A model generated the notes under the pieces. The model saw only the letters and a program-made list of their open reading frames with translations, did no database searches and had not been told where the DNA came from. 64,000 nt of DNA from Cyanophora paradoxa CCMP329 (lineage: Eukaryota > Plantae > Glaucophyta): assembly GCA_004431415.1 (NCBI GenBank), contig QPMI01000542.1, positions 484,373 through 548,372 on the forward strand, read 5' to 3'. Shown here piece after piece: positions 1 to 64,000 of this stretch. Numbering within the stretch: the first letter of the stretch is position 1; each line of letters begins with the position of its first letter. The position numbers and the translations under genes are program-made.

Positions 1-812
1 TGACGGCGAGCCTAAGGTGCACGTGGCGGCGGCGAGCCGCGGACGGTGAGCCGGGCTCGGGCCCGGGCGCCGGCGGGTCCTCAGCCCCCTCGCAGCTCCT
101 CGCGAGGCCCGCCCGCGCCCTCGAGCGGGGGCGCGGGGAGCCCTCCAAAGGGGCGCCCCCCGATCGAGAGGCACCGGTACCGCAGAGGGCGGCGGCGGTG
201 GCGCCCGTCCCTCCCCCGGCCAGCCCCGGCCCCGGCCCCGGCCCCGCACTCTTCTCCCTGCCCCGGCCCTCCTCTCTCCCGGGGCCGGGTCTCTCCCTGC
301 CCCGGCCCCGCACTCTTCTCCCTGCCCCGGCCCTCCTCTCTCCCGGCCTCTCCCTGCCCCGGCCCTCTCCCTGCCCCGGCCACGCTTTGAGGGAGGGCCG
401 GGGCAGGGAGAGAGGCGGGGCCGCACCGGCCCCGCCTCTCTCCCTGCCCCGGCCCTCCCTCAAAGCGTCGCCGGCCCTCCCCCGCGCCTTCGCCGCAGGC
501 GCACCGTACCCCTCCCCGCAACCTTCCCCTCCCCGACCTGCTCAGCCGCCCCGTCAGATGGCCCGAGGCGGGGCGGGGACCGAGACGAGGTGGAGCGGGC
601 AGCGCTGACGATCCAGCGGCACCTGCGGGGCTACCAGGTGCGGAAGAAGCACGGGTGGCGGCGGCGGCGGCCGGCGTCGATGAAGGAGGAGGAGGCCGCG
701 GCGAGTTCGGCAATCGCCCCGGCCCGTCGTCCGCGGCTTCCTGATGCGTCCGCAGGCCGTGATCCAGAAGCAAGCATGGATCAAGGAGCACCATGAGCGG
801 CTCGCCCGCTAG
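1..812 (+). CDS. 3' part of an IQ (calmodulin-binding) motif protein; starts upstream of the window
   Basis: Spliced reading gives VERAALTIQRHLRGYQVRKK (IQ motif) and a last exon AVIQKQAWIKEHHERLAR* (acceptor at 755, TAG 810-812). Confidence 0.5.
205..490 (+). repeat. Intronic degenerate tandem repeat (CTCTCCCTGCCCCGGCC-like)
   Basis: About 8 imperfect copies are visible directly. Confidence 0.7.
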
Positions 813-3130
813 CGCTGTGCCGCCGCACCCCGACGGCCTCCTGACGGCCTCCTGGGGCCGTTCGGGGCCGGACCGCCCCCGTAAGAGCCTCGAGAGCGGC
901 GGCTCTCCGATCAGCCGCGGCCGAGCACCGCAAGTTTTTGCGGCACACCGCCGTCCTGCACGGCCGCGGTGCGCGCCGCGCCGCGCCACGCGCGCCGCCG
1001 CCGCTCCATCCGCCATCCAACGCGGACGCGGCCCACGCACTGCAGTCGAGGAGGTCATTCCCGGCACCGTCCGCGTCTCGGGCCGCGCCGAGCTCGTCCC
1101 GTACGATTTCCTGGCGAGCGGGGTTGGGCCCGCGCGTGCGTTCTTGCCGGCGCTAACCCTCTCTCTGGTGCCCAGGTCGTGGCGACGGGCGTGTCCTACA
1201 GCGGGTGGAAGGCAGAGGAGGCCACCGCAGACGTGCGGCCTTCCCGTCCCGCCGCCCTGCGCCGGCGCCGTCGTCCGACTCCTGCGCCGGGTACAGGAGC
1301 GCGTCGTGGCGCTGCGGGGCATGCGGGACCGTCTGCGGAGCGCGCGGCGCGTGCTCATCGTCGGGGGCGGCCCCACGGGCGTCGAGGCGCGCGCTCCGCC
1401 CCCTCCCCGCGCCCCCTCGCGTCGCCCGCCCCCCGCGCGCCGCTCCGAACGCGACCGCAGGCGGCGGCGGAGATTCTGATGGCGGCGCCCAAGCGCGAGG
1501 TCACCCTCGTCCACAGCGGCCCCGCCCTCCTCGTGCGCCCCCGCGGCCCCGCCCCGCCCCGCCCGGCTCACCTGAGCCTGGGCCCGGGCAGGACGAGCTG
1601 GGGAGCGAGAAGATCTCGCGGCACGCGCATGAGTTCCTCGCCCGCCACGGCGCCAACGTGCGCCGAGCACGCCCAACGTACCCCCCCGCTTCGTCTCTTG
1701 ATCGCGTCTGCTCAGATACTTCTGAACGACCGCGTGGAGGGCGTGAGCCCGGGCATCTTCTTCGGTACCCCGGCCCCCTCCCCGCCCCGCTGCGGCACCG
1801 CCTCACTCCGCGCCGCCGCCCCGCAGGCACGGAGGAGCGCCGCACCAGGCGCGTCTGGGCCGCCGCTCGAGGTGGACGTCTAGACGGCTAGAGCCGGCCA
1901 GAGGGGACACCGCTCGCCTCCGCGGGCACGTCCAGTGCTCTCCTATCCACTGCCTTCCTCGCCTTCAATCACGCGCGCCCGGCCCCCCGCTCGCAAATCT
2001 CTTAGCTCGAAGCTCAGCTCCTGCTCTCAAAGCTTAGCTCTTAGCTCTTATCTCTCAAATCTCCCGCTCGCAAAATCTCTCGGATCGAAGCTGAGCTCCG
2101 GGGCGGCAGGAGCGGCGCGGTGGTCGCCGCGGACGCGGCTCTGGTGGCGGTGGGCGGGGGCCGCCCCAACGCCGCCTTCCTCGCCCGCGCCTTCCTCACC
2201 GCCCTGGTACCCCCCTCTCCTTCCCCCCCCCCCTGCCCCTCCTCTCTCTTCTCGGCCCGCCGCCCCCTCCCGTCCCCCCTCGCCACCCCCCTCTCTCCCG
2301 AGTCCCCGACGGCCCCCCCGCAGGACGGCTCCGGCTTTGTGCGCGTCGACGCCACGCTCCGGGTACACCCCCGCCCCTCTTTGAAGCAACGTACCCCCTG
2401 TCCCTTAGCTCGCCCCCCCCTCCCCCCCCCCCCCCCCGCCCCCCCCCTTCAGGTGGTCGGCACGACGAACGTTTTCTCGGCGGGCGACGTGTGCACGGCC
2501 CCGGGCCGAAAGGCGCGCGCCGATCTGATCTGATCCGATTTAGTCTGAGCCTCCGATCTGATCTGATCTGAGGCCCCGCCCCTGCAGGGCGCCTACGCGG
2601 CGGGGCTGCACGCGGCCGTCATCGCTGAGAACATCCGCCGCCTCGCAGTGAACCCCCAGGCGCGCCCGAGCGGCTCCAGATTCAGATTAAGCCCAAGTAT
2701 AGAATTAAGTTGGCGCCGCGCCGCGCCTACCCCCCCGTGACTCGGCCCCCGGCCCCCCCGCAGGCGAGCCTGAAGGAGTTCTCGCCCGCCCCGCCGATCT
2801 GCCTCGTCCGCCCCCGCCCCCGCCCCTCCCCCCCGCGCCCGCCAGCTCTGACGCTGGCGCACGCGCGGCTCAGGTGACGCTGGGGGCGGGGGACGGCGGG
2901 CTGGCGACGCCCTGGTTCGGCCTCACGGGCTGGCTCCCCAAGAAGATGAAGGCCGAGGACATGTTCGTGCCCCGCACGGTACGGTACCCCCCCGGCCCCG
3001 CCCCGCCCCGCCCCGCCTTCTTCTCTTCGAGCTGGAGAGGCCGGCCGCTGATCGGAGCGGGGTGGGGGCGCGCGCGCACGCGCAGAGGAGCGAGCTGGGG
3101 CTGGATCAGAAGGGCTGCGCCTGCCTGTAG
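793..3130 (+). CDS. FSP1/AIFM2 (AMID)-like FAD/NAD(P)H oxidoreductase, multi-exon; 5' end uncertain
   Basis: Exon motifs PYDFL|VVATG, VLIVGGGPTGVE, EVTLVHSG, GFVRVDATLR|VVGTTNVFSAGD, MKAEDMFV; final exon 3086-3130 RSELGLDQKGCACL*. Confidence 0.8.
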
Positions 3131-3512
3131 GCCCCCGCGACCGAGCTGCGGGTCTGGGGCCCGCCAGGACGAACGCATTAAGCTAAAGATTCTCATGATC
3201 GTGTAGCCCTAATTACAAATTCTAGATCCACGTGTGGTGGATCGTCTTTTTATCTTCTCTATTTTCTTAATTTCAAGTTTCAAGTCACAGAGTCACTGAT
3301 TATGATCATGATCATGACGCGCGTACGCACGGCGCCACGCGCGCAGCGCATGCGCATATGACGGCACCATCAGGCCCCTGAGGAGCGGCAAGATCAAATC
3401 GCACGTGCACGCATATGCATCGGGCATGCGCACCTGTACCCCAGCTCCTGCCTTTCCATCGATATATCGCCGCCCACGGCCGCGGGCCGGGGCCGCCGAC
3501 CACGCGCGCGCA

Positions 3513-3662
3513 ATGGGCTGCGGGGCTTCAGCCACAGCTGCGGACGCAACTCAGCAGACTCGGGGATCGCCCCCAACTAGTACTGCATGCGCATGCGCAG
3601 CAAGCTGCAGCCGACGCTACCTGAGGCGTCGAACAGCAATTGCAAGAATTAAAGCTATATAA
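3513..3662 (+). pseudogene. Orphan MGCGAS N-terminal fragment resembling the start of the two NLR-like genes
   Basis: ATGGGCTGCGGGGC at 3513 matches the starts at 6205 and 19261; the ORF stops after 49 codons. Confidence 0.4.
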
Positions 3663-5339
3663 TTAAAAGCATCCCCGATAGCATATGCGCATGGGCCTCT
3701 CCCTTCTTTGAAGTCTCTTTTCGTTCGCGGGACCGCGACTGGGGACATCGCGCGCGGATGGGGGGAGCGGAATCCGAATCCTCGTGTGGGCCCGCGCGCG
3801 CCTGCGATCGCGAGGCTGGCAAGCTTCGCGAGCTCCACTGGGGCCAGATGGTGGAGGGCCACTGGAGCTCGAGGCTGCCGCGTCAGTGGCGCAGCTCCGA
3901 GGCTCGCGGGGCTCTGCGGCCCTGCGGGCTCCTGCGCGAGCTCGAGGCGCTGGCCCCGGCGCCCGGCGGCCGCATGCGCAGGCAGACGAGTTCGACGCTG
4001 TCACGTCAACGGAGCAGTGCGACTAGGGATCGACCGGATAACGTATGTCGGAACTGTCGGAACTCGAGCCACCGACGTCGACATCGACAATGTACATGGA
4101 TGTCGACGTCGACGTCGGTGCGATTCGACAGAGGGGGGGGTAGGGCACCGTAGGGGTCATCCAGTCTACTCCAGCACTGTGGGGGCGTGTACAGGCAATC
4201 AGACTTGGGTACCTTAGTTGCTTGCAACTAAGGACCCAGGTCTTCTATGTTCACGTGTATGGTGGTGGTTCATTCCCCCCCTAAGTTCCAGGGTGTTGGA
4301 TTCGAACCCGAGACCCAACCCGTCAAACACGTTTCCTGAGCAATCCAGCAACCGCGCTCTCTTGCTTCCATCGACAAAAGTGAGCTCCAAAGCCGCGCGC
4401 GTCCGTAGAGCTTGCAAACGCGACCGCAGGTAGCCTGGTTGCCGAGATCGTGCAGCCTCTAAAGTTCCTATACAAACACGCAATTGTGTTTTCCAGGCAA
4501 TCCAGCGACCGCGCCGGATTGCTTCCTTAGAGGAAAAGACGCTATGCAGCTAAGCGCATCGATATCCATTTTAGAAGCTAGCGCGATGGCAGGTAGCCTG
4601 GTTGCCAAGATCGCAAAGTTCCCATACAAACATGCAATCGTCTCCTGCTCCTCAGGGAGCGCGCGCGCGGTTCCGGTTTTCAAACCAGTTACAGGGTGCA
4701 TCGAAACGGGCACGATGGCATGCTCAGCAGCATGGCGTTGAGGTGCGATCCATTCTTTGATCCCGGAGGTGGCCGTAGCCGTCACCAGGAAACATGTACC
4801 CCAATGTCGGCGCAGTGCGCACTCACGCAACCGTGCTCTCTGAAACCCAAGTCTGTACTGCCCCCCGGGGGCAGGAATAGTTATTGCAAGGTAGGGCATG
4901 ATCGTATGATATTCTGGAACGGGCGGGATTCGAAGGCGTGATTCTCATCGCAGGGCGATTCGAACACGGGAGGCATGAATCAGACAGCGTGTATGATAAC
5001 CACACCGCAGCTCGCCACATTCCCCGGGATTTCCCCCCCTTAAGAGACCATAGATTCATAGAAGCGTGGGTTCTATGTGAGGCTTTGTGAGCGACGGCGC
5101 CCGGGCGCCGACGGGCCGCCGACGGCAGCTAGCTGCAGGGAGGGGCGCTGTACATGTTCGAATGAACATGCATATGTACATGAACGTCAGCGAACAGCCT
5201 ATAGGCTATAGCTAGGCCTTTTCCGAAGTACTAGTTCACTGAACTGAACATGAACTTCGGAGCGAACACGCGCGAACAAAGAATTTTCGGAAGTTCGCAA
5301 AGAAAGAATTTTCCGACCATAGTAATTACTAAGTTAGTT

Positions 5340-5562
5340 CGGTCTCAAATTAGTGCGTTTTTTCGTTTTCAGTGTATGGGACGGGGGGTACTTCCTGTAC
5401 CCCTACAGTAGTTTCTTCGAGCGCTTTAATTAATGCGGTCCGGTCTCAAATTAGTGTGTTTTCCGCATATGAGAACACACCGTATACGTAGTGTGTCTCA
5501 AAATTAGTGTGTTTTCCGCGGATCTGTCAGTGCGCGTATGATTCCGCATATGAGAACACACT
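5340..5562. repeat. Short direct repeats GTCTCAAATTAGTG(T/C)GTTTT (x3) and TTCCGCATATGAGAACACAC (x2), possible transposon-end remnant
   Basis: Copies at ~5340, ~5440 and ~5495; second motif at ~5461 and ~5542. Confidence 0.55.
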
Positions 5563-6204
5563 TCGGGCGGGCCGCCGCCGGCGGCGCGCGCCGGCGCCCG
5601 CGCGCGGGCCGCGCGCGCCGCGCGGCGGCGCCGGGCCGGAGACTGGCCCGGAGTCCGCGGCCGGGCTGTACACAGTACACATGTCCGCCGCTCATGATCA
5701 GGAATCGCGATTCGCGACTCGCGAGTCATTCGCGAGCTCGCCGAGCTCGAGTCGCGACTCGAGCTCAGCGGCTCGCGAGCCCGGAGCCCGGCCTCGGATC
5801 CGGGGATTCCCGGACTCCGGGACTCCCGGACGGGACCCGGCCGGTCACCCGGAGTCCGCCGCGGCGGCCGCGCGCCGCGGCCGGGCGGCCCGGGCCCGGA
5901 GTCCCCGGACTCCCGGATCGGACTGGGAGTCTGGGACTGCACTGCGCCAGTTGACCCATGGCCAGCCCTAGGGCCTAGACTGCAGCGCGCATCCGATCGC
6001 GATGATCATCGCCGAGTCGGCCGCATGACTGAGTGATCATCGGATCGGCGATTCCGGTCCGACGCGTACGGTCCTTCAGACACTGCAGATCTAGAGTCGC
6101 CCGCATCTTGCAGCGTGCACTGCCGCGGCAGTGCCGCCTGTTCTCAGCGAGCTCTCGGCAGTGAGTCGGCACACACTCCTGAAGCACGTCGGTCCGACGG
6201 TCAA

Positions 6205-9200
6205 ATGGGCTGCGGGGCGTCAGCACCTGAACCGACTACAGCTCGTTCTCTGAACCCTACAGCATCTGCGGCACCTGCGCCCCCGCAGCCGGCATCTGCG
6301 GCACGTTCGCCCCCGCAGGCGGCATCTGCGGCACCTGCGCCCCCGCAGGCAGAATCTGCGGCACCTGCGCCCCCAGGCCCGCAGGCGGCATCTGCGGCAC
6401 CTGCGCCACCGCAGGCAGATCAAGAATCTGCGGCACCTGCGCCCCCGCAGGCAGAATCTGCGGCACCTGCAGCTGCGCCCCCGGGCCCGCAGGCGGCATC
6501 TGCGGCACCTGCGCCACCGCAGGCAGATCTAGAATCTGCGGCACCTGCGCCCCCGCAGGCAGAATCTGCGGCACCTGCGCCCCCGCAGTCAGAATCTGCG
6601 GCATCTGCGCCCCCGCAGCAGCAGGCATCAGCCACGGCGGCCGCGGCACCTGTAGCTGCAGCTGTACATGTCAGGCCAACAGCTTCAGCCACACATGCAT
6701 ATGCCGACGTCGCAGCTGCGCCGACGGCGTCGAACGCGACGTCCGCAGCGGAAGTTCCTCACCGGTACGACATCTTCATCTCGCACAAGCAGTCCTCTGG
6801 TGAAGATCTCGCCCGCATCTTCAAGACGACGGTGCGAGCAGGGCCTGCGCGGGCTAGCCAAGCGCTCGCTGCACAGAACTGACGGGGCCGCCGGCGTGCG
6901 CAGGCGGAGAAGGTGACGGGGGAGCTCGGCATCGAGCTGCGCATCTTCCTCGACCGCGACGACCTCAACGACATCCAGGACCTCAGCGCCAACATCCGCG
7001 CCTCCCGCAGCGTCCTCCTCCTCCTCACCAAGGGTCCGTTCCCCCCCCCCCCCCCCCCCCCCCCCCCTCGCGATCGATCCGCCGCTAAACGCTTGGGCTG
7101 CTCATCGTTAATCCTCCCTCTCATCGCGCCGCTTCATTCCGAGCCCGCCTCGTGCATGTGCTCAGTACGCTCGCGCCGTGCAGACGTGTTCCGCAGCAAG
7201 TTCGTGCTGCAGGAGCTGAAGGCGGCGGACGAGGCCGCCGTGAAGATAGTCACCGTCTGGAACCGCGAGGGCGCTAACGGCGTACCCGAGTTCCCCTTCG
7301 GTCTGCCCCCTCCCCCCCCCCCCTCTCTCCGCCCCGTCTTCCCCTCCCCTCCCCGAACGCGTCCCACCTGCCCCTCTTCCCTCCCTCCGAGCCCCCCCCC
7401 ACCCCCCCCCCCACCCCTCCCTCCTCACCTTTATCATGATTTCTTTTACCAATTTTTCGACCCTTGATCATGATCAATGTTTACCTGCACTTTCCTCTAC
7501 CGCCCCCCCCCCCGCCCCCCTTCCTTCGGGCGCTCTAGATCTCCTGTCCCCCTCCTTCCCACCATTCCCCCCATCCCCCCCCCGCCCCCCCCCCCCCCCC
7601 CCCCGTGCCCTTTCTCCTCCCACTCTTCCTCCTCCTGTAGATCTTGACCCTTGATTCTACGTATACGGCCTTTGACACCCATGACATTTATATGATTAGC
7701 CTTCCTTCGGCCCTGTTCTGACGCAGCGATCACGAGCGCAGCGGCGACGGTCGAACTGCCGCCCTCCACGGAGCTCGGCGCGGTGGGCCTCGACGAGGAG
7801 GCGGCGCGGGCGCTGCTCGGCCGCGTCCTCAAGGTCAAGGCCGAGACGTACTACCGCGACGGAGAGCACCACCGCATCTGCATCGAGGAGGCCCTCGAGC
7901 GCTGCGGCGTCGAAGTGCGCAGCGCCGCCGCCGCCGGCTCCGGGCCCGTCCACACCGCCGTCCGCAAGGTCCGCTCCCAAGTCGTGCAGGGCGCGCGGCA
8001 TTTCTCAGGATCCTCGCCCTTAATCCGCTCGCGATCGCGATCGCGCAGTACGCAAAGGCGGAGGTGGGGAACACGGAAGCGACGGAGGCGCTGGCGCTGT
8101 ACGTGCACCCGAAGGCGACGACGGACGCCGCCCGCCGCAACGTCGTCGACCTCGCCGGCCACGTTGTCGCCTTCCTCCGCCGCCACATGCCCGTGCCAGA
8201 GGGGTCCGCGGCCAGCCGCACGGCCGCGCCAGCTGCCCCCGCCGCCGCCGGTGGCGCCCGCGTGCTGCTCATCGCGGGCGAGCCCGGCTCCAGCAAGTCG
8301 ACCTTCCTCGCGCACCTGCATCGCCGCGCCTGCGAGCAGTGGGCCGGGGCGGACGGCCGCCCGCCCGCCGGCGACGACCGGCTGCCGGTCACGTGCCTCT
8401 TGCGCCTCTCGAACCTCACGCGGGAGCGGGCGGCGAGCGGGCTGCGGGCGGAGGTGGCCGACGCCCTCAGCTTGCCCGAGGCCGACCTCCCTGCCCTGCG
8501 CGAGAGGCGTGCCGCTGCCCGCCACCGCCGCCCCGCCCACCATTCCTCACTGCCCCCCCTCGTGCACAGCCGCGGGCTGGTGCTTCTGCTGGACGCGTAC
8601 GACGAGCTGGAGACGGGGGCCGGCCGCCCGCCGGCCCTCTGGAGCCGCAACGAGCTCGGCAAGTGGGCCTCCGCCGTCGTCGTCACGTGCCGCTCGGCGT
8701 ACCTCGCCGCCCAGCCCGACTACCCCGTGCGCCGCTCCTCGCGATCGGCCCTCCGCAGCCTCGCCCGCCCGCCCCGGTGCGCCCTGCGACCGCCCCGCAG
8801 TCGCTGTTCGCGCCGGCTGGCGATCGCGGCGCGCTTGAGGAGGTCTGCACCCACCCCTTCGATGCCGGACAGGTGCCCGCCCTTCCGACAGCGGCTGTTC
8901 AGGCCCCGTGCTGACCGCCGCGGGCCGTCCTTCAGGTGGAGGACTACATTCGCAAGTACACCGGCCTGTACGGGCCAAGTGCCCCCGAAGGGTTGCGGGA
9001 CCGGGACTGCACGTGGACGGCGGAGGAGTACGCGGCGCGCATTGCCCAGGTCCCCGGCACCGCGACGCTCATCGAGAACCCCTTCACGCTCACGTGCGTC
9101 CGATCCGATTATTTGTGCCGACTCGCGTCTGATAATTGCAATTGCCGTCGCCTCGGGCGCGCAGAATGGTCGTGAAATCGCTGCCGAAGATACTGAAGAG

Positions 9201-12200
9201 CCGGTGAGCCCCGCTTTTCGCGCGTCAACGCGCCAGTTGTCGATGTCTCACTTTTACATTCCGCAGCGAGGCGGCTCACGATCATTTGGAGAAACCGACA
9301 GCCAAGGCCGCCGCAACGTACCTCCTGACGATTCGCGAGCTCTACCAGCAGTTCGTCGAGGCGCGCGGGGGCGCTGCGCATGCCGCCCCGTTGCAATTGG
9401 TTATGGGCCGCTAGGCGATTGGTGGCTGACTGCGTTCGCGGGCAGCTGTGGTTCACGCGGCAGTGGGAGAAGTCGACGTTGACGGCAGCGGGGGCGGCCA
9501 AGGAGCTCGAGACGGGTACGGGCTGATGTGTCTTTTCCAAGACCCATGAACAGCTGTAGTCTGCACGATCGCACTTTCATGATCCCCAAATCACCTTTCA
9601 CCAATCGCTATATATTTCAAGCAATGATATCTTTGATCTCGTGATCTGATGCTTATAGTTATACGTAACGCTGTCGCCAGGCGACCTGAAGGATTGGACG
9701 CTGAGCGACTTCCAGGAGAATACCCGCGGATACTGCAAATTGCTGGCCGACGCCATGTTTCGAGTGAGGCTTCCGCCCTCTAGATCTGCAGCGTTCGCCG
9801 CTGACGCCAGGGACTGTGCAGGCGGCCATCTCCGAAGTGCTCTGCCCTCCGAAGAAGGCGAAGGTCGCTCAGTTCCTTCTTCGCGGCGCGAAGGCGGCGG
9901 ATGTGACGGCGACGGCGGCCGCGCCGGCCGAGGGCGCGCAGAGCGCCGACCTCAGGCTCTGCATCGAGCTCCTCACGGACACGTCGGACCCCGTCCTCGC
10001 CTTCTGCCGCGACAACTGCCCCCTGCGCGTCGCCCGGGCGGCCGACGGCGGCACGGCCGTCCGCTTCCTCCACAAGGCCCGCCCGCTTTACGGCGCCGTC
10101 CCTCGCCCTGACGTCTGCGACAGACGCTCCTGGAGTACTTTGTTGCAGAGGGGGCGTACGCCGACGGCGCCAACGCGTTCCGATCAGTGCGTGCAGCTCG
10201 CCACTCCCGCCAATTCACGACCCAAAAGTGTGCTTTCTCCGCTTTATAAAATTACAGGCGATTGAGAGCGAGGCGGCCCCGCAAGAGGAGCTCGCCCGGC
10301 TGCGCGTGAAGCTGCGGGCCCTGCGCCGCGTGCAGAGCATCGCCGACGGCAGCGCCGCCGTCACGCGGGCGGACCCCAGCCTCCTCCACCTGCGGTGAAG
10401 CATTCACACGTTTCGCGTTCCTGCCTGGCATTCACACGTGTTGGCGTTGCTTGGACCAGGTTGCTGACAAAGGAGCCGAAGATCCTCCAGTTCCTCGCTG
10501 ACTGCTGTACGGCTGACGTCGACTACCGTAACGTGCGCTGCAGCTGTGCCTGAACACATTAATTGCTTGCCTCGAAATCGGAGTCCGGCGCAGAAACTGC
10601 TGGATCTGATGGAAAGGAGCCGCCACGATGACGCCACGCCGGGAGACATCATCGCCTCGGCCAACGCTATGACGATCCTGAACCGCGGTGCGGTCCACCT
10701 GCTCGCGATCGCGACGCTGTTGACACTGTGCGCACTGCGGCAGCTGGCTACAGCTTTGCGGGCAGCAGCCTCCGACGCGTGCGGGTGCCCGGGGCCGACC
10801 TGCAGCGGCTGGAGGCGGCGGGCGCGGACCTGCGCGGGGCGGACCTCACGGGCTGCAACCTTCTCGACGCGAACCTCGCCGGGGCGGACCTCCGCGGGGC
10901 CGTGCTCACCGACTGCAGCGTCACCCTCAACCCGGCGCTCTGGGGGCATGAAGATCGTGTGCGGGCTGTCGCCATAACTCGGGTGCGCTGCTCAGTAGAT
11001 GATGATGAGCGGGTGCCTGTGGCTGATTTTCGGCCACAGGACGGGAAGCGCGCCGTGTCGGGGGGCGACGACAAGACGCTGCGGGTGTGGGACCTGGAGA
11101 GCGGGGCGGAGCTGCGGTGCCTCGTGGGCCTCGAGTACATGGTCACCTCGGTGGCGATCTCGCCGGTGCACTGGGGGCGGGGCCAAAATTCCGGGCCAGA
11201 GGCCGATCGTGGGTGCCTCGGGGGCCTCTCGGCGGGCCGCAGGACGGGAAGCGCGCCGTGTTTGGGAGCTTGCACAGGAAGCTGCGGGTGTGGGACCTGG
11301 AGAGCGGGGCGGAGCCGCAGTGCCTCGACCACTGGGGCCACGAGGGCGTGGTCCGCTCGGTGGCAATCTCGCCGGTGTGCTGGGGAGCGGGCCAGGGCTC
11401 GGGGCCCGAGGCTGATCGCGGGGGCCTCGGGGGCCTCTCGGCGGGCCGCAGGACGGGAAGCGCGCCGTGTCGGGGAGCGACGACAAGACGCTGCGGGTGT
11501 GGGACCTGGAGAGCGGGGCGGAGCTGCGGTGCCTCGCGGGCCACAAGAGTGAGGTCACCTCGGTGGCGATCTCGCCGGTGCGCGGGCGGCGGGCCGGGGT
11601 CGGGCCCTGAGGCTTACCATGGGGCCTCGGGGGTCTCTCGGCGGGCTGCAGGACGGGAAGCGTGCCGTGTCGGGGAGCAGCGACAAGACGCTGCGGGTGT
11701 GGGACCTGGAGAGCGGGGTGGAGCTGCGGCGCCTCGCGGGCCACGAGAACATGGTCACCTCGGTGGCGATCTCTCCGGTGCGTGGGGGGCGGGCCTGGGC
11801 TCGGGGTCTGAGGCTGATCGGAGGGGCCTCGGGGGCCTCTCGGGGGGCCGCAGGACGGGAAGCGCGCCGTGTCGGGGAGCTGGGACAAGACGCTGCGGGT
11901 GTGGGACCTGGAGAGCGGGGTGGAGCTGCGGCGCCTCGCGGGCCACGAGGGCGCGGGCATGATCACCTCCGTGGCGATCTCGCCGGTGCACAGGCCCTGA
12001 GGGGGCGGGGCCGGGGCTCGAAGCCCGACGCTGATCGCGGGGGCCTTGGGGCCCCCTGGGCGGGCCGCAGGACGGGAAGCGCGCCGTTTCGGGGAGTGGA
12101 GACGACACGCTGCGGATGTGGGACCTGGAGAGCGGGGCGGAGCTGCGATGCTTCGCGGGCCACGAGGGCGAGGTCTCATCGGTGGCGATCTCGCCGGTGC

Positions 12201-15032
12201 ACTGGGGGCGGGGCCGGGGCTCGGGGCCCGAGGCTGATTGCAGGTGCCTGGGGGCCTCTCGGCGGGCTGCAGGACGGGAAGCGTGCCGTGTCGGGGAGCA
12301 GCGACAAGACGCTGCGGATGTGGGACCTGGAGAGCGGGGCGGAGCTGCGGCGCCTCGAGGGCCACGAGGGCGCGGTCAACTCAGTGGCGATCTCGCGGGT
12401 GCTTAGAAGGCGGGCCGGAGCTCGGGTTCTAATCAAGAGTCTGATTGCAGGGGCCTCGCGATCGGGGGCCTCTTGGCGGGCCGCAGGACGGGAAGCGCGC
12501 CGTGTCGGGGGGCGACGACAAGACGCTGCGGGTGTGGGACCTGGAGAGCGGGGCGGAGCTGCGGCGCCTCGCGGGCCACGAGGGCGCGGTCAACTCAGTG
12601 GCAATCTCGCCGGTGTGTGGGGCGCAGGCTGGGGTTTGGGTCTGGGTCTGCGGCTGATAAATTGGGCCTCGGGGGCCTCTCGGGGGGCCGCAGGACGGGA
12701 AGCGCGCCGTGTCGGGGAGCTGGGACAAGACGCTGCGGGTGTGGGACCTGGAAAGCGGGGCGGAGCTGCGGCGCCTCGCTGGCCACGAAGGCGAGGTCAC
12801 CTCAGTAGCGATCTCACCAGTGCGCAGGGGGCAGGGGCGGGGCTGGGGGCCCGAGGCTAATTGCAGGGGCCTCGGGGGCCTCTTGGCGGGCTGTAGGATG
12901 GGCAGCGCGCCGTGTCGGGGAGCAAAGACAGGACGCTGCGGATGTGGGACCTGGAGAGCGGGGTGGAGCTGCGGCGCCTCGCGGGCAACGATTGGGCGGT
13001 CTCGTCGGTGGCGATCTCGCCGGTGCGCGGGGGCCGGGCTGGGGCTCGGGGTCTGAGGCTGATTGGGGGTGCCTTGTGGCCCCCTCGGTGGGTCGCAGGA
13101 CGGGAAGCGTGCCGTGTCGGGGAGCGAAGGCCACTATATGCGGGTGTGGGACCTGGAGAGCGGGGCGGAGCTGCATGCGCAGCAACTTCATAACTCTGAC
13201 TACACGGTCCTCTCGGTGGCAATCTCGCCGGTGCGTGGGGGTGGGCCGGGGCTGGGGGCCCGAGGCTGATCGCGGGTGGTTTGGGTGCCTCTCGGCGAGC
13301 TGCAGGACGGGAAGCGCGCCGTGTCGGGGAGCAACGACAAGACGCTGCGGGTGTGGGACCTGGAGAGCGGGGCGGAGCTGCGGCGCCTCGCGGGCAACGA
13401 TTGGGCGGTCTCGTCGGTGGCGATCTCGCCGGTGCGCGGGGGCCGGGCTGGGGCTCGGGGTCTGAGGCTGATTGTGGTTGCCTTGGGCCCCCCTGGGTGG
13501 GTCGCAGGACGGGAAGCGCGTTGTTTCGGGGAGCGGCGACCTGTTTGGCAAAGACAACACGCTGCGGATGTGGGACCTGGAGAGTGGGTTGGAGCTGAGG
13601 TGCTTCGGGGGCAACGAGGGCGCGGTCACTTCGGTGGCAATCGCACCTGTGCGCAGGGGGCGGGGCCGGGGCTTGGGGTCTGAGGCTGATCGCGGGGGCC
13701 TTGGGGGCTTCTCGGCGGGCCGCAGGACGGGAAGCGCACCGTGTCGGCGGGCAAAGACTGCACGCTGCGGGTGTGGGACCTGGAGAGCGGGGTGGAGCTG
13801 CGGCGCCTCGCGGGCCACGAGGGCGCGGTCCGGTCTGTGGCGATCTTGCCGGTGCACAGGCCCTGCGGGGTCGGGGCCGGGGCTCGGGGCCCGAGGCTGA
13901 TCGAAGGGGCCTCTCGGCGGGCCGCAGGACGGAAAGCGCGCCGTTTCGGGGAGTGAAGACCACAAGCTACGGATGTGGGACCTGGAGAGCGGGGCGAAGC
14001 TGCAGTGCTTTGTGGGCCACGATGGTGCGGTCACCGCGGTGGCGATCTCGCCGGTGCACTGAGGGCGGGGCCTGGGCTCGCGATTAGGGTTCGACGCTGA
14101 TCGCGGGGGCCTTGGGGGCCTCTGGGCGGGTTGCAGGATGGAAAGGTGGCCGTGTCGGGGAGCGAAGACAATACGCTGAGGTCATGGGACCTGGAGAGCG
14201 GGGCGGAGCTGCGGCACTTTGTGGGCCACGAGGGTGCGGTCCTCTTGGTGGAGATCTCGCCGGTGCGCCAGGACGGGCCGGGGCACGGGGCCAGAGGCTG
14301 ATTGCGGTTGTCTCGGGGGCTCTCGGCGGGCCGCAGGATGGGAAGCACGCCGTGTCGGGGAGCGACGACATGACGGCGCGGATGTGGGACCTGGAGAGCG
14401 GGGCGGAGCTGCGGCGTGCAATCTTTGCGGGGGAAAAGGACATGGTCGATCGCGACCCAGTGCACGTGGTGGTCTCGCCGGTGCACATGGGGCGGGGCCG
14501 GTGCTCGGGGCCCGAGACTGATCGCGGGTGCCGTGGGGGCCTCTACTCGACCACCCTTCGTGCAGGGCGCGCTGGACGGGCGGGGCCTGATCGCTGTCGG
14601 TTGCCCCGACGGGACCATCGCCGTGTCGACTCTCCCCGTGCGCATATGCCACTTAGGCTCTGCCGGGCTGGCGAGGGCTAGCCGCTGCTATCCCTTTTTT
14701 TCGCCATTGCCTTACCGCCCGACCCCCCGGCCCGCCTCGCAGCGCGTGTTCTGCGCCATGCGCATCGGCACGAAGCGCGCGCAGGAGTTCCGCGGCTGCA
14801 AGGTGCGCGCGCGCCCCTCGGCTTCGATTTCCTATCGCAGGATGCGTATGCCCTCGTGACCGGGCACGGGCGGCAGTACGACGGGGCGACGGTCATGTCG
14901 GGGAAGCTCGCGCTGCTGCTGGAGCAGGAGGGCGGCGTGCGGCTCGAGGACGGCGAGGGCGGGGCCGGCGAGGGGGACGGGGAGGGGCCTGAGCCCGCCG
15001 TGCGCCTGTGGCTTCCAGTGAAGGACGAGTGA
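6205..15032 (+). CDS. NLR-like STAND protein 1: acylation motif - AP-rich repeats - TIR - NACHT-like NTPase - pentapeptide repeats - 17 WD40 exons
   Basis: MGCGAS start; TIR motifs YDIFISHK, IFLDRDDL, SKFVLQEL; Walker A-like GEPGSSKST (8277-8303); Walker B LVLLLDAYDEL; FLHK|TLLEYF; ASANAMTILNR; GADLRGADLTGCNL; GH..WD repeats; TGA 15030-15032. Confidence 0.88.
6260..6620 (+). repeat. Coding ~30-bp tandem repeat (ASAAPAPPQA)n
   Basis: ATCTGCGGCACCTGCGCCCCCGCAG is repeated about 10 times. Confidence 0.9.
11040..14480 (+). repeat. Array of 17 exon+intron cassettes (~200-220 bp), each encoding one WD40 repeat
   Basis: Exon starts (ag|GAYGG) at 11040, 11243, 11452, 11652, 11854, 12071, 12273, 12487, 12694, 12897, 13099, 13306, 13508, 13726, 13928, 14137, 14337; exons typically end ..SP|gt. 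Confidence 0.92.
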
Positions 15033-15405
15033 CCCCGGCGCTGCTCTTTGTTGGTCAGGAGGTCTGTACACGTCGCTTTAATCGTCGCCCGTTTCGTCCG
15101 ATCGTTGTGTCGACATCGTGCGATGATGTCTACAGATAATCTGTTGTTTTGGATTAAGAAGACATATGCATGCTTCTTGAAGCATTCGATTGCAAGGGGT
15201 CCCTAAACCACATGTGCACGTGCACTCTCTATTCCCCTCTGAGGAGCTCGTGAAGCCAGGGCCAGGGGCCGGCCCGGCCCTGCAGCTGTTCCCCTCTGCC
15301 AAGGGATCTAGATCTACTCACGGATCCGGAGCCCCCGCGGACGGCATGAAGTGTTTTCGATCGCGAATTCGTATATACACGCGGAGCTGCGGGGCGGGCC
15401 GGCGG

Positions 15406-18400
15406 CTAGTCGCAATCGCTCGCCGCGTCCTCCGAGTCGGCGACCTTCGCCCGCCGCGCCGCCCCCGCCCTGCGCCCGCCCCTCATGATCAGCCCCCGCC
15501 CCCGGGCTTGGGGGGGAGGCGGGGCCCCGCGCACCGCGCCTGGGCCTTGCCGGCGGCCGCGGGGCCCGCCGCCCCTGCTGCCGCCCGGTTCCGCGGCTTC
15601 AGCACCGGCTCCTCCTCCTCCTCCTCCTCCTCCTCCTCGTCGCTCGCGGGCTTGGCCTTGGCCTTGCCCCGCGCCGTCGCCGCGCGTCGCCGCGGCGCCG
15701 GCGCCTCGTCGAGCTCCATCGCGTCGCCGCTCGCCTCCTCCTCGCCCGACGAGGGCGCCGCCGCCTTCTTCCGCCCGCCCCCGCGCCCCTTGCCCTTCGC
15801 CGCCGCCTTCGGCCCGCGGCCCTTTGCCGGCGTCTTCGAAACCTGCAGGGCGGCATCGCGTCGGGCGCGGCCGCAGGGGACGGGCGGGCGGGCGCGGGGC
15901 GGGGCTGACCTTGCCGCGGGCCTTGGCGCGGCGCCGGCGCCGTCGTCGTCGCTCGCCTCGTTCACGTTGCTCGTCTTGCGGCCCGCGTTCTCCTTGTCTT
16001 CTGCGGCGGCGGCGCGGCTGGGCCGGCTCGGCAGGGGGCGGCGCGCCGGAGCGAGGGGGCCGGGCCGGGGTGCGCACCCTCGGCGTCGCTGCCGGCCCTG
16101 GCCGGCGCCTTCCGCCCCCGGCGGCCCTTCGTCGCGTTCGTCGCCTTCTCGACCGTCTGCGGGCGCCGGCGCCTCAGCTCAAAGCGAAGCGGGCCGGCCG
16201 GGAGTCGAGCCCGGGCCGCGCGGACCTCGCGGTCCTCGACGCCCTGCTGGTGGGCGGCGTTCATCTTCGCCTCAAGCTCCTCCGCCGCCTGCTTCGTCTC
16301 CGCCTTCGTCGACCGCTTCGCCTGCGGGCGAGGCGGGGCCGAGCCGGCCGCGTCGGCCGGGCGTGCGGGGCAGCAGAGGCGGCGGCAATGGCGGACCTTG
16401 GCGATGGTGCCGACGAAGCAGTCGTAGACGTCCGTGTCGCCCAGGGCCGGCGCGTAGAGGGGGAAGAGGTCACCCAGCTTCTTCGCGCTCTTGTCGTTGC
16501 ACGGGAGCTGCGGCCCGCGGCGCGTGAGGAGGGCGGAGGGAGGGCGGGGCGGAGGGCGGGGCAGGGCGGGCCTGGGAGATGCAGAAGGCGATGTTGCGCC
16601 AGACGTGGGGCTCCTGCGTGCCGGGGAAGCGGTGGCAGAGCTTCTCGTGCAGCGACTCGATCTGCCGCTCCAGCGTGACGAAGGGCAGCAGGACCTGCGC
16701 TCGCCGTGGCGCGCTCAGCCGCGGCTCGGTCGGGGGAGGGAGAGGGAGAGGGGGAGGGGGCGCCTTCATGACGGCCTGGAAGGAGGAGGCGGAGACGGCG
16801 GGGTCGACGGAGAGGCGCGAGATGACGTCCGGCAGGATGTTGTAGATCGGGTTGTTCGCTGCGCCCCCGCCCGCCCGCCCGCTCGATGCCCGGCGGGTGA
16901 GGGTGGGCGGGGGGGGGGGCGGCGCACATTTCTTGGAGAGCTCCTGGAAGAAGAGGTGGGCGAGGTCCTTGATGCGCGGCTCGCCGTCCACCAGGCACAG
17001 CGCCATCTCCCCGATGTTCCCCTTGACCTGGAGAAGAAGAAGGAGAAGGTTTGGGTGAGATCGGAGAAGCTTGGACTGGGCGGGGCGGGGCGGGGCGGGG
17101 CGGGGAGGGCGGCGGGGCGCGCGCCTTGACCATGTCGTTGAGGACGAGGTGGGAGAGGACCATGAGCGTGTTCTTGCGCACCGTCGTGTCCTCGTCCCGC
17201 AGCCGCGCGTAAATGTGCTCCGTCCACGGGTCCACCTGAGCTTCAACTTAGCCTTCTTCTTCCCGGACCCGGGCGGGCGGGCGGGCGGGCGGGCGGGCGG
17301 GCGGGCGGGGGACCTGGTTGGGGAAGCGGAAGGCGATGTCGCCGAGGGAGATGACGATGTTGGAGCGGACGCCGGCCTCGGGCGCTGCCTTCAGCACCGA
17401 GAAGAGCAGCTGCAGGTGCGCCTCGCTGCGCCCGGCGCGCTCAGGCGGCGCCGGGCCGGGCGGGGCGGGCAGGAATCGAATGGGCGGGCGGGCGGGGCGC
17501 ACCAGAACTCGGAGCTGACGCACATGAGCTTGCAGAGGGCGAGCACCGCCGACGCCTTCAGCGCCGGGTCCTGCGGTGCGGCCGCGTTAGAAAGGTCCGA
17601 GGGGCGACGGGCGGGGCGGGGCCGGGCGCGCCGAGTAGCGGCGGGGCTGCTCGCAGACGCGGGCGACGAGGGGTCCGAAGGCGCCCAGGAGCGAGTCGCC
17701 CAGAAGCTGCCGCTCCGTCATCTCCCGCAGCGCCTCCTCCTCCGCGTCCGCCGCCGCCGCGCTGATCCCCAGCTCCTCGTCCAAATCGTTGCCCGCCGCG
17801 CTCTTCCGCCCGCTCTTGCGCGGCTTTGCGCCGCCCTTGGCGCCCCCCTCCTCCGCGTCCTCCTCCTCCTCGCCCGCCTTCTTCTTGCCCTTCCTCTTCT
17901 CCTTCTCCTTCGCCGCCGCCGCGTCCTTCTCCTTGGCCGCCTTCAGCGCCGTCGCTGCGAGGCGGGGAGCGTCAGCCTCGGAATGAGATCTCAAGGAGAA
18001 AGAAAGGGGGCGCGCCCTTGTCGGCGGCCTCCTGCTGGGTGAGGAGCTCGATCTGGGCGCGGCGCCGCTTGATGAGCGCGGCGACCTCCTCCATGTAGAC
18101 GACGTGCTTGAGCGCCACGTGCCCCACGACGAAGAAGAGCCTCGCAAGCTGCCCCGGCGTCGCCTCCCCGCGGCCGGGCGCCGCCGCCGCCGCATCCGGC
18201 GCCGGAGCGGGCGCCTCGGCGTCGGCCGCCATCGCGTCGCCGCCCTCGGCGCTGCCGTTGCCGCTGCTGCTGCTGCCGGAGCTCCCGCGGCCCGATGCGG
18301 CGTCCGAGCCGGAGGCGGATGACGAGGAGGAGGAGGAGCCGTCGCCGAAGACGCGGCGGGCGAGGCGGCGGAGGAGCTCCGCGCAGAGCTCCTCGGGCCG

Positions 18401-18683
18401 CAGGCACAGCGCGTACACAGCGTTGATCGCCTGCGGGGCGGGCGGCGCGGCCCGTCAGCTCGCTTGCAAGAGAGCCAGGAGCGGGCGGGCGGGCGGGGCG
18501 GGCGGGCCTGCTCGGCGGCGGGGAACCAGCTGGCGTCGCTGAGGCCCTCGCCCTCGATGATGCGCGCGAGCTTGCGGAAGATGGCGTGCCCGGGCCTCAG
18601 CTTCGCCTCCAGCGCCCGCTTCAGGTCTTCGGGCCGCCCGGTTAGAGCGGGCAGGCGCCGGGGCGGGCCGCGGGGCGCGGGGC
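15406..18683 (-). pseudogene. 5'-truncated duplicate of condensin I subunit CAP-D2 (C-terminal Cnd1 HEAT half)
   Basis: Exons nearly identical to 28722-32000 (VRSNIVISLGDIAFRFPN, VRKNTLMVLSHLVLNDMVK, YNILPDVISRLS); no N-terminal exons upstream. Confidence 0.75.
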
Positions 18684-19260
18684 GTACGCGTACGCGTGGG
18701 GCGCATGCGCACCGGCCGCGGGGCCGGGGGCCGCGGGGCGTGGGCGCACCGGGCGCCGCCGCCGCCGCCGCCGGAACGGGCGCCGGCGCCTCGGCATCGC
18801 TCCCCGCCTCAGCCGCCTCCTCCGGCGCCAGCGCGGGCGCCTCGGCGTCGGCGCCTCGCGATCGGCGTCGGCCGCGGCCGTGCGGCCATCGCACCTACAA
18901 TCCCCCGCAGCTATCGCTGTGATTCGGATCAGCCTGCTGCGATGCCGCGCTGCGCTATTCTCCACCCAGCGACGCCTGTGGGAGAGGCTAGCGGCATATA
19001 GCTAGTCGATAATGCATAACTACGCTCGCCGCTTGTCTTCACGACGCTAGCTTAGGAGTGGTCGCAGCAGGTCGCAGCCTGGCAGCCCAGGTCGCAGCTT
19101 GGTCGCACCGTCGCAGCCAGGTCGCTGAGGTTCCGGGTACAGCAATCTAGAAGCCACATTTTGGGGTGGCCTATCCGGGACGCTCCGGATTGTTGGGAGC
19201 AGAGCAGCTCGCAAGTCTGTTCGGCGGTTCTGACTCCGCCCCTGCTCCAGCTGCAGCGCG

Positions 19261-22200
19261 ATGGGCTGCGGGGCTTCCTCGCCCACGCCTTCGAACGCAT
19301 CGTCGGCTCCAGCTGCTGTAATCGGCACGGGCGCAGCGCCTCGTGTGGCCCCAGCTTCGCCTGAGGTCGAAGTCCGAACTTCCCCTGGCCATGGCGGGCC
19401 TGGCCCCGCTGGCAGTCCTCCCACGACCGTCAAAGCCACGCCGGTAATCCCAGTAGCGGTACCGGAGGCGCGCACGAAAACTCCGTTCAGCGACCATGCA
19501 CATGAAGCCTCGACTGCGACCGTGACCGGACTCGCGTGGGTGTGCGGGGCCGACGAGCTGAGGAAGCTGTCGGCGCTGGAGGACGCCACTTCGGTCGCGC
19601 AGCTCGCGGGCCTCTGCGGGCTCCTCCGCGAGGCGGCGGCGGCGCCCGCCGGGTCCGACGCGCCGCGGCTCGCCCTGGAGCTCCCCGTCGTCCAGAGGCA
19701 GTTCGGGGGCGACGTGAGCAAGGCGCTGGAGGCCGCGAGGGAAGCGTGCCGCGCAGGTCCGCGCCGCCCGGCCCCGGCGGCCTCCCGCCCGCGCGCCCGC
19801 GGCTCAGGCGGGCCGCCCCGCGCGCGCAGCGCTGGAGCTCTTCGCTGAGAAGGCGATCCCGTCGCCGGCGGAGCTCGCCGACGCGTGCGCGGTGGTCCTC
19901 TCGGGCGACGCCGAGCTCTCCCGCAGCGTTGCGCCCGCCCCGCGCCGCCCCGCCCCCGCCCTCCGCCCCGACGCCGCGCCGCAGCTGCTGGACGTGCTGC
20001 TGTCGCTGCGGCGGAGCACGGTGCTGGCGCGGGTGCCGCCGGCGCGCGTCGGGGCGCTGGTGGGCGTGCTCGGGCGGCTGCCGCGGGGCACGCTCACCTC
20101 CACCGACCGCGCCCGCCTCGTCGAGTTCTGCGCCGAGCAGGCCCGCCCGCCCCCGCCCCCGCCCCGGCGCACCCGGGGCCGGCGGCCGCGCCTGACACGG
20201 CGGGGCGCAGCTGAGGGGCGTCGAGGCGGCCTCGCCGGGGGACGTGGACGCGCTGGCGTCGCTGCGGCTCGTGCCGGCCGCCCTCGCCGCCGTCGAGGCC
20301 GCGGCAGCGGCGCCGGCTTCGACTCAGACGGTGCGCCGCCGCCCACCGGCCGCCCCCGCGCGCGCCCGCGTTGCGCCCGCCGAGCGCCGAGCGTCCGGCG
20401 GCAGAGGCGCCGGCGCTGAGCTACGAGGGGGCGGCCAAGGAGCTGGACGCGCTGCTGAGGAGCTTCGAGGGCTGCGGCTGGTGGCGCGCGGAGGCGGCGG
20501 CGAGCTTCGCGCGGCAGGCCCTCGCCGCCGCCAGCTCCGACTACGACCCGCTCCAGAACGCCCTCGGCCGCGCCAAGGCCCTCGGTGCGCGGCGCGGCGC
20601 GGGTCGGGCGGCGGGTGGCGCGGGCGGCTGACCACGGCGGGGGCGGGCAGGGCGGGTGGTTTACAAGCTGTACCGGGCGGGCAAGGTCGTCTTCGACGGC
20701 GTCTCCAGCTTCGGCGTCACGACCGCCATGGAGCTCGTCGCCGCCGCCAAGGTCCCTTCCCCGCGCGCCGGGCGCCGGCGCGCGCCCGACCGGGGCGGGC
20801 AGGAGGCGGCGGGCTCGGTGGACGGGGCGGGCGTGCTGGAGGACGTGCGCGAGTTCTGGGCCGACCTCCGCCAGCTCGTCGGCGCCGACGACCTCCAGGG
20901 CAAGAAGTGCTGGTGCCGCCCCGCCCCGCCCGCCCGCCCCGCCGGGGCGGCCGCACCGCGAAGCCGAGCGGCGGGGGCAGGTACCGGCGGGCGCGGCTGG
21001 TGGCGGCGCTGGCGGAGGGCGGGCACCTGGCGGAGCTCGAGGCGGAGCTGGAGGCCGGCGCCCTCGCCGAGGCCGCCGCCCGCCCCGAGGCCGCCGCCGC
21101 CCTCTGCGCCGCCCTCTTCGCCGTCCGCCCCCCGCCCCGCCCGCCCCGCCGGCCCGCGCGGCTCTGCCGACGGCGCCGCAGGTCGCCGAGGCGGACGGCG
21201 GCGCGGGGCGCTGGCGCGCGGGGCCGTCGAGTGGATGGAGCGGCTCGCGGCGGCGGCGGCGGAGGAGGAGCGCCGCGGGCTGCGGAGGGCGGCGGGCGTC
21301 CTCGGACGGTCGCCGGCGCCCTCGCGAACCTCGCGGCGCTGCGCGGCGGCAGCGAGGCGGGGCGGCGGCGGCGGCGGCGGCCCTGCAGCGGATGCGGGCG
21401 GGCGGCGGCGCGGCGGGGCGGGCGGCGGACGCCAGCGCCGAGAAGTACCTCGGCGTGCCGGCCGCGGTGCGCCGCCCGCGCTGCTAGCGCCGGCCTCGGC
21501 CTGAGCGCCGCGCAGGAGGAGGCGCGCCCCGCGCCGCGCTTCCCGAAGGCGCTGGGCGCGATCGCGGCCCCGCGCGGCTCGTCGGCCCTCGCGCGGGCGG
21601 CCTCGAGCGGCTCGCGCAGGACGGCCCGACCGGCCCCTCCGCGCCGCCGTCGCGAAGGCGCGGCCCGCACCCGGCCCCCCGCGCGAGCTTCCCGCCTCGC
21701 CCCTCACTCGCGGGCCTCGCGCAGTACGCCAAGACGGAGGTGGGGGACAAGGACGCGGCGCAGGCGCTGGCGCTGTACGTGCACCCGAAGGCGACGACGG
21801 ACGCCGCGCGCCGCAACGTCGTCGACCTCGCCGGCCACGTCGCCGCCTTCCTCCGCCGCCACCTGCCCGCCCGGGGCGGAGCAGAGTCTGCGGGCGCTGC
21901 CCCTGCCGCGCTCGCCGCCGCCGGCGCCCGCGTGCTCCTCATCGCAGGCGAGCCCGGCTCCAGCAAGTCGACCTTCCTCGCCTTCCTGCACCGCCGCGCC
22001 TGCGAGCAGTGGGCCGGGGCGGACGGCCGCCCGCCCGCCGGCGACGACCGGCTGCCGGTCACGTGCCTGCTGCGCCTCTCGAACCTCACGCGGGAGCGGG
22101 CGGCGAGCGGGCTGCGGGCGGAGGCGGCCCGCGTCCTCGGCCTGCCTGAAGCCGACCTTTCCACCCTGCGGGACAGGTGCTGCCCACGCGCACGCGCGCC

Positions 22201-25200
22201 CCGCCCTTCGCCTTTCCCCCATCACGACCTTTGGCCAGCCGCGGGCTGGTACTGCTGCTGGACGCGTACGACGAACTGGAAACGGGGGCCGCCCGCCCGC
22301 CCGCCCTCTGGAGCGGCAACGAGCTCGGCAAGTGGGCCTCCGCCGTTGTCATCACGTGCCGCTCGGCGTACCTCGCCGCCCAGCCCGACTACCCCGTGCG
22401 CGTCCCCTCGGGTCCCGGCAGTCTAGCCCGCCCCGCCGCGCCCTGCGACCGCCCCGCAGTCGCTGTTCGCGCTGGGGGGCGATCGCGGCGCGCTCGAGGA
22501 GATCTGCACCCACCCCTTCGATGCCGGACAGGTGCCCGCCCTTCCAACAGCGGCTGCTCCGGCCCCGTGCTGACCGCCGCCGGCCGTCCTGCAGGTGAAG
22601 GACTACATTCACAAGTACATCGGCCTGTACGGCCCAAGTGCCGCCGAAGGGTTGCGGGACCCGGACTGCACGTGGACCGTGGAGGAGTACGCGGCGCGTA
22701 TCGCGCAGGTCCCTGGCACCGCGACGCTCATCGAGAACCCCTTCACGCTCACGTGCGTCCGATCCGATGATCCATGCTAGCTCGCGCCTGATGATTGCCG
22801 TCGCCTGGGGCGTGCAGTATGGTCGTGAAATCGCTGCCGAAGATCCTGAAGAGCCGGTGAGCCCCTCTAGATCTCTCCGCACGTCAACGCGCCAGTTGTC
22901 TCACTTCAGCATTCCGCAGCGAGGCGGCCCACTCAGAGAACCCGCCGGCCAAGGCCGCCGCAACGTACCTCCTGACGATCCGCGAGCTCTACCAGCAGTT
23001 CGTCGAGGTGCGCCGGGGCGCTGCCGCCCCGTTGGTCATGGGCCGCCGGCCGAATGGCGGCTGACGGCGTTCGTGGGCAGCTGTGGTTCAAGCGGCAGTG
23101 GGAGGAGAAGTTGACATTGAAGGAGACGGGTACGGTTGATGGCACCTTTTCGTAGTCTGCCCGATTGCACCAAATAATTATGATAGAAATGACCATGACG
23201 CCCCGTTTCCAACTTTCACTGATCGAATTCGAAATCTTAAACAATTATTTCTTTGATTTCGTGCTCTGATGCGTACACGTAACGCCGTCGCCAGGCGACA
23301 TGAAGGACTGGACGCTGAGCGATTTCCAGGAGTACTCCCGCGGGTACTGCAAGGACCTCGCCGACGCCATGTTCCGAGTGCGGGCCTCCCGCCCTCTGCA
23401 GCGCTCGCCGCTGATGCCAGGGGCTGTGCCACGATGCAGGCAGCCGTCTCCGAAGTGCTCTGCCCGCCGAAGAAGGCGAAGGGCGCGCAGTACGTTCCTC
23501 GCGGTGCGAAGGCGGCGGATGCGACGGCGGCCGCGCCGGCGGAGGGCGCGCAGGGCGCCGATCGCGACCTCAGGCTCTGCATCGAGCTCCTCACGGACAC
23601 GTCGGACCCCGTCCTCGCCTTCTGCCGCGACAACTGCCCGCTGCGCGTCGCCCGGGCAGCCGACGGTGGCACGGCCGTCCGCTTCCTCCACAAGGCCCGC
23701 CCGCCCCGTGGCGCCATCCCTCGCCCTGACGTCTGCGACAGACGCTCCTGGAGTACTTTGTCGCAGAAGGGGCGTACGCCGAAGGCGCCAACGCGTTCCG
23801 ATCGGTGCGCACGAATCGCCACTCCCGCCAGTGCGTGGCTCGAATGTGCACCCTCGCCGCTTCTCAGGCAATCGAGGGCGAGGCGGCCCCGCAAGAGGAG
23901 CGCGCCCGGCCGCAGGCGAAGCTGCAGGCCCTCCGCCGGGTGCAGTCCATCGCCGACGGCAGCGCCGCCGTCGTGCGGGCGAACCCCAGCCTCCTCCACC
24001 TGCGGTGCGCATGCGAAGTCGACGTCCCCTCACTCCTGTCCTCGCTCCGCTCAGAACTCGTTTTAAAATTTTCCCTGCCAGATTGCTGACGAAGGAGCCG
24101 AAGATCCTCCAGTTCATCGCCGACTGCTGCACCACCGACATCGACTACCGCAACGTGCGCTGCGCCGCTGCAGCTGCGGCTGAGCACATCGCTTGCCTTG
24201 AAATCGGACACCTGCGCAGAATCTGCTGGAGCTGATCGAGAGGAGCCGCCGCGAAGACGCCACGCCGGGAGACATCACCGCCTCGGCCAACGCCATGACG
24301 ATCCTGAACCGCGGTGAAGTCTGCCTGCTTGCGATCGCGACGCAATTGACACTGCCCGCAGCCGGTTACAGCTTTGCAGGCAGCAGCCTTCGACGCGTGC
24401 GGGTGCCTGGGGCAGACCTGCAGCGGCTGGAAGCGGTGGAGGCGGACCTGCGCGGGGCGGACCTCACGGGCTGCAGCCTCCTCGACGCGAATCTCGCCAG
24501 GGCGGACCTCCGCGGGGCAGTGCTCACCGACTGCAGCGTCACCCTCAACCCAGCGCTAAGAGGGCATGAAGGTTTTGTGAGGGCTGTTGCCATAACTCGG
24601 GTGCGCTGCTAAAACGATATCGATGAACGGCTCGGGCCCGAGGCTGATCGCGGGGGCCTCGGGGGCCTCTCGGCGGGCCGCAGGACGGGAAGCGCGCCGT
24701 GTCGGGGAGCGCCGACAAGACGCTGCGGGTGTGGGACCTGGAGAGCGGGGCGGAGCTGCGGCGCTTCGCGGGACACGAAATCGGGGTCACCTCCGTGGCG
24801 ATCTCGCCAGTGCGCAGGGGGCGGGACGGGGCTCGGGGTCTGAGGCTGATCGCGGGGGCCTCGGGGGCCCCGCGGCGGGCCGCAGGACGGGAAGCGCGCC
24901 GTGTCGGGGAGCGCCGACAAGACGCTGCGGGTGTGGGACCTGGAGAGCGGGGAGGAGCTGCGGCGCCTCGCGGGCCACGAGGGCCAAGTAAACTCGGTGG
25001 CAATCTCGCTGGTGCGCGGGGGGCGGGCCGGGGTTCGGGGTCTGAGGCTGATTTGGAGAGCCTCGGTGGCCTCTCGGCGGGCCGCAGGACGGGAAGCGCG
25101 CCGTGTCGGGGAGCGACGACAAGACACTCCGGGTGTGGGACCTGGAGAGCGGGGCGGAGCTGCGGCGCCTCGCGGGCCACGAGAAGGCAGTCCACTCAGT

Positions 25201-28200
25201 GGCGATCTTGCCGGTGCACGGGAGCGGGTCGATGCTGGCCATCGGGGGCTGAGGCTGATCATGAGCGCCTCGGGGCCCTCTTGGCGGGCCGCAGGACGGG
25301 AAGCGCGCCGTGTCGGGAGGCGCCGACCAGACGCTGCGGGTGTGGGACCTGGAGAGCGGGGCAGAGCTGCGGCGCCTCGCGGGCCACAATGACTCAGTCA
25401 CCTCGGTGGCGATCTCGCCGGTACACGGGGGGCGGGCTGGGGCTCGGGGTCGGAGGCTGATCGCGGGGCCTCCGGGGCCTCTCGCGATCGGCGGGCCGCA
25501 GGACGGGAAGCGCGCCGTGTCGGGGAGTTTCGACGAGACGCTGCGGGTGTGGGACCTGGAGAGCGGGGCGGAGCTGCGGCGCCTCGGAATCGCCGTCCAA
25601 GGTTACCTTGCAGCGGTCTGGTCGGTGGCTATTTCGCCAGTGCGTGGGGGGCGGGCCGAGGCTCGGGGCCGAACGCTGACGATCGGGACCTCGGGGGCCT
25701 CCCGGCGGGCTGCAGGACGGGAAGCTCGCCGTGTCAGGGAGCAACGACAACACGCTGCGGGTGTGGGACCTTGAGAGCGGGGCGGAGCTGCGGCGCCTCC
25801 CGGGCCACGGGCGTTTGGTATTCTCAGTGGCGATCTCGCCGGTGGGCGAGGGGCGCGCAGGGGCTCGGGGTCGGAGGCTGATCATGGGGGCCTCCGGGGC
25901 CTCTCGCGATTGGCGGGCCGCAGGACGGGAAGCGCGCCGTGTCGGGGAGTTTCGACGAGACGCTGCGGGTGTGGGACCTGGAGAGCGGGGCGGAGCTGCG
26001 GCGCCTCGCGGGCCACGAGGCCGAAGTAAACTCGGTGGCAATCTCGCTGGTGCACGGGGGGCGGGCCGGGGCTCGGGGTCTGGGGCTGATCGCGGGGGCT
26101 TCGGGGGCCTCTCGCGATCGGCGGGCCGCAGGACGGGAAGCGCGCCGTGTCGGGGAGCGGTGACAACACTCTGCGGGTGTGGGACCTGGAGAGCGGGGCG
26201 GAGCTGCGGCGCCTCGCGGGCCACGAAAGTGGGGTCACCTCGGTGGCGATCTCGCCGGTGCGCGGGGGGCGGGCTGGGTCTGGGGGTCTCAGGCTGATCG
26301 CGTGGGCCTCCGGGCCTCTCGGCGGGCCGCAGGACGGGAAGCGCGCGGTGTCGGGGAGCGAAGACAACACGCTGCGGGTGTGGGACCTGGAGAGCGGGGC
26401 GGAGCTGCGGCGCCTCGCCGGCCACGATGGCTGGGTCACCTCGGTGGCAATCTCAGCCGTGCGTGGGGAGAGGGCTGGGGCTTGGGGTCTGACGTTGAGC
26501 ATGGGGGCCTCGGGGGCCCCTCGGCGGGCCGCAGGACGGGAAGCGTGCCGTATCAGGGAGCCACTACAAGACGCTGCGGGTGTGGGACCTGGAGAGCGGG
26601 ATGCGTACGAAGCTGCGGTGCCTAGGGGGCCACGAGGATCAGCTCACCTCGGTGGCAATCTCGCCGGTTTGCGGGAACCGCGCCTGGGCTTACGGTGTGA
26701 GGCTGATTGTGGGAGCCTTGGGGGCCTCTCGGCGGGCCGCAGGACGGGAAGCGCGCCGTGTCGGGGAGCAGGGACAGGACGATGCGGGTGTGGGACCTGG
26801 AGAGCGGGGTGGAGTTGCGGCACCTCAAAGGCCACAAATTCTGGGCCCAGTCGGTGGCGATCTCGCTGGTGCGCGGGGAGTGGGCCGAGGCTCGGAGTCT
26901 CAGGCTGATCGCGTGGGCCTCTGGGGTCTCTCGGCGGGCCGCAGGACGGGAAGCGCGCCGTGTCGGGAGGCGCCGACCAGACGCTGCGGGTGTGGGACCT
27001 GGAGGGCGGGGCGGAGTTGCGGTGCCTCGCGGGCCACAAGGAAACGGTCACATCGGTGGCGATTTCGCCGGTTTGCAGGGGCCGCGCCAGGGCTTCGGGC
27101 CTGAGGCTGATTTGGAGAGCCTCGGTGGCCTCTCGGCGGGCCGCAGGACGGGAAGTTCGCCGTGTCAGGGGGCGACGACAAGACGCTGCGGGTGTGGGAT
27201 CTGGAGAGTGGGGCGGAGTTGCGGTGCCTCGCGGGCCACGAGCACGAGGTCAAGTCGGTGGCAACTTCGCTGGTGCGCGGGGGGCGGGCCGGGGCTCGGG
27301 GTCTGAGGCTGATCGCCGGGGCCTCGGGGGCCTCTCGGCGGGCCGCAGGACGGGAAGCGCGCCGTGTCGGGGAGCCACGACAACATGCTGCGGGTGTGGG
27401 ACCTGTCGAGCGGGGCGGAGCTTGCGAGAACGGAGTTCCCTAGGCCAAGTACTTATGATCAAGTCGAATTCAAACTTGTCTTTTCAAAGGTAAGTTTCTT
27501 CGTTCACGCATATGCGCGGTTCACTCAATGTCTCGCTTTCTCACATCGAGCGTTTATAGGATGCAGCGGCGCTTCGCATCCACTCTCGAACAGGAGAGGG
27601 GGCGGCGTACGTGTGGCGCTGGCAGTCGGCAGTGCTGACCAGGGTGGACAAGGAGCAGGGGCTGCAATCCGAGGAGTCGGGTGGATCGGAGTGGGCAGAG
27701 AGAGAGAATGGAGATCGTGAACCCACGGCTTCTTCGATCGCAGTTGCCGAGGTGCCTCGTCTGAAGATATCGACGTGTTCTGGCTGTTCCCCTACTTAGA
27801 CTGCTCCTCGGGCAGGGCGCGCTGGGCGGGCGGGGCCTGATCGCCGTCGGTCGCCCCGACGGGACCATCACGGTGTCGACTCTCCCCGTGCACATGCACC
27901 CCTGCTATGCTGCCGCCTGCCCGCCTGCCCCCCCGCAGTGCCGCTGACCGCCCGCCTGCCCCCCCGGCCCGCAGCACGTGTTCTGTGCCAGGCGCATTGG
28001 CACGAATCGCGCACAGGAGTTCCGCGGCTGCAAGGTGCGCGTGCAACCCTCAGACTTACCCTCAGGACGCCCTCGTGACCACGCGCGGCGGCAGTACGAC
28101 GGGGCGACGGTGATGTCGGGGAAGCTCGCGCTGCTGCTGGAGCAGGAGGGCGGCGTGCGGCTCGAGGCGGGCGAGGGCGGGGCCGGCGAGGGGGGCGGGG

Positions 28201-28250
28201 AGGGGCCCGAGCCCGCCGTGCGCCTGTGGCTCCCAGTGAAGGACGAGTGA
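19261..28250 (+). CDS. NLR-like STAND protein 2: acylation motif - helical (ARM-like) domain - NACHT-like NTPase - pentapeptide repeats - 14 WD40 exons plus one divergent exon
   Basis: MGCGAS start; helical N-terminus with ASFARQAL..DPLQNALGR and KKCW|YRRARL; GEPGSSKST (21947-21973); LLLDAYDEL; pentapeptides; TGA 28248-28250. Confidence 0.87.
24684..27489 (+). repeat. Array of 14 single-WD40 exon+intron cassettes
   Basis: Exon starts at 24684, 24886, 25088, 25295, 25502, 25716, 25924, 26132, 26333, 26535, 26743, 26945, 27147, 27349. Confidence 0.92.
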
Positions 28251-28721
28251 CCGCAGCGTTGTTCCTTGTTGGTCATGAGGTCTGTATATGTACACGTCGC
28301 TTTTCTGTCGACGTCGCACGTTTCGTACGATCGTTGCGTCGGCATCGCGATCGTGCGATCGTTGTGCGCACGTGTACATGTTCGATGTCTGTCGGCGTCT
28401 GGCTTTCGAAGAAGCATGCGCGTGCGATTGCAAGTAGGCGGCCTGCACAAGTAGAGCGCCTATAACTAGCTATATATAGCAGATGCATGCTTTAATTTGA
28501 AGCCGAGCGCCTCTTGCAGTACTAGTAGTCGGCGGGCGCAGCTGGAATCACCCCACGCGTACACCATCTAGCTCCAAGAGCTCATGAGGCCAGGGCCAGG
28601 GGCCGGCCCGGCCCTGTTCCCCTCTGCCATGGGATATAGATCTACTCACGGATCCCCCGGGGGCGGCAAGAAGTTCCTTTGAATTCGTATATACACGCGG
28701 AGCTGCGGGGCGGGCCGGCGG

Positions 28722-31700
28722 CTAGTCGCAGTCGCTCGCCTCGTCCTCCGAGTCGGCGACCTTCGCCCGCCGCGCCGCCCCCGCCCTGCGCCCGCCCCTC
28801 AGCCTCCGCCCGGCCCGGTTGGAAGGGAGGGGGGGGCCCGCGCACCGCCCCCGGGCCTTGCCGGCGGCCGCGGGGCCCGCCGCCGCCGCCGCCGTGCGGT
28901 TCCGCGGCTTCAGCACCGGCGCCTCCTCCTGCTCCTCCTCCTCCTCGTCGCTCGCGGGCTTGGCCTTGGCCTTGCCCCGCGCCGCCGCCGCGCGCCGCCG
29001 CGGCGCCGGCGCCTCGTCGAGCTCCATCGCGTCGCCGCTCGCCTCCTCCTCGCCCGACGAGGGCGCCGCCGCCTTCTTCCGCCCGCCCCCGCGCCCCTTG
29101 CCCTTCGCCGCCGCCTTCGGCCCGCGGCCCTTTGCCGGCGTCTTCGAGACCTGCGGCGCGACGCCGAGTCGGGCGCGGCCGCAAGGGCTGGGCGGGCGGG
29201 TGGGCGCGGGGGCGGGGCGGGCCTTGCCGCGGGCCTTGGGCGCGGCGCCGGCGCCGTCGTCGTCGCTCGCCTCGTTCGCGTTGCTCGTCTTGCGGCCCGC
29301 GTTCTCCTTGTCCTCTGCGGCGGCGGCGGCACGGCCGGGCCGGCTCGGCCTGGGGCGGTGCGCCGGAGTGAGGGGGGGGCCGGGGCCGGGGTGCGCACCC
29401 TCGGCGTCGCTGCCGGCCCTGGCTGGCGCCTTCCGCCCACGACGGCCCTTCGTCGCGTTCGTCGCCTTCTCGACCGTCTGCGGGCGCCGGCGCCTCAGCC
29501 GAAAGCAGGCCGGCCGGGAGTCGAGCCCGGGCCGCGCGGACCTCGCGGTCCTCGACGCCCTGCTGGTGGGCGGCGTTCATCTTCGCCTCGAGCTCCTCCG
29601 CCGCCTGCTTCGTCTCCGCCTTCGTCGACCGCTTCGCCTGCGGAGGAGGCGGCGCCGAGCTGCGTCGGCCGGGCGCAGCGGGCGGCGGGGGCGGGGGTGG
29701 TGGGGGACCTTGGCGATGGTGCCGACGAAGCAGTCGTAGACGTCCTTGTCGCCCAGGGCCGGCGCGTAGAGCGGGAAGAGGTCGCCGAGCTTCTTCGCGC
29801 TCTTGTCGTTGCACGGGAGCTGCGGCCCCGCAGCACGCGCGTGAGGAGGGCGGAGGAAGGGCGGGGCGGGGCGGGGCGGGGCGGGGCGGGGCGGGGCGGG
29901 GCGGGGCGGGCCTGGGAGATGCAGAAGGCGATGTTGCGCCAGACGTGGGGCTCCTGCGTGCCGGGGAAGCGGTGGCAGAGCTTCTCGTGCAGCGACTCGA
30001 TCTGCCGCTCCAGCGTGACAAAGGGCAGCAGGACCTGCATCGGGGCGCGCTCAGCCGCGGCTCGGTCGGGGGAGGGAAAGGGAGAGGGGGGCGGGGGCGC
30101 CTTCATGACGGCCTGGAAGGAGGAGGCGGAGACGGCGGGGTCGACGGAGAGGCGCGAGATGACGTCCGGCAGGATGTTGTAGATCGGGTTGTTTGCTGCG
30201 CCGCCGCCCACCCGCCCGCTCGATGCCCGTCTGGTGCGGGCGGGCGGGGGGCGCGCGCACATTTCTTGGAGAGCTCCTGGAAGAAGAGGTGGGCGAGGTC
30301 CTTGATGCGCGGCTCGCCGTCCACCAGGCACAGCGCCATCTCCCCGATGTTCCCCTTGACCTGGAGAAGGAGGAGGAGGCTTCGGTGAGCTCGGAGAAGC
30401 TTAAAGTGGGCGGGGCGGGGCAGGGCGGGGAGGGCGGCGGGCGCGCGCCTTGACCATGTCGTTGAGGACGAGGTGGGAGAGGACCATGAGCGTGTTCTTG
30501 CGCACCGTCGTGTCCTCGTCGCGCAGCCGCGCGTACACGTGCTCCGTCCACGGATCCACCTGCGTCAGAGCGTCAGGCCTCGGCGCAGAACTTCGTTTTC
30601 TTGGACCAGGGGGGGGGGGGGGGCGGACCTGGTTGGGGAAGCGGAAGGCGATGTCGCCGAGGGAGATGACGATGTTCGAGCGGACGCCGGCCTCGGGCGC
30701 CGCCTTCAGCACCGAGAAGAGCAGCTGCAGGTGCGCCTCGCTGCGCGCGGCGCGGAGCGCGCTCAGGCGGCGCCGGGCGGGGCGGGCGGGCGGGGCGGGC
30801 GGGCGGGGATCGGATGGGCGGGGCGCACCAGAACTCGGAGCTGACGCACATGAGCTTGCAGAGGGCGAGCACCGCCGAGGCCTTCAGCGCCGGGTCCTGG
30901 GGGGCGGCCGCGTCAGTCAGAAGGGTCCGAGCAGGGGAGGGGAGAGGGGCCGGCGGGGCGGGGCGGGGCGCACCGAGTAGCGGCGTGGCTGCTCGCAGAC
31001 GCGGGCGACGAGGGGCCCGAAGGCGCCCAGGAGCGAGTCGCCCAGCAGCTGCCGCTCCGTCATCTCCCGCAGCGCCTCCTCCTCCGCGTCCGCCGCCGCC
31101 GCGCTGATCCCCAGCTCCTCGTCCAGGTCGTTGCCCGCCGCGCTCTTCCGCCCGCTCTTGCGCGGCTTCGCGCCGCCCTCGGCGCCCCCCTCCTCCGCGT
31201 CCTCCTCCTCCTCGCCCGCCTTCTTCTTGCCCTTCCTCTTCTCCTTCTCCTTCGCCGCCGCCGCGTCCTTCTCCTTGGCCGCCTTCAGCGCCGTCGCTGC
31301 GAGGCGGGGAGCGTCAGCCTCGGAATGAGATCTCAAGGAGAAGGAAAGGGGGCGCGCCCTTGTCGGCGGCCTCCTGCTGTGTGAGGAGCTCGATCTGGGC
31401 GCGGCGCCGCTTGATGAGCGCGGCGACCTCCTCCATGTAGACGACGTGCTTGAGCGCCACGTGCCCCACGACGAAGAAGAGCCGCGCAAGCTGCCCCGGC
31501 GTCGCCTCCCCGGGCGCCGCAGCCGCCGCCTCCGCCGGAGCCGGCGCCGGCGCCTCGGCGTCGGCCGCCATCGCGTCGCCGCCTTCGGCGCCGCCGCCGC
31601 TGCTGCTGCTGCTGCCGGAGCTCCCGCGGCCCGATGCGGCGTCCGAGCCGGAGGCGGATGACGAGGAGGAGGAGGAGCCGTCGCCGAAGACGCGGCGGGC

Positions 31701-34700
31701 GAGGCGGCGGAGGAGCTCCGCGCAGAGCTCCTCGGGCCGCAGGCACAGCGCGTACACCGCGTTGATCGCCTGCGAAGGGTGCGGCCCGTCAGCTCACTGC
31801 GACCAACAGAGCCAGGAACGGGGGGGCGGGCCTGCTCGGCGGCGGGGAACCAGCTGGCGTCGTTGAGGCCCTCGCCCTCGATGATGCGCGCGAGCTTGCG
31901 GAAGATGGCGTGCCCGGGCTTCAGCTTCGCCTCCAGCGCCCGCTTCAGGTCTTCGGGCCCCTCGGTCAGAGCGGGCAGGCGCCGGGGCGGGCCGCGGGGC
32001 GCGGGGCGGGGCGCACCGGGGAACTCGCGCTTGGCGAGCTTCTGGAGGGCCACACACGTGTAGCGGGCGACGAGCTCGTCGTCCTGGAGGCGGCAAGGGC
32101 GCGGGGGGGCGGCGGTCGGCGCGGAGGGGAGAAGATCTAAAGGGCGGACGGGCGGGGCGCACGCGGCAGCGGGGGCCGAAGCCGACGGAGATGAGGGTCT
32201 GGACGTTGGCGTGGATGATCTCGGGGCGGGCGTTGCCCGCGAAGCAGAGGACCATGAGCGCCCCGCGCGCGTTCTCCTTCTTCACGTTCGGGATCCGGTG
32301 CGCTGCGGGCGGCCGATCAGCGCGCGCCGGATCCCAGAGAGGAGTTAAGCAGAAGAAGAAGAAGGAGTTAAAAGAAGTTAGAAGTTAGCAAAGAGGAGTT
32401 AAACAGACGCACAGAAAAAGTCCCAGAGGGCGGCGATGACGGAGGCGGGGAGGTCGCCGGCGCGCGTCAGGCACGCGACGAGCTCCTCGAGGGACGTCAG
32501 CTCGCCGAGGTTCGCCTGCACGGCGAGCCGCACGAGCCCGTGCGCGACCGCCTGCGCGAAGCGGGCCTCGCGCTGGTCGGCGGAGAGGTGCGGCGCGTCG
32601 GGGAGGATCGGCTGCAGGTAGATGCGCTTGAAGGCGTCCAGCACGCGGGTCGAGATGTCGCCCTCCTTGCTCCAGACGAGCAGGAGCATGCGGCGGATGC
32701 CCTCCTCGGCCGCGTCCAGCTGCAGCGCGTGCGCCTTGACGAGGAAGTCGACCGCCTCCGTGACGTCGCCGGCCGTGCGGGAGCCGAGCAGCTGGCAGAT
32801 GCCGGGCATCGCCTCGCCCAGCTCCTTGACCAGGTCCCGCGCCGTCGCCTCGCGCTCCAGCTCCGCCCGCAGCTTCGTCAGCCGCTCCGACGTCAGCTCC
32901 TCGTCCGCCACCGTCGCCTCCACCTCGACCCCGGCTTCGGCCTCGGCCTCCGCCTCCGCCTCGGCGGCTGCGTCGCCGCCCTCAGCGTCCATCCCGTCCT
33001 CCTTCTCCGCCGCCTCCGCGCCGGCGCCGGCGCCGGCACCGGCGCCGGCCGCACGGCCCGCCACGCCGGCCCGCGCCGCGGCGCTGGCGCCCGCGGCCGC
33101 ACGGAGCGCCTCGAGCTGCGGGGCCGGTGAGCGGGCGCGGGCGGGCAGCCGGCTTCGCGGGGCAGACCTCGGCGTCGACGGCGGCCTGGAGGCGGGCGAC
33201 GTCGGCCTCGATGGGGGCCAGGCGGAGCGAGGGGCGGAAGGGGTTGTGCTCCAGCAGCGTCCCGAGCAGCTGCACGGCGCTCTTGCGGACGATGGCGCTC
33301 TTGTCCTCGAGCCGCCGCGCCGCCACCGCGGCCACCGTGCGGAACTCCGTGGGGAGGAGCACGCGCTTCTCGGCGCAGGTGTTCTCGACGAGGTAGGTCC
33401 AGGCCTGGAGGACGCGGCCGCGCGTGTAGGCCGAGACGTCGCGCGCCCGGGCGCGCAGCATCTCGATGAAGGAGGCGCGCGTCTTCTCCCGCATCTCGCT
33501 CTCCGGCAGCGTGGCGAGGTAGTCCAGGCACCGCGCCGCCACCGCCACCACCGCGTTGCGCATGTGGTAGCTCTGTCGGCGGGGGAGAGTCAGGCGGGGC
33601 GGGGAGGGCGAGAGCGGCGCGGCTCGCCTCGCCGGAGATGAGGGGGTACACGTGGCGCATCTGCGTGAGGGCGTCCGCGGGGGCGCGGTCGCCCAGCTCC
33701 GTGAGGAACGTGCAGAAGGACTTGGCGCCCTCGTTGTCCCGCGCCAGGTCCTTGTGGTCCAGCCGCCCGATCTCCCTGCCGGGCCCGCCGCTCGGGGGGA
33801 GGGGGGTGGAGGTGGGGGAGGATGGGGAGGGGGGTACGCGTACACGAGGACGAGCTCGAGGAAGGACTTGCGGGCGGGGGAGCCCTCCGGGAAGCAGCAG
33901 ACGAGCTCGGCGCCGTGGAGGCCCATCGCCTCGGAGCGGCGGATGCTGTTCACGAGCGTCGTCGCCGCCTCCGTCGCGCAGTTGCTCTCCTTGTAGCGCA
34001 GCACGGGGGCCGCGACGAGGCGGCACACGCGCTGCCGGACCTCCCGCAGGTGCGCGCCGACCGCCTTCTCGAGGATCGCGAAGGCGGCGCGGAGGTGCAG
34101 GCTCAGGAACTCGGCCTCCGGGGCCGAGGCGCCCCAGAGGCCGGCGACCTCGCCGTCGTTCTCGAAGGTCAGCGTCAGGCTGTGCACGATCTGGAAGCGG
34201 CACTCCTCCCAGTTGAAGTCCGCGTCCGACGCCGGCTTCTTCGACTGCGGCGCAAGCGCACGGGGCAGAGATGAGCGGCGAAGCTGGGCGGGCGGGCGGG
34301 CGCTGGGCAAGGCCGGGGCGCGGACCCGGCCCTTGCCGCGGCCCTTGCCGGTGGCGGCGGCCTGCGCGGACTCCTGCGCCTTCGCCGAGGCGAAGTTCTT
34401 CTCCTCCACGTCGGCGATCCATCCCAGCAGGAACGAGTACATCTTCAGCGCGTTCCGCGTCCGCGACCGCGCGCTCTGCTCCTCGCTGTCGCCGGCGTCG
34501 CGGCGGAAGTGCACGATGCCCGCCTGCACGACGCCGAGACGGTTGCACAGCGTGATGATGATGCGCCGCTTGAGGCCCGAGCTGCAGTTCGGGAACGTCC
34601 TGCGGCGGCGCAGCTCAGGAGCTCCTCGGGTTAGCTGTGTCCGCGGGCGCGCACTTCACGAAGCTGTAGAGCACGTCGAAGTTTGAGTGGTCAAGGATCT

Positions 34701-34917
34701 CCTCGGCATCTCCGCCGATCCTCTCGAAGACGGCTGCCCGCGGGTCAGCAGACGAACGCTGCGACCGAGGGCGGGCGGGCGGACCATCGAGCAGCTCCGC
34801 GGCATCGGACTCGCCGATGGCTTCTATGTCCTGTAGCTGCTCTACAACAAAGCGGTCGTCGTCCGCGGCCCGCTCCAAGTCCTCGGGGTGCAGCGGGAGC
34901 ACGAACTCGCAGTCCAT
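28722..34917 (-). CDS. NCAPD2: Condensin I subunit CAP-D2 / Cnd1 / Ycs4, full length, multi-exon
   Basis: Start MDCEFVLPL; NALKMYSFLL; RARDVSAYTRGRVLQ; RLEDKSAIVRKSAVQLL; GIRRMLLLVWSKE; LALCKLMCVSSEFC; LNDMVK|VKG; YNILPD. Confidence 0.93.
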
Positions 34918-35121
34918 GGCTAGCCGCTGCAGACTACGGGTTCCAGGTGCTTCCTAGCTCTTAGCTGCGACGCGCTGCCGGTCCGTTGAAGCGCCGGTGG
35001 CGTAGTTTTCGAACTAGCCGCTTGCTGCCGTTCGACTCGCGTTCGCGTACCCGGGGCGGATTGTTCGTCGTACCCCGGAAGCAGATCAGCCCGCGATCTA
35101 CAAGCAGCAGCTGTTCGTGAC

Positions 35122-36965
35122 ATGGCTCCGCTCTGCTACGTAGCTCCGTTCGCCCCGGCCGCGGGCAGCCGCTCCGCCGCGCCGGTGGGTGCGCGCACTT
35201 GCACTGCACCGAAGATGGGCGTCTTCCGGGGGATGCGGAAGGAGAACTGCGTGGACAGCCTCGGCCGTTCGTTCGATGTGAACGAGCAGCTCAAGGGCGC
35301 AGTCGCTGGTGCGCTGGGACGTGGTCGCGCGCGTGCCCGATCCTGGGGGCCTGACCGCCTCCGATCGCGCAGCCGCGTCCTCCTCGCAGTCCTCCTTCAC
35401 TGTGGAGGTGCTCCGCGCCCCGCCTCCCCCCGCCGCGATACCGACCTGACGGCGCTGGATCCTTCCAAACCGGGCGCAGGCGATGACCATGCGCGGCGTG
35501 GTCATTGCGGCGAACTGGAAGATGAACAAGACGATCGGCGAGGCGCTGGCATACATGGACGAGTTCAAGCGCATGAACGTCGTCAGCCCGGTCACGCAGG
35601 TCTACCTCGGCGTCCCAGCCACGTGCCTCAACGCAGTCGCCAACGTGCGGCCGCGCCCCGCCCGCGGGCGCCCTCGCTGCGCTTCCGCAGCTTTCGGCGC
35701 CCCCCGCCTCTCCTGACGCGCGGCTGCCCCGCAGGCCGCCCGCGGCACCCGCATCGTCGTCGGCGCCCAGAACATGTCGCAGGCGCGCACGCACGCCTCC
35801 CGCTAGCTTCGGCCGCGCCCGCCTGCTGAGCGCGCCCCGCCGCGCCGCGCAGAACAAAGAGGGCGCGTTCACGGGCGAGGTCACCGGCCCCATGATCAAG
35901 GACGCCGGCGCCCAGGTGCGGCCGCCCCCATTAACCCGCCGGCGCTTGCGTGGCCCTTTCAGCGTCGCGTCGATCCCGATCTGACCGCCTCCGTTCCGCC
36001 GCCCCGCCCCGCCCCGCCCCGCCGGCCCCCGCAGTTCGTCATCCTGGGTCACTCTGAGCGCCGCCAGTTCTACGGCGAGACCAACCAGATCGTCAACGCT
36101 AAGGCTCGCGCCCCCCCCCCCCCCCCCCTCCTTTCCCGCTCCGTCGAATCGTCTACCCCCCACGCCGCCGCTGACCTTGCCTCCCGGGGTATGCAGTTGA
36201 AGAAGGCGCTCGCGGACGGCATCCAGCCGATCGTCTGCATCGGCGAGTCCCTTGAGCAGCGCGAGGCGGGCGTCACGTTCCAGGTACCCCCCCGCCCCCG
36301 CTCCCTCGATCCGAGACGATTCGCGTACCCCGCCGACGCCGCGCCCCGCCCGGGGGTACAGGTCCTGGACCAGCAGATCCGCGAGTCCTTCGAGGGCCTC
36401 TCCGGCGAGGAGATGCGGTCCCTGATCATCGCGTACGAGCCCATCTGGGCCATCGGCACCGTGCGCTGTTTCGCATACCCCCTTACGATCCGAGGCCGTA
36501 CCCCTGAGGGCCGGCTCCGCAGGGCAAGACCGCCACCCCCGAGGTCGCGCAGGAGACCCATGCCGCCTGCCGCCAGGTCCGCCCTCCCGAGCCCCGAAAG
36601 GGACCCGCCGCGATTCGAACCTGACGCCCCCGGTCCTCAGATCCTCGCCGCCGTGTGGGGCCCCGCAGTCGCGGAAGACGTCGTGATCCAGGTTCGAATC
36701 CGGCCGGGACCCTTTCCTTCTGCCTCGCGCCCGCGCCCCGCCGACCGGCCCACCCGCGCAACAGTACGGCGGCTCCGTCACCCCCGACAACGTCAAGTCC
36801 CTGATGTCCCAGGTTCGAATCCGGCCGGACCCATTCTCAGCGAGCCAAGCAACTTTCTAACTCCGACTGCGCGCGCCCGCGCAGCCCGACATCGACGGCG
36901 CGCTCGTTGGCGGCGCCTCCCTCAAGCCCGACTCCTTCTTCGCGATCGCCAACTACTCCCACTAA
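35122..36965 (+). CDS. TPI: Triosephosphate isomerase with N-terminal plastid-type transit peptide
   Basis: [32 protein letters not shown]|[21 protein letters not shown]; presequence MAPLCYVAP...SSFTVE|A; TAA 36963-36965. Confidence 0.95.
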
Positions 36966-37616
36966 GGTGGGACCCGATCTGATCTCATGCGGTCTGATCT
37001 GAGCGCTGGGCTGACGCCCGTTCGTTCTTCCAGCCGCCGGTGCTTCGTCAGCGCCCCCGGCCCGGCCCGGCCCGGCCCGCCGGGCTCGGCTCGGCTCGGC
37101 CCGCTTGCAGTTTTGCGCTCCATTTCAATTCCGCCTAGGGGACGGAGGAAGCGGGCAGCTTGGCCCCGCCGGCCGCCCCGCGGCCGGTCCGGGTACCCCC
37201 GCGGCCGTCTGTGTTCTGTACGCATATGAAAGCAGTTCGCATGATTGATTGAATTTCGAAAATGAGAAACAGTTTCATGACCGAATCTCGGCATTTGGGG
37301 CTCGCGATCTGGCGCATGCCTTGCGCATTCATGAATTTTTTTTTCGAATGCTATAAGATCAAGATCGCGATCGAGATAAAACATGTATCTGCACAAAACT
37401 GAATCTCTAAACATGTATAAATACTTTTCATACTCGCTGGCGGTCACACTCGTTCGGGGAATTCGAAGCGTGCACGCACAAGCACTGCATCCCCAGCAAT
37501 GCAGCGAAGAGGAAAATTCAAGAAAGCGAAAACGGGGCCGGCCGGCGAGGGCGAAAACGGCGAGAAAGGGGACGGGGGTCGTCCTGGCCCAGAAGAGGAA
37601 CAAGAAGGAGACTACC

Positions 37617-40600
37617 CTAGAAGATGCCGGGTCGCGGCGCGGCGCGGTCCCGCTCCCGCTCCCGGTCGGGGCCGCCGCCGCGGCGGGCGGAGGCCGGCGC
37701 CTCTCCCGCGGAGTCCCAGTCGGTCGCGTGTGCCCGCGGCGTCGTCAGCGGCGTCGAGGGGCGCGTCGTCGTCGCCCCCGTCGTCGCCGTGCCCGCGTAC
37801 GTCCTGCTCTATTATTAGAATTGCAGGTCTCGAGCTTTGCGAGGATGGGGAGGGGGGGGTACCGCGAGTAGCGGCGCCCGTGCTGCGGCTCGCCGGAAAC
37901 GTGCACGTGCAAATTGATCTCGAAGGCGCGCTGGCCCGTGGGGCTCACGAGCACGACGGTCCTGTACCCCGGCCGGATGCAGTCCACGGGGAGCGCGTAC
38001 GCCCCCACGTACTCCTCCGCGTCCACGTTCTCCTCGCCCCTGTACCCCCTCCCGGTGAGCGAGGAGGGCAGTAGAGCGGAGTTTAACGGGGTACGCACGC
38101 GGTGACGAGGATCCGGAAGGCCGTGATGAGGGGCTCGTACACGGAGAACTGCGGGAGGGGGGAAGAGTTCAGTAGGGGTACAGATGGGTGTGCGGGAAGG
38201 GGTACGGGGCACCTCGAGGATGACGCCGTTGCCCGAGTAGGCCCCCGGCTCGTCCCCTGGGGCCCCCGCTCCGAAGCGCGTCCTGTACACCACGCTGTCG
38301 CTCTTCGGCCCGACCATCTGGAGGGGGGTACGTGAGCTCTCAGCCTCCCTGGGTACGAGAGAGCGGGGGGTACGGCGCGCCTCCCAGAGGCAGAGGAGCT
38401 GCGAGGGGTCCGGCGTGCGGGAGAGGCCGCGGGGCGGGGCGGCGCCCCGCGTCACCTGAGCCCCGCGCGCCCTCTGCGACGCGAGAAGCATTGGAGGCGA
38501 ACACAGAAGGTGGGGGGGGGGAGAAGAGAGGGGGTACCGCGCGGTTGAGCTCGTGTTGGGCGGCGCTGACCCAGAGGCCCCGGATGATCGAGAGGCGGAT
38601 CTTCCGGGGCTGCGGGGGGGTACGTCGTGAGAAAAAGGGGGGGGAGGCGACTGCCGTCGCGGAGCGGGGGTCCCCGCACCTGCTGGGGCCGGGGTACGGG
38701 GCCCGAGAGGCCTCCCTCGCCCGTGGACCGCATGTACGGCGGCTTGAGCACGTACCCCGACCGCAAGTTCGCCTTGAAGTGGCCGCTGTGGGCGGTACGG
38801 AGTCGAACGGGGCGCGGAGGGATACAGAGCGCGGGAGAACGGGCACCTGTAGAGCTGGGCGGCGCGCCCGCCTTTGGACGTCAGCGTTCCCACCTGCAAA
38901 AACGTTCGAAGGGAGCCGTGATGGAGGGGGGAAGGAGGAGGGCGGGTGTACCAGCGAGAAGCCCGCGAGCCAGGGCACGAACGCCTCCTCGTACCCCTCC
39001 AGCGCCCCGCACGGCTCCGTTCGGCTCAGCGACTGCCTGCGGGAGATACAAGCGGCCGTATTTGCACGGGAACATCGCAGAGTGGGGGGTACGGTGTTCT
39101 TCCGCACCTGTTGAGCTTGACCATCGCGTTGGAGGCCTCGAGTGTGCGCTCCAGCGCCGAGTCCGGCGTGAAGACCCTGCCGTCCAGGCGAGCGTTCGCT
39201 CGTTCGCTCAGGGGAACGCTCTAAAAATAGGCGGGGCGGGGTACCCACCAGGCCATGGAGGCGAGGCCGAGGCGGCGGAAGAGGCCGAGGTCGGTGAGGG
39301 TCGGCCCCGCCCACGCGTCCCGCCCGGAGGCCCCCGCCTTGCGCCGCGGCGCCGCCCCCTCCTCCTCCTGCGGCAAGCGTCAGAGACGTCCAAGGAGAAG
39401 CTAAAGGTTAGATAAAATCGCTAAAGAGCTAAAGATTGGCTTAAGTTCAAGCTCAAAGTCTCTCTCTCTATCTCTGCCGCGCTCGGTCGGACCTGGAGGT
39501 CGCCCTAGCTGCTAAGGCAGCTAAGGCCCAAGCGTGTTCTATTTTTAGCGCGCGCGGACCTGGAGGTCGCCCTTGGGGAGGAGGACGAGCGCCGCGAGCT
39601 CCGGCGCCACGTTCCTGCCCGTCCGCGCCCGCACCAGCACCCGGTTCTGGGGCGTGAAGTGGATCGAATTCGAGGGGAGGTGGGGGGGGGGAGGAGGGGG
39701 GAGGGGGGGTACGGCACCTGGAGGCGCTCGGGGGAGGGGAGGACGCCGCCGCCGCCGACCTCCTGCGGGGGTACGAGGGCGCCCCGGAAGGCGTCCGAGA
39801 TCGCCGCCGCCAGCGCCGCCTGCGGGGCGCGCGGCGTCAGGAAGAGGAGGTGGAGGTGTTATCAAGGGCTAGCTAGCTAAAGCTAAAGCTTGGGCGAGCG
39901 GTCGGGCGGGCGGGCATAGACTAAATAAGGCTAGAGCTAGGCTCTCGCTCGACAAGCAAGCAAGCCTGAGCAACCAAGGGGGCGGGGGCACCTGCAAACG
40001 CTGGGAGCAGTGGTTCTAGGGCTAGAGCTAGGCTCTCTCCCGACAAGCTAGCCGGCTACGCCACGCCAGGCCGAGCGACCGTGCGGACCTGCTGGCGCTG
40101 GGAGCAGTGGTTCTCGACGTCGAGGACGAGCGGCCACCGCGACGCCGCGAACGCGTGCTTCTGGATCGTCTGCGGAGGGAGATGAGCGGGGGAGGAGGAG
40201 AGGGTGGGGGAGGGTGGGGGGCGTACGAGGAGGATCTCGAGGGCGTCGGCGCGGGCGGAGGCCGGGTCCTCGCCGACGACGGGGCGGCCCGAGGCGCCGT
40301 CCCACGCCCGCACCGACACGCACCTGCGGGGAGATGAGGGGAGGGGAGGGGGCTGGGTGGTCTAGCGCTATTGGAGAAGCTAGGCCTAGGGTAGCGAGGG
40401 GAAGCGGGGGGCGGTCTCACTTGAAGCCGGAGCGGAGGGCGCGCTCGTAGCCGGCGGCGGGCCCGCCGGGGGCCTCCCACGTCCGCGCCGACGTCGCCAC
40501 GAAGTAGTCGCTCTGCGGAAGGGGCCGGGCGGGGCGGGGCGGGAAAGGGGTGAGGCAGCGTCCTCAGCTCTTAAAGCTCGCTAAGCTCGGGGCGAGGCGG

Positions 40601-43125
40601 GGACGAGCGGAGCGGACGAGGGCTCTATCATAGTGTGGAGCGCTCTGAACTCTGGTGGAGCCTGGCGGGGCGGGGCGGGGCGGGGCGGGGCGGGGCGGGG
40701 CGGGGCGGGGCGGGGCGGGAGGGGGCGGACGAGGGGGTGGGTCATGTCGTGGCGGACGTCGCGGAAGAGGCGGTTGGCGGGGCCCTCGCAGTGCCGCCGG
40801 AAGCTCTCGAAGTCCTGCAGGTGAGGGGAGGGGAGGGGCCGAGGGGTCAGACGGCAGAGGGGCGGAAGTCAGACGGCGCGCGCAGCGGTGCGATCACTCC
40901 TCCCTCTAGATCTGGGCGCGGAGGGGGCTGGGGGTACGGGCGCACGATGGCGTCGCGGCCCTCGAAGGGCCACGTGGGGTCCTCCTTCTGCACCAGCTGC
41001 ATGTACCGCGCCCACCCCGCGCTGCAAGACAGCACGGGTCAGAGCTCCCTCGAAGGGAATGGCGCGAGGGGGGACACCCAGGGCCCGGCCCGCCCCCGGT
41101 CCGCCCCCGGCTCGGCCTCGGCCCGCCACCCTCCTCCTCCCGCCGCGCCCGGGGTCTAGAACAAGAACAAGGCCCCCCGGCGCAGCTCGCCTGGTCATGA
41201 GCTCGCCCTCGGGCCCGTCGGCGAACTCCCGGAAGATCGCCCCGTACGACAGGAACGACCCCGGCGCTGAAGAAGAAGTGAGAGGAGGAGCGAGGGCGGG
41301 GGAGGGGAAGGGGAGGGGGAGGGGGCTCGCCCGTGGGGCCGGGCGGGTCCTTCACCGCGTTCCGCTCGCTCGCGTGCCTGCGCCCCGCCCCGCCCCGCTT
41401 AGATCAATCTGTCTATTCTACTAGAGGAATCTATAAGAAGAATCTATTGTATCGGGGCGGACCGAGAGAGGACGGCGCCCTCTAAGGAACTGTTCTTAGG
41501 AAATCTATCTTCCTTACTAGGTTGCTCTACACTTTTCTACTACGTTGTTCTTAGGAGATCTGTTAGGAACAATGGGGCGGACCTCGAGAGGACGGCGCCC
41601 TCGACGGAGAGGCAGCCCAGCGAGTCGTCGCCCAGGGGAGGGTCCGGGTCCTTGCTGGGGCTGGGCGGCCGCGCCTTGGATCGCTGCTGCTCGGCCGCCG
41701 TCTGCTGGGGCGGGAGCACGCGGCGCGAGGAGGAGGAGGAGGCGGAGGGGTGGAAGGCGGAGGAACGCCCGGGGGAGAGCTGCAGGTTCGTGGGGCCGCG
41801 GGGCTTTCCGACGGACCCCGGGCCCGAGGGCCGGCCCCGGGTCGGCGTTGTGGGCCGGCCGTGGCTGTCACTCGAGCCGGTCGGGTTCCAGACGGCCGGC
41901 GGGGGCGGCGGCGACGGCTCCGCGTGGCCTCCCCCCGCCCCGTGCGGCAGCGGCGAGTTGCGCGGCCGCGGCGCCGGCGACGACGGGCGCGAGCGCTGCT
42001 GTACCCCCTCCGCCTCCTCCGGCGCGTCGTCGCTGCGCCGAAAGGCCGTCAGAAGGGGGAGGGGGGTACGTGCGCGGGCCCGGGGGGACGCGCACCCCCA
42101 GAGGAAGCTGCCGTTGAACCCCATGCCGACGCCGCGCCGCTGGGGGCCCTGGCTCTTGCCGGAGGGCGCCCGCTGCGGCGGCTGCGGCGGCGGCGGCTGC
42201 TGCCCCCCGTGCTGGAGCTGGTGCGGATTCGAGGATCCCCATACCCAGTCCTCGTCCTCCCCCCCGCTCGTCTCGTCCCCCGGGCGGGGTACCGGCGTCC
42301 AGCGGTTCGACCCGTGGCTGCTCCGGCCGCTCCGCGGCGACTTGGGCGCTGGTAGCCGGGTCAGCGGGGTGCGCGAAACAGAAGCCCGAGGCGACGTACC
42401 CCCCGTGCTCTCGTCGATGCGGTCGACGAGGGCCTCGAGGCGGTGGTTCAACTCCGTGGCTGGGAATATCGGGCGGCGTGAGACTTCGGGCGATGCGAGC
42501 CCGGAGCGGCGCCCCGCACCTCGCTTCTGTGCATGACCATAGAACTGGTTCTCATACTTCACCTGATCAGCCTGCGTCAACGGCGCGCGGATCTCGGCGC
42601 GCTCGTGTGTGCGCCGCCGCACCGTCCGGCTGAATTCTTCCTCCGTGTACCGATTCTGAAACGGCGGGTCGGTCATTGGGACGGATCGGATCGCACACGT
42701 TTGAGCATCGCGCACCAGCGTCGACCCTGCGGGAGGCGGCGGCTGCCGGCGCGGCCTGCGTATGCGGAGCGCGCACGTGAGGCCTCGGGGCCGAGCCGGG
42801 GGCGATGCGGCGCCGAGGCGCACGTCTGCTGCCTCGAGCCCTGCCCGCCCTCGTACTGCCGGGGCGTCGTCGCGGGCGGCGTGGGGCCTCCAGAGTAGCT
42901 CCCCGCGGATTGCGGCGCGGGCTGGCTGGCCGGCGGCCGCTGCGGCACGGGCACGACGAGCTGGGGCGGCTGTGTCTTCGACGACGATCCAGGATACGAG
43001 AGGGCCTGCGTGTACGGCGAAGGGTAGGGCTGGGCGCCGCCGTTGCCTTGCGCAGGGTCCAAGTGAGCGGTCGGGCTTTTGGACGCTAGCTTCTTCTCCT
43101 TGCGCTTCTGGAACAGCTTCTTCAT
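37617..43125 (-). CDS. Phosphoinositide-specific phospholipase C-like protein (X, Y and C2 domains), probably catalytically inactive
   Basis: DMTHPL|SDYFV, RAWDG, WPLVLDVENHCS, FKANLRSGYVLKP, LPVDCIRPGYRTVVL; long low-complexity N-terminus starting MKKLFQK. Confidence 0.8.
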
Positions 43126-43592
43126 CCTGAGAGCGCTCCTTCAAAGAGACGAATCACTGACGATCGTTGATCGCTGTGACGGTTGTGAGGTGCTGAAGCG
43201 GTCGGGGGCTTCCGGTCGCGGCGCTAACGTGTGGCACAAAGCCTGCTCAGCTTCCCGACGTCGACCGCGCTCCGGCCGACGGATCCAACTGACGACGCAC
43301 TTGCTCTCGCACCCGTACCCCCCTATCGACAGTGTTGCACGCGGACACGCCTCCGCACGCACATCCCTACACGCGGCGCGAGATCTCTGTGTCGACTGTG
43401 AGCGGCCGGAGCAGGCGTCAGGCCTGCGTGGTTTGCGACCCCCGTCGAACCCACCAGCGCGACGCGGCGACGGCACAGCTTGAACATTTGACCCAGCTCG
43501 ATCTTCGGTGCCTGACGCGCACTCCGCCCGGCGACCAGCGCGGATCCCGTCGCACGCAGCCGTGAGGTCGCCCTTCGTGTTCACGCAGCAGC

Positions 43593-46500
43593 ATGTTCAG
43601 CGGCGGCAATGCGGCCGACGCGGACGCGTCTCTGGATCTCCTCCCCACGGAGCTCAGCGCGGACGACGCCCTCTTCGCCGGTGAGATCGACCCGGGGCGC
43701 CTGGAGATCTACAAGGACCGCCGGATCGGGGCCGGGTCCTTCGGCAACGGTGCCCATTCCCGCGCGCCGCGCTCCCGCTGCCGCCCGCGCCCCCGCCGAC
43801 CGCGGCGGCCCCGCGCGCGTGCAGTCTACCACGGGCGCTACTTCGGCGAGGACGTCGCCGTGAAGGAGCTCGCGCCGGCGTACGCCGACGCGGACGGCGA
43901 GGCGCTCCGCAAGTTCCGGCGCGAGCTGGCCATCCAGTACGGCCTCAGCCGCGGCGACGGCCCCGGGCCGTCCCGCGTCGTCCAGCTCAAGGGCGCGCTT
44001 ACCCGCAAGGCCCCCTACCGCATCGTCGTGCGCGCCTCCGCCTCGCTTCGCTTCGCGCGCGCTCGCGGAATCTGACCGACCGCGCGCCCGCAGATGGTGC
44101 GCTCCCCTCGGCGCGGCGGCGCGGCCCCGCCGCGCTTGAACCGACGCTCTGCCGCCCTCCCCCTTTCCCCCCGCAGGAGCTCATGGAAGGCTCGCTGTTC
44201 GAGATGATCATAAGCGGACGGGAGCTGGACCCCCCGACCCGCGTCCAGGCTCTGTACGCTCCGCGCCCGGCCCCTCTTCGCCCTCAGCTCTCCGGTCGCT
44301 GCTGTCAGCCTGCTGACTCAGTGGCAGGCTCGAGGTGGCACAGGCGCTGGAGCATATGCACGGGCAGGCGCGCCCCGTGACTCACCGTGACGTCAAGTCC
44401 AAGAACATCCTCTGGCGCCGGGTTCGGACCCGCCCGGCGGAATTTTTGTGCTTGTGGCCCTAAGAGCTCTGCACCCCCCCAGACCCCGGACGGGGGGCTC
44501 TCCTTCAAGCTATCGGACTTCGGAGAATCGAGCCACACGCTCTCGATTACCCCCGGTGCGGTACCCCCCCTCCCCTCCGCTTCCTCGGTACCCCTCCCCG
44601 CCTCTCATTTCGCTCTACCCCCAGGGAGCTCCCTGCACTCGGCGGTGGGTACGGCGCCCTGGATGAGCCCCGAGCACATGCAGGTAACCCCTCCCTCCCT
44701 CCCTCCTCCCCCCTCCCCCTACCCCTCCTTCTCACCCCCCCTCTCCAGGGGGCGAAGTACAGCCGGGCGTGTGACGTTTACTCCCTCGGGGTCGTCGCCT
44801 GGGAGGTGCCCGCCTGCTTGCCCTCCCCTCCCCGCCCCGCCCCGCCCCGCCACCCGTCCTAGCTTCGCCTCGCGTCCGGCCCGCTGCCGAAGCTGAGGCG
44901 GGCGGGCGGGCGGGCGGGCGGGGGCAGGTGCTGACGGGGCGGGTTCCGCACGGCGAGTGCAGCAACATCCTCCAGATCTACGCCAAGGTGCCGTGGCGCC
45001 GTACCCCGCTCTCCGACCCCGTACCCCGTCTCCGCGTCCGCGGCCGGCCCGCGGGGCTCTGACGCCGACGTCCCCGGGTGCAGGTCGTGGAGCGGCGCGA
45101 GGGCCTGCAGGTACTGTACCCCCCGAGCCTGCTCCCGTCATGCACTTCGTTCGCGGACGTCGACGGCCGCGCGGCGGCGCTGCTGCGGGGCGCAGGTGCC
45201 GGCGGACGCGGCGCCGCGGCAGCTGGCGGACCTCGCCGCCCGCTGCCTCGCCTGGGATCCAGCCGCCCGCCCCACGGCGCCCCAGGTCCGCCGGCTCCTT
45301 CGACTATGTATAGCTTCCGGCGCTTCTTTAGGCACTTCTAGGCACACCTTAGCTCCTTAGCCGCCCGCCCCACCGCCCCCAGGTCCGCCCCATTCCTTAG
45401 CATTTACGCCCGCCCCACGGCGCCCCAGGTCCGCCCCATTCCTTTATTTAGGTCCCCCCAGGCATTTACATTTTCATTAGCTCCTTTAGCTCCTTAGCCG
45501 CCCGCCCCACCGCCCCCCAGGTCCCTTCCGCCCGCCCCCTGGAGCTGAGCTCCCGCTTGACATTCATTGCTCCTAGAGCTCCTTAGCTCCTTAATATTCC
45601 TTGTTTCATAGCTCCTTAGCTCCTTAGCCGCCTGCCCCACCGCCCCCCAGGTCCGCCGGCTGGCTCCTTTTGCTATTTTTAGCTTCCAGCGCTTCTTTAG
45701 GCACTTCTTAGACGCCAGGTCCGCTGCGGCTGGCCCCTCGACCTCCCTCGCGAGGGAAGGCGAGCGTCATAGGCCATTGCTGTATTACCTACAGATCGTT
45801 TTCTCGATCGAGACTGCCGCCTTCTCGGCCGCCGCCGCCGCTCGCCCGCAGCTGACCGGCGGCCCGCGCAGGCCGCCGCCGCCCTCGCCGCCCTCCACTC
45901 CGCCCTCGTCGCCCCCCCGCGCCCCGCCTCCGCCCCCTCGCCCAACCCTCGGGCCGACCCCGAGGCCGCCTTCGCGTCGGCCGCGGCGCTGCAGCCGGCG
46001 GCCGCCCGCGCCGCCGCCGCCGCCGCCGTCCCGCCCTCCTCCCCCGCCTCGGGCCCCTCGCCAAGGTACCCCACTCCGCCCTCTTCCCCTCTTCCCCTCT
46101 TCTGATCCCCCCGCAGCTGCTGCCGGAGGTGGCGGAGACGGCGGCGCGGGCGCGGGAGGCGGCGGCCGGGGGCGGGGGCGGGGGCGGGTGGGAGGCGGCT
46201 CGGGCCGTCGCCGGCGGCGCCTTCGGGTTCGGCGAGCTCCCCGCCCGCGAGGTCCGCCTCTAACTCAAAGTATCTTTTAGTAGGCTATCTTAAGAAGCTT
46301 TCTAAAGAAGCCGGGGTCGAAGTCATCTAAAGAAGCTCAAGAAGCTTCTTTAGATGACTTCGACCCCAGATCAGGGCAAGCCTCCTTTAGATAGACCTAT
46401 CTATCTAAAGGAGGCTTGCGCTGATCTAAAAGCTCACGAAGCTTGGCATCTAAGAAGCCGAAGTCGAAGTCTGCGAGGCCGTTCATATTCTATAGTAACT

Positions 46501-46934
46501 CTATCCTGTTATCACGTATCTATCTATCTATCTATCTACCTTGAAGCTCTTCTGATCGACCGGGGCGCCAGTTCGAGCGGATCCGGCGGCTGCTGGGCCT
46601 GCGTGGGGAGGCGGGCCCCGCCCCGGGCGAGCCCGAGCGCCTCGCCCGCTGGCTCGTCCCCGCCGCCAGGTCAGTTCGGCCCCCGCCCCGGCCCCGCCCC
46701 GGCCCCGCCCCGCCCGGTTCTAGGACGCCTCCGCTCTGCTCTAGGCCTGGCACGAAGCCCGGCAGAGGCCCCGCCCTTCGCCTAGGCCCTAGGGGAGGGA
46801 GGGCCCTGGGCCCCAGCTCGGCCCCAGGCATACATACGCCTAGGCGCCCACGCCTCCCGAGGCTCCGCCCGGCTCGGCTTCAGGACGCCTCCGCTCGGCC
46901 CTAGGCCTAGCACGAGGCCCTTCGCCTAAGCCTT

Positions 46935-46968
<34 letters not shown>

Positions 46969-47640
46969 TGGGGGGAGGCCCTGGGCCCCAGCTCGGCCCC
47001 GTGTTTTCAGAGTTTTCAGAGTCTGAGGCGAGGGCAGCACGCTGCGGGTGACGCGGCACCTGTGGCGCCCGACGCGGGAGCACCCCGAGTGGGGGCGGCC
47101 GTTCTCCCCCCCGTGCGCCCCCGGCCCGCCCCCCCCGCCCAGGCGACCGTTCCCCCGCCCACTCCCCGCCCCTCCGACCGCGCAGGACGAGGCGGCCTCC
47201 AGGCTCGCGGGGGCCCCCCCCGGCACCTTCGTTCTCAGGCTCGCGGCCAGCGAGTGGCCCTCGCCCTCCTGCGGCGCCGTCGCCGCCGTGTACGTCTCCG
47301 CGGGGGGTACAGTGCGGCACGCCCTCCTCGCCGGCCGCACCGCCGCCGACGTCCACGCCGAGGTACCCCCCGCTTGCTCCCCCCCCTCTCCCTTCGTCCT
47401 GTACCCCCGACGTCCTGCGCAGGTCCAGGCCCGCCCGGGCACGCTCCGGCGGCCCCTGGGGGCGGACAGGTGCGGCGCCCTTCTTTCCTCGCCCCTGCGA
47501 GCCCCTCCGCCCGAGGTCGAATCCGCGCAGGGACGTTTCGGACTACGCGGCGGCGCGGCCGAAGTACGTGCGGGCGCAGGCCTCCCCCCCCGCCGTCCAG
47601 CCGCCCGCCGCGGGCATGCAGGCACTCGCCATCTCTTAGG
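43593..47640 (+). CDS. TKL-group protein kinase with probable C-terminal SH2-like domain (3' end approximate)
   Basis: IGAGSFG, VAVKEL, HRDVKSKNIL, KLSDFG, GTAPWMSPE, CDVYSLG, CLAWDPAARP; downstream exon EAASRLAGAPPGTFVLRLAAS...TVRHALL (47185-47362). Confidence 0.8.
45261..45725 (+). repeat. Repeated copies of an exon end/donor-like segment (GCCGCCCGCCCCAC.GC.CCCAGGTCC) separated by TTAGCTCC-rich filler
   Basis: Copies at ~45261, 45360, 45408, 45497, 45627 and a partial copy at ~45715. Confidence 0.8.
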
Positions 47641-47739
47641 TAGTCGCCTCGTATATATCATGCAGGCTCTCACGTGCGACTGTAAATTTAAATCCCACAT
47701 ATAGCATCGTGGCACACTAAGACCCTGCAGCTGTCTCAC

Positions 47740-50005
47740 ACTGAGTCACTTGAGTCACTGAGTATAGGTACGGTGGGCTCATGATCATGATCATCTCTCG
47801 AGTCGACTTCACAATTTGCAGACAATTTACAGATGATACCTCAGCAAAAGGCTCACTGAGTCAGTTCTATCTTGATACCTCAGCAAAAGGCGGGCGCCCG
47901 CCGCCCGCCTCAGTGCACACCCCACACACAATTTGCAGACAATTTACAGATGATACCTCAGCAAAAGGCGGGCGCCCGCCGCCCGCCGCCCGCCCGGCCC
48001 CGCGGCCGGCCCGCGCCGGCGCCGCCCGCGCGGCCCCGGCCCCGGGGCCGGGGCCCGGGCGGCGGGGCCCCGCGGCCGCGCGGGGCGGCGCGGGCCCGGC
48101 GCGGGGCCCGGGCCCGGGCGCCGGGCGGGCCGGGCCGCCCGGGCGGCCGCCGGCCAGGCCCTGGCCCCTGAGGGCCGCCAGGCCCTACTATTTTGGCATG
48201 ATGAATCATTGCATTCATGATGCACTGCGGGCCAGTCTGCGGCAATGATGCATGCATGCATGTCATTGGCATCATTGCATGATCCATGCGCATGCATATG
48301 ATACTGTAAGGCTTTTATCATAGTATGTTAAACGGGTCTATAGTTAGATGTTTGCCCACCCACCACAATAGACGCGGACAAAGTTAGTCTAATTAAGACT
48401 CTTAAGTTATAAATTACAAGTTAGACAAACGGCAATTGCCGGGCTGGGGGCCCGGGGGGGGTAGGTAGTCCCCTAGCTAGCCATAGAGCAGAGCTAGCTC
48501 AAGATTAATTAATATTCGGCAATTCATTGCGTCAAATTCGCGGCACATTACGTGTACAGCCTCGGACTCCAGGCTCGGAGGCTCGGACTCCGGAAGAGTC
48601 GGAGAACTCCGAGTCGGAGACTCGGAGTCCGTGATTAATATTCCGGCCCTAATTTCCGGGACCCGGTCACACGGTCTCACACGGAGTCACACCGGTACCG
48701 GGAGTCCCTGAATCGCCGGCGCCGTGCCAGTGTCACGGTGCCACGCGTACGGTCACAGTGTGAGTCTGTGTGACCGTGTCACGGGCGGCGGGCCCACGGC
48801 ACGGTTATCATGATCGCCGCGCCGATATCTGCCATGACGGTCCGCGCGCGGCCCCGCCGGCCCGTGTCGGTGTTATAACGTTATCACTGACGGGTACCGG
48901 TTTACTAGTTCTTTGCCAGCTCAGCGGCGCCGGCTGGCGCGCGGGCCGCGGCGCGGCAGCCTGGCGCCGCTGGGCCAGCATGTTCAACGGTTTCACTACA
49001 CACGCTTGCGAGATTTGCCCTCCAAACGACTCAAAAGCGTGCTTAGAAGCCTCCTGGACTGTTGTAGATGTTTTGTAAATGTGAGCTCTGCTAAGATATG
49101 CGAGATTTGGAGGGAGAAGTACGTACTGCTGCCATTTGCAATTGGGGGTACACCCACAGTGCGAGTACTGTGGGCCAACTAAGTGCGATAGCGACCCTTT
49201 TCTGCTGTCAGATAAGCATAAAATGAGTTTACAGGCTGGAGCCTGGAGGTATACGTACTGTTTAAGACCTTGAACCGCTGCCGCTTCCGCCTTCAGCGCG
49301 AGGGGCTCCAGCAAGAAGTTTTGTATGGGAGCCAAAGTTTCACGTGAAGTTTCAGCGGGCAAGGTGAAACTGAAACTGAAACTTCACTGAAGTAGTGAAG
49401 TTTACGCGAGGTGAAACTTCACCCCGGCAACCCTACCGCTGGCGGCGCTGGCGCGCCCCCGGGCCGGCGCGCCACGCGCCCTGCCAGCTGCAGGCTGGCG
49501 GCACTGCAGCTGGCGCTGCCGCCGGCGCCGGCGCCGCCGCCTGCCGGAGCCTGCCGCAGACTCCGCAGCCTGGCAGTGGCCAGTGGGCTGCCACTGCCTG
49601 TCACCCACTGGCCACTGCCTGCCAGTGGCAGCAGTGCATGCGCACTGCGGCGTGACTGCGCAGTGCGCAGTGGCGGACTGTCACAGTGTGCATGCCTGGC
49701 CATGCCATGCCATGATGATGGCGCATGCGGCCGCGGCATGCGCACTGCTACCACTGCGGCATTGCCAATTTGCCATGACTCAGTGATGAATCACTGATGA
49801 TTGCCAAGTTGCAGACTGTGCACAGTCACTCAGATCATGCCATGCCATGATGAGCTGGCGGCTAGCCTACCGGTAGTATACGTAGTACGGTACGTACTAC
49901 GGTATACCGGTAGCTAGGAAGCTTGTTCGAATTCGCTCAGAGCCTCGGAGATCCGATCGATGATCGATGATCTATATATATATATCATAGACTCATAGCA
50001 TACGT
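47740..50005. repeat. Patchwork of palindromic low-complexity DNA with a 42-bp direct repeat
   Basis: CACAATTTGCAGACAATTTACAGATGATACCTCAGCAAAAGG at ~47810 and ~47927; patches of TGCATGCA, GACTCCGAGTC, TGCCAGTGGCA and TACGTA. Confidence 0.65.
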
Positions 50006-50016
50006 ATTAGCCTAGC

Positions 50017-50974
50017 TTTGCTCGGTAGCTCCCCCGTCGTGGCTCCTCGGGGGCCTCTTCGTCGTCGTCGTTCGCTGGGTTCCGGCTCCGGGTCAGATTT
50101 CTCGCCGGGCTTACCTTCTCCTGGCTCTGCTCCTGGGCCCTCAGCTCCGGGACCGGCTTCCCCGATCTCCTCCCGGACTCGTGGTCGTACCCGTCGCCGG
50201 CTTGCCGAGCCTGCGGCTCCTTCTACTTCCCCCGGCGGTTTGCCGGGCCGGACCCTCCGGCCTTTGTTCTTGATACCGGACTGCCGCCTTTGCCTTCGTC
50301 TTCTGCTTCGCTGGTCGCGATCGTATCCCGCCGGCGCCGGCGTACTTCTTCGTCTTCTAGTTTAGTTCGGTCTGGTTCGGATTCTGATCGTAGTGTTGAT
50401 GCTAGAGTTAGTTTCAATACTAGCTATAGTCCTCGTGCTCGACCTGTTGTTCGCCGTCGTTTGCAGTTCGATTGCCCGCCTCGACCCTGGCCGGCTTTAG
50501 TGATTCCTTTGACTGTCCTTTTGCCTGCTCTTGATCCGCCTGCTCCGCCTCCTGTGTCCTCCTCGACCTCGTGCCGTAGCTCTGCCCTTTCGCATCGTCC
50601 TGCTTCGCCTCCGCCTCCATGTCGTCTTGTTGTTCCTCTTACTTGTCTTCTTCCTGTTATTTATCTTTCTCAATTTTGTCCCCCGCTTCTTAGTGATGTA
50701 ATTCCTTCTGATATTGATGGTATCTCTAGCTCTGGCTCTTCTTCGTGTCAGTTATCCTCTGTCCCTAGATCTGCTCGATTTATCGTCTCTTCTCGCTATC
50801 GATCTGTCTCGAGCTCTGTGTCTTTCCTTTTTTATTGTCGATTTTGGCTCTTTGTCTTATCTTTCTTCGTGCTCTTGTCTTAGTTATTTTGCTTTTTTGT
50901 CTTTATGCCCCCTGGGCAGCCCCCGCAGTGCTGGTGTCTAGAGACTGTGGCCGGTAATTCACCAAAAAAAAAAA
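50017..50974 (+). mobile_element. 5'-truncated non-LTR retrotransposon (or retrocopy) with poly(A) tail and 11-bp TSD
   Basis: ATTAGCCTAGC at 50006-50016 and 50974-50984; A11 at 50964-50974; A-poor, T/C-rich strand unlike the flanks; no RT motifs retained. Confidence 0.82.
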
Positions 50975-51244
50975 TTAGCCTAGCAGCTAGGTCTGCATCA
51001 GACAGTCTGATGCATCATGGCATGGCATGCGGCGGGTCTGTCGGCCTGGCGCGGCGCGCTCCTTCTTTAGCTAGTACCTTGGTAATTGATCGTCCGATCG
51101 TGAGATCGTGAGATCTAGAGATACCGCGGCGGCGCCGCGCGCCGCATGAACGCGCGCTCGAGCTCGGCCACGGCGGGCGGAATTCGAATGCGTGCATGTG
51201 GACGCGTACGGCAGAGCCATATATGTAGAATCGGGCGAGCGCCC

Positions 51245-53430
51245 ATGCCAAGCTGCAGCTGCCGCCGCCAGCGCTGCGCGCTTCCGAATCCATGGCCATG
51301 CATATGGCCAGCCTTCGGCCTTCTCCTTTTTGCCGTTGCTTTTTGCGTCGAGGCGCGGCCTCCGAGCAAGGTTTGTCGGCCCGCAATGAGCCTCGGACCC
51401 GCCGGGCCGGCGCCCAGCGGCCGAAGTGCGAGGCCTACAGCTTCTGACCTGTCTCCGAATGCAGATCCCACCTCTCGGCGTGAAGGAGCTCCATGAGTCG
51501 ACAGGTGCGACTCTCTTGATCGTAACATGATCCCAGCTCTCGCGTGACCGACTAGTACTGGCCAACAGTCACGGAAATCGACTGGTTCGCGCACGTTCCG
51601 GATGTGAGGTTCACTCTGGGGAGGCATCCGCACGGTGGCAGAGAAAGAGAGTACGCGCGACCGCAGCACAGAGCGCACGGCGCCGGAGCCAGCCATTCCC
51701 ACCCGCTCGACGCGGCGTCGGCCCATGATCATGACCGCCACGTGCACGCTGGCTCGCACTCGGGCCCCGCGCGCTCCGCCCTCCGCCGCCACCCTCTGGA
51801 GCATCATTATCCGCAGGCAGGCACTGCAGCTGCTTCCCTAGCTATGTATAGCCCTCACTGCACCTCTGCCCTTACTCGCGATCGCCTGTTGCGCAGCTCA
51901 ACTGGTACCCTGCTGAGAAGCTGCGAAAGCGGAAGGCATTCCCCCCATCATGGGATCTCCCCCCCCTCCCCGGTCCCCTATTCTTACTCTCCCGAGCCCG
52001 CAGGCATACTCCCAGCACATCTCTCGCGCCCTGCGCGGTGGGTACACTGTCGAGCTCCACTATGACAACGCGGTTCGTCCTGGTGCAACAGAGCCCGCTC
52101 GTCGCGATGTCTTAACATGCTGCCAGATTCCGAGGGAGCACGTCTACAACCTGGATGAGGACCATGAGGTCGGTCGCCGGCATACCCCCCCCCCCCCCAA
52201 CTCTTCCCGGACCCCGCCCCCCCCCCCCCCCCCCCCCCCCCCGTCCCCAACTCTTCCCGGGCATCCTTTGCGGGTTTAATAATGCAGCTTCAGTTGGAGT
52301 CCGTGCGCTGTATGGACGGCGCGCTGCACGTTGCCGTCACGAGCCGCGGGGCGGCCGAGCGGCTCTCCAAAATGGTTCACGGGACGTTCCTGGTCGGCTC
52401 GGACATGTGGCGCTGCTCCGAGAGCTCGGGGGAGCCGGGGCCCATTTATCGACAGCTTCTGGACTCCGTTCAGACGCGCGGCGGCGTGACGCTGTTCACC
52501 CGTCCCCGTGCTGCCCTCGACCTGTGGGAGCATCTAGATTTACGCGGGAACCTTGTGCGTCCTTTGCCCTTTGCCCGGCCCGCCTCCGGCGCCCCCGGCC
52601 CGGCCCTCGCGAGCCACCCCTCGATCTCCCCTCACCACCTCGCCAGACCTTCCCTGTGTATCATGATCCAGACTCGTTCGTGGCCTTCCCGCCCGGCCCG
52701 GACGAGCCCGCATCCAGCCCTGACGACGCCGGCGCCGCAGGGCCATCTCGAAGCTGCACCGGAAGGAGAGATCGCCCAGCCGTCTGCCTTCCACGCACGT
52801 GCCGCTGACGTACGCCGAGCGGCGGGCCGAGGCCGCGAAGGCGAGCCGCCGAGCTTGCAATTGGTTCGCGTCGCACGCACGGCGCGCGCGTGACTCGGCC
52901 GCTCTTTTCTGCAGGAGCTCGTGGAGTCGCTGCGGCCATACCGTGTGGGCAACCGGACATTCACCGAGCTGGACAGGGCGGACCTCAGAGATAGGGTGGG
53001 GGCCATCCGTGCAAAGCACGGCCGCCAGGTGAGGCGCCCAGATCTAGATCTAGATCTAGATGTAGATCTCGAATGCAATTTTCTGCAGCTCCGCTTCTGG
53101 GACGACATTGAGGACGCGTTCGATGCGTTGTCCGACCTCATCGACGACCTCGGCGGGGAATACGAGTGCGCGCGTGCTTTACTTTACCTATTGTCATATA
53201 TATACGCGGCGGGCTTAAATTTGAGCGCAGCGTGGAGGTCACTGAACGGATTTTTGTGGACCTTAGCAGAAAGTTCGGCGCGTTCAACTACGGTGCGATG
53301 CGTCCGCGCGGTCGCGCCACTCCTGTCGACGACGGCGTTTTTTGCATATATAGGAGGGCCATCAATGGGCCAAACCCGAAAAGGCAACCTCGAGAGCTCG
53401 AGACTCGGACGTGACGCTTGGATTGCGGAG
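51245..53430 (+). CDS. Putative secreted protein of unknown function, multi-exon, apparently interrupted by the downstream element
   Basis: Hydrophobic signal-like WPAFGLLLFAVAFCVEA; His-rich segment; spliceable exons (GYTVELHYDNA|IPREHVYNLDEDHE|LQLESVRC.., LRFWDDIEDAFD); no stop found before 53457. Confidence 0.5.
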
Positions 53431-53720
53431 GTTCTTATAACCGCCGTAACAGCTGTGGGGGTACCCCTTCCGAGGCTGGCGATCGCGACGATCACGAGCC
53501 GATCGCGACCCTGGTGATCGCGACTTTCTCCCGATCGCGACCCTTTTCGATCGCGATTTCGAGATCGGGGGCATTTCTGCGATCGCGAGAAAGGAAAAAT
53601 CGGAAAAGGCCGAAAAGTGCGTTTTTCACGCGTGAAATCGACCGAAAACGAGGGTTCGAATCCCGGGCCCGGATTTGGACTTGGTCAGAATCTCGAGTCA
53701 AAATGGGAGAAAAATGTGAC

Positions 53721-53747
53721 CTGGGACTTGGGACTTGGGACTTGGGA
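53721..53747 (+). repeat. (GGGACTT)n array 1 (4 GGG tracts)
   Basis: CTGGGACTTGGGACTTGGGACTTGGGA followed by AGAGTTAGA.TCAG.GTCTGG. Confidence 0.9.
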
Positions 53748-53804
53748 AGAGTTAGAATCAGAGTCTGGACTCAAAAGCGGGGAAATTTTCGGACGGGGAG
53801 AAAA

Positions 53805-54274
53805 ATGTCAGGCAATCTCTATTACGATTTCCCCTTTGAGTTGAATATGGCATTCGAGAGGCTGCGCGAGTTCTGGCGTTGGCACCTCACAGGACATGAC
53901 ATTCCCGACATAACACCAGAGCCCAACACACAGGGCGTGCTTGAAGTCATCCGTCAATATCCGCGTCGATTCAATGAATGGATCGAGTTCCACGCAACGA
54001 ACCGTTTCCAGAGTCTCCCGAGGCCATACGCGAAAATTTCGTGAGGCTGGTGGGACCAGGCTACGACAACCCTAACAATCATAGACCACGCCCAGCTGGC
54101 GTGACGCGCGAAGCTCGAGAAGACCGTAGACTTTTCCGCAGGGAATTGAGAGAGGATAGACGGAGGCTTTCAATGGGGCTCCCGCAGATTGTGAGGGGGT
54201 ACAGCCCGGATTACGAGACTTACCAAGAATTGTACGGCTTCGAAAATCCCCTTGAGAGGGTACTACCAGGGTGA
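53805..54274 (+). CDS. Hypothetical viral protein, probably one gene with a frameshift (ORFs 53805-54044 and 53978-54274)
   Basis: AAAAATG start with the element's upstream motif; overlapping open frames. Confidence 0.45.
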
Positions 54275-54612
54275 GGGGCCAGGGGGCCCCCTGAGGGTGT
54301 ACCCCCCATCCGAGACTCGACCTTCGGCGGACGCACTCGGGCAATTTCCGTCAGGCCGGCTCCTTTTTCTGTCTTCGGTCCAACGCTAAATTTGGCTTTT
54401 TTCAGGCCAGTTGGCAACGTTTTCCGTTGCGAACTAGACCGCGAAAAAAATCGGCAACAAAACCGCGGTCCGCCGCCATTTTGCCTCACTCTTGAAACGG
54501 GTTCGCCGCCTTCTCTCAGCCCAAGGAAACCCCGCCTCTCCGAATTTTCACAAGTCCGCTCTCTCAGTCACCTCACGTTTTGCCTTTGCTGATCTCTCTT
54601 CCCTTTGCGCAG

Positions 54613-55662
54613 ATGTCGATTCCCTCTGAGCTTGTCGAGGACCTTGCCAAGGCCCGTGAGATGTGGGCTAAGTCCCGCGATTGGCCTACCCGTGAAATGG
54701 AGAAGCGTGCCCGCAAGCTGGGGTACCTCTACCAAGCTCACAGCGGAGAAGGCTTCCATACCATCAACCTCAACTTTGTATCCTCCCTTCTGCCCAAGTC
54801 CAAGCAACCCAAGCCCGAGCCCAAGCCCGAGCCCGTCGACGTGCCCCCGTCCCGGCTGGGTCAAGACTCCCACTGGCTGGGGCGACCCCAAGCTTTTCGC
54901 CGAGTCTGCCGCCGAGACGCTCGCCTGGGCCTATCCCCCTCAAGTCTTCACGAATTCCCCCCTCCGTCATCGTCGTCATCTGCCCCTCAGCCCGTCGCCG
55001 AGCCCGCTCCCGAGCCAGTCGATGACGCCGAGTCCGAGGCCTCTGACGCCGAGTCTGACATCAACGACTTTATCGACTTTGACGTGCCGATTCAATACGA
55101 CTCTGAGTCCTCTTCCGACTCTGAAGGCGACAACGAAAACCCGACTCGCAAGCGCCGCATTATCAAGACCAAGTCAATCGTCAAGAAGAAGTTCATGGAG
55201 ACCACGTCATTCACCGACAACTCCGAGCGAGTCAAGAATCCCGCCAAGGAACACGAAAAAGACTTGAAGATCGGCGCTGGCATTGCCCGTTCTCGCGTGA
55301 CGTCACACTACACCGAGCGCCTGACTCAGCACGTCAAGACCATTGAGAAGCGCATCATCGCCAAGCGCGAAATGGCCGAACTCCGGCGCAAGTTGCGTCA
55401 CGAGCGCCTTCTTCGTCGCGAGATGACGCTGGCCAAGATTGCCGAGCGCAAGAAGAAGGAGGCAGCGGAACTTAGGGCGCGCGTCGAGGCTCAGCAGCGG
55501 CGCGAGGCAGAGGCGGCAGCGGCCTTGGCGGCGCAGCGCGAGCAGGAGCGGCAGGACTTAGTGCAGGCAGCGCAGGCCCTTCCCCGCATTCCCCTTAAGT
55601 CCGCGCCCGAGGCCCCGATTGACTTGGTTTCCGACGATGACTCTGATTTTGAGATGCTGTAA
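54613..55662 (+). CDS. Hypothetical protein with acidic tract and basic coiled-coil C-terminus
   Basis: 349-codon intronless ORF; ATG follows a pyrimidine tract plus CAG. Confidence 0.75.
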   Translation: MSIPSELVEDLAKAREMWAKSRDWPTREMEKRARKLGYLYQAHSGEGFHTINLNFVSSLLPKSKQPKPEPKPEPVDVPPSRLGQDSHWLGRPQAFRRVCRRDARLGLSPSSLHEFPPPSSSSSAPQPVAEPAPEPVDDAESEASDAESDINDFIDFDVPIQYDSESSSDSEGDNENPTRKRRIIKTKSIVKKKFMETTSFTDNSERVKNPAKEHEKDLKIGAGIARSRVTSHYTERLTQHVKTIEKRIIAKREMAELRRKLRHERLLRREMTLAKIAERKKKEAAELRARVEAQQRREAEAAAALAAQREQERQDLVQAAQALPRIPLKSAPEAPIDLVSDDDSDFEML

Positions 55663-55734
55663 ATAGTATTGCGTCATTCCACTGTACATACTTGTAAAAA
55701 TTGGCCGACTATTCAGTTACGACTTGGCGCGATC

Positions 55735-56194
55735 CTGGGACTTGGGACTTGGGACTTGGGACTTGGGACTTGGGAAGAGTTAGACTCAGGGTCTGGGCCC
55801 AGAGTTTCACTGGATCCGAGAGTTTGCTGCACCAAGTCACTAACCACCGGGCAGACATTTCGAGGGGTACGGAAATCCGCATACGACGTTTCTGGTGACA
55901 TTCCAGGTGAGATTTCAAGCGAGGTAGAGTCTGAAATGCTGTGTGAGGTGTCTGGTGAGATGTCTAGTGAGGTTTCAAGTGTGATGTCGTGTGAGAGGGG
56001 GTACGATTACGGTAACGAACGATGGTAAGAGTAAAAAAGACTACGAGTAAAAAAGACTGTGACTAAAAAAGTCAGTAGAAAAACTCACCTGACTTGTCTG
56101 ACAAATTTCTGATCCTGGAGAAAGTCTGGGCCGGGACCTGGGTTTCAACTCTTCCCAAGTCCCAAGTCCCAAGTCCCAAGTCCCAAGTCCCAGG
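55735..56194. promoter_or_regulatory. Putative control region bounded by inverted (GGGACTT)n arrays (6 GGG tracts each)
   Basis: Array 55735-55775 (+) and 56153-56194 (-) with conserved flanks; internal 12-bp degenerate repeats and GAGTAAAAAAGACT x2. Confidence 0.5.
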
Positions 56195-56215
56195 TTTTTC
56201 CGAACCTAGGGCAAA

Positions 56216-56581
56216 ATGGCCCTGCTCCGGTGCACCGACTCGCAAGACGTCGCCTACAACGTCCTGGTCAACTCGGACGTACCCCCGAGTGCCTTGGAGT
56301 TTCCCTGGAGAGTGGACAGGGACAGGGTGAGCAAGACATTTGGAGGACGCAAGCACTACCTCTCCCAACTGATCCTCGGGAAGTCGCCACGTGGACGCTA
56401 CGTGGAACACATCAACGGCAACCCGCTGGACTACAGGAGGGAGAACCTGCGCTGGGTATCGATGTCGGAGATTCGAAAGAAGAGGAGGGGGTACGCCAAT
56501 TTACAGGAGAAGAGCGAGGAGATTGCGGAGATGATGGAGGCGGCGCAGGCACTAGTGCAGCTCAGCCAGTCTAGACGCTAG
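56216..56581 (+). CDS. HNH endonuclease-like protein (phage HNH_3 type)
   Basis: YLSQLILG...VEHINGNPLDYRRENLRWVS resembles the VDHINGNxLDNRRxNLR motif. Confidence 0.8.
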   Translation: MALLRCTDSQDVAYNVLVNSDVPPSALEFPWRVDRDRVSKTFGGRKHYLSQLILGKSPRGRYVEHINGNPLDYRRENLRWVSMSEIRKKRRGYANLQEKSEEIAEMMEAAQALVQLSQSRR

Positions 56582-57356
56582 TGGTGTGGATCTTAGTGTC
56601 GTACTCGCGGTCAATCGTGCTCCAGGCCACGTAGTTCGTAGCTGTGCCGTTTGCAAGGTTGGTGGTGGCAGTCGTGTAGTCAGCCTCCGCCTCTATCAAT
56701 TCAGCCATGAGCGTAGAGCCCACGACCATTCCAGAGGTAGGCATACCCGCAATGTTGTTGAACAGACGGAAAGTGAATTTCGTGAAGAGGAGCCGGGGCC
56801 AGATCTGGGTACGGGGATTCGAGGAGTCGAAAGCAGAGGCAGTACCCGAAGACCCGCCCGTGGTTGCGTTGGTCATCATTTCCTTTGCGGTCATCTTCCA
56901 GAGATTGTACATTTCGAAGGGGACGGCCTGCGTGGTCTTGTGAGTGGCATCGATGGCGGCGCCGTCTATGTGGGTCTTGGATCCGCCATTAAAAGTGCGG
57001 GTGAGGGCGGTGTTCGCAGTGAACTTGAGCTCGAGCACGCGAATTGCGGGCCGATCGGGCACGGAGGGCTCTATCTTTTTCAGGAGGCCAGAGAGCCAGA
57101 GGGCCTCCGCCTCGTCCGCGCTCACGCCCGAGTCGATGTCAAAGTACACGTACACGGAGCAGGAGGCGGGATTCTCGAAATCGTTGGAGGTGACGCGCAG
57201 CATGATCGGATTCTGGATCTTCACGGTCAGCATGGAGGCGTAGCTGCCGTCCCAGACCACGGAATCCGTCCCGGCGTTGGCCGCCGCAACGGCGTCGCCG
57301 TAGAAATCGGGGGTGGGCAGCACGGTCTTCACGATGGTGCCGGAGGTGGAAGGCAT
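56571..57356 (-). CDS. Beta-rich putative virion protein A (paralog of 57380-58060)
   Basis: ATG at 57356 in AAAATG context; shares QNP, SGL.KK..P, R.LE.KF, NPR....PR..FT.F.F, AEL.E with its neighbour. Confidence 0.7.
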   Translation of the reverse strand: MPSTSGTIVKTVLPTPDFYGDAVAAANAGTDSVVWDGSYASMLTVKIQNPIMLRVTSNDFENPASCSVYVYFDIDSGVSADEAEALWLSGLLKKIEPSVPDRPAIRVLELKFTANTALTRTFNGGSKTHIDGAAIDATHKTTQAVPFEMYNLWKMTAKEMMTNATTGGSSGTASAFDSSNPRTQIWPRLLFTKFTFRLFNNIAGMPTSGMVVGSTLMAELIEAEADYTTATTNLANGTATNYVAWSTIDREYDTKIHTTSV

Positions 57357-57379
57357 TTTGCGACCTCGGATGAGAAAGA

Positions 57380-58060
57380 TTATCCGTAGAAGAGGGCGAT
57401 GTCGTTGCCGATGCCCGAGAGGCGGGCGGCGGGCTGCACGGCGTCGGAGCCCGTGGTGTGCCTGTAGGAAATCGAGCACTCGCGCAGCTCTGCGCAGAGG
57501 CTGGCACCCGTGCTGAAGTGAGGCTGGTCTGCGGCGTAGGGGAGGGGGAAGACCTGGAACTTGAAAAAGGTGAAGGGGAAGCGGGGCAGATTCGATTCGC
57601 GCGGGTTGCCGCCCGTGTAGAGGGCCCCCAGGGTGGCGGGACTTGGATTGAATTTTGTGAAGAGCACGTCGCCCTTGAGCGTACCCCGCGCCGTGTAGGC
57701 GCCCGTACCCGGTAGACTGTTGTCGGTGTACTGGTTCACGGTGGGGCCGTACCCCGTCTCCCTGAACTTTACCTCGAGACAGCGCAGGACGTTGGCCGTG
57801 GCCGTGGCAGGCGCCACCTTTTTCACGAGGCCGGATTCGTGCAGCAGCTCAATGACCTCTGCGCTGAGAGTGGACGGGTCGAAGAAGAGCTGGTAGGAGT
57901 AAATCTTGGGCGTGGCGTAGGCGTTCTGAACGACCTGAATCACGACGGGATTCTGCAGGAAGACGTCGACGTAGCTGCCGGAGGGGATGCACGCGAAATC
58001 CTTGGTGTTGTTGCCAACGTCAAGTGAGCCGCTGAGGGTCTGGTACCAGTTGGAAGTCAT
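57380..58060 (-). CDS. Beta-rich putative virion protein B (paralog of 56571-57356)
   Basis: 226-aa intronless ORF with the same ordered motifs as protein A. Confidence 0.7.
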   Translation of the reverse strand: MTSNWYQTLSGSLDVGNNTKDFACIPSGSYVDVFLQNPVVIQVVQNAYATPKIYSYQLFFDPSTLSAEVIELLHESGLVKKVAPATATANVLRCLEVKFRETGYGPTVNQYTDNSLPGTGAYTARGTLKGDVLFTKFNPSPATLGALYTGGNPRESNLPRFPFTFFKFQVFPLPYAADQPHFSTGASLCAELRECSISYRHTTGSDAVQPAARLSGIGNDIALFYG

Positions 58061-58099
58061 TTACCCCGGCGCAGATATTTTTTCGGATCGTAGAGGAAA

Positions 58100-60031
58100 A
58101 TGCCCCGCTTCGTATTCGTGAAGAAGCAGGTGGTGCAGGCCCCGCAGTATGGCGTGGAGCCGATCTCGCTCACGGTGGGCAGGCCCCAGATCCGATCGGG
58201 CTCAGTGCTCAACAATGGGGGCGGTACCTTTGGATTTCAAATGAATTGGGTCGCCGTCACCGACGCCGTCAAGTACAATGTGTATAGGGCACCGAGCCTC
58301 AACGGCACCTGGACGCTGGTGGCCACGGTGAACGCACCCACGCTCACATACACGAACTCGCCCTTTAATTTCGGCGAGCTCCGACTCTACCGGGTGTCCG
58401 CGGTTCGCGAGCAGGGCAGCAGCAGCACGGGCTCCGATGGCAAAACCCCACCCACAACCTACGCACAGTCGCTGCTCTACACCCACGAGGGCGCGAGGAG
58501 CAATTACATTCAATTCCAAGGCATAGGCGGCTCCACGCCCACGATCGAGGCGTACACTGCACTCACGACCGCCACGGCCCAGACCTACGGCGATTTTATT
58601 GCCGGGGGCGGCCCCGCGTCTTCCGGCTTCCCGAAACCCGCCATAGTCGTCACAATCAACTGGGTGGCCATGGGGGGCGCGGACTCGATTCGAATTTACA
58701 AAGATGGTACCCCCATCGGATTCGCGAGCAGCGGACTATCTACCTCGTACATTGACGATAGCACTGCCCTCGCATGGGGTACGGAATACTCCTACCAGGT
58801 GGCCGGCATCGTGGGCGGGGTCGAATACGAAAAGTCCGATCCACTCCCGGTCTGGACGATGCCGAACGCACCCACGAACGTGACGGCGACCGCACCCGAC
58901 GACCAGCAGCAGCCCGTCAGCCTCAGTTGGACCGCTTCCACGGGAGCAACGGGGTACAAGATCTACAGGGACGGGGCCTACCTCATAGACTCCGCGACCA
59001 ACTCCTACAGCGATGCGACCACGATCTGGGGTACAGGGTACGAGTACCAGGTCTCCGCGACGAACTCGGCAGGGGAGGGGCCAAAGAGCGTGGCCGTTTA
59101 CGTCACCACAGATCCGGCGGCACCGGCCTCAATCTCCACTTCACAGCCCTCGTCGGATACTCCCAGCGTTGCCATCACCTGGACACCCCCTGCAATTGGC
59201 GCGGCCACCTCCTACAACGTCTACAGAGGGGGCATGGAAATTGGACACAATGTTACGAGCCCATACACGGACACCACTGCATCGTCCTTTGTGGTTAACA
59301 CATACTATGTGAAGGCCGTCAACATTGTGGGTGAGGAGGGCCCGGCGTCGAATTCGTCGGCTGTCACTCCCACGTCCGCCTCAGCCCCGCCGGTGGCATC
59401 GGGGCTGGTTTTGATGCTGGACGCTTCGGATACAACGACATTTACACTGTCGAGTTCCAATGTCGTCCAGTGGCGGGACAAGAGCCCCAATGGCAACCAC
59501 TTCGGTCAAGTGGCTGGTCACGGGGCCCCTACTCGCACCCTTACTCGCAACGGGCGCTCTGTTGTTTCCTTCAATGGTACCCAGCTGCTGGTCCCGACAG
59601 CTGCCGTTGGGCCATTTAACACCTCTGGTGGGACGTTCATCGTGGTAACAAAACCTACGGGCCCAAGTGGGGGCGCGTACAGAACCATATACGATTCCTC
59701 TCAGGTAGTTCCAATGTTGTGGTACCGCCCTGATACCAAACTCGAGCTCGATACCAACTTGACGGCTATCTCATCGACCTCATTCCTGAACACGTGGCTG
59801 TATTCTTTCCACTCGGTAGGTAGCACGAGTGCTTGGTATTTGCAAGGCACTTACCGATCCGCCTCTGCCACCCCTACCGCAAACTCGATGACATTCTGGC
59901 ACCGTGGCTATGATATCAATACTCGTTACATAGGTGATATGGCCGAGCTGCTCATCTACGATCGACCACTCGCATCATCGGAGCGTGACCTTATCTTTAG
60001 CTACATTCGATACAAATGGGGATTCACGTAA
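58100..60031 (+). CDS. Fibronectin type III repeat protein with C-terminal LamG/ConA-like domain (putative fibre/adhesin)
   Basis: About four FN3-like units (W..VTDAVKYNVYR, LSWTASTGATGYKIYRDG, YQVSATNSAGEGPKS); GLVLMLDASD...VVQWRDKS.NGNH...GDMAELLIYDRPL. Confidence 0.85.
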   Translation: MPRFVFVKKQVVQAPQYGVEPISLTVGRPQIRSGSVLNNGGGTFGFQMNWVAVTDAVKYNVYRAPSLNGTWTLVATVNAPTLTYTNSPFNFGELRLYRVSAVREQGSSSTGSDGKTPPTTYAQSLLYTHEGARSNYIQFQGIGGSTPTIEAYTALTTATAQTYGDFIAGGGPASSGFPKPAIVVTINWVAMGGADSIRIYKDGTPIGFASSGLSTSYIDDSTALAWGTEYSYQVAGIVGGVEYEKSDPLPVWTMPNAPTNVTATAPDDQQQPVSLSWTASTGATGYKIYRDGAYLIDSATNSYSDATTIWGTGYEYQVSATNSAGEGPKSVAVYVTTDPAAPASISTSQPSSDTPSVAITWTPPAIGAATSYNVYRGGMEIGHNVTSPYTDTTASSFVVNTYYVKAVNIVGEEGPASNSSAVTPTSASAPPVASGLVLMLDASDTTTFTLSSSNVVQWRDKSPNGNHFGQVAGHGAPTRTLTRNGRSVVSFNGTQLLVPTAAVGPFNTSGGTFIVVTKPTGPSGGAYRTIYDSSQVVPMLWYRPDTKLELDTNLTAISSTSFLNTWLYSFHSVGSTSAWYLQGTYRSASATPTANSMTFWHRGYDINTRYIGDMAELLIYDRPLASSERDLIFSYIRYKWGFT

Positions 60032-60034
60032 CTG

Positions 60035-60841
60035 TTATGCAGGATTGACAAGCTCTCCTGTGAAGCAACTGTAGTTTCCGCCATGCAAGGCGCCACCACT
60101 TCTCAGGTGCAAAGATACTGTCTGTCCTTGTGGAACGTAAACGATAGTATTGATGCTCAACGGTTTGTACGATTGCGGTAAATCCGGATCTGCATCTGAG
60201 GTAGCTGTGGCCACAATAGCAGAACCCACCACGAGATCCACAAATGTGCGAATGGAAGAGATATCGGTAATTCCTGTGTATGTATACCGATAATACCCGG
60301 TGACGGGGCACGTAAAGTCACCGGTGGAGGGGTTCCACGAGGTCGACGAAGCATTGTTTGTCCAGTTTGTGAGTTTTACACCTGTACTCGTGCTCAGTGC
60401 ACCCCCAAGCACGGCACAGAAGAAGGGTTTTTGGACGCCGTACAGGTATCCGCCTTGAATGACCACATTTCCGTTCACTCTCAACCCCCCAACCACATTT
60501 GCACCCCCTCCCTGCACGTACATCGCCGCGTTCCCCTCTCCATCAGCACTCCCGTTAAAGGTCAGAGCATTCGTAGTGTACCCGCTCCCGTCCCAGGCCC
60601 CGTTCGTGACCGTGAGCCTCTGCGTCTTCACGCGCCCGGCACGGCCGACCCACCCTCCGCGTGCGCATCTTATCGCAGCGCAGCTCGCCGACGCGGACGA
60701 GGTCGGCCTCGGAGAAGGGGACGGCCGTGGCATTGTAGGGGTTTCGGTGGTCTGGTAGCCGAGGATCGTCTCTTTAATCGTGTGATCCTTGACATGGTTC
60801 ACACTTGCCGCGTAGGTGAATAGAGGAACGGCGACGGACAT
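60035..60841 (-). CDS. Fibre-like protein with C-terminal C1q/TNF-like domain
   Basis: KPFFCA...WNPSTGDFTCPVTGYYRYT...GQTVSL...FTGELV follows the C1q pattern; GGLRVNGNVVIQG is a fibre-like beta repeat. Confidence 0.75.
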   Translation of the reverse strand: MSVAVPLFTYAASVNHVKDHTIKETILGYQTTETPTMPRPSPSPRPTSSASASCAAIRCARGGWVGRAGRVKTQRLTVTNGAWDGSGYTTNALTFNGSADGEGNAAMYVQGGGANVVGGLRVNGNVVIQGGYLYGVQKPFFCAVLGGALSTSTGVKLTNWTNNASSTSWNPSTGDFTCPVTGYYRYTYTGITDISSIRTFVDLVVGSAIVATATSDADPDLPQSYKPLSINTIVYVPQGQTVSLHLRSGGALHGGNYSCFTGELVNPA

Positions 60842-60870
60842 TTTTACAGGGGCTGAGAAAAATCAAGCGG

Positions 60871-63800
60871 CTATTGTCCGGTGGCCTGCCAGTGCAGGGT
60901 CACATTTATTCCGCCGGTGCCTGGATCCGTGTAATCGTAGTCGCTGTACACTTTGTAATAGACGCTAAAGGTGGAGAGGCCAAGGTAATCGAAATATCCT
61001 TCACCTCTGTCCCCCTGTCCGTGTTGAAACGAAAACGTTACAGTGGGCTCGCTTGTGTATGAGGTACCGAAGATGATTGTCTCCGTGTAGCTGTTCCATC
61101 CCACGGCGGGGTAGCGGGTCGTGGTTTTTTTCCCGTGTTGAACATATGCATTCGGGTTGCACTCTTGCGCTGAAACGACTCGGTGCACCTTCTGAGCATC
61201 GCCTGTGCTCCTCACGTAAACGTTCCTAAAGATCGCGTCGCCCTTGCACTGCTCCGCAAAGACGGGGTACGTTACGTTCTGCTCAAAGTTCGTCAACGTG
61301 CTGTCAGCGGCCCATGCGTACGTTGCACTGTGCACGTAATCTCTCCACCCCGTTGGCTCAAAGGCCGTCCGAACGTCGTACGTGCATGCGTATCCGTCTC
61401 CAACGCGCAAAGTGGTGAGACAGTTGATGTGATTCGCCGTGAAGGGGTCTAAGGAGGTTGCGAGCGCATACTGGCTGTGGCTGTGGGTGAAGGGGGCGTA
61501 TACCCCTCGTGATTGTGCCCGCCGTCGCGTACACGCCTTCGTGGTTGTGGGTCGAGAGGGCGTACCCTGACAGGTCGGGCGCCCCCGCCAGTCCCTTATC
61601 TCTGAGAGCGAGTGCGTGTGCCCCTGCCGCTCAAATCTGCAAAGGCACCAGTGTACGCAACCGTCGCAAGGCGGGGCTGTACTACACCCACGGTGCTGAC
61701 GGGCTGCGCCACGGGGTACTCGAGCTGCGCTGCGTTTACTTCCGCTGGCTTCCCCGTGATGCTATCCACGCCCACGTGGTTGGCACCGTCGGTATCGTCG
61801 GCTTCCCTTTTAAGTCTCCGTACTCACCTGTGTGCGCCACCGTCGCCAGCTGTGGTCCGATCACGCCCACGGTGCTTACCGCCTGGCTCGCCCCGGCGCC
61901 ATGTGCCACTCGTAGTTCTGCGCCGCAAACACGGGCTGCAGGCCGAGGGTGCCCAGTACTCGACGCCTTGGCCACCTCTTTCCTGTACGGCGCCGCGGGC
62001 CTGTCCATCAATTTATCGACGTACGCCTTGGGTACCAGCCAGTTTGCCTTGGGGCTCTGCGAATTAATCCCGTTGTCTATGAAGGCGCCGTAGTTCCTGA
62101 ATGCCTCGGCCTCCCACCAATCCTGCATGCGGAAGGTACCGGGGATTTCGAGGCGCGAGTTGGCGTCGGCCAGGCGGGCCACCTGCGCCCCTCCGTTGGA
62201 CGAGACGCCCGAGTGGCGGATGGCCGAGCCGAATTCGCGCCTTAGGGCTTCGATGTGATTGATCTGTTGAGGCCCTCCTGGTAGACGGCAATTAATACGC
62301 GCTTCCTCCCTTGGTCTCCTCTTCACCATCTGCTTTAAATCGCGCATCAGCCGACTCAGGGCGAGCGAGGTCGACCCGAATCCCTCCTGCATTTTAACGG
62401 TGAGCTGGGAGAGGAAGAGCACGGTCGCGCGATCGATTTCGAGCAGAGTCTTCTGGTCCTTGGGGGTACGGTAATCGTTGATGCTGTTATCGAGCGCGCG
62501 AATGAAGGCCTGCAGCTCCTTCGGCTCCTTTATTTCGTTTAACCGCAGCTCCTGGGCCAAGAGCGAGGCCATTTCGCGCGCCTCCGAGGGGTCGTACACC
62601 CCCAAAAATCCGGAGCCCAGCTCGCCCTCTAGCCTATTAATTCGGTTGCGCAGCTGGCTCGCCTCGTCGCCCCACGTCTCGACGCCCCAGTCGTAGATCT
62701 GCTGCGAGAGCTGCGCAATGAACTGGATGGTGTCGGCCGCCCAGTCGACGGGGTACTTGAAAAAGTTCTTCACGATCTCTTCCGCGCTGCGCCCGTTGAT
62801 GATATCTACGATCACCTGCGCGATGGCGCCCGCGAGGATGGACAGGCCAAGTCCGCCCACCGTGCCGATCCTCATTTTCGTGAGGGCGCTCAGGGCGGAC
62901 GACATGCCGTCTGCAGGCCAAAGGAGCCGACCGTCATGATCATCTGATCGCGGAACGTATCGAAGAACTCCGCCTCCCCTATCTTGCCCTGCGAGAGCGC
63001 CTGGTAGGCCGAGAGCAGACCCCCCGCCGTCGCCAGTCCAAGGCCCGCCGCCGCCGCGCCCGCCCGCCGCATGGCCCGCGAGCCCGTACCCCCCAGCCCG
63101 GCGCCCACCAAATCGATACCCGCCCCTTGAAATAAATCGGCTGCCCCGAAAGACATGCCATCGTTGTTCGCCGTACCCGCCGCCGAGAAGAGCGTCTCGG
63201 CGCTGAGGGCCTCCTTTGCCACCCCGGGCCGCCTTGCCCTCGGACGCCCCAGGAAGGCGTCGCGCTGCTCTTTGGTGGTGAATCGCTCGAGGTCGAAATC
63301 GGCGAGGGCGTCGGCGGTGGCGCGGTTCCAGTCGCCGTAGGGCATGAGGGCGTTGCGCAAAATAACGTCCGAGTCGCCCATCACGCGCCTGTCGAGCGTC
63401 TGGAATACGCCCTCGGAGGGCAGGCGAGCTGTGCCCGGGCGCATTTCCTCTACGGAAACGTCGTCCCTTTCCGCGAGGGTGATGTCGTCCGGGCTGGCCG
63501 AGCCCACGCCCGCGCCCTCGTCGGCGTAGGCCCTTCCCTCCTTTTTAACAGTTGATTGGCCTCCCGTTTCAATGCTTGGTACTCTGTCTCTACCTTGGTC
63601 TTTCTTGCCTCTTCCTCTGCGCCTTGCGCTCTGCGATCTTCCGCCTCTGCTCTTCTATCTCGGCGTTGCGTCTCGCCGCGTTCTCCTTGGCTTGCTGCTT
63701 CCGCTCTTCGATCACCTGTTTGCGTACTCCTTGTCCGCTTGGGCCTTTCTGTAGCGCTCCTCGATCTGACTCTTGGCCTCGTTCTCCTCTCTTCCTTAGT

Positions 63801-64000
63801 TCGCCTAGGAACGCCGTTGTATCTAGGTAAAGCTTGTATTTGGCGGTGGATGCTCACGTTTAAAGGCCTCCAGATCGCGCACCATGGCGTCGTACTGTGC
63901 AAGCCCTCCGCTGGAATGACGGCTCTTCGCTTTTCCCAAAACTTGCTCAGCTTCTCCACGTAATTGATCATGCCGACGTACGCGTCCTGTGCGCCGATGC
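60871..64000 (-). CDS. Large frameshifted fibre/structural gene(s): coiled-coil and helical N-terminal part, tail-fibre repeats, C-terminal lectin-like beta domain
   Basis: Abutting ORFs 63450-63971, 62890-63507, 61736-62905 and 60871-61410; LATVAHTGEYGDLKGKP repeated as LATVAYTGAFADLSG; HTH/HNH/HSH repeats appear across single-base shifts; ends ITFGTSY-like..PTV...LHWQATG. Confidence 0.6.

What the first reader, a model, noticed from the sequence alone, without database searches (positions are those of the whole stretch)
24684..27489. WD40 cassettes are mosaics, showing recombination through the conserved exon core
In gene 2, exons 5 and 7 share the 5' half SGSFDET but differ in the 3' half. 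Exons 2 and 7 share the 3' half VNSVAISL. Exons 4 and 12 share SGGADQT. The introns before exons 3 and 13 share GATTTGGAGAGCCTCGGTGGCCTCTCGG. In gene 1, exons 10 and 12 share GNDWAVSS and the following intron start but have different 5' halves. The two arrays do not align one-to-one (17 vs 14). This suggests crossover or gene conversion within the invariant CTGCGGGTGTGGGACCTGGAGAGCGGGG core, reassorting the two hypervariable patches.
Basis: seen in the sequence. Interest (0 to 1): 0.75.

Follow-up and report, generated by a model that had tools for sequence, protein, structure and literature searches.

The report
Reshuffled WD40 exon cassettes, NLR-like gene
Two neighbouring NLR-like genes of a GC-rich eukaryote carry each WD40 repeat on its own exon, and in one of them different repeats share short DNA patches in conflicting combinations, likely because recombination between repeats mixed two variable, predicted binding loops, a process already described for fungal self-recognition genes.

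Summary
All five shared patches and the 17 vs 14 count are in the sequence. Each unit is a ~126-nt phase-0 exon (one WD40 repeat) plus a ~76-nt intron; RNA contigs splice exons 10-14 exactly. In gene 2, four tracts with 4-6 shared derived bases conflict three ways; 0 of 300 no-recombination simulations reached this, and a conflict persists wherever the unit boundary is drawn. So mosaicism holds for gene 2, and a third paralogue carries all four pairings of two 5' and two 3' patches. Gene 1 evidence is weak, PHI is mostly negative, and 17 vs 14 proves no turnover. The exon core is not a special site: boundaries also lie in introns, and positions cannot be resolved within invariant stretches. 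The genes are NACHT-like NTPase-pentapeptide-WD40 proteins whose variable codons sit at the four positions selected in Podospora hnwd genes, where shuffling of these codon pairs is published. New here: one exon per repeat with co-homogenised introns, in another lineage. The scan noted a similar cassette array before in a haptophyte (unreviewed). No read bridges the exon-7 junction. Immune function is inferred. New variant of a known kind; interest 0.45.

The parts
19261..28250 (+). Gene 2: N-terminal region without Pfam match, NACHT-like NTPase, pentapeptide repeats, 14 WD40 units, short C-terminal tail (public model P0011, 2009 aa)
   Evidence: P0011 maps exactly onto exons 19261-28247; domains
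24684..27489 (+). Gene 2 WD40 array: 14 phase-0 exons (126-138 nt; the last runs on into the tail) and 13 introns of 75-82 nt
   Evidence: GT..AG splice joints of introns 10-13 in RNA contigs
6205..15032 (+). Gene 1: repeat-rich N-terminus, TIR-like domain (weak), NACHT-like NTPase, pentapeptide, 17 WD40 units (public model P0003 starts later, at 6701)
11040..14480 (+). Gene 1 WD40 array, 17 exons
25490..25586 (+). 97-nt tract identical to 25912-26008 (intron 4 end + exon 5 5' part = intron 6 end + exon 7 5' part)
   Evidence: permutation global p 0.0017
26024..26053 (+). Exon 7 3' patch identical to exon 2 3' patch (24986-25015), 6 shared derived bases
26933..27004 (+). Exon 12 5' part identical to exon 4 5' part (25283-25354)
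   Evidence: exon 12 whole in one spliced contig (X19 record 21)
27101..27155 (+). Intron 12 3' part identical to intron 2 3' part (25042-25096); left boundary inside the intron
25474..25527 (+). Intron 4 end identical to intron 7 end (26104-26157), with a 6-nt insertion also in intron 6
   Evidence: contig at about twice the neighbouring depth in two DNA runs
12965..13065 (+). Gene 1 exon 10 3' part + intron start, identical to 13374-13474 (exon 12); fits sister duplicates as well as exchange
24601..24683 (+). Intron before gene 2 exon 1: 5' third like the same intron of gene 1, 3' two thirds array-type
14481..14565 (+). Last array intron of gene 1: 5' part array-type, 3' end like the intron before the matching downstream exon of gene 2
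21725..22177 (+). First NTPase exon of gene 2 (P-loop GEPGSSKS); homology to gene 1 begins at its acceptor
24361..24600 (+). Pentapeptide-repeat exon ending in the first WD40 strand
   Evidence: PF00805 E 1.3e-11

Best explanation
The array is the WD40 domain, likely a ligand sensor, of an NLR-like NTPase gene in which an exon-plus-intron unit was amplified in tandem and then likely reshuffled by unequal crossover or short gene conversion between misaligned units of the same gene. Shown: unit structure, splicing, shared patches in conflicting pairs, excess amino-acid change at four to five codons. Inferred: exchanges start in whichever long near-identical stretch pairs (exon core or intron-exon junction, also intron), so no dedicated core site is needed; because the core lies between the two variable patches, an exchange there gives a repeat a new pair of loops (b-c turn and d-a loop) on the propeller's top face; phase-0 introns keep every product in frame; diversifying selection keeps new combinations. 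The ligand and an immune or non-self role are inferred from likeness to fungal hnwd genes, untested.
For: Gene 2: 4 tracts with 4 or more shared derived bases and 3 conflicts; 0 of 300 tree-only simulations reached either count at each of three rate settings. With the unit boundary moved to 15 positions, a conflict remains in 15 of 15 at 3 shared bases and 13 of 15 at 4 (0 of 100 simulations each); the surviving conflict is exon 7 when the cut is in the intron and exon 2/intron 2 when it is in the core (read). Shared states include silent and intronic bases, so amino-acid convergence does not explain them. Paralogue P0004 has all four pairings of two 5' and two 3' patches (units 4, 6, 7, 10); 4 of 300 simulations gave such a cycle. 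Chimeric introns at both array ends. Codons 10, 12, 34, 36: pN 0.38 vs pS 0.11 overall (ratio 3.5, bootstrap 2.7-4.5; 1.8, 1.3-2.8, against pS of the same codons), other codons 0.43; 23 different four-residue combinations in 23 units. These flank a conserved D and V 18 codons apart, as the selected pairs 7/9 and 25/27 of Podospora do. Splicing and single-copy depth.
Against: PHI: 3 of 21 tests below p 0.05, none for gene 2 (p 0.07-0.87). Gene 1 has no conflict at 4 shared bases in 15 of 15 registers, and its 5' and 3' half distances correlate (rho 0.44, p 0.013). Only 1 of 5 other proteins tested shows a patch cycle, the windows were chosen after seeing the units, and P0004 has no conflict at 3 shared residues. 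The simulations hold no insertions or multi-base events; exon 5's 3' patch was rewritten with a 12-nt insertion, which weakens the exon 5/7/2 case unless the intron insertion shared by introns 4, 6, 7 is counted. The tract statistic was designed after seeing the data. NACHT scores 24.9 bits, under Pfam's 26.7 cut-off.
Confidence: 0.78

Rival explanations
1. Whole units were duplicated in one burst near the time the two genes split and then diverged alone; shared patches are sister duplicates plus repeated mutation at hypervariable sites.
For: Unit trees are star-like; neutral distance among units (pS 0.17, intron 0.21) equals that between the two genes' flanks (0.173, 0.185); PHI mostly negative; fits gene 1, including exons 10/12.
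Against: Gene 2 conflicts survive every unit boundary; six-base intronic and silent patches would have to arise twice; chimeric boundary introns; P0004's four pairings.
Confidence: 0.12
2. The exon core is a dedicated, possibly targeted recombination site that reassorts the two variable patches.
For: The core is the least variable 30-nt window; gene 1's weak conflicts vanish only when units are cut at nt 30-90 (5 of 15 registers); P0004's patches reassort across the core.
Against: Boundaries inside introns (introns 2/12, 24601-24683, 14481-14565); the acceptor junction matches as long as the core in gene 2; core markers in P0004 imply several different switch points; core conservation is expected from the WD40 fold.
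Confidence: 0.06
3. The mosaics are assembly or polishing errors that copied one unit's bases onto another.
For: No laid contig spans the array or bridges exon 7's two patches; only 31-mer-based contigs were available.
Against: DNA contigs match with 3 other letters in 4.1 kb and none in 0.8 kb; the intron 4/7 shared piece has about twice the depth of neighbours in two runs (162 vs 62-95; 145 vs 68); one spliced contig carries exons 11-13 whole without a difference; tract partners differ at 17-35 other sites.
Confidence: 0.04

Closest known systems
Podospora anserina hnwd/NWD genes (het-d, het-e, het-r): NACHT + WD40 with high internal conservation (PMC1805685, PMC2873952, PMC13449251)
   Same: 42-codon WD40 repeats over 80% alike; four hypervariable codons in two pairs around conserved V and D; chimeric repeats from 5'/3' fusion and short conversion.
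   Different: Here each repeat is its own exon with an intron homogenised along with it (fungal repeats are intronless, recalled); no HET domain; a pentapeptide region precedes the WD40s; no shared derived tract between the two genes, whereas hnwd repeats are exchanged between loci.
Ectocarpus ROCO-LRR and NB-ARC-TPR candidate receptors (PMC3341825; PMC11378527 listing only)
   Same: One repeat per exon, variable repeat number between recent duplicates, intragenic recombination, positively selected surface residues.
   Different: LRR/TPR, not WD40; spare exons in introns and on the opposite strand there, none here; introns here are short and part of the repeat unit.
Tetrahymena 90-bp-exon LRR genes (PMC6564038)
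   Same: Tandem exon/intron units of one phase, explained by unequal crossing over.
   Different: LRR, phase 2, thousands of genes, retrotransposon association; no NTPase module.
Mortierellaceae NACHT-pentapeptide-WD40 proteins (e.g. P0026, P0028)
   Same: Nearest outside homologues of the NTPase-pentapeptide region (E 1e-35, 26-28% identity), also with near-identical WD40 repeats varying at the same positions.
   Different: No patch cycle in the two tested; exon structure not examined; function unknown to me.

Membership tests
Fungal hnwd / HIC NACHT-WD40 NLR | NACHT NTPase domain | tested here: inconclusive
   PF05729 E 2e-5, 24.9 bits vs cut-off 26.7 on P0003 1-538; P-loop GEPGSSKS is atypical; homologous to Mortierella proteins annotated PF05729
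Fungal hnwd / HIC NACHT-WD40 NLR | N-terminal HET domain | tested here: not met
   Gene 1: TIR_2 E 0.007, under cut-off; gene 2: no Pfam match for 3 N-terminal exons scanned
Fungal hnwd / HIC NACHT-WD40 NLR | WD40 repeats 80-100% identical | tested here: met
   Mean exon DNA distance 0.16 within each gene; WD40 PF00400 x14 in P0011
Fungal hnwd / HIC NACHT-WD40 NLR | Four hypervariable codons in two pairs under diversifying selection | tested here: met
   Codons 10, 12, 34, 36 (plus 33) most variable; pN/pS above 1 by counting; no codon-model test run
Fungal hnwd / HIC NACHT-WD40 NLR | Chimeric repeats within a gene | tested here: met
   Gene 2; weak in gene 1
Fungal hnwd / HIC NACHT-WD40 NLR | Repeat exchange between loci | tested here: inconclusive
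   0 of 14 tracts between genes; within-gene distance 0.18 vs between 0.187, p 0.027; long between-gene matches are consensus-like
Fungal hnwd / HIC NACHT-WD40 NLR | Repeat-number polymorphism among isolates; cell death on non-self recognition | not testable with these tools
   No second strain, long reads or assay
Brown algal exon-shuffled receptors | One repeat per exon | tested here: met
Brown algal exon-shuffled receptors | LRR or TPR repeats with ROC-COR or NB-ARC | tested here: not met
   WD40 with NACHT-like NTPase
Brown algal exon-shuffled receptors | Spare intronic or opposite-strand exons; alternative splicing | tested here: inconclusive
   No minus-strand or intronic copies in the window; only consecutive GT..AG joints in 3 RNA-like runs, low cover of exons 1-9

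The most novel reading that the evidence does not exclude
This lineage (recalled as a glaucophyte alga) evolved, independently of fungi and brown algae, a combinatorial receptor repertoire in which exon-intron WD40 cassettes keep recombining during clonal growth, so that cell lines differ in their arrays, with raised silent change beside the variable codons (14 of 87 vs 28 of 436) marking local mutagenesis rather than hitch-hiking.
Probability: 0.12. Interest if true: 0.8.

Novelty: new variant of a known kind. Interest (0 to 1): 0.45.

Why it matters
It extends hnwd-type repeat shuffling, with the same four variable positions, to an intron-rich gene family in a distant eukaryote, and the co-homogenised introns give neutral markers for mapping exchange tracts that intronless fungal repeats lack. 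If the species guess is right, it offers candidate intracellular immune receptors in a lineage where my searches found none described. The mechanism itself is published for Podospora, so a specialist would find it a useful parallel, not a surprise.

Tried and rejected
No whole genome is held, so the DNA of P0004 and other paralogues was not seen. PHI: mostly negative. A GENECONV-like permutation is confounded by the conserved core; most gene 1 hits were consensus matches, so I relied on shared derived bases. Positional orthology between arrays: no offset stands out (0.176-0.197 vs 0.187 overall), but one search shows this is expected without turnover. Exon skipping: the joint 26408-27344 (X15) and DNA joint 25040-26980 (X1) have non-splice ends and 21-30 letters on one side; treated as repeat artefacts. 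No run is on record as RNA; splicing rests on GT..AG joints in runs guessed to be RNA. Uncovered bins (26803-26939 in X1; 26036-26075 at 99% likeness) are no evidence. The single-sequence fold of P0004 1016-1654 is low confidence (pLDDT 59, pTM 0.43): it shows four strands per unit with both patches in loops, not the propeller count; no fold search run. Gene 2's first exon shows no likeness to a Mortierella ARM protein. GCGATCGC-type palindromes are only mildly enriched (12 vs 5-10 expected). Look-ups of earlier findings by sequence and by genome gave nothing.
Full report
Observation. The window holds two tandem arrays of a ~202-nt unit: 17 units at 11040-14480 and 14 at 24684-27489, none on the minus strand. 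Each unit is a phase-0 exon of 126 nt (a few 132-144) coding one WD40 repeat in b-c-d-a order, and a GT..AG intron of 74-88 nt. RNA-like contigs join gene 2 exons 10-11-12-13-14 at these sites, one of them in a single 1002-nt record with no difference on the array exons. Statistics use 29 of 31 units (the two terminal units lack an array-type following intron) and the 202 columns with at most 20% gaps.

What the genes are. Public models P0003 (gene 1) and P0011 (gene 2) map exactly onto the window. Both have an NTPase (NACHT E 2e-5, just under the curated cut-off), pentapeptide repeats and the WD40 array. They are alike from the acceptor before the first NTPase exon onward but have unrelated N-terminal parts. 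The two searches returned 25 proteins of the same gene set, then Mortierellaceae NACHT-pentapeptide-WD40 proteins. The style of the names is one I recall for the glaucophyte Cyanophora paradoxa; this is recalled and untested.

Is it mosaic? Standard tests are weak: PHI is below 0.05 in 3 of 21 tests and never for gene 2; a permutation test of identical runs is confounded by the conserved core. I therefore counted tracts of uninterrupted identity that hold shared non-consensus bases, and pairs of tracts that tie one unit to two different partners, against simulations on the ML tree with fitted site rates and no recombination. This statistic was designed after seeing the data. Gene 2 has four tracts with 4-6 such bases (exons 5/7, 2/7, 4/12, introns 2/12) and three conflicts; 0 of 300 simulations reached either count at each of three rate settings. 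Because a plain duplication could cut the unit anywhere, I repeated this for 15 unit boundaries: gene 2 keeps a conflict in 15 of 15 at three shared bases (p 0.01-0.08) and 13 of 15 at four (0 of 100 simulations each). Gene 1 has one strong tract (exons 10/12), no conflict at four bases in any register, and conflicts at three bases that depend on the register (0 to 4). So gene 2 is mosaic; gene 1 is not shown to be. The null holds no indels or multi-base events, and exon 5's 3' patch carries a 12-nt insertion, so the exon 5/7/2 case also leans on a 6-nt intron insertion shared by introns 4, 6 and 7 but absent from intron 1.

Independent case. Paralogue P0004 shares gene 2's N-terminus (352 of 383 residues) and NTPase region (567 of 628) but not its variable residues. 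Its units 4, 6, 7 and 10 show all four pairings of two 5' and two 3' patches; 4 of 300 simulations gave such a cycle (12 of 14 units used; windows chosen after viewing). Four other proteins (P0009, P0017, P0026, P0028) gave none.

Where are the boundaries? Exon 7 switches partner somewhere between nt 35 and 100, which includes the core but cannot be narrowed. The intron 2/12 tract starts inside the intron. The intron before gene 2 exon 1 and the last array intron of gene 1 are each part array-type and part unique. Each unit offers two long perfect-match windows: the core (mean 28-29 nt) and the acceptor junction (18 nt in gene 1, 32 nt in gene 2). Ordinary homology-driven exchange explains this without a dedicated core site.

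17 versus 14. No positional orthology exists and none of 14 tracts is shared between genes, but neutral distance among units (pS 0.17, introns 0.21) equals that between the genes' flanks (0.173 and 0.185). The units may simply have been near-identical when the genes split. Unit gain or loss did occur; continual turnover is not shown by this comparison.

Artefact? Fourteen runs hold 63-75% of sampled words (they may be one campaign and may include the source sample). DNA contigs show 3 other letters over 4.1 kb and none over 0.8 kb. The piece shared by introns 4 and 7 has about twice the depth of its neighbours in both runs laid (rough). No contig bridges both patches of exon 7, so that junction rests on the assembly.

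Selection and structure. In 23 indel-free units, codons 10, 12, 33, 34 and 36 are the most variable. Four of them flank a conserved D and a conserved V 18 codons apart, the arrangement of the selected pairs 25/27 and 7/9 in Podospora, placed there in the b-c turn and d-a loop on the propeller's top (PMC1805685, passages); three match the general top-face hotspots R1, R1-2, D-1 (PMC3419727, passages; mapping by motif is mine). I had seen the variability table when I fixed these four. pN is 0.38 there against pS 0.11 overall and 0.21 at the same codons; other codons give 0.43. Silent changes next to the patches are also raised (14 of 87 vs 28 of 436, p 0.005; units not independent). A low-confidence model places both patches in loops between strands.

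Comparison. Chimeric WD40 repeats by 5'/3' fusion, short conversion, and shuffling of the two codon pairs are reported for Podospora hnwd genes (PMC2873952, passages and section 10). One repeat per exon with recombination is reported for Ectocarpus LRR/TPR receptors (PMC3341825, passages) and Tetrahymena LRR genes (PMC6564038, passages). NTPase proteins with near-identical repeats occur across life (PMC13449251, passages and section 12). Eight searches listed no paper on an exon-per-repeat NACHT-WD40 array or on this family in glaucophytes; PMC7145615 (passages) includes one glaucophyte without such detail; PMC8891106 and PMC11378527 were seen as listings only. No supplements were read, and most subscription papers are outside the library. 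The scan noted a similar exon-per-repeat NACHT-WD40 array in a haptophyte (e1-10419059, unreviewed); I did not test it.

Verdict. It works like an hnwd-type sensor domain but is not an hnwd member (no HET domain). The mosaic is real for gene 2, the core-specific claim is not supported, and the mechanism is known; the exon-intron packaging and lineage make it a new variant. Interest 0.45.

Noticed in passing
window 6205-8048 vs 19261-21724: The two genes have unrelated N-terminal domains (TIR-like vs no Pfam match) joined to the same NTPase exon at a phase-0 acceptor (8041/21717): an apparent effector-domain swap.
   Followed up: partly
window 6205 and 19261: Both genes start MGCGAS; 10 of 25 family models start MG with a cysteine in the first six residues, a likely lipid-anchor signal (motif recalled). 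The public model of gene 1 misses this start.
   Followed up: partly
window 15244-18684 vs 28578-32008 (minus strand): The 3' half of the neighbouring condensin subunit gene (Cnd1, E 2.8e-11) was duplicated with the receptor gene, 95% identical; the first copy lacks its 5' part.
   Followed up: partly
window 21725-22177: The P-loop reads GxPGSSKS, not GxxGxGKS, in 11 family models; nucleotide binding may differ.
   Followed up: no
window 25817/25841 and 13827/13851: Public models P0011 and P0003 each cut one WD40 exon short at an upstream GT; the full-length donor fits the unit pattern. No RNA cover to decide.
   Followed up: no
window 27349-27751 vs 14337-14565: Gene 1 lacks the C-terminal extension that gene 2 and P0004 share after the last repeat; its last array intron joins straight to the next exon.
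   Followed up: partly
P0017: Another family member repeats four 5' patches two or three times each with ten different 3' patches; its model spaces units 55-66 residues apart, perhaps retained introns.
   Followed up: partly
window 6260-6627: Proline/alanine-rich tandem repeat (30-nt period) in the first exon of gene 1.
   Followed up: no
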